Below are positions 1-32,000 of a stretch of DNA of 32,000 nucleotides, in pieces (the stretch's first letter is position 1; each line of letters opens with the position of its first letter). Source of the DNA: Opitutales bacterium. Its GTDB lineage: Bacteria; Verrucomicrobiota; Verrucomicrobiia; Opitutales; PNEW01. The position numbers and the translations under genes were made by a program. The notes below the pieces were generated by a model, which made no database searches, was not told the origin of the DNA, and worked only from the letters and a program-made list of their open reading frames with translations. The DNA lies in contig CBDCNV010000001.1 in the NCBI GenBank assembly GCA_965219535.1, positions 1,890,001-1,922,000 on the forward strand, in the 5' to 3' direction.

Positions 1-27
1 TGGTCGAAAAAGTTAACGGATTGACTC

Positions 28-765
28 CTATCTATCCTTTAACCCCAAAACATCTTGCATGTTATAGCATGCTGGAGGTTTATCGATAACCCAATGCGCA
101 GCCTTTAAAGCACCTTCGGCAAATACTTGGCGATTGCCCGCTCTATGCGCTAATTCTACCCGTTCACCAGGCCCTGCGAAAATCACTGTATGTTCACCCA
201 CTTCTTCACCTCCTCGCAGGGCGTGAACGCCAATTTCATCATCACTACGCTCGTCCATAATTCCTTGCCTTCCATGGCGCACACATTGTGGATTGAGATT
301 ACGGCTATGAAGGATTGCTTCAACTAGGGATTCAGCTGTGCCACTGGGAGCATCTTTCTTATGACAGTGGTGCATCTCTACCACTTCCGGGTGATAATTT
401 TTTTCTAGAACTTTCGCGACAATGGATGTGAGGTAAAATAACAGGTTAACACCGATAGAGAAATTTCCAGCCCAGACCATAGGGACAGAAGAAGAAAACT
501 CAGTTATCTTCTTTTTCTCATCTTCACTATGACCGGTCGTTCCAATTACTGCGGGCTTATTGTGGGTTTTGGCAAGCTCCAGAATTTCACAAGTTACACT
601 GTGAAAACTGAAATCAAGAATGATATCGCAACCCTCAATGAGATCAGCGGGATCATCGCCAATGTCAATTGCTGCTTCGATTTTTGCATCGTGCATAGGG
701 GCGGCGGCAGTGATAGTCTGCCCCATCCGTCCTTTAGACCCATTAAGCAATACTTTTAACGCCAT
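28..765 (-). CDS. dapB: 4-hydroxy-tetrahydrodipicolinate reductase
   Basis: 245-aa ORF. N-terminal dinucleotide-binding GSKGRMG motif and the DapB signature EMHHxHKKDAPSGTA. Lies 9 nt downstream of dapA on the same strand, so probably an operon. Confidence 0.9.
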   Translation of the reverse strand: MALKVLLNGSKGRMGQTITAAAPMHDAKIEAAIDIGDDPADLIEGCDIILDFSFHSVTCEILELAKTHNKPAVIGTTGHSEDEKKKITEFSSSVPMVWAGNFSIGVNLLFYLTSIVAKVLEKNYHPEVVEMHHCHKKDAPSGTAESLVEAILHSRNLNPQCVRHGRQGIMDERSDDEIGVHALRGGEEVGEHTVIFAGPGERVELAHRAGNRQVFAEGALKAAHWVIDKPPACYNMQDVLGLKDR

Positions 766-774
766 CGACAGGGA

Positions 775-1671
775 TCAGGCTACTTTTATTCCCAGTTCAT
801 CCAAGGTGTGATCGAGGATTTTCTGATTAGATGCAGACATTGCGAAAAGAGGAAGTCGTACTTCGGGTGATCGAATAATACCCGCTTGAGCACAAGCGGA
901 CTTTATAGGAACAGGGCTCGTTTCTATAAATAAATTTTTAAATAGTGGATATAGTTTAATATGCAGTTCAGTCGCTTGAGTGTAATCATTATCGAGGGCG
1001 GCATGAACCATTCTCATTAAACCACCTGGGTCGAGATTTGAAGCCACGCTAATGACTCCTTTTGCGCCCACTGACATAAAGGGTAAAGTTAAACTATCAT
1101 CCCCACTGATTACTGTAATATCATTTCCCATTGCGTTGATCAATTGGCAAACACGATCACAAGACCCTCCGGCTTCTTTTATCGTGTTGACGTGCGGATA
1201 TTGCGCGCGGAGACGTTCAACGGTATCGATGGCGATTTCTATTCCGCAACGAGAGGGGATGGAATAAAGGACAATTGGCTTATCCGTAATTTCGGCAATC
1301 GCCCCGAAATGCCGGAATAATCCCTCCTGACTTGGCTTATTATAATAAGGCGCAACCTGGAGAAACCCATCGGCGCCAGCTTCATCAGCTTTCTTCGTAT
1401 AATCCACGGCTTCTTCTGTCGAGTTGGCTCCGGTTCCTGTAATTACCGGAACTCGACCAGCAGAGATCTCAACACAATAGCGAATCACTTCAATATGCTC
1501 TTCTGGTTTTAGGGTAGGTGATTCCCCGGTGGTCCCAACGGGAATTATACCATCAATTCCCTCCTTGATCTGATACTCAACCAGTTTCTCCAGGTCCTCA
1601 TAGCAAACATTTCCCTTAAAAAAGGGTGTGATGAGAGCCGTGTAAACCCCGGAAATAGATGTTGAGTTCAT
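775..1671 (-). CDS. dapA: 4-hydroxy-tetrahydrodipicolinate synthase
   Basis: 298-aa ORF. Motifs VGTTGES, APYYNKPSQEG and the Schiff-base lysine context IKEAGG. Typical DapA length. Confidence 0.93.
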   Translation of the reverse strand: MNSTSISGVYTALITPFFKGNVCYEDLEKLVEYQIKEGIDGIIPVGTTGESPTLKPEEHIEVIRYCVEISAGRVPVITGTGANSTEEAVDYTKKADEAGADGFLQVAPYYNKPSQEGLFRHFGAIAEITDKPIVLYSIPSRCGIEIAIDTVERLRAQYPHVNTIKEAGGSCDRVCQLINAMGNDITVISGDDSLTLPFMSVGAKGVISVASNLDPGGLMRMVHAALDNDYTQATELHIKLYPLFKNLFIETSPVPIKSACAQAGIIRSPEVRLPLFAMSASNQKILDHTLDELGIKVA

Positions 1672-1807
1672 ACTAATATTGGTTTAAATTATAGATTATG
1701 GTTAAAAATCAATAATTAGAGAAGAGAGAAATAATAATAATGTATTAAAAATTTTTTCACCTTAGTTTGTAAATCTAATAATTAATTTATTCATCATTTA
1801 ATAGAAG
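1672..1807. promoter_or_regulatory. Divergent, extremely AT-rich intergenic region (dapA / pilT-like)
   Basis: 136 bp between two divergently oriented start codons, so it should hold both promoters. No specific -35/-10 pair could be called with confidence. Confidence 0.3.
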
Positions 1808-2914
1808 ATGTCAGAATCAATCGATACTTTTAACAGCCTATTAACTCTCGCTGTGGAAAATGGTGCAAGCGACATTCATATCAAGAGTGACAAAGCTGCC
1901 ATGCTCCGTCTCAATGGAGGTCTTCAATCTGTAGATATGGACCCTCTTACCGGGGAAATGGTAAGCGACTTTATAGAGACGACTTGCCCCGAGCAGTTTA
2001 TTGAGAACTGGCATGATGATAACCAAATCGACTATTCCTATAGTCTGGACAGTCTGGGGCGATTTCGCGTCAACGGGTTCTATCAGCGTGGGACCATCAG
2101 TATGGTATTTCGCCACATCAAAGATCGCCCGCCGACATTTGAAGAACTCAATTTCGAATCGGAAACGCTTGTTCAACTTTGCCATCATAAGGAAGGGATC
2201 ATCCTGGTTTGTGGTGCTACCGGTTCAGGTAAAAGCTCGTGCTTAGCTTGCATGTTGAACTGGATTAATCATAACATGGATAAGCATATCGTGACATTGG
2301 AGGATCCGATTGAATTTGCTTACACTGATGTCAAAAGTGTATTTAACCAACGCGAAGTGGGGATTGATTCACCGAGTTTTGAGCTTGGGATGAAAGCGGT
2401 CCTGCGCCAGGACCCGGACATTATACTTATCGGGGAGTTACGTGATCATGATACCTTCGCGACCGCGCTAGCCGCGGCGGAGACTGGGCACCTTGTATTT
2501 GGAACGCTTCACTCAGCAAATGCTCAGCAAGCAGTTCAGCGCTTATTTGAATTTTTTCCTGCTGACCAACAGGAAAATATGCGACGGCAAATTGCCGGTG
2601 CGTTAAAGGCGACTGTTTCACAACGCCTGGTTCCAGACTTGGATGGCCAGGGGAGGGTCCCAGCCCAGGAGATTTTTGTCGTCGATTCCATGGGTCGCAG
2701 AGTCATTGAGGAGGGTGAATATGAAAAAATTAGTTCGGTAATCGATTCTGGTAGTAAAGAATCCGGTTCAAAGTCCTTTAATGCGGATCTCTATCGTCTA
2801 ATCAAAGCGGGGATGATTAGCAAAGAAGACGGCTTGGCTTTTTCACCTAATGCGAAGGCTCTGGAGATGAACCTTAAAGGGATATTCCTCAGTACTGGCG
2901 GTCTCGTAGGTTGA
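1808..2914 (+). CDS. pilT: PilT/PilU-family secretion-type (type IV pilus retraction-like) hexameric ATPase
   Basis: 368-aa ORF. Walker A CGATGSGKSS, Walker B/Asp box DPDIILIGELRD and His box ETGHLVFGTLHS. N-terminal GASDIHI motif typical of PilT-like ATPases. Confidence 0.8.
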   Translation: MSESIDTFNSLLTLAVENGASDIHIKSDKAAMLRLNGGLQSVDMDPLTGEMVSDFIETTCPEQFIENWHDDNQIDYSYSLDSLGRFRVNGFYQRGTISMVFRHIKDRPPTFEELNFESETLVQLCHHKEGIILVCGATGSGKSSCLACMLNWINHNMDKHIVTLEDPIEFAYTDVKSVFNQREVGIDSPSFELGMKAVLRQDPDIILIGELRDHDTFATALAAAETGHLVFGTLHSANAQQAVQRLFEFFPADQQENMRRQIAGALKATVSQRLVPDLDGQGRVPAQEIFVVDSMGRRVIEEGEYEKISSVIDSGSKESGSKSFNADLYRLIKAGMISKEDGLAFSPNAKALEMNLKGIFLSTGGLVG

Positions 2915-2935
2915 AGTCTATTCCTGTTTAACGTT

Positions 2936-3898
2936 ATGTCTTACATTAAAAGGTTAAATTTGCCTTTATGGATTTTGGCAATGTGCCTTTTCTGGGTATT
3001 ATCGCTCTATGCAAATGGCAATGGAGATCGTGAATTCCTTAAGAATTCGAGAGCAGAATTAAAACGACTCGATGATATATCGCAGCAAAAGAATAAAATC
3101 GATGATCCAAAAGGAACGATTAATTCTGGATTAGATTTATCATATGTGCCACCCAGTCGTGGAGGGCACTCGGTTACGGCTATACCTCAAAAATCTGAAG
3201 AGGAAGAGAGAGCTGAAGAAGAAGAAAAGAATTGGCTGCTATATGGAATGGAGAAGCTCTCCGGAATAAAGCTTCTTACTGAAGACGAAAAAAAACGGTT
3301 ACTTGAGCCAGGAAGCGGGTTGCGCTTGATCGATCGCTACGTTTTAGCAGAGGAAATGGCGGGTATTAAAACTGAAAGTCAAGGGATTGAAGAAAATGAT
3401 GATTATTCAGATTCAATTTCTGATTTTAATTCTTTGAATCCATTAAATAACCTTAGTGATTTAAGTGTCCTGAATCTGTATCATTCTGATAACACCCAGA
3501 ATATTTTAATGTTAACATCCCCTTTAGGTGACTTCACCCCATCAGCTTCTCTCTTCGAGGGTGAAACAAGCTACAAGAAACCCATTGTCACGCTATACAA
3601 TGGGACTGATCATTTGCAGCAATTGGGCAATTCACGGTTAAACTCCCATATTGGATCATCGTCTGAAGTAATAAATCCTTATTTAAATAATCAGGAGATA
3701 ACTGTAACTACGACGTTTAATTTACCAAAAGCAGATAAAAATCCAATTTCTGTCAATAGCAACTTTAAGACCCGCAGTTTTAATAATTCAGATAATATTT
3801 TAATTAAACCGGTGGAAATTAATACTCCTAAAGACCGAACTTACCAGCCAGCTGAAGACAAATTAAAGAAATATCTCCCGCAATTGGATTCATTTTGA
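2936..3898 (+). CDS. Hypothetical membrane-anchored or secreted low-complexity protein
   Basis: 320-aa ORF starting 21 nt after the pilT-like stop. N-terminal hydrophobic segment LPLWILAMCLFWVLSLYA, acidic run SEEEERAEEEEK, and an Asn/Ser-rich C-terminal half. No recognisable domain. Confidence 0.5.
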   Translation: MSYIKRLNLPLWILAMCLFWVLSLYANGNGDREFLKNSRAELKRLDDISQQKNKIDDPKGTINSGLDLSYVPPSRGGHSVTAIPQKSEEEERAEEEEKNWLLYGMEKLSGIKLLTEDEKKRLLEPGSGLRLIDRYVLAEEMAGIKTESQGIEENDDYSDSISDFNSLNPLNNLSDLSVLNLYHSDNTQNILMLTSPLGDFTPSASLFEGETSYKKPIVTLYNGTDHLQQLGNSRLNSHIGSSSEVINPYLNNQEITVTTTFNLPKADKNPISVNSNFKTRSFNNSDNILIKPVEINTPKDRTYQPAEDKLKKYLPQLDSF

Positions 3899-3967
3899 TT
3901 GCGGCGTCGGCTTTCTAAACTTACCGGTTGATCTTTTCAGTAGGGCGATTATTACTTCAGACCAAAT

Positions 3968-4873
3968 ATGGCAATAGGTCTATTGTTTTCTGGGCAGGGT
4001 GCTCAAAAAGTCGGAATGGGAGCGGATCTGTATGAAAACTCAGGATTAGCTCGCAATCTTTATGCTACGGCTAATGAAATACTCGGTTGGGATCTGGCTA
4101 CGATCTCTTTTGAGGGACCGGAAGAATTACTTATGGAGACGAAAATATGCCAACCAGCACTATTTGTTTGTGGCTATGCTATTCATTCCATTTTGCGCGA
4201 AACCGGAAGCATCGATCAGATTGATGTCGTTTTGGGACTCAGCCTCGGTGAGCTAACCGCTCACGCCGTTGCCGGTACTTTTGGTTTCACCGACGGCCTG
4301 AAAATTGTGGCTGAACGTGCAAGTCTGATGCAAATGGCCTGTGAAATTACCGATGGGACGATGGCTAGCTTGATTGGCGGTAATAAATCATCCATCTTAG
4401 AACTCTGTGATAAATTTGATGTAGAAATTGCGAATCATAACAGCCCTGAACAGACGGTTATTTCAGGAGGCGTAAAGGAAATCGAGGCAGCTGTTGCAGC
4501 AGCCAAAAATGGCGACTTTCGCATGGTTGTACCACTAAAAGTGGGAGGCGCCTATCATAGCCGATTAATGGAACCTGCGCGCAAAGAATTCGAAACTTTT
4601 TTAGCGGATTTCACATTTAATAATCCATCAATAAAAGTATTGTCTAATATCACGGGATGTGAAGTGGGCAGTGTGGATGAAATAAAGCGATTATTAGTTG
4701 ATCAAATAGTTTCTCCAGTACGTTGGATTGATTGTATGCACTATGCGGCTGCTCAAGGTGTCACTGAATTCTATGAATGTGGACCGGGAAAAGTTCTGAC
4801 TGGATTAGCACGACGTATAGATAGATCTTGGAAGGTATCCAGCCAATGCGAGTTCTCTGGTATGACATTATAG
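3968..4873 (+). CDS. fabD: Malonyl-CoA:ACP transacylase
   Basis: 301-aa ORF. N-terminal FSGQGAQ motif, nucleophile elbow GLSLGE, GGAYHS motif and GPGKVL near the C-terminus. Confidence 0.92.
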   Translation: MAIGLLFSGQGAQKVGMGADLYENSGLARNLYATANEILGWDLATISFEGPEELLMETKICQPALFVCGYAIHSILRETGSIDQIDVVLGLSLGELTAHAVAGTFGFTDGLKIVAERASLMQMACEITDGTMASLIGGNKSSILELCDKFDVEIANHNSPEQTVISGGVKEIEAAVAAAKNGDFRMVVPLKVGGAYHSRLMEPARKEFETFLADFTFNNPSIKVLSNITGCEVGSVDEIKRLLVDQIVSPVRWIDCMHYAAAQGVTEFYECGPGKVLTGLARRIDRSWKVSSQCEFSGMTL

Positions 4874-4890
4874 TCGTGCTAAACACGACT
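4872..4890 (+). terminator. Possible intrinsic terminator hairpin after fabD
   Basis: A 7-bp stem AGTCGTG / CACGACT with loop CTAAA overlaps the fabD stop codon. It is followed by TAAATT only, so the U-tract is weak. Confidence 0.35.
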
Positions 4891-4967
4891 TAAATTCGCA
4901 GGATAATCGATTTGTTAATGTAATTCTGATTCATTTGGATACTTTCTGATATGGAAAATCTTTATTA

Positions 4968-6767
4968 ATGGATAACTCAAAAGAGATTCGAAATTTTTGT
5001 ATAATTGCTCATATTGATCATGGTAAAACTACGTTTTCAGATCGTCTCCTGGAATTGACTCAATCTGTTGAGCTGCGCGAGATGAGAGAACAGGTTCTTG
5101 ATTCCATGGATCTTGAACGTGAGCGAGGCATTACGATTAAAAGCCATCCGGTTACAATGACCCATCAGGGAAGAGACGGTAATGAGTATTGCTTGAATCT
5201 TATTGATACTCCAGGCCATGTCGATTTCTCATATGAAGTGTCGCGCAGTCTAACCGCCTGTGAAGGAGCAGTCCTACTGGTAGATGCCGCTCAGGGAATC
5301 GAGGCTCAAACCGTAGCGAACGCAAATTTGGCAATGAGCCAGGATATGGTGGTTATTCCTGTGATTAATAAAATTGATCTAAATAGTGCAGATGTAGCTG
5401 GAGTGCAGCATCAACTTGAAGAAATACTCGCCATCCCAGCGGATGAGGCCTTGCTCGCTAGCGCTAAGAATGGCATGGGAATTGAGGATGTCCTCGATGC
5501 AGTGATCTCGCGCGTGCCCGCACCACGTTGGGTTGACTACCCTGAAGATCGTATCCTCATTTTTGATAGTGTTTATGATAGTTATAAAGGAGTGATTTGC
5601 TATGTACGTGTATTTTCAGGTTCTTTAAAAGCTGGAGATGCAATCCTTTTGATGAGTGACGGAGCTAAGGCCGAAGTGAAGGAAGTAGGTTGGTTTTCTC
5701 CTGATATGAAAGTAAGTGACGAGCTGAATGCCGGTAGTGTTGGTTACATCGTTACAAATATTAAAGACGTAGCAGAGATAAAATTAGGGGATACTATCAC
5801 TAAATTAAATCATCCAGCTGCAGAAATGCTGCCCGGTTATAAAGAAGTGCGCCCCATGGTATTTAGTGGTATTTATCCTCTGGATACAGTTGATTATGAG
5901 AAATTAAAGGCAAGTATCGGCAAATTGCGTCTCAACGATTCAGCCATTGTCTACCAGCTGGAAAATTCGACTGCACTGGGATTTGGTTTTCGTTGCGGGT
6001 TTCTCGGGCTACTTCATATGGAAATTGTCATGGAACGGATTCGTCGTGAGTACGATCTCGATATAATTTCAACTTATCCGAGTGTAATTTATAAAATTAA
6101 AACGAGTAGTGGTGAAGAAATTGAAATTGAAAACCCTATAGCATTTCCCGATCCGACAGTAATCGAATCCATTTTAGAACCGACTATTCGCGCAACTATC
6201 CATACCCCAAAAGACTATATTGGTGATATATTGAAACTGATTATGGATAAGAGAGGTAACTGTGATCACACCGAATCACTTGATCAAAATCGACTCATCC
6301 TGCATTGCATATTACCATTAAATGAAATCCTGGTCGATTTTAATGATCGATTGAAAAGTATAACCCGAGGTTATGGTTCGATGGATTATGACTACGGTGA
6401 CTTTATCGAAGCTGACTTGGTCAAGCTTGACATCCTTGTTAATAGTGAACCGGTGGATGCTTTCTCATCGATTTGTCATCACAGTAAAGCTGAATCTAAG
6501 GGTAGGGTGATTTGTGATCGACTTAAAGAAATTATTCCACCTCAACTTTACAAGGTCGCTATTCAAGCGGCAATCGGTGGTAAAGTTATTGCTCGTGAGA
6601 CGCTTAAGGCAGTACGCAAAGACGTCACAGCTAAATGTTATGGCGGTGATATTTCACGTAAGCGCAAACTTCTGGAAAAACAGAAAGAGGGTAAAAAACG
6701 CATGAAGCAAGTGGGCAATGTCTCTATACCTCAGGATGCTTTTATTAAGGTATTAAAATCGAGCTGA
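4968..6767 (+). CDS. lepA: Translation elongation factor 4 (LepA)
   Basis: 599-aa ORF. GTPase motifs AHIDHGKTT, DTPGHVDF and NKIDL. LepA-specific basic C-terminus CYGGDISRKRKLLEKQKEGKKRMK. Confidence 0.97.
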   Translation: MDNSKEIRNFCIIAHIDHGKTTFSDRLLELTQSVELREMREQVLDSMDLERERGITIKSHPVTMTHQGRDGNEYCLNLIDTPGHVDFSYEVSRSLTACEGAVLLVDAAQGIEAQTVANANLAMSQDMVVIPVINKIDLNSADVAGVQHQLEEILAIPADEALLASAKNGMGIEDVLDAVISRVPAPRWVDYPEDRILIFDSVYDSYKGVICYVRVFSGSLKAGDAILLMSDGAKAEVKEVGWFSPDMKVSDELNAGSVGYIVTNIKDVAEIKLGDTITKLNHPAAEMLPGYKEVRPMVFSGIYPLDTVDYEKLKASIGKLRLNDSAIVYQLENSTALGFGFRCGFLGLLHMEIVMERIRREYDLDIISTYPSVIYKIKTSSGEEIEIENPIAFPDPTVIESILEPTIRATIHTPKDYIGDILKLIMDKRGNCDHTESLDQNRLILHCILPLNEILVDFNDRLKSITRGYGSMDYDYGDFIEADLVKLDILVNSEPVDAFSSICHHSKAESKGRVICDRLKEIIPPQLYKVAIQAAIGGKVIARETLKAVRKDVTAKCYGGDISRKRKLLEKQKEGKKRMKQVGNVSIPQDAFIKVLKSS

Positions 6768-6782
6768 AAAATATATTAGCTG

Positions 6783-8069
6783 ATGAGTAAAAAATCTGGT
6801 TTTGAAAAAAAGCTCGTTAAGAATGCGGAATACTGGCTTCGGTTAGCTGATAAAGTATACCATTACCGCTGCGACCTTCTTAATGAAAATCAAATTGATT
6901 CACTGCAAAAAGCGACACATGAATTAGAGCAATTAACAAATCAGCAAGCGATTGAAACAAAAAATATTCAGCAAGCGATTGATAAAATCAAAAAAGTTCT
7001 CAGTAAGTGTGCGGGTAGTTTTTATCCTCGAAGCAGCTGGGCGGAAAATGTGGAAACCTTTCTTGTCGTTGCTATTCTCGCTATCGGGATTCGCACCTTT
7101 TTCTTTCAACCTTTTAAAATACCCACCAATTCAATGTATCCCACTTACAACGGGATGACCTATGAAATATATCATGACGAAGAGGCGAAACCAAATAAGG
7201 CATCTCAAATAGGGCGTTGGATTCTCTTTGGCGCAAAGTATTATGAGGTCAAAGCATCTGTTAGCGGTGAATTGCTTTTGCCTCTTTTCAGCCAAGGTGA
7301 ATTAGGTGAAAGTTATGGCTATTTTAAGAATGAGCGTGTCAGGGGACGTCAATGGGGGATTTCTCGCAGCTCAAAACGTAAATACACAATGTACTTAGGC
7401 AAAGTTGCCACGGGCTTAACAGTACCGGCAGATTTTTCTTTATACAAAGTTCTCCACGATAGATTTGCTCCAGAAACGGATAGCGTAGTGGATTGGCTCA
7501 CCCGCAGAAATAATAATCAAGGCATTATCTATGAATCAGGGATCCCTCTACTAAAAACAGGTGTTTACTTTGAAAAAGGTGATACCGTGCTTGCCTTTGA
7601 TATTCTCACCGGTGACGCCCTATTTGTTGATCGATTTAGTTACAATTTCATCCAGCCTGATATTGGAGACCCTTTTGTTTTTCGCACTCGGAATATAAAT
7701 GAACTAACCCGTATGAATGGAGGAGTGCCAGACGATAAATACTATATTAAACGTCTAGTAGGAAGGGGGGCCGATGAACTTGAAATAAAGGAACCTGTCC
7801 TTTTTAGGAATGGCCTGCCGATTGAGGGAGTAAAAGTCTTTACCAAGAATGCTAACCGAGAAGATGAATACGAGGGTTATACTAATGTGCGGCGACTGAG
7901 CGAAGATTCTGTAGAATCCATCCCATCAAATCACTTCTATGCGATGGGTGATAATTCAGATGAAAGTTCTGATAGCCGCTATTTCGGCTATGTTCCTGAA
8001 GCGGAAGTCGTTGGTAAAGCTATATTTATCTATTATCCTTTTTCTAAAAATTGGGGTTTAGCTAAATAA
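6783..8069 (+). CDS. lepB: Signal peptidase I (S26 family), unusually long form
   Basis: 428-aa ORF 15 nt after lepA. Catalytic Ser box PTNSMYPT, Lys box YIKRLVG and GDNSDESSDSRYFG box. One TM segment (FLVVAILAIGIRTFFF) follows an N-terminal extension of about 85 aa. Confidence 0.9.
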   Translation: MSKKSGFEKKLVKNAEYWLRLADKVYHYRCDLLNENQIDSLQKATHELEQLTNQQAIETKNIQQAIDKIKKVLSKCAGSFYPRSSWAENVETFLVVAILAIGIRTFFFQPFKIPTNSMYPTYNGMTYEIYHDEEAKPNKASQIGRWILFGAKYYEVKASVSGELLLPLFSQGELGESYGYFKNERVRGRQWGISRSSKRKYTMYLGKVATGLTVPADFSLYKVLHDRFAPETDSVVDWLTRRNNNQGIIYESGIPLLKTGVYFEKGDTVLAFDILTGDALFVDRFSYNFIQPDIGDPFVFRTRNINELTRMNGGVPDDKYYIKRLVGRGADELEIKEPVLFRNGLPIEGVKVFTKNANREDEYEGYTNVRRLSEDSVESIPSNHFYAMGDNSDESSDSRYFGYVPEAEVVGKAIFIYYPFSKNWGLAK

Positions 8070-8187
8070 TAAGCTAATATTAGCTATTCTTGTATCGATT
8101 TTTAACTGCATTACGATATTCGCACAATATATATTATGTCTAATTCTAAATAAAGGTGAATTAGATCAACCTATCTATTAGTAATAA

Positions 8188-9756
8188 GTGAAATCCTCTA
8201 CCCTATTACCGTGGTTAAAAAAAAGAGGTGCGGGTGTCTTACTTCATCCGACCTCTTTTCCCGGCGATACCGGGATCGGTACTTTCGGTGTAGACGCAAT
8301 TAACTTTATAGAATTTCTGCGAGTCAGCGGAATTTCTTATTGGCAACTCTGTTCTCTAGGACCAACAGGGTATGGGGACTCACCTTATCAATGCTTTTCT
8401 GCCTTTGCCGGTAATCCTTATCTCATTGACTTAGACTCCCTCATTCCACATGGCTTCTTAAAATCTAACGACATAAATGACTTACGACAACTACCTGAAG
8501 ATAAAGTTAATTATGGCCGACAGTATTATCTTCGATGGCCTGTCTTGCGATTGGCATTTAAACGTTTTTGGAGCAATGGAGCTTCAGTATCAGAATATGG
8601 AAATTATAATAAATTTAAAAAAGAGAATGCAGAATGGCTCTATCCTTTTGCCTGTTTTATGGCTCTAAAAGGCCATTTCAAAGGACATTCCTGGGTCGAT
8701 TGGGGTCCATCCTATTGTTCCTATGAAAAAGCAAAAAATAGTGATCTTGTAAAAAAGATTGTGGAGAAAATTGAAGCCCATCTTTTTTTTCAGTATCTGT
8801 TTTTTGGCCAATGGGGACAGTTAAAGAAATTTGCTAATCAAAATGGCATTCAAGTAATTGGTGATCTTCCACTCTATGTGTCTTTAGATAGTGCGGATGT
8901 CTGGGCTCAACCAGAATTATTCAAGCTCGATAAGATGCATCGCCCTACTTCAGTAGCGGGTGTTCCACCTGATTACTTTTCACCCACCGGACAGTTATGG
9001 GGCAATCCACTCTATAACTGGAATTACTTAAAATCTAACGCCTATTCATGGTGGATGGATCGGTTAAGACACAACTTTAAGCTCTATGATATCGTTCGAC
9101 TGGATCATTTCCGCGGATTCGAATCTTATTGGGAAGTCCCGATTGGTGATAAAGATGCGCGAAAAGGAAAATGGACCCGAGGACCCGGAATCAATTTTTT
9201 TACTCAACTAAAAAAGCAGCTTCCCAAAGCACAGATAATTGCGGAAGATTTAGGTATTATTACACCCAAGGCGAGAGAGTTACTCGCAAAAACTGGCCTT
9301 CCGGGGATGTGTGTATTACAATTTGCTTTTGAAGATAATGATGCGAATAATTTGTACTTACCGCATAATGTAAATGCGAACAGTGTATTTTATCCTGGCA
9401 CACATGATAATGATACAATCTGGGGATGGTATCGCTCCTCTTCTAAGGAAGTTAAGCATCGAGTCCGTCAGTATCTTGGCGTCCCGGGTGATGATATTGC
9501 ATGGGATATTGTGCGAGCGTCATATTCAACGGTCAGCCGAATTGCGGTTATACCGATGCAAGACTTACTAAATTTAGGAACAAAATCGCGCATGAACACC
9601 CCGGGCCGTACATTCGGAAACTGGCAATGGCGCTATACGCGTGAAGCCATTAGTAATTTACGGCAGAATAGCGCAAGCTACCTCAAGGAACTCGGTGCTA
9701 TATATGGAAGGGTACAGGTATCCCCCTCAATTCCTAAGAAGAAAATCTCGAATTAA
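8188..9756 (+). CDS. malQ: 4-alpha-glucanotransferase (amylomaltase, GH77)
   Basis: 522-aa ORF with a GTG start. Motifs GAGVLLHPTSFPG, VRLDHFRGF, IAEDLG and PGTHDNDT are typical of MalQ. Confidence 0.9.
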   Translation: MKSSTLLPWLKKRGAGVLLHPTSFPGDTGIGTFGVDAINFIEFLRVSGISYWQLCSLGPTGYGDSPYQCFSAFAGNPYLIDLDSLIPHGFLKSNDINDLRQLPEDKVNYGRQYYLRWPVLRLAFKRFWSNGASVSEYGNYNKFKKENAEWLYPFACFMALKGHFKGHSWVDWGPSYCSYEKAKNSDLVKKIVEKIEAHLFFQYLFFGQWGQLKKFANQNGIQVIGDLPLYVSLDSADVWAQPELFKLDKMHRPTSVAGVPPDYFSPTGQLWGNPLYNWNYLKSNAYSWWMDRLRHNFKLYDIVRLDHFRGFESYWEVPIGDKDARKGKWTRGPGINFFTQLKKQLPKAQIIAEDLGIITPKARELLAKTGLPGMCVLQFAFEDNDANNLYLPHNVNANSVFYPGTHDNDTIWGWYRSSSKEVKHRVRQYLGVPGDDIAWDIVRASYSTVSRIAVIPMQDLLNLGTKSRMNTPGRTFGNWQWRYTREAISNLRQNSASYLKELGAIYGRVQVSPSIPKKKISN

Positions 9757-10605
9757 GATCAGAATTTTTTCTCCGCCATCTTCCAAGACATAGTGGCCTC
9801 CATCCGAAAATTTATGTACTTCCGCGGTTGGGTAAGACTTCATCCAGGTTTCTAAAAAATGATCATTAAAGCAGAAATCCTGTTCACCCCAACAGATGAG
9901 AACCTGGTTTTTTTGAAATTCCTGAAGACTGTTTTCAATCTCCTGCATTAAAGGATAACTATTATCTTTTGGCCTCATTGGGATATCCTGGACAAAGCGC
10001 AACTGCGCAATTCGGCTACTCCAATTATGGTAAGGAAAGAGAAAACCTTCTCGAACTTTCCCTTTGAGCCCTCCTTTTTTCGCGGTAGCCATGGTTAATG
10101 CATAGCGAGCAAAAACATTAAATGCGCGGATTAGCACGGCACCTAAGATTGGTGTTCGACACAACTTAATACGTAAAGGAAGTTGCTGCGACAAAAAGGC
10201 TGCGGTGTTTAGAATTATTATTTTCCCTACTCTATCTGGCATATTTTTCGCCAGTCCCATTCCAATTGCGCCACCCCAATCATGGATAACAAGATGAAAA
10301 CGCTTGATGTTTAATTTGCTTACCAGTTGCTCTACATTTGCGATATGCGTTGAAAGACGGTAAGGATAAATCTGAGGTTTACTTGAAAGTCCGCAGCCCA
10401 TGTGATCGGGTGCAACACAACGAAATTGATCACGGAGCTTTAAGACTAAATTACGATAATAAAAAGACCAAGTCGGGTTGCCGTGTAACATCAACACTAC
10501 CTCCCCTTCCCCTTCATCGAGGTAATGCAAACTATTTTCTTTTATACCCAGATAGTGACTATCAAATGGATAAAGGGGATAAAGTGTTTTATTAATTGTA
10601 AGCAT
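9727..10605 (-). CDS. Alpha/beta-fold hydrolase of the haloalkane-dehalogenase / OleB-like type (Asp nucleophile)
   Basis: 292-aa ORF. H41-G-N-P-T-W oxyanion/halide motif, nucleophile elbow VIHD109WGG, acid candidate WGEQD243F and H271 in GGHYV. Last gene of the minus-strand cassette. Its 3' end overlaps malQ by 30 nt. Confidence 0.8.
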   Translation of the reverse strand: MLTINKTLYPLYPFDSHYLGIKENSLHYLDEGEGEVVLMLHGNPTWSFYYRNLVLKLRDQFRCVAPDHMGCGLSSKPQIYPYRLSTHIANVEQLVSKLNIKRFHLVIHDWGGAIGMGLAKNMPDRVGKIIILNTAAFLSQQLPLRIKLCRTPILGAVLIRAFNVFARYALTMATAKKGGLKGKVREGFLFPYHNWSSRIAQLRFVQDIPMRPKDNSYPLMQEIENSLQEFQKNQVLICWGEQDFCFNDHFLETWMKSYPTAEVHKFSDGGHYVLEDGGEKILILIRDFLLRN

Positions 10606-10612
10606 TTAATCA

Positions 10613-11647
10613 TTAAATCGACAATGCCATCATCATGCAGCTAATACCGCTTCCTATACCTAACAATGCGGTATTAGAACCTGATTTCATCAAGCCCTCT
10701 TCTTTTGCCATCGCAAGTGTTAATGGCAGCGATACTGATCCCATATTTCCAAGGAAGCTGAATGTTGAATAGTCTTTATCCAAATCCAACTTAAGGGCAT
10801 TGTAGAGTTGACGTTGGTGAGCTCGGCCAACTTGGTGACAGATAATATGGTCTGGAGTTGATTCATTCCAGAGCGTCTCAGTCTTAAATTTATTCCAAGC
10901 ACGTTCAGCTACTCCTATACCTGCAATGAGAAGCTCTTCTGAATTTGTCTGCATTGCTAACCCTTCTTCAGCTGCAGTATCACCTTCACATAATTCGCTA
11001 TGATTGGTATCAGTTTCGACAATGGCATTTAATATTCTCGGGCAATTCTCATGAGCGAGCGAGGTATGACAAAGAATGAATGCTACCGCTCCTGCACCAA
11101 TAGTGAGATTAGCGAAATAAGGTTTAATTGAATTACGATTCAACTGTGGATTAAGCAAAAGCTTTAATGTGCTTTCAACTAGCGGCCGGCCATTTTCGCC
11201 CGCCACTATCATTGCTCTGCGAATTTGTTTATTCTGGATTAGACTGCCCGCGAGACTCATTGCGTTGAGAAAACCCAGGCAGGCATTAGATACATCAAAA
11301 GTCTGAGTATTTCCACTTAGACCGAGGTGGTGATGGACATAGGATGCGCTCGCAGGTTCCAATCGATCACGACAGACTGCCGCATGAATGAGTAAATCAA
11401 TCTCGTCTTTTTTAATCTGAGATTCAGATAATACTTTTTCTCCAGCTAAAGCACTGGCCTCAGATGGTAAAATAGGGCTGTCCCAGAATCGTCTTTCCTT
11501 AATTCCCGTCATCAATTCGAGGCGACCATGGGGAAGCCGTAAGCGCTCATAAAGGGAACCTAATTTAATTTCGATATCTTCTGAACTCCAGCTTTCGGGG
11601 GGGAGCTCGTAAGCCATCGCTTCGATGCATACGTCTTCGAATCGCAT
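10613..11647 (-). CDS. KAS III-fold thiolase (FabH/OleA-like condensing enzyme)
   Basis: 344-aa ORF. C123 in FDVSNACLGF, H271 in ICHQVG and N301 in FLGNMGSVSLP, plus E97 in CRDRLEPASAS. Lies 7 nt upstream of the hydrolase gene. Confidence 0.8.
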   Translation of the reverse strand: MRFEDVCIEAMAYELPPESWSSEDIEIKLGSLYERLRLPHGRLELMTGIKERRFWDSPILPSEASALAGEKVLSESQIKKDEIDLLIHAAVCRDRLEPASASYVHHHLGLSGNTQTFDVSNACLGFLNAMSLAGSLIQNKQIRRAMIVAGENGRPLVESTLKLLLNPQLNRNSIKPYFANLTIGAGAVAFILCHTSLAHENCPRILNAIVETDTNHSELCEGDTAAEEGLAMQTNSEELLIAGIGVAERAWNKFKTETLWNESTPDHIICHQVGRAHQRQLYNALKLDLDKDYSTFSFLGNMGSVSLPLTLAMAKEEGLMKSGSNTALLGIGSGISCMMMALSI

Positions 11648-11653
11648 CTCTAT

Positions 11654-12460
11654 CTATTTGGGCGGTCGCATGGATAGCTCAACCACTTCGCGATCAAAAT
11701 AGTTTAAGTCCATGCCCGCATTGACCACGATTCCTTGTCCATTTATTCCACTCGCACGTTCACTCAATAAAAATACTGCTGTATCTGAAACCTCCTTCGT
11801 TTCAACTGCTCGTTTACGAAAAGTGAGTTTTTCCGCATAAAGGTAATTTTCCAGATATCCTGGTATTCCAGCTGAAGCACTTGTTTTCAAGGGTGCCGCA
11901 TTCACAGTATTAAAGCGAATAGCTGTATTTTTGCTAAATGACTTTGCGAGATTACGAACACAACCTTCCAAGGCGGATTTAATCGGAGACATATAACCGT
12001 AGTTTTCCGCAGTTACTAAGTCTGAAGAAATACCTATTGAGACCACAGATGCTTGTTCTGTAAGCAGCGGTTTCATTGCACGGACAATTTCAACAAGGGA
12101 AAAAGCTGAAATTGTTGTAGCTTGTAAAAAGTCCTCGCGCTTGGTCTCGTGAAAAGGCTTAAAGCCTTCTGTGTAATTAGCAAAGGCGATAGAATGAACT
12201 ATTCCATCAAGGGAGCTTGTTATCGCCTCTATTTCTTTCGCTAAAAGATCAATCTGTTCTTGATCTTCAACATCGCATGTTAATACGGATTTATCTTTAA
12301 GCAGCTTGGATAATGATTTTTTACGATTTTCAGTACGAACGCTGTAAATAACTTTCGCCCCTTCCTTTTCAAGGGTATTGGCAATACACCACGCAACGCT
12401 TTTCTTGTTCGCAACACCGAATACGAGAAAAGTCTTATTTTCGATTTCGAGAAAACTCAT
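11654..12460 (-). CDS. fabI: FabI-type enoyl-ACP reductase-like SDR
   Basis: 268-aa ORF. FabI-style N-terminus FGVANKKSVAWCIA in place of the classical TGxxxGxG. Tyr-x6-Lys in YGYMSPIKSALE. Lies 6 nt upstream of the KAS III-like gene. It may be a paralogue rather than the housekeeping fabI. Confidence 0.75.
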   Translation of the reverse strand: MSFLEIENKTFLVFGVANKKSVAWCIANTLEKEGAKVIYSVRTENRKKSLSKLLKDKSVLTCDVEDQEQIDLLAKEIEAITSSLDGIVHSIAFANYTEGFKPFHETKREDFLQATTISAFSLVEIVRAMKPLLTEQASVVSIGISSDLVTAENYGYMSPIKSALEGCVRNLAKSFSKNTAIRFNTVNAAPLKTSASAGIPGYLENYLYAEKLTFRKRAVETKEVSDTAVFLLSERASGINGQGIVVNAGMDLNYFDREVVELSMRPPK

Positions 12461-12546
12461 TCTACATTAGTTTATTAAGAGCGAAGATTGGCACTAACAA
12501 GTGTCACTAAACAGACCATCCACTAAACGGGATAAAACCACACCTC

Positions 12547-12999
12547 TTACCCAATCAAAGCAAGGGCAAAATCAATGCTTAGGACAAGCTTATCCTTTGA
12601 TCTAATAGTCCCTCGCATAAAATGAAATTTGCTCAATGTTTCTTTGAATACGACTTCAGTCGTAATTTTATCACCGGGCCGCACCATATTTTTAAATTTA
12701 GCTTCTTTTATACGCGATAAAATTGGCGTATGATCTTTCAACGAATCATCACCTTGGCTTAATTTATTTTTCAAATAGATAGCTCCTGTCTGAAACACTG
12801 ACTCGCAGAGTAATACGCCGGGCATTAGTGGATTTCCAGGATAATGGCCTTCAAAATAGAATTCATTTTCGCGTATTTCTCTCGTCGTTGTAATTGTCTC
12901 ATCCGTGATATTAACTATCTCGTCGACAAAAAGAAACGGCGGTCGATGGGGGATGCTTTGGTATATTTCCTTCACGAATGATAAGATGATTCGCAACAC
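12547..12999 (-). CDS. fabZ: FabZ-type hotdog-fold 3-hydroxyacyl-ACP dehydratase-like protein
   Basis: 150-aa ORF with a GTG start at 12999. Motifs PHRPPFLFVDEI and FEGHYPGNPLMPGVLLCES carry the catalytic His and Glu context of FabZ. It may be a paralogue. Confidence 0.7.
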   Translation of the reverse strand: MLRIILSFVKEIYQSIPHRPPFLFVDEIVNITDETITTTREIRENEFYFEGHYPGNPLMPGVLLCESVFQTGAIYLKNKLSQGDDSLKDHTPILSRIKEAKFKNMVRPGDKITTEVVFKETLSKFHFMRGTIRSKDKLVLSIDFALALIG

Positions 13000-13049
13000 T
13001 TTGCAGTAATTAACTGCATAGATTGAGGGCTGCTATAAGCGATGAAACT

Positions 13050-14525
13050 TTAAATGCTTAGGGATGACTTTTGAAATCCCTTATTCACGCTTTTTTTAAA
13101 ATCACTAAGGTATTTATCAATTTTATGTGAAGTAATGACTCCGTAGTTAATAGTTCCTAACCATCCCGACATAATTATCCCTACGGATCCTGCATGGTAA
13201 AGTCCTTTTAGATTCTTGGGAAGATCCATAGATACCTTAAGTCCCTCGAATTTAGTTCCGAATGAAGTCCCTCCCATATGCTTCGTATAATGGTTTATCG
13301 TGCGAGGAGTAGCAGCTTCGATGTGATCTAGTTTGCTTCTAATATCCGGAATAAGCTTTTCCAGAGTGCTTAAAGACTCTTCGATAATGCGGTTCTTCTC
13401 CCGCTTGTAATCTTCTTCCGAGAGCGTGCTCCAATCTTCCCAATTACTGTTTAGTGAACAAACAATACTATATCTAGGTTCTTTGAGATGAGGGCGTGTA
13501 TCTGGATAGTAAAGTGAAAAGGTACGGCTGGAAGTGTGCATATCAACCAGTTCTTCACTCGTAAAATTCTTTGCATCTGAGGTAAATACGAGGTCGCCAA
13601 TAAAGGGGATCTTTTCCCCCTTTTTTACCCCTAAATACACTTGGCAGGAACTTGAATTGATGCGTATTTTATCAGCTTCTTCGACAAAATTTTTGGGGAA
13701 ATTTTCAGGGCCGACCAGTCGTTGAACAGTGTTTTTAATATTGGCATTTGAAAGAATGGCTTTGCAGCGAATCTGTCGGCCATTTACTTTGACTCCCGTA
13801 ATTCGTCTCGTGTTTTCATCTTCAGTAGTGATTATTTTATCCACGAGGCAGCATTTTCGGAGATGAACACCGTTTTTTTCCATTTCTTTTACCATCTTTT
13901 TAATCAAGATATCGGTGCCGCCTCTAAATGTATATACTCCCTTGTTCATGAAGTTAGAAAAAACAATGCCGTAGGTGATAGCTGGATCGTCGAGGGAAGA
14001 ACCATTGGCATAAGCAATGGGCTCCATTAATAGTCGTTTGATATCATCCCGCCCGGGAAAAAACTCTTCGAATAATTCACCCGTCGTTTGTTTTATTTCA
14101 TCATAGAAGTTCATCTTCTTCATATGATTAAAGAAACCTTCTACTTTATCTCTCGCCACTTTGAATCTATCCACAAAAAGACGCGTAAAATCACCTCGAT
14201 CGAATGTCGTCCAAACATTAAATTGCGGATTGATGAAACGCACATTCTTCAATTGAACAATGGAATCGGCAATCTCCTTGGTCCAATATTTCCGGCAAGA
14301 TTTAATCATGCCAATTGGAAAACCATGAAGGGAAATATCAAAAATATGCCCTCCCCTACGGCGAAACCATGTCGCTAGACCACCATATTGATAGTGGTGC
14401 TCTAAAAGCAGCACTGAATGACCACACTTGGCCAGGTAGTTGGCACCCGTTAATCCACCTAATCCACTGCCAATGACAATGACGTCATAATAATCCGAAA
14501 CATCTTTTAACCAATCTCTTGCCAT
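13050..14525 (-). CDS. FAD-dependent oxidoreductase, phytoene-desaturase (CrtI) / amine-oxidase-like
   Basis: 491-aa ORF. N-terminal Rossmann motif [36 protein letters not shown], and a length typical of the CrtI/CrtISO/retinol-saturase-like family. First gene of the cassette. Confidence 0.7.
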
Positions 14526-14558
14526 TTATAGAGCATTATCAATTTACATCTCTCGATA

Positions 14559-14591
14559 TTAACGCAGTAATACTCAATTTTTCTGCGTTAA
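14559..14591. promoter_or_regulatory. Perfect 9-bp inverted repeat in the leader of the cassette
   Basis: TTAACGCAG (14559-14567) and CTGCGTTAA (14583-14591) are separated by 15 nt. The repeat lies 34 nt upstream of the flavoprotein start codon and 133 nt downstream of the NRAMP-like stop. Candidate operator, leader hairpin or terminator. Confidence 0.3.
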
Positions 14592-14723
14592 ACTCAATCC
14601 AAAAATCAATATAATGCGCTGAAATCTCTAGTGTTTACAGGGTAATAGTGATTGGGTAGCTAGTCGTAGTAATTTTTTCCCATTGAAGACGGTCAATAAA
14701 CAGCAAATTTTGTTATTTTAGAC

Positions 14724-15989
14724 TCAGAAAAAGCGAATTATTATGAAAATAATCCCGAAAGAAATGAAATAAACCAGGCCCAGAATGCTGATTATTCTCA
14801 TTCCCCTGCCCGGTCTAAATTCCTCGGGTGTAAACGGAGATGTAATGAGGCGATAATTGAGGAACGCAAAAACAGGCCCCGCAAGAAATGCAATGGTTGT
14901 AGCCAGATCTACTAATGCAGTCAAACGCTCCAGAAAAGAATTTATAATAATTAAGCTGATCAGGCACCCTATTCCGACCCACACCCATTGTAAGTGACGA
15001 CTGCTCAAGTTTAATTTTTTATAAACCAATTTTAACCCTACAGCCAGGGAACGTGGGTAAGCGTCAATTACCGTCAATGAGGTTGAAAACATCGCGGTAA
15101 AAGCGGCGATTGCGATTACTGGAGTCGCCCACTCCCCCAGGTAATGAGTGTAAAGCTTAACTATTTGCGTGGCAAATTTTGTCCCTGATCTTTCAAGTTC
15201 TACTCCGGATCCGTAAAAAACGAGGTATCCCAACATTAGAAACATAATCGCGAGAACAACAGTAAGGGAAAACCCGAAATTAAAATCAAACATGGCTTCT
15301 TTCAATGATGTTTTTCTCCCCTTTGATTTCTCATTTGCCAAAATCCATAGCGATTGCCACACGGATAACTCAATCGGTGCCGGCATCCAGCCCATAAGGG
15401 CGATGATAAACCCCATATTAGCCATGCTCCAGGCTGATGGCCCTTTATAATCCATTTCTGCGACTGGTCCATGAGCCAGGGCCACGATGAATGCCATCAC
15501 CGTAGCAATAAAAAGGAGCGCCATGATAGCTTTTATACAATAATCTAACCATTTATAGTGCCCGACGATAATTATTGCTGCACAAATCCCCATCAATCCG
15601 ACGCTGTAGACCGTTTCGCTAAAATTTATATCCAATAGATTATGCGCTAATCCAGCGGTTACAAAAGTTACAGCTGCAATACTGATGATGGCACTGATGA
15701 AATTTAAGAATAAGAAGGCATAGAGATAACCTAGCCCCAATCGGCGGTAACCGTGCATGAGACTTTCTCCTGTTGCCACCGCATAGCGATGTCCATATTC
15801 AAAAAAAGGATATTTAAAACAATTAACGAGGAGGATAACAATTATCAATTGCGTGCCATAATTGGCTCCTGCTCTCGTTGATTGAACAAGATGTGATACG
15901 CCAATAGCTGCTCCGGCCATCAGCAATCCAGGTCCTATTGCTTTTCCTAGTTTATATCTAGAAGATTCATTATCCATATAGATGGACAA
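14724..15989 (-). CDS. NRAMP-family-like polytopic membrane transporter (divergent)
   Basis: 421-aa ORF, highly hydrophobic with multiple TM segments. GPGLLMAG(A)AIG motif near the N-terminus and GWMPAP mid-protein resemble NRAMP TM1/TM6 motifs. The track start is TTG; the ATG at 15977 (MDNESS...) is a more likely start. Confidence 0.6.
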   Translation of the reverse strand: MSIYMDNESSRYKLGKAIGPGLLMAGAAIGVSHLVQSTRAGANYGTQLIIVILLVNCFKYPFFEYGHRYAVATGESLMHGYRRLGLGYLYAFLFLNFISAIISIAAVTFVTAGLAHNLLDINFSETVYSVGLMGICAAIIIVGHYKWLDYCIKAIMALLFIATVMAFIVALAHGPVAEMDYKGPSAWSMANMGFIIALMGWMPAPIELSVWQSLWILANEKSKGRKTSLKEAMFDFNFGFSLTVVLAIMFLMLGYLVFYGSGVELERSGTKFATQIVKLYTHYLGEWATPVIAIAAFTAMFSTSLTVIDAYPRSLAVGLKLVYKKLNLSSRHLQWVWVGIGCLISLIIINSFLERLTALVDLATTIAFLAGPVFAFLNYRLITSPFTPEEFRPGRGMRIISILGLVYFISFGIIFIIIRFF

Positions 15990-16344
15990 ATGGTATCGAG
16001 AATCCTGTGATTAAATCATCCGCTATTTTTGGAATCATAGAGTAACTTTTGGGGTTCAATATAGATACATCAAGCAAGATTTTATAAATGATGCTCGAAA
16101 TTATTACTCTAACTTGGATTCAAGATCTAAAATCCAGCTGCCTAATGCAATCGACTCAACGCTGGTTGAAATGGGATCTTAGCTATTCAATTCCGTTTCT
16201 GAATAAGATATTTATCTTTTGTCTATCAGAAATGACTAATTAGTTGTTATTTTCAAATATACAGGTTGTTTTTTATTGCAGATTGGGTGTAATTACTAAA
16301 ATAATCATGAAGTCATTTATGACGAAAACTAGAGTTTTAACTAC

Positions 16345-17001
16345 ATGAACAGTGTTGTAATTATAGAGGATCAGACTGCAGTCAGGGAAATGGTTGCACA
16401 AATCGTGCAATCTGAACCCGGTTTTGAAGTTGTAGCGGAAACGGGTGATGGCCAGGTTGCGTATAATCTTTGTATGGAACTAAAACCAGATTTTGTCATT
16501 CTCGATATCATGCTTCCTGGACTCAATGGAGCAGAGGTCCTTCGCCGTTTGACAAAACACCTCAAAAGCACGCGCGTTTTGGTATTTTCCGGTTTCCAGA
16601 ATCCAGCCTTAGTACGAGACCTCTTACAGGCTGGCGCTCATGGATTTGTTGAAAAATCAGCTCCCCTTTCAGAATTGAAAAAGGGTATTCAGGTCGTGGC
16701 CAATGGTGGTAGTTATTTCGGTCCCGAAGTTGCTCAATTCCTGCGTGAAGCTGTAGCTAACCCCTCTCCTAATAAAGCACCAAGTATAGATATATTAACT
16801 GCCAGGGAGCGCGAAATACTTCAACTCATTGCTGAAAGCAATAGCACAAAAGAAGTTGCCGCGAAATTGAATATCAGCGTGAAGACTGCAGAAAATCATC
16901 GCACTAATTTAATGAAAAAATTAGATCGTCATGATGTCGCCAGTCTTACTCGCTACGCGATTGAACAGGGATTGATTGAAAGCACGAATATTACCAATTA
17001 G
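16345..17001 (+). CDS. Two-component response regulator, NarL/FixJ (REC + LuxR-type HTH) family
   Basis: 218-aa ORF. Receiver motifs IIEDQ and [15 protein letters not shown]-terminal Lux[47 protein letters not shown]. No histidine kinase is adjacent. Confidence 0.9.
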
Positions 17002-17016
17002 TTTGATTCTCATTCG

Positions 17017-17056
17017 TTTCCCTGTTTATCCCTCTGCATCAGGCGGGAAAGTTTTT
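17017..17056 (+). terminator. Probable intrinsic terminator after the response regulator
   Basis: TTTCCC (17017-17022) pairs with GGGAAA (17045-17050), extended by TG/CA across a small bulge. It is followed immediately by GTTTTT. Confidence 0.5.
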
Positions 17057-17076
17057 AAAGATCCAATTTCTGCTCT

Positions 17077-17940
17077 CTACTCATAAGCGAGTAGCTCTTG
17101 GTCTAGACGCTCTTTAAGAAGAGTAATTAAATTCTCATCGGCTCCCACTAATTCTGTGAGGTGAGTTCTCAATTTAGATTCTCGTCTTTCAGCCTCAAGA
17201 CATATTTGTGTGATGTCACCTTCGATACCGGCGTGATGACCGGGTGACAAAAACAGTAATGAAATAATTACATCACCGTGATTGAAATTCTCTTCACTTA
17301 GCTGATGCAATAATAGAGGATCATTAAACGAGTATTCTTTCCCCTCTCTCCTCTCCATTGATGCTTCTGCCAATATTCTAATTTTACCTTTCAATAAACT
17401 CTCTAATTGTCGGGTAAGAAAAGTGCGTACTTCATTCACCTTAATCTCTGGGGTTCCATGGTCGACAAGAATTACGGCAGGATAATTTAAATTCTTATTT
17501 ATTATGACCCGGTTAATTCCACTTATCAAAATTTTGGCCATCGAATAATTTTCATCATCATCGGTCCGCACTAAGCATGGAGCGATACGCACATTTAACC
17601 GAGGATGAGTTTTTTTTAATTGGGTAATACGTTCAGGTAAATAGCAGGTCAATGCTCTGCTTGGACCGAAAAAAAGTGGAATTACTAAAACATTATATCT
17701 GCCTTTCGATGCCAAAGTATTAATTGTTGGTTCAAATATTTCTGCAGAGTGACCATGAAGTTCAACCCTATCGATTTCATTTGAATATAATAATGATATA
17801 GGTCTGATTACCCTCCGCGTAAATTTCGACAATTTTTCAGCAATGATCCTTAAATTCAAGGTCGCTTCCGCATTGAGTGAACCATTATCCATCAACAAGC
17901 AAACGGGCTCATCAGTGGTCGGATGTAAGTCACCTGTCAT
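17077..17940 (-). CDS. CbiX/SirB-like (sirohydrochlorin chelatase fold) two-domain protein
   Basis: 287-aa ORF with two tandem CbiX-like halves. First half: LLMDNGS ... PLFFGPSRAL. Second half: ILVDHGTP ... LFLSPGHHAG. Assignment is from motif resemblance only. Confidence 0.5.
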   Translation of the reverse strand: MTGDLHPTTDEPVCLLMDNGSLNAEATLNLRIIAEKLSKFTRRVIRPISLLYSNEIDRVELHGHSAEIFEPTINTLASKGRYNVLVIPLFFGPSRALTCYLPERITQLKKTHPRLNVRIAPCLVRTDDDENYSMAKILISGINRVIINKNLNYPAVILVDHGTPEIKVNEVRTFLTRQLESLLKGKIRILAEASMERREGKEYSFNDPLLLHQLSEENFNHGDVIISLLFLSPGHHAGIEGDITQICLEAERRESKLRTHLTELVGADENLITLLKERLDQELLAYE

Positions 17941-18002
17941 CTATCTCAAGATCCTCTATTATAAATAGCTTGCACCTTAAAAGGTTTGATGTAATAGAAT
18001 AA

Positions 18003-18572
18003 ATGCAATTATATTATTATACCATGATCAGGTTTTGCATAATTACAATCATCGTTAATTTTTGCTTAATATTTTCCGTCGGCTGCAAGCAGTCAACAGC
18101 ACCCAATCCAGATGATACTAAATTGGGTGGGTCTTCGAGCAGTAGACCAGATTGGGTAAGCGCGACTGATATTTACGGGGCTGGCGCGGCAGGTTTACAA
18201 ATGCGCGATGACGGAATGCAAGGCAACTATGTTGAAGGTATTTTACCGTCGATACTTTTTGATTTTGACCAGACTTTTATTCGACCGGATGAACGCTATA
18301 AGCTTGATGAGGCAGCGGAATATCTCAGGTCTAATCCGGGAAATCGCCTACTCATAGAAGGTCACTGCGATTGGCGTGGTACCGCTGAATATAATCTATC
18401 TCTTGGGGATCGCCGCGCGAATAGTGTACAAGAGTATTTATCTAATCTCGGTATTAGCCCGAGCAGAATTGAAACTGTTTCGATGGGTGATCTTGAAGCC
18501 GTTACGGAAGGTTCTGAATCTCAAATGCAAGAAGACCGGCGTTCCGATTTTATCGTGATTGAACCTCTATAA
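18003..18572 (+). CDS. pal: Peptidoglycan-associated lipoprotein (OmpA-like domain)
   Basis: 189-aa ORF. Signal peptide with lipobox FSVGC, and a C-terminal OmpA/Pal domain (FDFDQTFIRPD, NLSLGDRRANSV, RRSDF). The true start may be the internal Met at 18024. Confidence 0.85.
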   Translation: MQLYYYTMIRFCIITIIVNFCLIFSVGCKQSTAPNPDDTKLGGSSSSRPDWVSATDIYGAGAAGLQMRDDGMQGNYVEGILPSILFDFDQTFIRPDERYKLDEAAEYLRSNPGNRLLIEGHCDWRGTAEYNLSLGDRRANSVQEYLSNLGISPSRIETVSMGDLEAVTEGSESQMQEDRRSDFIVIEPL

Positions 18573-18683
18573 CTAAAAGCTTCATTCTTATTGCCGAGAA
18601 AGAGGATTACACCCACATGCCTCATCGTCCCTTTAAAATATTATAGGGGATTGCTAATTAAGAAGACCTAAAGAGGGATGCTT

Positions 18684-19469
18684 TTATTTTTTGTTTTGTT
18701 TACTGCGCGCTATTTTAATAAGCTGAATAAATGATTTGGCTTCTAATGAAGCGCCACCAATTAAACCACCATCAATATCTTTTTGCTCGAGTAAATCTGA
18801 AGCATTACCCGGGTTCATAGAGCCGCCATAAAGAATTCTAATTTTGCTGGCGATCGTTTCACCAAACAGGGTAATAAGTATTTTTCGTAATTCGCCATGC
18901 ACTTCCTGGGCCATTTCCGGGGTTGCTGTTTTACCGCTACCTATGGCCCATACTGGTTCGTAAGCTATTATTAATGAAGAACCTCTATCAATACTGACCC
19001 CTTTGAGTGCCTCTTCGATCTGCTCTTTTACAATCGGTAAAGTCTTCCCTTCTTCACGCTCGCTTAAAGACTCACCAACACAGACGATTGGTTTCAGATT
19101 GTTGGCTAATGCAGCGTGGACCTTTTCATTGATACAATCATTGCTTTCATTAAATAGAGTTCTTCTCTCACTATGACCGAGAATAACATAATTACAAAAA
19201 AGGCTGCGCAGCATCTCAGCAGAAATTTCTCCCGTGAAAGCTCCTTCTGGTGCGGGATGCATATTTTGTGCACCAAGTTCTAAATTAGAGTTTTCAAGAA
19301 CTCGAGCGACGCTATCCAATGCGGTAAAAGGAGGACAGAGCACGACAGTTAAATCTGTATCTTCTCCGGCCGAACTTTTAATTTCTAGTGCTAATTCACT
19401 GGCTTCCACTGGAGTCTTATTCATTTTCCAGTTACCAGCTATGCAATATCTTCTTAATTCACTTTCCAT
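18684..19469 (-). CDS. tpiA: Triose-phosphate isomerase
   Basis: 261-aa ORF. Motifs AGNWKMN, GHSERR and AYEPVWAIGSGKTA. Confidence 0.95.
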   Translation of the reverse strand: MESELRRYCIAGNWKMNKTPVEASELALEIKSSAGEDTDLTVVLCPPFTALDSVARVLENSNLELGAQNMHPAPEGAFTGEISAEMLRSLFCNYVILGHSERRTLFNESNDCINEKVHAALANNLKPIVCVGESLSEREEGKTLPIVKEQIEEALKGVSIDRGSSLIIAYEPVWAIGSGKTATPEMAQEVHGELRKILITLFGETIASKIRILYGGSMNPGNASDLLEQKDIDGGLIGGASLEAKSFIQLIKIARSKQNKK

Positions 19470-19514
19470 AATTTGTAATTAAATTATTGATGATTGAAAT
19501 TTCAGTACTTCTGA

Positions 19515-20720
19515 CTACTGATTTCTATCGAGTACTGATAGACCAGGCATTACTTTTCCTTCAAGAAATTCAAGCGTAGCGCCCCCACCCGTGCTGATAA
19601 ATGATACTTCATCAGCATATCCACTTTGATTGATTGCTTTTGCTGAATCTCCACCTCCGATTATAGAAGTTGCATTCTTATTCAGCGATATTGCCTTAGC
19701 GATTGCAAACGTGCCTTTATTGCAGGTATCAATTTCAAAGATTCCCACCGGTCCGTTCCAAAGGATAGTGCTCGCATTGGCAATTTCAGTGCTAAAAAGA
19801 TTAACACTTTGAGGGCCTATATCTACCCCTTCCCACCCATCGGGTATATCCTCCAATACAGTATCAATTTCCCCTACTTCCTTTTCTTCAAAATTCAAAG
19901 TGTCAGTAACGATATTATCAATGGGTAGAAGAAATTTAATACCTTCTTTACTCGCTTTTTCCATTATAATCTGAGCGATTTCGATTTTATCAGATTCCCA
20001 AGGGCTATCACCTATATTTTTTCCAATCGCTCGTTTAAAGGTATATGCCATCGCGCCGCCAATTAAAATTGTATCTGCTTTTTGGAGGAATGAATTAATA
20101 ACTTTTATTTTATCACTCACTTTAGCTCCTCCCAATATAACTACGTAGGGTTTTTTGGGATTTCTCGTTTTTTCTCCTAGGTAATGAATCTCTTTTTTTA
20201 AAAGATATCCCGCAACCTTTACTGGCATTAAACTGGGGACTTCACTTATTGAAGCGTGAGCGCGGTGAGATGCACCAAATGCATCATTAACATAAATGTC
20301 ACCGAGTTCAGCCAATTCTCTACTAAAATCCGTATCATTTTGTTCTTCACCTGGGTGAAATCGTAGATTCTCTAAGAGAATTATTGAACCCGCTTTCATG
20401 AGTTGAACGGCTTCTTTAACCCCATCTCCAGTACATTCGTTAATAAAAATTACTGGTCGCCCAATTTTTGCCGCGAGATCGGCAGCTATGGGTTTAAGGC
20501 TTAATTTTGAATTTCTCTTCCCTTTTGGGCGCCCTAAATGGCTGCAAAGAATAAGCCGGCATTCATGTTTTAATAAATACTTAATAGTCGGCAAGGCAGC
20601 GTTAATTCGCGTGTCATCGGTAATCTTCTGATCACCATCCAAGGTTACATTAAAGTCTACGCGCATTAAGATGCGTTTTTCAAATAATTCAATATCCTCA
20701 ATTGTTTTTATTTTTTCCAT
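19515..20720 (-). CDS. pgk: Phosphoglycerate kinase
   Basis: 401-aa ORF. Motifs RVDFNV, SHLGRPKG, GGAKVSDKI and STGGGATLEFLEG. Confidence 0.96.
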   Translation of the reverse strand: MEKIKTIEDIELFEKRILMRVDFNVTLDGDQKITDDTRINAALPTIKYLLKHECRLILCSHLGRPKGKRNSKLSLKPIAADLAAKIGRPVIFINECTGDGVKEAVQLMKAGSIILLENLRFHPGEEQNDTDFSRELAELGDIYVNDAFGASHRAHASISEVPSLMPVKVAGYLLKKEIHYLGEKTRNPKKPYVVILGGAKVSDKIKVINSFLQKADTILIGGAMAYTFKRAIGKNIGDSPWESDKIEIAQIIMEKASKEGIKFLLPIDNIVTDTLNFEEKEVGEIDTVLEDIPDGWEGVDIGPQSVNLFSTEIANASTILWNGPVGIFEIDTCNKGTFAIAKAISLNKNATSIIGGGDSAKAINQSGYADEVSFISTGGGATLEFLEGKVMPGLSVLDRNQ

Positions 20721-20794
20721 AGAATAGGTTCATCATAAATGCAAAAAAAACGTATAATTATAATAAAGTCAGGATATATATCCCCTACTGATTA

Positions 20795-20824
20795 ATCATA
20801 AACAATCACCCAGAAGAACCTGGG
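20795..20824 (-). terminator. Weak terminator/attenuator-like hairpin between gap and pgk
   Basis: On the minus strand, CCCAG-gttctt-CTGGG (20809-20824) is followed by the T-rich TGATTGTTTATGATT, about 50 nt after the gap stop. The stem is only 5 bp. Confidence 0.3.
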
Positions 20825-20875
20825 CTATTTAAATGAGAGTAGAATTATAGCCTAAAATTTATGGACAATTACTTG

Positions 20876-21919
20876 TTATAATAATCCGGCGACCTTTTCG
20901 ATCAATTCAGCACAGCGACAACTGTATCCCCATTCATTATCATACCAGCCCACTAATTTAAAAAATCGACTATTGAGTTCGATTCCCGACCCCGCATCAA
21001 AAATAGACGATGCTGGGTCATGTATAAAATCTGTAGAGACTACTTCTTCTTCTGTATATACTAGAATACCCTTTAATGCTCCATCTGCGGCGGCTTTCAT
21101 CTTATCACATATCTCTTGATATGAGGTATCCTTTTCAGTTTTTACTGTTAGGTCGATAACAGACACGGTCGGAGTCGGAACGCGAAAGGACATTCCAGTT
21201 AATTTTCCCTTTACTTCAGGAAGCACCAGTCCTACCGCGTTGGCGGCACCTGTCGATGCGGGGATAATGTTGATTGCACCGGCACGGCCCCCTTTCCAGT
21301 CTTTACGTGAAGGGCCATCGTTAGTCATCTGAGTGGCAGTGTAACTGTGCACGGTTGTCATTAAACCCTCTTCAATGCCAAAATTATCTAGAAGCACTTT
21401 TGTTATTGGTGCCAGACAGTTAGTAGTGCAGGAAGCGTTTGATATAATGTTGTCTTCGCTGGAAAGTGTTTCATCGTTTACACCAATCACCACTGTCTTC
21501 ACTTCACCTTTTGCTGGCGCAGAAATGATTACTTTTTTTGCCCCTGCATCGATGTGCCCTTGCGCTTGAGAATCCTGAGTGAAAAGACCTGTGCATTCTA
21601 ATACTATATCAACACCCAATTCTTTCCAAGGCATCGCAGCCGGTCCCTCTCTTACAGCGAGGCAATTAATTTTGTAACCATTAACTACTAGAGTATCATC
21701 CTCTGTTGCGGAAGAAGAAGATTTTTCACTGCTTACCTCACCACTGAATCGGCCTTGGACCGAATCGTACTTCAGTAAGTATGCAAGGTTATCCGCAGGA
21801 ACAAGATCATTCACGGCAACAATCTCGAGCTTATCATCCAGTAAATTTTTCTCGATCAATGCACGGAATACTAATCTTCCAATTCGACCAAATCCATTTA
21901 TCGCAATTTTAACAGCCAT
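20876..21919 (-). CDS. gap: Glyceraldehyde-3-phosphate dehydrogenase (type I)
   Basis: 347-aa ORF. Motifs INGFGRIGR, active-site [12 protein letters not shown] and WYDNEWGYS. Confidence 0.96.
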
Positions 21920-22102
21920 CGTATCTGAAATTATCTTCTCAATTCGAATAGTACTTAAACTTTTAATAAAAAGGAACGGTCAGAAAAACTAACTCCGATA
22001 AACTTGGCAAGTGTCATTTACTTTTTGCTGCGATTTAATCCCGTCAGGATAAAAGTCAGCTAACCGTCAATATTAGTTTTTCTTACATTTAGAATTGTTA
22101 AA

Positions 22103-24547
22103 TCAAAGAGATTCAATCCATAGACCGCAGCTTAATGGCGGCAAATAGATTTTGCCCTCTTCAGTGTTAATTAGTTCGTCTAGCAACCCATCTACTTCAA
22201 AACGCTTGGCATCTGCTATTTGTAGAAATCTGGATAAATCTAGATCCTCGACGCTAATCTCAATACTCTGAAAAAGAGGATTGATTGCAAAAAGTATTCT
22301 TTCGACGTCATAACTGAAATCGGCATTGTAGAGAGTCACGACAGAGGAATTTTTCGCGTTGAAATAAAATTTAAAAAAATCTTTAGATGGCGGGTCTGCC
22401 AGGCGGAAAACGCTGCCCTTATCACTTAGCCGGAAATTTATCCAAACTCTGAAATATTCATGCGTTGATAGATTCTTTACAGCGTTTTCATAGTCGATAG
22501 CATTAATATCTTCCTCTTGATAGGTGTTCCTATGTCCTTTTTTCGAGCGTAGCATATCCTGACCGGCTGCAATCATTGGAATCCCCAATGAACACATAAG
22601 AATGGCAATCATTAAGTGTGTCCGCTTTTTATCATTAATCGTAGGTTCGGATCCGTCGTTGTTCGGGTTTTCTGTAATACGATCGATCCAACAATAATCA
22701 TCATGTGATTCGAGATAGTTTACGGATTGAGCTGGCCAGCGGGCATGGTAAGCAAGGGAGCCTGAGAGGTAATAGCGAATCCCTTTTTGGTTTCCTAGAC
22801 CACGAATATAATTCGTAATAAAATCCCGATAGCCGTCATTCCAAAAGGCGAATCCAGTATGTTTTAGCGCATGGGCAATATGCCCACGATAACTCCAAGG
22901 TTCAGCGATTAGAATGATTGACGGTTTTACATTCTTTAAAGCGAGTTCGATTGCTTTAAGTGCTTTTAATCCTATTATTTCTGCGAGATCGAATCGAAAG
23001 CCGTCGACGTCATATACATTTATCAAATGCGACAGGCTATCGATTATTAATTTCATCGTCATGGGTGTATTACACCGCAATGTGTTTCCAGTGCCACTCC
23101 AGTTAGTATATTCACCCTGACGGTCGAGTTCAAAATAGTACTGTTTATCAATATATTTAAGATGATTGGGTTCACCTGTATGATTCACCACGACGTCAAT
23201 TATAACAGCCAGTCCCTGTCGATGGAATTCCTCAATTAAAAGCTGAAATTCCTGAATTTGTGACCCCATAGTTGGATCACTTGCATAACTGCTTTCAGGT
23301 GAGAAAAAATTAACGGGCATATATCCCCAGTGGTATTCTGTCGGGTGATAATTGTCGAATTCAAGGATCGGTTGTAATTCTACTGCGTTGACGCCCAGTT
23401 TTTTAAAATAATTATTATCCTCCTGAAGCCATTTTCGAAGACCATTAAATCCTAGACGTTCTTTTGTCTCCAGCTCTAGAGGTGCTTTTTTCATAAGATC
23501 GCGTAGATGCGCCTCAACAATTACGAGATCGTGCCAATGAGGGGGTATGAATGGTGAATGGGGTCTTTTAATTAAATCTTTATCCCAAATTATAGCTGGA
23601 CCTGTCGATCCCACGGTTGCAATGGCATAGGGATCCATTACTTTAAATGAGGAATTAAAATGTGTATGTGGCGTTTCATTATTACCGACAACATGGTAAT
23701 AATAGTAGAAACGATGTAGGTTAGAATCGATTTTCGTTTCCCAAACCCGATCATCTACACATTTCATGATCAACGTTTGACGATCGGATTTATCTGGTTG
23801 GCGATAGAAAGTTACCGTAACTTGCTTAGCTTGCGGTGCAAATATTCTGAAAGTTGTTTCCTCGCTATCTACGTTGGCTCCAAGTTGTAGTTCAGATTCC
23901 AATTCTAAATAATAATGGCCCTTTATAATAGGTGCGATCTCCTCATTGTTATCTTCCAGCCATAGTATTTGGATTTTATCGTCTACATTAGTCTCTTCCG
24001 CAAAAGAAAATTTAAATAAATGACGACCTGTTCGTCGTGGGTTAATCTCATAATTCAATGACTTATTTTCCATCAACACGGCATTTGTAGCATCTGCGGG
24101 TACATCAACCCATTGCCGATCATGAGTGACGAATTTGAACCTAACTGGCTTGTCGCCAATTATTTTATCGCTGCGAACATTTAGTGTATAGACGATCTTA
24201 TCATCCGTTAAAACAGGGGCCAACTGCCATTGTTTTTGTCCAATGGCTTCTGACCACCCATTAAAGTCACCAACCACATATAAGGGTAGATTATCAAAAT
24301 CTAAATTCAGATAAAGCTCCGGATGAACGATAAATGTTGTCCCTTGCTTATCTTTAAAAAAGGCGCTTAAGAAAGCATATTCATTTGGTGAAGCCGGTTG
24401 TAAATCCAGGAGTGGTGATCGAGACGGATATGAAAAAAGAGGCGGCAAATTTTGAGAATGCCAGTCATCGGACAATTCAATTAAACCAGATTGAAATGAA
24501 TTTTTATAAGCGGATATAATTTTTCTTTCCACAATATCCTCTAGCAT
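22103..24547 (-). CDS. GH13 alpha-amylase-family debranching enzyme (pullulanase / glycogen-debranching type)
   Basis: 814-aa ORF. GH13 conserved regions VIIDVVVNHTG (I), DGFRFDLAEI (II), LIAEPWS (III) and NYLESHDD (IV). A CBM48-like segment TTFRIFAPQAKQVTVTFY sits upstream, and VVGDFNGWSE is near the N-terminus. No signal peptide. Confidence 0.85.
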   Translation of the reverse strand: MLEDIVERKIISAYKNSFQSGLIELSDDWHSQNLPPLFSYPSRSPLLDLQPASPNEYAFLSAFFKDKQGTTFIVHPELYLNLDFDNLPLYVVGDFNGWSEAIGQKQWQLAPVLTDDKIVYTLNVRSDKIIGDKPVRFKFVTHDRQWVDVPADATNAVLMENKSLNYEINPRRTGRHLFKFSFAEETNVDDKIQILWLEDNNEEIAPIIKGHYYLELESELQLGANVDSEETTFRIFAPQAKQVTVTFYRQPDKSDRQTLIMKCVDDRVWETKIDSNLHRFYYYYHVVGNNETPHTHFNSSFKVMDPYAIATVGSTGPAIIWDKDLIKRPHSPFIPPHWHDLVIVEAHLRDLMKKAPLELETKERLGFNGLRKWLQEDNNYFKKLGVNAVELQPILEFDNYHPTEYHWGYMPVNFFSPESSYASDPTMGSQIQEFQLLIEEFHRQGLAVIIDVVVNHTGEPNHLKYIDKQYYFELDRQGEYTNWSGTGNTLRCNTPMTMKLIIDSLSHLINVYDVDGFRFDLAEIIGLKALKAIELALKNVKPSIILIAEPWSYRGHIAHALKHTGFAFWNDGYRDFITNYIRGLGNQKGIRYYLSGSLAYHARWPAQSVNYLESHDDYCWIDRITENPNNDGSEPTINDKKRTHLMIAILMCSLGIPMIAAGQDMLRSKKGHRNTYQEEDINAIDYENAVKNLSTHEYFRVWINFRLSDKGSVFRLADPPSKDFFKFYFNAKNSSVVTLYNADFSYDVERILFAINPLFQSIEISVEDLDLSRFLQIADAKRFEVDGLLDELINTEEGKIYLPPLSCGLWIESL

Positions 24548-24652
24548 TTATAGGAATGTTGCATCGTCCAATATCTTAATCACCTATCACTTAATAGTTC
24601 TTGATTTTACGTGAATCAAATTATTGATTAAACCAAACTAAGCCCCTTCTTC

Positions 24653-25723
24653 ATGGAAAATATACTTGTTGCAATGTCAGGTGGTGTCGATAGCAGCGTG
24701 GCCGCTTTATTGTTAAAGCGCAATGGCTACAAGGTTTCTGGCGCTTACATGAAAAACTGGATAAATGAAGAAAATATATCAGGTCACTGTCCCTGGCAGC
24801 AAGACATAGAAGACGCGCGGGCAGTTGCAGATCAAATAGGAATCGAATTTCGCGTAGTTAATTTTATGAAAGAATATAGAATGCGTGTCGTAAATTACCT
24901 CGTCGAAGGCTATCGAAGCGGTTCCACGCCAAATCCGGATGTGATGTGTAACCGCGAAATGAAATTTGGTTTATTTATGAACTACGCGAAAGATAATGGG
25001 TTTTCTGCAATTGGAACGGGACATTATTGTCGTGCGGTAAAAAACACGCATGGCAAATATGACCTATTGGAAGGTGCCGATAAAAATAAAGATCAATCAT
25101 ATTTCCTCGCGATGCTTAATCAAGATCAACTTAGAAATGCACGTTTTCCAATCGGGCATTTAAGAAAAGCGGAAGTGCGGAAAATTGCGAAAAATGAAAA
25201 TTTACCCAACGCTAATAAAAAGGATAGTCAGGGAATATGTTTTATCGGGAAAATAGAAATCAATGATTTTTTAGAAAACCATATACCAGATAATCCAGGT
25301 GATATAGTTAATCCTGAACGAAAAATACTAGGACAACACCTGGGTTTACACCGTTACACTCTAGGTCAACGTAAGGGTATTGGTGTGCCATCGAATACAG
25401 ATCACAAGAATTATGTGGTAGTAGGTAAAGACCTGGAAAATAACCATCTGCTTGTAGCATTTGATGAACCTGAAATTGTAGGACTTTTTTCCAAAAAAAA
25501 AGACCTGCATAGCCTAAGCTTTACCAATGGGCCTCTCGATACTGAAGTGGCATGTCTCGCGAAGCCACGCTATCGCGATCCCTCTCAAGATATTATATTT
25601 AAACCTAAAGGTAATAATGAGGCTCAAGTCGTATTCAATCAACCACAACGTGCTTTAGCAAAGGGCCAGGTCATAGCCCTGTACGATAGTGAAAAACTTC
25701 TGGGTGGTGGAATTTATCGCTAA
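24653..25723 (+). CDS. mnmA: tRNA 2-thiouridine(34) synthase
   Basis: 356-aa ORF. PP-loop [25 protein letters not shown] and KDQSYFL motifs. Confidence 0.95.
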
Positions 25724-25756
25724 TGGAGTGACCCCCAAAAATCGTATCATTTACAG
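25724..25756 (+). repeat. IS left terminal inverted repeat (IRL)
   Basis: TGGAGTGACCCCCAAAAATCGTATCATTTACAG. It aligns with the reverse complement of 27036-27068 at TG, GACC, TCGTA, CA and TTTA blocks. The central A5 block does not invert. It begins on the nucleotide after the mnmA TAA. Confidence 0.5.
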
Positions 25757-25788
25757 AGAGAGGTTATCGGGATAAACAGATAACCTCA

Positions 25789-26082
25789 ATGAAAAGAAAA
25801 AGATACACAACAGAACAGATTATAACAATATTGCGGCAAGCCGATACCGGTAAAACGGTACAGGAAATCTGCCGTGGAAACAACCTGAGCGAACAGACTT
25901 TCTATCGCTGGCGTAAAAAATATGGCAATTTAGAACTTGCCGATGCGAAGCGATTTAAAGAGCTGGAAAAAGAATTCACGAGCGCAAGCGAGAAGGCCTG
26001 ACATACCGAGCTGAAGAAGCTGCTCGCAGATCAAATGCTCAAGAATCAGGTAATGGAGGAAACGCTGTCAAAAAAATGGTGA
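25789..26082 (+). pseudogene. IS3 orfA (HTH transposase N-terminal protein) interrupted by in-frame TGA
   Basis: The frame is continuous from ATG 25789 to TGA 26080-26082 except for a TGA at 25999-26001. HTH region EQIITILRQADTGKTVQEICRGNNLSEQTFYRWRKKYG, then leucine-zipper-like LKKLLADQMLKNQVMEETLSKKW after the stop. Confidence 0.75.
26070..26076 (+). promoter_or_regulatory. Programmed -1 ribosomal frameshift heptamer A_AAA_AAA
   Basis: The A7 run is in the correct phase (tcA AAA AAA tgg tga in the orfA frame). The -1 frame continues directly into orfB (ATG at 26076). Confidence 0.7.
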
Positions 26083-27041
26083 GCCCAAAGCAGAAGAAAC
26101 GAGTAGTAAAAGCTGCGGCTGAGAAAGGGTTGTGCTCGTTGCGGAGGGCTTGTGCTTATCTCAGCCTGAGTTGGTCAACGTTCAGTTACCGGCCCAAACA
26201 GGCCAGTGAGAAAGCTCAGCGGTTGGTCGAGCGGATTGTGAGCTTGTCCTGGAAACATCCCCGCTACGGTTACCGGCGCATCCGTGCCTTGCTGGTAAAG
26301 GAAGGCTGGACAACAAGCAGGAAGTTTGTCCAGGCGGTACGACGTTCAGAAGGGCTGCAGGTAAAGCCCCCGAAAAAGGGCAGACACCGTCAAGGAGTCT
26401 CTACGGGGTCACCTACTAAAGCAAAGGGTCGCAATCACGTTTGGTCCTGGGACTTTGTCCATGATCGTACAGACAACGGCGGTCCATTAAAGATGATGAC
26501 TCTAATCGATGTACCGAGGAGCTGAAAGCGACGACACTCAAGCGAAGCGAAGACATATACGCGTAAATGCCTGGATATCCGGGTCGCTCGTCAACTCACC
26601 TCAACCGATGTCCTCTCTGTGCTTAGCGAGGCCATTGAAGAGGAGGGACCTCCCAGCTATATCCGTAGTGACAACGGCAGTGAGTTCATTGCTCATCAAG
26701 TGCAGCAGTGGTTGTCCGGTAATAACATAAAGGCGATCTATATCGATCCGGGCAGTCCCTGGCAAAACGGTTTCATCGAGTCGTTTCACAACCGCTTACG
26801 CGATGAGTGTTTGAACCGTGAAGTGTTGCTCAGCGTGGCTGAAGCGCAAGTGGTAATCGAACAATGGCGTCAGACCTATAACCATGAACATCCCCACAGT
26901 CGTTTAGGCTTCAAAAGCCCACAAGAGTTTGTCAGATTCCTTTCCGATCTTGGCCGCGTTCGGGCTACGCCCTCACTTCGCCAAGATCTCTCATATACAT
27001 CAATCCTAAAACCATTAACACCCGGTAACTCTCTCACTTAA
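26076..27041 (+). pseudogene. IS3 orfB (DDE/rve integrase-core transposase) interrupted by in-frame TGA
   Basis: A single frame from 26076 to TAA 27039-27041 with one TGA at 26523-26525. DDE context is preserved: HVWSWDFV, YIRSDNGSEF, PWQNGFIESFHNRLRDE. The C-terminal YNHEHPHSRLGFKSP is typical of the IS3 family. Confidence 0.8.
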
Positions 27042-27068
27042 ATTGGTACGAAAAACGAGGTCCGATCA
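27036..27068 (+). repeat. IS right terminal inverted repeat (IRR)
   Basis: Its reverse complement, TGATCGGACCTCGTTTTTCGTACCAATTTAAGT, matches IRL imperfectly. It ends in ...GATCA, 21 nt before the obg stop codon. Confidence 0.5.
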
Positions 27069-27089
27069 ACAAGATTAGCGCGCTTAAGA

Positions 27090-28103
<1,014 letters not shown>

Positions 28104-28202
28104 TTATCTATTTAACAGGTCTAAACTCATGACATTCGGGTAACACGGTGTCCAACGTGGTTAATAAATATTAAATATGATAAATCTTTACAAATGACAC
28201 AC

Positions 28203-28227
28203 AAAAAATATTTGGCTAAATAAGCCA
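28203..28227 (-). terminator. Weak terminator-like hairpin downstream of ahcY
   Basis: On the minus strand, TGGCT-tattt-AGCCA (28213-28227) is followed by AATATTTTTTG, about 155 nt after the ahcY stop. The stem is only 5 bp. Confidence 0.3.
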
Positions 28228-28381
28228 GATCTTCACGAACGTTTCATCTACAGGTCGTGCATTTAAAAAAAATTATGAATCACCCCGATAAGATTTTCCC
28301 GGCTGATAATAATTAGCTGTGGTCAGCTATCGCGAGTGAAGAGAGTCCAGATGATCTCTCTACAAAAATATTTCGTCTTAA

Positions 28382-29806
28382 TTAATACCTATAGTGAGAG
28401 GGTTTGTACGGCCCCTCAATGGGAACACCAATGTATTCAGCCTGTTCTATAGACAATTTTGTTAGCTTGGCCCCAATTTTATCCAAATGGAGACGGGCAA
28501 CTTCCTCATCGAGATGCTTAGGTAAAATATAAACCCCTGGAGCATAATTTTCCACGCCCTTCCATAAATCAATTTGTGCAAGGACTTGGTTTGCGAATGA
28601 ATTAGACATGACAAAGGATGGGTGCCCTGTAGCACAACCCAAATTTACTAATCTTCCTTCGGCGAGAAGGAAAATTGCATTGCCGCTGGGGAAAGTGAAT
28701 CGGTCAACCTGAGGTTTTATATTATCCTTTTTAATTCCCGGGAAGTTCACCAGCTTACTGATCTGAATCTCAGTATCAAAATGGCCGATATTGCAGACAA
28801 TTGCCTGGTCTTTCATTTTAGACATTTGCTCAGCGGTGATAATATCGAAATTACCTGTTGTCGTGACATAGATATCCCCCCACCCAAGAGTATCTTCAAC
28901 CGTAGATACCTTATAGCCTTCCATCGCTGCTTGGAGAGCGCAAATAGGATCTATTTCCGTAACGACAACTTGAGCCCCCATCGACTTAAGCGCTTTTGCA
29001 CAACCTTTCCCGACATCGCCATATCCACACACGACACCCACTTTACCCGAAATCATAACATCGGTAGCCCGTTTAATACCGTCCAATAACGATTCACGAC
29101 AACCATACAGGTTATCAAATTTAGATTTTGTAACCGAATCATTAACATTGATAGCCGGCACTAATAGCGTGCCTTTTTCATACATTTGATAAAGTCGTTT
29201 TACGCCAGTCGTCGTTTCCTCTGAAACACCTTTCCAATCTTTTACTACATTCTTCCAGTGACTGGAATTTTCCGCATAAATTCTTTTTAAAAGGTTCTTA
29301 ATAACTGTCTCTTCATCACTACTGGATGGCTCATGGACCCATTTACTATTATTTTCGAGTTCATATCCCCGATGAATAAGTAAAGTGGCGTCTCCCCCAT
29401 CATCAACGATAAGATTGGGCCCTTTCCCGTCCGGCCAGGTGAGCGCTTTATATGTGCAGTCCCAGTATTCTTCCAGACTTTCTCCCTTCCACGCAAATAC
29501 CGGAGTGCCACTTACCGCAATTGCCGCTGCGGCATGATCCTGTGTAGAAAATATATTACAGCTGGCCCAGCGCAAGTCTGCTCCCAGCTCTTTAAGTGTT
29601 TCTATGAGAATAGCTGTCTGGATCGTCATGTGAAGGGACCCGCTGATACGCACTCCGGAGAGTGGTTTTTCTTTCGCATATTTCTCACGTATTGCCACAA
29701 GGCCCGGCATCTCCTTTTCAGCTATTTCTATTTCTTTTCGCCCCCAACCGGCCAAGCTGATATCTTTAACCTTATAATTTTCTTCGACTACTGTTTGCGT
29801 ACTCAT
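28382..29806 (-). CDS. ahcY: Adenosylhomocysteinase
   Basis: 474-aa ORF. NAD-binding [17 protein letters not shown] and [12 protein letters not shown] motifs. Starts 18 nt after the metK stop. Confidence 0.96.
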
Positions 29807-29824
29807 AATGAATTATGCCTTATA

Positions 29825-30991
29825 TTATTTTATAACTTTGATCAATTCTTTAGCTTTTCCTGTGTCTTCCCAAGGTAATCCTCTTTTAGCAAAATGCCCG
29901 TAATTCGTTGTTTTTCGATAGATAGGATGAAGTAGATTAAGTTGCACAATAATATCTGCAGGTTTAAAACTAAATACCTTTTTAACCGCAGAAGCTATCG
30001 AATTATCAGCCAGTTTCCCTGTTCCGAAAGTATCGACATGGATGCTGGTCGGGAGAGGATGGCCAATTGCATAGGCAACTTGAATCTCTACCGCTGAAGC
30101 GAGACCCGCCGCCACGACATTTTTTGCCACCCACCGAGTCATATAGGCTGCAGATCGGTCCACCTTCGTAGGATCCTTGCCCGAAAAAGCACCACCGCCA
30201 TGACGTGCCCAACCACCATAAGTATCTGTGATGATCTTACGTCCCGTTAAGCCGGCATCTCCCTGCGGACCTCCAATGACGAATTTACCTGTGGGGTTAA
30301 TAAGAAATTCGGTTTTTTTAGACAATAGATTCTTCGGTAATACTTTTTTAATGATTTTCTCGATACAAAATTTTTCAATTTCACGGTGAGCCATCTCCGC
30401 TACGTGCTGGGTAGAAATCACTACATTTCTGATCGACACGGGTTTTCCATCTGAATACTCAACTGCCACTTGAGATTTACAATCTGGCCTTAACCATCTC
30501 CCATTCTTGCCATTTCTCTCTACCGCTATACGGCGATTTAAACGGTGCGCAAACATTATCGGGGCAGGCATTTTTTCTGAGGTATCGTTACATGCAAAGC
30601 CAAACATGATCCCCTGATCGCCCGCTCCCTGTTGAGCTGTTTTTTTACCCGTGGCTCGCTTTGCATCCACTCCTTGTGAGATATCTGCTGACTGTGAAGT
30701 GAGATAGTTTGAAATAAAAACCTTATCGGCATGAAAACTGTCATCATCATTAGTATAACCTATTTCACGAATCGCCCGGCGAACGACTTTTTCATAATCG
30801 AATTTTGCCTTAGTGGAAATCTCACCAGCCAGGACGACACAGTTACTCTTAACTAAGGTTTCACAGGCGACTCTACTTTTCCTATCCCCGGTGAGACAAG
30901 CATCAAGGATGCTATCTGAAATATAGTCGGCAACTTTATCAGGATGGCCTTCACCAACAGATTCTGAAGAAAATATAAATGATTCGGGCAT
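29825..30991 (-). CDS. metK: S-adenosylmethionine synthetase
   Basis: 388-aa ORF. Motifs [23 protein letters not shown] and [19 protein letters not shown]. Confidence 0.97.
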
Positions 30992-31144
30992 TTAATATTT
31001 ATACGGTTTTTGTCCTTTGCAATGAGTTCTAAGCATAAGTTAGATACGCTAAATATCTGGATATGACTTTCATGCAAGTCAACGTGAAAACATTAGAGCA
31101 GTACCTATAAGTAACTAATTGTAAGTAAACTAACTTACCCAAGA

Positions 31145-32000
31145 TTAAAGACGGCTGACTAGTAGTTCTCGTTCATCGCTAAATTCATGTGGCACGCGGT
31201 CTGCGAGTTTAAGAAAAAATTCTTCATGTTGTAAGGATTGCATTTTAGCAATTTTAGGATCGAAATGCATCAGTTGATCCCATTGCTCTTCACTGTAGTC
31301 GAGCCCTCTCCAATCAATATCATTATAGTATGGGATCCATCCAAGCGGTGATTCTTCAGCTTCAATCTTGTCATTCGTGCGTTCTACAATCCATTTGAGC
31401 ACACGCATATTCTGGCCGTAACCTGGCCACATGAAATTCCCCTCCCCATCCTTCCTGAACCAGTTAACATGGAAAATAATAGGTTTCTCAGTGAATTTAT
31501 TCCCCATATTAATCCAGTGGTGGAAATAATCACCCATATGGTAACCGCAAAATGGAAGCATGGCCATCGGATCATTGCGGAGTTGTCCGACTTTACCTTC
31601 TGCCGCAGCTGTTTGCTCTGATCCCATCGTCGCCCCAACATACACCCCATTTGTCCAATTCAATGATTGATAAACGAGAGGAATATCGGACATTCGTCGT
31701 CCCCCAAAAATAAATGCGTCTATCGGGACCCCCTTTGGGTCTTCCCAAGCAGGATCAATCGTTGGGCATTGCCTCGCAGGCGCCGTAAATCGTGCATTCG
31801 GATGGGAGGCGGGGCGATCGCTGTCAGGAGTCCAGTCGTTGCCTTGCCAGTCAATAAGGTGGGACGGTGTATCTTCCGTCATCTCTTCCCACCACACATC
31901 TCCATCATCGGTCATAGCGACATTAGTAAAAATGGAATTCTCTTTAATAGAATCCATAGCATTGGGGTTAGTAGCATAAGATGTTCCAGGTGCTACCCCA
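31145..32000 (-). CDS. pckG: Phosphoenolpyruvate carboxykinase (GTP), C-terminal part; 5' end outside window
   Basis: Motifs [37 protein letters not shown] and VNWFRKD are typical of GTP-dependent PEPCK. The listed Met at 31957 is internal, and the frame stays open to the window edge. Confidence 0.9.

Follow-up and report, generated by a model that had tools for sequence, protein, structure and literature searches.

A conserved five-gene oleA-oleB cassette in Opitutia, probably one half of a split and extended ole system

In a 32,000-nucleotide stretch of an Opitutales genome (the window), genes of the OleA and OleB types share a minus-strand run with a flavoprotein, a dehydratase and an enoyl reductase gene, which raises the question of what pathway such a set might serve. 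A preliminary description made from the sequence had reported five tightly packed ORFs, and the ORF listing of the window returned the same coordinates and the same intergenic gaps, which measure 7, 6, 86 and 50 nt from the oleB end upward (Table 1). Its family assignments for the five proteins also held in profile searches and in comparisons with solved relatives. The oleB-type gene shares 30 nt at its 3' end with malQ, which is convergent to it, and the 6 nt between the SDR stop codon and the oleA start codon are replaced by a 4-nt ORF overlap in several Opitutia genomes. No minus-strand terminator-like site was found within the cassette, and a promoter scan gave nothing above shuffled background.

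Table 1. Genes of the cassette, in order of transcription.
Gene	Predicted product	Position in window	Strand	Remarks
FAD	CrtI/CRTISO/RetSat-family FAD flavoprotein	13050-14525	-	491 aa; first gene of cassette
HOT	FabZ-like hotdog dehydratase	12547-12999	-	150 aa; GTG start
SDR	FabI-like enoyl reductase	11654-12460	-	268 aa
oleA	OleA, acyl-CoA:acyl-CoA alkyltransferase, head-to-head Claisen condensing thiolase	10613-11647	-	344 aa; KAS III fold
oleB	OleB-type alpha/beta hydrolase, predicted beta-lactone decarboxylase	9727-10605	-	292 aa; last gene

No ACP, KAS I/II, FabG, OleC or OleD turned up in the window when every ORF of 100 aa or more was scanned, and tblastn of the window with references for OleC, OleD, KS, ACP and PPTase, together with AcpP of E. 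coli, gave no match, in agreement with the absences listed in the preliminary description. The lone fabD that it had placed about 5 kb away lies at 3968-4873, approximately 4.9 kb from the cassette, and this synteny is kept in several Opitutia. The layout is indeed unlike those of canonical FAS-II, oleABCD, DarABC and aryl-polyene loci.

The KAS III-fold thiolase, previously described as having OleA-like residues, scored 418.8 bits against NCBIfam NF006720/PRK09258 (cut-off 285). Among solved relatives it matched Xanthomonas campestris OleA (3ROW) with 198.6 bits, as against 64.8 bits or less for any FabH. Its catalytic residues E97/C123/H271/N301 correspond to E117/C143/H285/N315 of the X. 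campestris enzyme and are invariant in 14 Opitutia orthologues; the protein also fits the OleA pattern EPxx[AS]x(14,18)DxxNACL (PMC7158056) and is 36-55 % identical to the oleA products of metagenomic oleABCD clusters. Judged by these residues and scores, it is a true OleA and not a housekeeping FabH. For the hydrolase, the Pfam match was Abhydrolase_1 (93 bits) and the top NCBIfam models were haloalkane dehalogenases, all under cut-off; its best solved relatives were 8CKP/8OOH (149 bits), followed by haloalkane dehalogenases at about 100 bits, and its HDWG nucleophile motif (D109) and C-terminal H271 align. More than 40 metagenomic oleABCD clusters carry, flanked by oleA and oleC, a hydrolase gene whose product is 41-49 % identical to it; it is an orthologue of the OleB of canonical clusters and a predicted beta-lactone decarboxylase.

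The flavoprotein matched Pfam Amino_oxidase and NAD_binding_8, and its best NCBIfam model, the carotenoid isomerase TIGR02730, gave 120 bits, far under the cut-off of 587. The AF2 model of this protein (pLDDT 82.9) found the carotenoid desaturase 4REP as its best solved fold match (TM 0.72, E 1e-23), with CrtI and PDS next; JGI names its orthologues "all-trans-retinol 13,14-reductase" or "phytoene dehydrogenase-like", and it is 66-99 % identical across Opitutia. HOT matched Pfam FabA with 82 bits and narrowly missed both FabZ equivalog thresholds (106.6 vs 113; 102.7 vs 155). Alignment with E. coli FabZ 6N3P matches both of its catalytic residues, His (in FEGHYPG) and Glu (in LCESVFQ), and precomputed Pfam matches of its orthologues include ApeI-like and ApeP-like. 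SDR matched adh_short_C2 with 201 bits; its top NCBIfam matches were all FabI models, none of which exceeded 192 bits (cut-offs 299-477), and its best solved relatives were Firmicute FabI proteins (142 bits), with the Y-x6-K motif kept. Enzymes with the FAD-dependent amine-oxidase/CrtI fold act on fatty acyl chains, a precedent for desaturation or isomerisation beside an existing double bond: UfaD of furan fatty acid synthesis is reportedly a CrtI-family fatty-acyl desaturase, and the polyenoic fatty acid isomerase of Cutibacterium is said to be a CrtI-family enzyme with a non-carotenoid lipid substrate. The cassette flavoprotein shares its fold family with both, and to our knowledge their substrates are phospholipid-bound or free fatty acids and neither is associated with ACP, KS, DH, ER or ole genes.

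Close homologues of each of the five proteins number in the hundreds, and the best 80 genome loci were all from Opitutia (80/80). Conservation of the gene neighbourhood, put forward as a check in the preliminary description, was confirmed across this class: among the 59 species genomes with adequate flanks from these loci, 38 carry the full five-gene set in the order of the window and 45 carry HOT-SDR-OleA-OleB, in flanks that are unrelated between genomes. Coraliomargarita akajimensis is part of this evidence. The five-gene cassette is conserved, not accidental. In approximately 20 Opitutaceae loci, KS-ACP-FAD2, in which FAD2 encodes a second flavoprotein, lies directly upstream of FAD-HOT-SDR-OleA-OleB; outside Opitutaceae, none of the Opitutia loci examined had these genes beside the cassette. 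In 84 Opitutia loci, the 10 kb on either side of oleA contained neither oleC nor oleD, and oleC has been reported in Opitutaceae MAGs (PMC10176705). Since four Opitutia loci have oleA-oleB with no trio nearby and five gut-associated loci have oleA alone, the linkage between trio and ole genes in Opitutia is strong and not obligatory.

We found the same trio in other phyla. Two planctomycete loci (L086 and L088) carry a one-strand run of OleC-like (NF045786, 595 bits), OleD-like (NF042422, 398 bits), KS, ACP, FAD2, FAD, HOT and SDR genes, most of whose junctions are 4-8-nt start/stop overlaps, and L086 has a PPTase gene in addition. A further locus (L087) reads KS-ACP-FAD2-FAD-HOT-SDR-PPTase, and another (L085) has the FAD-HOT-SDR trio with no ole gene near. 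Identities between the cassette and the planctomycete orthologues are 63 % for FAD (in L086), 55 % for SDR and 45 % for HOT; for the remaining module genes, cross-phylum identities are 66 % (KS), 67 % (ACP) and 52 % (FAD2). An OleC-based scan placed the module right after oleD in about 17 of 80 metagenomic loci; among them, five contigs, assigned to Nitrospirota by cluster mates (L098, L106, L113, L120 and L158), contain a contiguous oleA-oleB-oleC-oleD-KS-ACP-FAD2-FAD-(KR)-HOT-SDR. A B12/radical-SAM gene and a FabG-like one are further members of the Nitrospirota-type module. The module's KS, ACP, DH and ER all score under housekeeping equivalog cut-offs. In these arrangements the trio is part of a larger module that has a KS, its own ACP and FAD2, with KR, PPTase and radical-SAM genes added in some cases. 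This module is joined to oleC-oleD in Phycisphaerae, to oleA-oleB in Opitutaceae and to oleABCD in Nitrospirota.

Compared with the head-to-head olefin (OleABCD) systems of X. campestris, Shewanella oneidensis and Micrococcus luteus, whose opening and closing steps belong to OleA and OleB, the cassette shares the four catalytic residues and the OleA-specific Glu of OleA and an OleB-type hydrolase gene directly downstream, both genes being orthologous to those of complete clusters; it differs in lacking oleC and oleD, which are also missing within 10 kb in the Opitutia genomes examined, and in the three extra genes upstream of oleA. Published ole contexts are oleABCD, an oleBC fusion and oleACD (PMC7064751), and the cassette is none of these three; it would drop out of any survey in which flanking oleBCD genes are obligatory (PMC7158056). 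The pfa clusters, which make the polyunsaturated precursor of hentriacontanonaene, likewise place acyl-chain-building genes beside ole genes (PMC3098273; PMC6463001) and share KS, ACP, KR, DH and ER functions with the module. However, they encode multidomain megasynthases, whereas the module consists of discrete type-II proteins with a FabZ-like and not FabA-like DH, a FabI-like and not PfaD/FabK-like ER, and one or two CrtI-family flavoproteins, which pfa clusters lack; a polyunsaturated product of the module is putative. Another parallel is offered by the FASII-like "ladderane/PUHC" clusters of Kuenenia stuttgartiensis and Desulfotalea psychrophila, with ACP, FabF paralogues, FabZ, phytoene-dehydrogenase-like flavoproteins and radical-SAM genes (Rattray 2009, PMC2649909; Javidpour 2016, PMC4790861). 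The D. psychrophila cluster has two adjacent flavoprotein genes, as in FAD2-FAD, and the Nitrospirota-type module likewise has B12/radical-SAM and FabG-like genes. ACP, KS and radical-SAM genes are absent from the window. Compared over N-terminal fragments of the Kuenenia proteins, the flavoproteins were 44-51 % identical across the FAD-binding stretch and FabZ 30-33 %, a family-level likeness. Neither paper reports oleABCD linkage; they predate the ole genes or take no account of them.

It is possible that the locus is a scattered part of FAS-II, in which HOT and SDR are the housekeeping dehydratase and enoyl reductase, co-operonic with oleA-oleB and perhaps coupling acyl-ACP supply to olefins, and the flavoprotein is unrelated. 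We consider this unlikely, as the module in relatives has its own ACP, KS, KR and PPTase and HOT and SDR score under every FabZ and FabI equivalog cut-off. The catalytic motifs of both enzymes are intact, RefSeq and JGI name the orthologues "enoyl-ACP reductase FabI", "FabZ" or "FabZ family", and no second fabZ or fabI could be shown in any Opitutia genome examined; the nearby fabD also fits this reading, as does the order skp-lpxD-prs before the hotdog gene in three loci. In L056, L072 and L075, from one lineage, the hotdog gene and lpxD are one gene apart, as is typical of a housekeeping fabZ. In Planctomycetota and Nitrospirota, however, the trio, with overlapping start and stop codons, sits among those module genes and oleC/oleD, and it stays together even in L085. 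The flavoprotein is no passenger, because it is the most conserved member across phyla.

The preliminary description had instead proposed a self-contained pathway independent of OleC and OleD, in which condensation by OleA is followed by dehydration, reduction and desaturation and then by hydrolytic release or decarboxylation; the product of such a pathway would be a ketone or an unusual branched lipid. While the tight, conserved packing and the missing oleC and oleD in the window and around oleA in Opitutia would suit it, we consider this proposal very improbable. A pathway with no OleC/OleD, ACP or elongating KS was not borne out, as the trio adjoins these genes in Planctomycetota and in Nitrospirota-type contigs, and Opitutaceae MAGs are reported to contain oleC (PMC10176705). 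The substrate of canonical OleB, to which the hydrolase is orthologous, is made by OleC, and the FabZ/FabI-type enzymes need thioesters, whereas the OleA product is a free beta-keto acid (PMC7158056); there is also no ketoreductase for the beta-hydroxy group that the dehydratase needs. The proposed order is less likely given that DH, ER and flavoproteins travel with ACP, KS, KR and PPTase and that the hydrolase is an OleB orthologue. Also doubtful is a tailoring role after the Ole enzymes, with one or more CrtI-family flavoproteins isomerising, saturating or desaturating a finished C27-C31 olefin, as on C30-C40 carotenoid or squalene-type substrates, and DH and ER serving ordinary chain building. 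The fold and best family matches (carotenoid desaturase/isomerase, RetSat-type) do point to long hydrophobic hydrocarbon substrates, and in three phyla the flavoprotein gene occurs in linkage with ole genes. However, ACP and DH always flank the flavoprotein genes, in overlapping or abutting ORFs, which suggests a carrier-bound substrate, and the trio also occurs with no ole genes nearby.

The cassette is probably half of a split, extended ole system in which OleA receives unsaturated acyl chains that a FAS-like module supplies or tailors. The gene identities, their conservation and their co-clustering across phyla with oleA/B, oleC/D or all four are direct observations. Because the trio adjoins oleC-oleD, KS and ACP in Planctomycetota and oleABCD in Nitrospirota-type contigs, we predict that oleC, oleD, KS and ACP are most likely encoded at other sites of this genome. 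Since DH, ER and flavoproteins occur together with ACP, KS, KR and PPTase, we infer acyl-ACP chemistry before OleA. FAD-HOT-SDR forms a constant unit within a conserved, ole-associated, ACP-dependent module of discrete type-II enzymes, and this module would make or tailor (poly)unsaturated acyl chains, two of which, once activated, OleA would then join. Such a role is suggested because a Pfa-type ORF of 1,800-2,400 aa lies immediately upstream of oleA in at least 10 other oleABCD loci. The flavoprotein may act on acyl-ACP as a desaturase or a trans-2/cis-3-type isomerase, DH and ER may finish or skip reduction cycle by cycle, and the end product would be a long-chain membrane olefin, probably polyunsaturated.

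Published work offers context for these steps. Linkage of pfa-like clusters to ole genes is common, and these clusters are the probable source of olefin precursors; no Verrucomicrobia are listed among the pfa holders (PMC3098273). It was proposed in 2009 that phytoene-dehydrogenase-like flavoproteins of FASII-like clusters desaturate acyl chains in D. psychrophila, which makes C31:8/C31:9 hydrocarbons without pfa (PMC2649909); related anammox flavoproteins gave no CrtI complementation and no activity was shown (PMC4790861). The occurrence of the trio together with ole genes in three phyla may represent an unstudied route to the unsaturated chains of membrane hydrocarbons.

ORF listing confirmed five tightly packed minus-strand genes at window 9727-14525, encoding proteins of 292, 344, 268, 150 and 491 aa by rising coordinate, with spacings of 7, 6, 86 and 50 nt. 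The preliminary description had assigned a family to each of them, and all five assignments proved correct when profiles, solved relatives and a fold model were considered.

Features of the window, with coordinates, strand and the basis of each assignment
Feature	Position	Strand	Basis or remark
fabD-lepA-lepB(-malQ) block	3968-9756		
malQ	8188-9756	+	
Alpha/beta hydrolase, OleB-type	9727-10605	-	Abhydrolase_1; nearest are haloalkane-dehalogenase-type proteins
KAS III-fold thiolase, OleA (predicted)	10613-11647	-	NCBIfam PRK09258
FabI-like SDR	11654-12460	-	Y-x6-K motif
FabZ-like hotdog protein	12547-12999	-	catalytic His and Glu
CrtI/CRTISO/RetSat flavoprotein, remote member	13050-14525	-	family profiles and fold
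Nramp-like transporter	14724-15989	-	TTG start; weak family scores
IS3-family transposase pieces	26076-27041		adjacent ORFs of 149 and 140 aa; NF033516 positions 88-241 and 263-368

OleA (EC 2.3.3.20), a member of the thiolase superfamily, is recognized by Cys143, His285 and Asn315 together with an OleA-specific base, Glu117. In the KAS III-fold protein, E97, C123, H271 and N301 align to X. campestris E117, C143, H285 and N315 and were invariant across 14 orthologues, bearing out the OleA-like residues noticed in the preliminary description. We performed an NCBIfam profile search, in which this protein scored 418.8 bits against PRK09258 (cut-off 285); its top solved relative was Xanthomonas campestris OleA (3ROW, 198.6 bits), while the best FabH match reached only 64.8 bits. 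The published OleA search pattern EPxx[AS]x(14,18)DxxNACL (PMC7158056) could be read directly in the window protein. Housekeeping FabH was ruled out by the OleA-specific residues and the score gap, and KAS III enzymes of the DarB/StlD, CorB and PqsD types gave weak matches (≤45 bits or E ~1e-5) and were rejected. We therefore name this protein OleA, as predicted from its residues and profile scores, and it would condense two long acyl-CoAs in a non-decarboxylative Claisen reaction.

The hydrolase gene adjoins oleA, starting 7 nt past its stop, and the D109 nucleophile (in HDWG) and catalytic H271 of its product align with 8CKP. It was also 41-49% identical to the hydrolase whose gene separates oleA from oleC in over 40 oleABCD loci from metagenomes. 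The SDR aligned with S. aureus FabI (6TBB, 142 bits; NYGYMSPIK versus NYNVMGVAK), and its best FabI-model score of 191.8 bits did not reach the equivalog cut-offs of 299-477. Similarly, the hotdog protein scored 106.6 against a FabZ-model cut-off of 113 and 102.7 against one of 155. The flavoprotein carries the FAD-binding motif GSGLGG and reached a best family score of 120 bits (cut-off 587), with 81 bits for TIGR02734 (crtI_fam; cut-off 238). Its AlphaFold model (pLDDT 82.9) matched the carotenoid desaturase 4REP best in Foldseek (TM 0.72, E 1e-23), with CrtI 4DGK and PDS 5MOG next; ORF family scans found no carotenoid gene (crtB or crtE) in the window. A promoter and terminator scan returned nothing above background.

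Next to conservation in other genomes. The best 80 genome loci all belonged to class Opitutia (Verrucomicrobiota), as did the closest homologues among the matches listed. We labelled the genes around oleA in the 59 of these 80 loci with enough flanking sequence. Conservation of the neighborhood across relatives, which the preliminary description had set as a test, was widespread: 38 of the 59 loci had all five genes in the window order, and 45, including those 38, had at minimum hotdog-SDR-OleA-OleB. OleA-OleB only was found in 4 loci, and OleA alone in 5, all from gut-associated Opitutales. Start/stop overlaps were common at the hotdog/SDR, SDR/OleA and OleA/OleB junctions of Opitutia loci. 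The genes flanking the cassette varied by lineage (in Coraliomargarita akajimensis, for example, they are a photolyase group on one side and a histidine kinase on the other), which argues that the cassette is conserved as a unit. No OleC or OleD homologue was found within ±10 kb of oleA in 84 Opitutia loci, and a search for OleC near oleA by AMP-binding motif yielded one unrelated 689-aa ligase at one locus, which was discarded.

Several of these loci had contexts of their own. In C. akajimensis DSM 45221 the cassette corresponds to ADE54918-ADE54921. In this species (L003, 5282-8603), hotdog-SDR-OleA-OleB is immediately preceded, with overlapping ORFs, by a photolyase, a TIGR01777-family oxidoreductase and a 326-aa COG3380 flavoprotein, which take the position of the 491-aa CrtI-like gene. 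For this lineage the placement may point to co-regulation by light or oxidative stress. We rejected the photolyase-associated stress cluster as part of the cassette, as its genes are not conserved elsewhere, and the 326-aa protein as a counterpart of the 491-aa flavoprotein, as it belongs to a different family. Animal-gut-associated Opitutales, among them Candidatus Spyradenecus (L024, L028, L031, L047 and L050), encode an OleA orthologue of 57-60% identity, and no gene for OleB, hotdog, SDR or flavoprotein lies within 10 kb of it; the OleA gene adjoins an ABC-transporter ATPase in L024, L028 and L031.

The flavoprotein-hotdog-SDR trio proved to be part of a larger gene set in other lineages. 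In about 20 Opitutaceae loci, the flavoprotein gene is immediately preceded by genes for a FabF-like ketosynthase (KS; 313 bits, cut-off 494), a divergent acyl carrier protein (ACP; 36 bits, cut-off 71) and a second CrtI-family flavoprotein (FAD2) about 22% identical to the first. An epimerase adjoining the Opitutaceae KS was considered as a hidden OleD and rejected (GalE 415 bits versus OleD 51-63 bits). Searching cluster representatives with the hotdog protein as query gave homologues from Phycisphaerae, where locus L086 encodes, on one strand and with 4-8-nt overlaps at most junctions, OleC-like, OleD-like, KS, ACP, FAD2, FAD (the first flavoprotein), hotdog, SDR and PPTase. Its OleC-like protein scored 595 bits with the olefin beta-lactone synthetase model and its OleD-like protein 398 bits with the 2-alkyl-3-oxoalkanoate reductase model. 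Identities between L086 and window or Opitutaceae proteins were 63% for FAD, 55% for SDR, 45% for hotdog, 66% for KS, 67% for ACP and 52% for FAD2. Of the other planctomycete loci, L088 has the same run as far as SDR, L087 has KS-ACP-FAD2-FAD-hotdog-SDR-PPTase and L085 the trio alone; the trio keeps the window order in L085-L088 and in the metagenome loci L120 and L158.

The planctomycete OleC then served as query for a scan of metagenome contigs. Among 80 loci, about 17 had this module directly after oleD, and several contigs showed a single run of oleA-oleB-oleC-oleD-KS-ACP-FAD2-FAD-(FabG-like KR)-hotdog-SDR, which classified to Nitrospirota by their cluster mates. A Pfa-type megasynthase of 1,800-2,400 aa was found immediately upstream of oleABCD in at least 10 other loci. 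In L120, the interval between oleD and the module KS encodes a 520-aa protein (5288-6850) that combines B12-binding, radical-SAM and DUF4070 domains, recalling the radical-SAM genes of anammox and Desulfotalea clusters; L137 has an unannotated 1.6 kb gap of similar size and position between oleD and KS. L120 also contains a single 853-aa ORF (1630-4191) with alpha/beta-hydrolase (OleB) and AMP-binding (OleC) domains, an oleBC fusion outside Actinobacteria, in a contig group whose KS genes classify to Nitrospirota through L098, L106 and L158. A search of a plasmid collection found no flavoprotein homologue.

Judged by these sequence comparisons, the cassette does not stand alone as a pathway but combines oleA-oleB with the trio of an ole-associated, carrier-protein-dependent module. 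Three observations argue for a functional tie of the module to Ole: it is joined to oleAB, to oleCD or to all four depending on phylum; it brings its own ACP, KS, KR and PPTase; and a Pfa synthase, another chain builder, occupies the position directly upstream of oleA in other clusters. From these we propose that the module would build or tailor unsaturated acyl chains on its ACP, with the flavoprotein(s) acting as a desaturase or double-bond isomerase, and that OleA, D, C and B would then make a long-chain olefin from two of these chains. The KS, ACP and second flavoprotein of the module were not found in the window, nor was a PPTase, and the preliminary description was right that it holds no ACP, KS I/II, FabG, OleC or OleD. 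We predict that oleC, oleD and probably KS and ACP are encoded elsewhere in the genome, which fits reports of oleC from Opitutaceae MAGs (PMC10176705) and of 'oleABCD' from Opitutae MAGs (PMC5673642). The system would thus be a split, extended ole system, for which the comparative evidence is good.

Other readings were weighed against this one. The preliminary description had proposed a self-contained five-gene lipid pathway independent of OleC and OleD. This is supported in part: the cassette is conserved, but its self-sufficiency is not supported given the module contexts elsewhere; with a hydrolase orthologous to canonical OleB, a missing ketoreductase and co-clustering with ole genes in other genomes, we consider such a pathway very unlikely. 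It is also unlikely, if somewhat less so, that the hotdog and SDR proteins are housekeeping FabZ and FabI. In three of 80 loci, all from one Opitutia lineage (L056, 4905-9188; L072; L075), the hotdog gene follows skp, lpxD and prs, with lpxD one gene away; this resembles the classical lpxD-fabZ neighborhood and is the best argument that the hotdog protein may double as FabZ. The window has no lpx gene, and the cross-phylum module, by the same three observations of ole linkage, dedicated partners and Pfa parallel, argues that the pair is not merely housekeeping. That the flavoprotein acts on the finished olefin appears similarly improbable.

Within the preferred reading, a role for the trio in an ole-associated module, a more specific possibility can be put forward tentatively, though we regard it as doubtful. 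The trio with KS, ACP, FAD2 and optional KR, PPTase and radical-SAM enzyme may be a Pfa-independent 'type-II PUFA synthase' of discrete enzymes, in which CrtI flavoenzymes would replace FabA-type isomerase/dehydratase chemistry by keeping or inserting double bonds on the ACP-bound chain and so feed OleABCD toward C31:9-type hydrocarbons. Its range would cover Verrucomicrobiota, Planctomycetota, Nitrospirota and probably Desulfotalea.

Outside the cassette, the window is ordinary chromosome (dapBA, pilT, fabD, lepA, lepB, malQ, an Nramp-like transporter, a response regulator, pal, tpiA-pgk-gap, pullulanase, mnmA, IS3 fragments, obg, ahcY, metK and pckG). The convergent malQ and OleB-type genes share 30 nt at their 3' ends (9727-9756), and no terminator-like hairpin was detected between them. 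The Nramp-like gene lies 198 nt upstream of the cassette and is probably outside the system, as only the closest relatives (L001 and L005) share it at that position. The fabD-lepA-lepB(-malQ) block is found downstream of the cassette in several Opitutia lineages, at L001, L005, L008, L040, L063, L074, L078, L081 and L082 (malQ unlabelled in L040, L063, L078 and L081), so that the lone fabD has stayed about 5 kb from the cassette across long evolutionary distances; the module has no acyltransferase of its own. The IS3 pieces look like a broken or frameshifted IS element and sit at a local GC peak of 0.517 in surroundings of about 0.40.

Among the membrane hydrocarbons of bacteria, head-to-head olefins are abundant, and they are candidate biofuels. 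To our knowledge, polyunsaturated head-to-head olefins have so far been explained only through the Pfa megasynthase. The link of this PUFA-type synthase, encoded next to ole genes, to olefin production is already known (PMC3098273, PMC6463001), and three types of ole context have been published: oleABCD, the oleBC fusion and oleACD (PMC7064751). The nearest precedent for the module is the FASII-like clusters of Kuenenia and Desulfotalea psychrophila, which contain ACP, FabF paralogues, FabZ, phytoene-dehydrogenase-like flavoproteins and radical-SAM enzymes (Rattray et al. 2009, PMC2649909). In that work, D. psychrophila was noted to make C31:8/C31:9 hydrocarbons without pfa, and acyl-chain desaturation by the cluster flavoproteins was suggested; the Kuenenia flavoproteins fail to replace CrtI (PMC4790861). 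A limited literature search found no statement of physical linkage between such a module and ole genes. 'Ladderane' BGC calls are frequent and unexplained in Verrucomicrobia (PMC7298704), and we infer that these are the same clusters as the module.

The comparison thus adds a second recurrent ole partner, a discrete KS-ACP-flavoprotein-DH-ER module present in at least three phyla. The division of ole genes and module differs by phylum, with oleAB and module in Opitutaceae, oleCD and module in Phycisphaerae and all together in Nitrospirota; the window and most other Opitutia loci have only the flavoprotein-DH-ER trio beside oleAB. Surveys requiring flanking oleBCD would discard the window locus (PMC7158056), and olefin producers of the PVC group will be mis-counted when oleBCD is required beside oleA or oleC is the only marker. 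If the module makes or modifies unsaturated precursors, it would represent new enzymology, carrier-bound desaturation or isomerisation by CrtI-type flavoproteins, and many 'ladderane-like' clusters of unknown function would be re-labelled. Should the more specific type-II PUFA synthase reading be true, it would answer the question, standing since 2009, of C31:9-type hydrocarbons in pfa-less bacteria and explain 'ladderane' BGC calls outside anammox bacteria. The multi-phylum ole-associated module is of more interest than the single locus, and it may provide unsaturated olefin precursors independently of Pfa.

Follow-up and report, generated by a model that had tools for sequence, protein, structure and literature searches.

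Does the KAS III homologue encoded at positions 10613 to 11647 start fatty acid synthesis, or does it condense two acyl chains head to head? The gene lies in a stretch of 32,000 nucleotides from an Opitutales bacterium, all of which was analysed and is called the window here. An earlier note on this DNA had read a Cys-His-Asn triad and an additional glutamate in the 344-residue product and had argued for a condensing enzyme of the OleA type. We confirmed the open reading frame (10613..11647, 344 aa, ATG start) and observed that it lies on the minus strand, which had been left unstated. Its product (P0001) was assigned to the OleA family of thiolases from the reading frame, the model NF006720, PDB sequence matches and Foldseek, and the gene is named oleA accordingly. 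Each of the four residues was found directly in the translation: E97 in CRDRLEPASAS (codon GAA, 11357..11359), C123 in DVSNACLGF (TGC, 11279..11281), H271 in ICHQVG (CAC, 10835..10837) and N301 in FLGNMGS (AAT, 10745..10747), all codons being on the minus strand. In alignments with OleA of Xanthomonas campestris (Xc OleA), they correspond to Glu117, the general base that serves the active site in the opposite subunit (PMC8180931, PMC7064751), to Cys143, the acyl-enzyme nucleophile, and to His285 and Asn315 of the oxyanion hole. The spacings stated in the note also held: Glu and Cys are 26 residues apart and His and Asn 30, exactly as in Xc OleA (117 to 143, 285 to 315). Moreover, native Met1 is residue 21 of the 358-residue PDB chains of Xc OleA. 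The published numbers thus count a 20-residue tag, and native Xc OleA numbering also gives E97 and C123.

Whether E97 aligns with the catalytic glutamate of OleA had been set as a test that could refute the assignment. We observed the two residues in the same column, both in HMMER alignments to PDB chains and in a MAFFT alignment, and in the HMMER alignment the Asp of the E117D mutant chain 5VXH fell exactly in the E97 column. E. coli FabH had been described as lacking an acidic residue here; this was correct, since the MAFFT alignment places Phe87 in the E97 column, and Thr occupies it in the genome's own FabH. Among the full-length family representatives in the best 150 clusters at 50% identity, Glu was present at this column in 116 of 117 and Pro followed in all 117. 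The Glu-Pro pair was likewise invariant in a 48-sequence alignment spanning down to 28% identity. Thus, E97-P98 is not a chance motif, because it shares its aligned column with the Glu-Pro of OleA and the Glu is conserved throughout the family. Glu at position 117 followed by Pro was reported previously for all but two of the OleA proteins tested, and the same study describes a cross-subunit Glu acting as general base as a feature that sets OleA apart from the rest of the thiolase superfamily (PMC7064751). The query matches the published motif [LIVYF]-E-P-X-X-[VIL] (PMC8180931) at L-E-P only, its last position being Ala, similarly to Xc OleA, in which the final position is Ala too.

The family models gave a clear separation. 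On NF006720 (cut-off, 285 bits) the query scored 418.8 bits, and the characterised Xc OleA, used as a control, scored 469.8 bits. On the FabH models TIGR00747 (cut-off, 292) and NF006829 (cut-off, 249), the query reached 86.7 and 103.6 bits and Xc OleA 113.0 and 127.9 bits. Grouping with FabH, the other outcome that had been named as refuting, was thus not observed: the OleA model was passed and the FabH models stayed far below their cut-offs. A second KAS III of the genome (C1:675944-676975) is a true FabH, with 424.7 bits on TIGR00747, 440.6 on NF006829 and 136 on NF006720. Fatty acid synthesis thus has an initiator of its own and does not depend on the query for this step. In a PDB search, the twelve best distinct sequences were all full-length Xanthomonas OleA-family proteins at E values of about 1e-57 (3ROW, 4KTI, 5VX* and 6B2* from X. 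campestris, and 3FK5 from X. oryzae). FabH proteins came next, at 1e-17 and weaker. A FastTree tree adds little beyond the HMM scores because it holds just two FabH outgroups, and its support values are not relied on. Other condensing enzymes were considered as well: of the DarB/StlD models, NF005293 (cut-off, 450) gave the query 23.5 bits and NF053539 (cut-off, 550) gave it 21.6 bits, and the scores for PqsD and HMG-CoA synthase were marginal.

An AlphaFold2 monomer model of the query had a mean pLDDT of 90.4; the E97 loop is its region of second-lowest confidence, at about 72. The superposition on OleA that had been proposed as a check gave TM scores of 0.94 to 0.95 and an rmsd of 1.6 Å, with Xc OleA aligned over all 344 columns. 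Foldseek ranks 1 to 28 in the PDB were all Xanthomonas OleA-family chains (27 from X. campestris OleA plus 3FK5; TM, 0.90 to 0.95; rmsd, 1.6 to 2.0 Å), and FabH structures started at rank 29 (TM, about 0.8; rmsd, 3.3 to 4.0 Å). From the position of E97 in the 1.6-Å superposition of the monomer on OleA, this residue could reach across to the catalytic site of the other subunit. Xc OleA (3ROW, 4KU3, 5VXD-5VXI, 6B2R-6B2U) shares 35% full-length identity with the query and falls in the same length class. The two proteins have in common the Cys-His-Asn triad with its spacings, the Leu-Glu-Pro segment, the NCBIfam model and two insertions compared to FabH (query residues 152-159 and 172-177). A short insertion near query positions 226-230, about 5 residues long, distinguishes the two proteins. 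As a side observation, 3FK5 from X. oryzae was deposited as 3-oxoacyl synthase III/FabH, yet it groups with the OleA-family chains.

By sequence, profile and fold, the protein is thus a member of the OleA family. The competing idea, that it is a FabH-type (KAS III) initiator catalysing decarboxylative condensation with malonyl-ACP, takes up the name of the family model itself, since NF006720 is entitled "3-oxoacyl-ACP synthase III". Pfam returned only generic ACP_syn_III domains for the query, and FabZ-like and FabI-like genes adjoin oleA, both of which would suit an initiator. However, the same model is matched by the characterised Xc OleA. E. coli FabH (1HN9/1EBL) shares the thiolase fold and the Cys-His-Asn triad with the query, but at 24 to 25% identity and without the two OleA-type insertions. 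The 87 to 104 bits on FabH models with cut-offs of 249 to 292, the true FabH elsewhere in the genome, the Glu97 where FabH has Phe or Thr, and the rmsd of 1.6 Å to OleA compared to 3.3 to 4.0 Å to FabH all speak against this reading, and we consider it extremely improbable. Alignment, profiles, predicted fold and gene context support the earlier proposal of an OleA-type condensing enzyme rather than a fatty acid synthesis initiator, the activity being assigned by analogy. With high confidence, then, the product of 10613..11647 would be a genuine OleA, a non-decarboxylative head-to-head Claisen thiolase starting the Ole pathway to long-chain olefins, and the generic label "3-oxoacyl-ACP synthase III" is corrected to OleA.

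We investigated whether the partners of OleA are encoded in the same genome. Directly downstream, an oleB-like gene (9727..10605, minus strand, 292 aa) starts 7 bp past the oleA stop. By profiles and PDB matches it encodes an alpha/beta hydrolase of the haloalkane dehalogenase subfamily III type: it scored 92.9 bits on Abhydrolase_1, matched haloalkane dehalogenase models and had DhmeA (8CKP; HLD-III) as its best PDB match at 1e-42. The beta-lactone decarboxylase XcOleB is a putative member of this subfamily (PMC10503415). Neither oleC nor oleD was found within the window, and a whole-genome search located them side by side on contig C2. The oleC gene (C2:185944-187605, 553 aa) scored 636.9 bits on NF006754 (cut-off, 478); its best specific models, next in rank, were two equivalogs for olefin beta-lactone synthetases, with 520 bits (strict cut-off, 900) and 492 bits, each under its own cut-off. 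For oleD (C2:187621-188622, 333 aa), two equivalog models of 2-alkyl-3-oxoalkanoate reductases ranked first, with 387 and 383 bits (cut-off, 580), and the following model reached 145 bits. The gene content thus shows what is, by sequence, a putative complete head-to-head olefin pathway (oleA to oleD) without an oleABCD cluster in one place. The association of oleA with oleB, oleC and oleD is present in the genome, without contiguity. The four gene types are those of the oleABCD pathway of Xanthomonas, Shewanella and Micrococcus (PMC7064751, PMC5673642, PMC7158056). Most described ole clusters are contiguous, whereas oleA-oleB and oleC-oleD lie here on separate contigs.

These assignments allow a mechanism to be proposed, in which dimer geometry, substrates and product are inferred by analogy. 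In Xc OleA, the chain bound to C143 lies in channel A and is deprotonated by E117 of the opposite subunit; it then attacks the acyl-CoA in channel B, with H285 and N315 forming the oxyanion hole (PMC8180931). By homology to Xc OleA, the Opitutales enzyme would be a homodimer. Cys123 would take the first acyl chain, and Glu97 of the partner subunit would strip an alpha-proton from the bound chain, giving an enolate stabilised by His271 and Asn301. The carbanion would attack a second acyl-CoA at its thioester carbonyl to form a 2-alkyl-3-ketoacid. This ketoacid would be reduced by OleD, the reduced product would be closed to a beta-lactone by OleC, and the adjoining OleB-like hydrolase would decarboxylate the beta-lactone to a cis-olefin.

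The distribution of the ole genes was investigated in 43 sampled Verrucomicrobiota genomes. OleA, OleB, OleC and OleD occurred together in 20 of them: the query genome, 18 further genomes of its order and G070, which belongs to another class. None of the four was found in 19 genomes. In one further genome (G072), OleC and OleD are present, whereas OleA, OleB and the FabI-like gene are absent; since the absent three are neighbours elsewhere, this assembly is probably missing a contig. Three genomes of the genus g57 contain an OleA-like gene only, with lower scores and without oleB, oleC or oleD. Membership of the OleA family alone is therefore no guarantee of an olefin product. In the genomes that carry oleA and oleCD on one contig (G054, G060, G099 and G070), the two parts are 0.4 to 2.3 Mb apart. 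We also examined 104 loci, all from Opitutales, with named relatives that include Opitutaceae, Puniceicoccaceae, Coraliomargaritaceae, Lentimonas and "Ca. Moanabacter". In none of the 104 was oleC or oleD found within 10 kb of oleA. The split into oleAB and oleCD is thus the rule across Opitutales. Split pathways of this type will be overlooked or wrongly assessed in surveys that look for oleCD beside oleA or that rely on counts of oleC only.

OleA has already been reported in Verrucomicrobia and Opitutae (PMC5673642, PMC7064751, PMC7158056). Both this occurrence and the Glu-Pro hallmark are established, and in this respect the query adds one more family member. Less ordinary are the order-wide split and the joining of oleAB to FabI-like, FabZ-like and CrtI-like genes, sometimes with KS and ACP genes. 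The ole contexts described in PMC7064751 comprise contiguous oleABCD, oleBC fusions and oleACD; the Opitutales arrangement is not among them, and our literature search found no published description of the split and of these additional genes.

In the window, oleA is the fourth of five genes that follow one another on the minus strand from 14525 down to 9727, separated by gaps of 50, 86, 6 and 7 bp. The first encodes a putative FAD flavoenzyme of the CrtI/CrtISO family (13050..14525, 491 aa) that was recognised by the models Amino_oxidase and NAD_binding_8 and scored 120 bits on carot_isom (cut-off, 587). It is followed by a gene for a FabZ/FabA-like hotdog dehydratase (12547..12999, 150 aa; 82 bits on PF07977), which stays slightly under the cut-offs of the FabZ models and keeps its position in relatives. 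The third gene encodes a FabI-like enoyl reductase of the SDR type (11654..12460, 268 aa; 201 bits on adh_short_C2), with at most 192 bits on FabI models, under their cut-offs. Its stop lies 6 bp ahead of the oleA start, and oleA and the oleB-like gene complete the run. Compared to the Xc OleA locus, the neighbours of oleA are thus FabI-like, FabZ-like and CrtI-like genes rather than oleBCD, only the oleB-like gene being adjacent. A scan of the cassette for promoters and terminators gave nothing above chance, with no minus-strand terminator inside it.

This arrangement recurs across the order. CrtI-FabZ-FabI-OleA-OleB was the gene order at 34 of the 104 Opitutales loci. At 24 others, eight contiguous genes were found in the order KS-ACP-CrtI#2-CrtI-FabZ-FabI-OleA-OleB. 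FabZ-FabI-OleA-OleB accounted for 18 loci and OleA-OleB alone for 11, and eight rarer orders made up the other 17. The query genome also contains orthologues of the KS-ACP-CrtI#2 trio (C1:1354775-1357764), 59 to 77% identical to members of the eight-gene array. Here the trio lies 545 kb from the window and adjoins an IS481-like transposase, and the eight-gene set is scattered over three loci in this genome. CrtI-like orthologues (64 to 69% identity) were present in all 20 sampled Opitutales genomes, counting the query genome and G072. FabI-like orthologues (63 to 71% identity) were present in 19 of the 20, the exception being G072, and they adjoin oleA in most Opitutales. Weaker copies of both, at about 50% identity, were found in genus g57. 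Beyond Opitutales and g57, neither gene had an orthologue in the sampled genomes, G070 included.

The additional genes bear on what OleA condenses. Rather than ordinary fatty acyl-CoAs, it might receive special chains, such as polyunsaturated ones or chains modified in another way, from a dedicated type II system composed of the private KS and ACP, the two CrtI-like flavoenzymes and the FabZ-like and FabI-like enzymes, which may deliver the chains on ACP. Consistent with this, the co-directional order CrtI-like-FabZ-FabI-OleA-OleB, with or without the upstream trio, occupies 59 of the 104 loci, FabZ-FabI-OleA-OleB being the next commonest order; moreover, the trio extends this order to the eight-gene array at 24 loci and has orthologues in the query genome. 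The FabI-like and CrtI-like genes were also confined to genomes bearing an OleA-family gene, save for the CrtI-like gene in G072, which had no oleA hit. Furthermore, a separate FabH, a FabF-like KS, FabV and further FabZ paralogues are encoded in the query genome, as is a pair of a FabZ paralogue and a KS (C2:202123-203884), so that the cassette genes look additional to housekeeping fatty acid synthesis. The presence of FabV in particular weakens the notion that the FabI-like protein is the sole housekeeping enoyl reductase, and no FabK-like or PfaD-like gene was found in the query genome. On the other side, the activities of the cassette genes are all putative, and the genome has no FabI-family gene besides the FabI-like one, which could still serve general fatty acid synthesis. 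The 11 loci with oleA-oleB alone, and G070, in which OleABCD occurs but the FabI-like and CrtI-like genes are absent, also argue against a special substrate. A single monophyletic order accounts for almost all of the co-occurrence, which thus amounts to few independent events with thin statistical support. We thus regard the supply of special chains as a tentative reading, possible but short of likely. Similarly tentative is its extension, in which a lipid line of discrete enzymes in Opitutales, so far undescribed, would end in OleA-OleB and would make unusual chains for head-to-head condensation without a Pfa-type PUFA synthase. In either case, the conserved link of oleAB to FabI-like, FabZ-like and CrtI-like genes, to which relatives add a KS and an ACP of their own, offers a lead on the origin of the substrates in some olefin pathways.

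The end product was considered in the same manner. An OleA-family enzyme might instead lead to a long-chain ketone, by spontaneous decarboxylation, to a beta-lactone or to a 2-alkyl-branched acid; in the last case, the FabZ-like and FabI-like enzymes would act on the reduced condensation product. The lack of linkage between oleC-oleD and oleA would fit a product of this kind, as would genus g57, which retains OleA-like, FabI-like and CrtI-like genes without oleB, oleC and oleD. Indeed, oleACD clusters without oleB make beta-lactones (PMC7064751). LstAB and NltAB of the lipstatin and nocardiolactone pathways, likened here by their description, belong to the same family and use head-to-head Claisen chemistry (PMC8180931, PMC7064751). 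Their clusters lack oleB and yield a beta-lactone, whereas the query is a single oleA beside an oleB-like gene, 7 bp away. All four ole genes are present in the query genome, and each of the 20 positive genomes contains the full set. Moreover, FabZ and FabI normally use ACP thioesters and not free 2-alkyl acids. A product other than an olefin is thus improbable for this locus, and an OleA that starts olefin synthesis is the preferred reading.

Besides the five-gene minus-strand cassette (CrtI-like, FabZ-like, FabI-like, oleA and oleB-like), the Opitutales genome under study carries a trio of consecutive genes on the plus strand of contig C1, one of the two contigs of the assembly (C1:1354775-1357764; L125:7775-10767 in locus coordinates). 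They encode a ketosynthase (416 aa), an acyl carrier protein (112-aa ORF) and, at 477 aa, the genome's second CrtI-like flavoenzyme. An IS481-like transposase gene comes next, on the opposite strand. In 24 Opitutales loci, orthologues of this trio were located immediately upstream of the CrtI-FabZ-FabI-OleA-OleB run, together making an eight-gene array.

At the upstream edge of the cassette, the immediately adjacent gene on the same strand encodes an Nramp-like membrane protein (window 14724-15989), whose family match is weak (Pfam, 42 bits; NF037982, 50.6 bits versus a cut-off of 50). This neighbour was not conserved beside the cassette in the Coraliomargarita or P0010 lineages. At the downstream edge, the 3' ends of the oleB-like gene (window 9727-10605, minus strand) and of malQ (window 8188-9756, plus strand) share 30 nt (window 9727-9756), and this overlap leaves no space for a terminator between the two genes. 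A search for minus-strand terminator-like sites across window 9400-15000 found none.

The remaining ole genes, oleC and oleD, form a pair on the other contig, C2, separate from that of oleA-oleB (C2:185944-188622; L019:8944-11622), with purE-purK upstream and a glycosyltransferase-like gene downstream. The FabI-like gene of the cassette (window 11654-12460) is the sole FabI-family gene found in the genome, which additionally encodes a FabV-type enoyl reductase (C2:2102952-2103659).

OleA-like genes were also observed in three genomes of one genus from another class of Verrucomicrobiota (G073, G079 and G100; locus L044), scoring 366-387 bits on the OleA-matching model NF006720. No oleB, oleC or oleD was detected in any of these genomes. 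They also carry FabI-like and CrtI-like orthologues (~50% identity), and the OleA-like, FabI-like and CrtI-like genes are unclustered. In another sampled genome, G033, oleA and oleB are not adjacent, and the OleC match (C97:8404-10008) falls within an 821-aa open frame, far above the usual ~550 aa.
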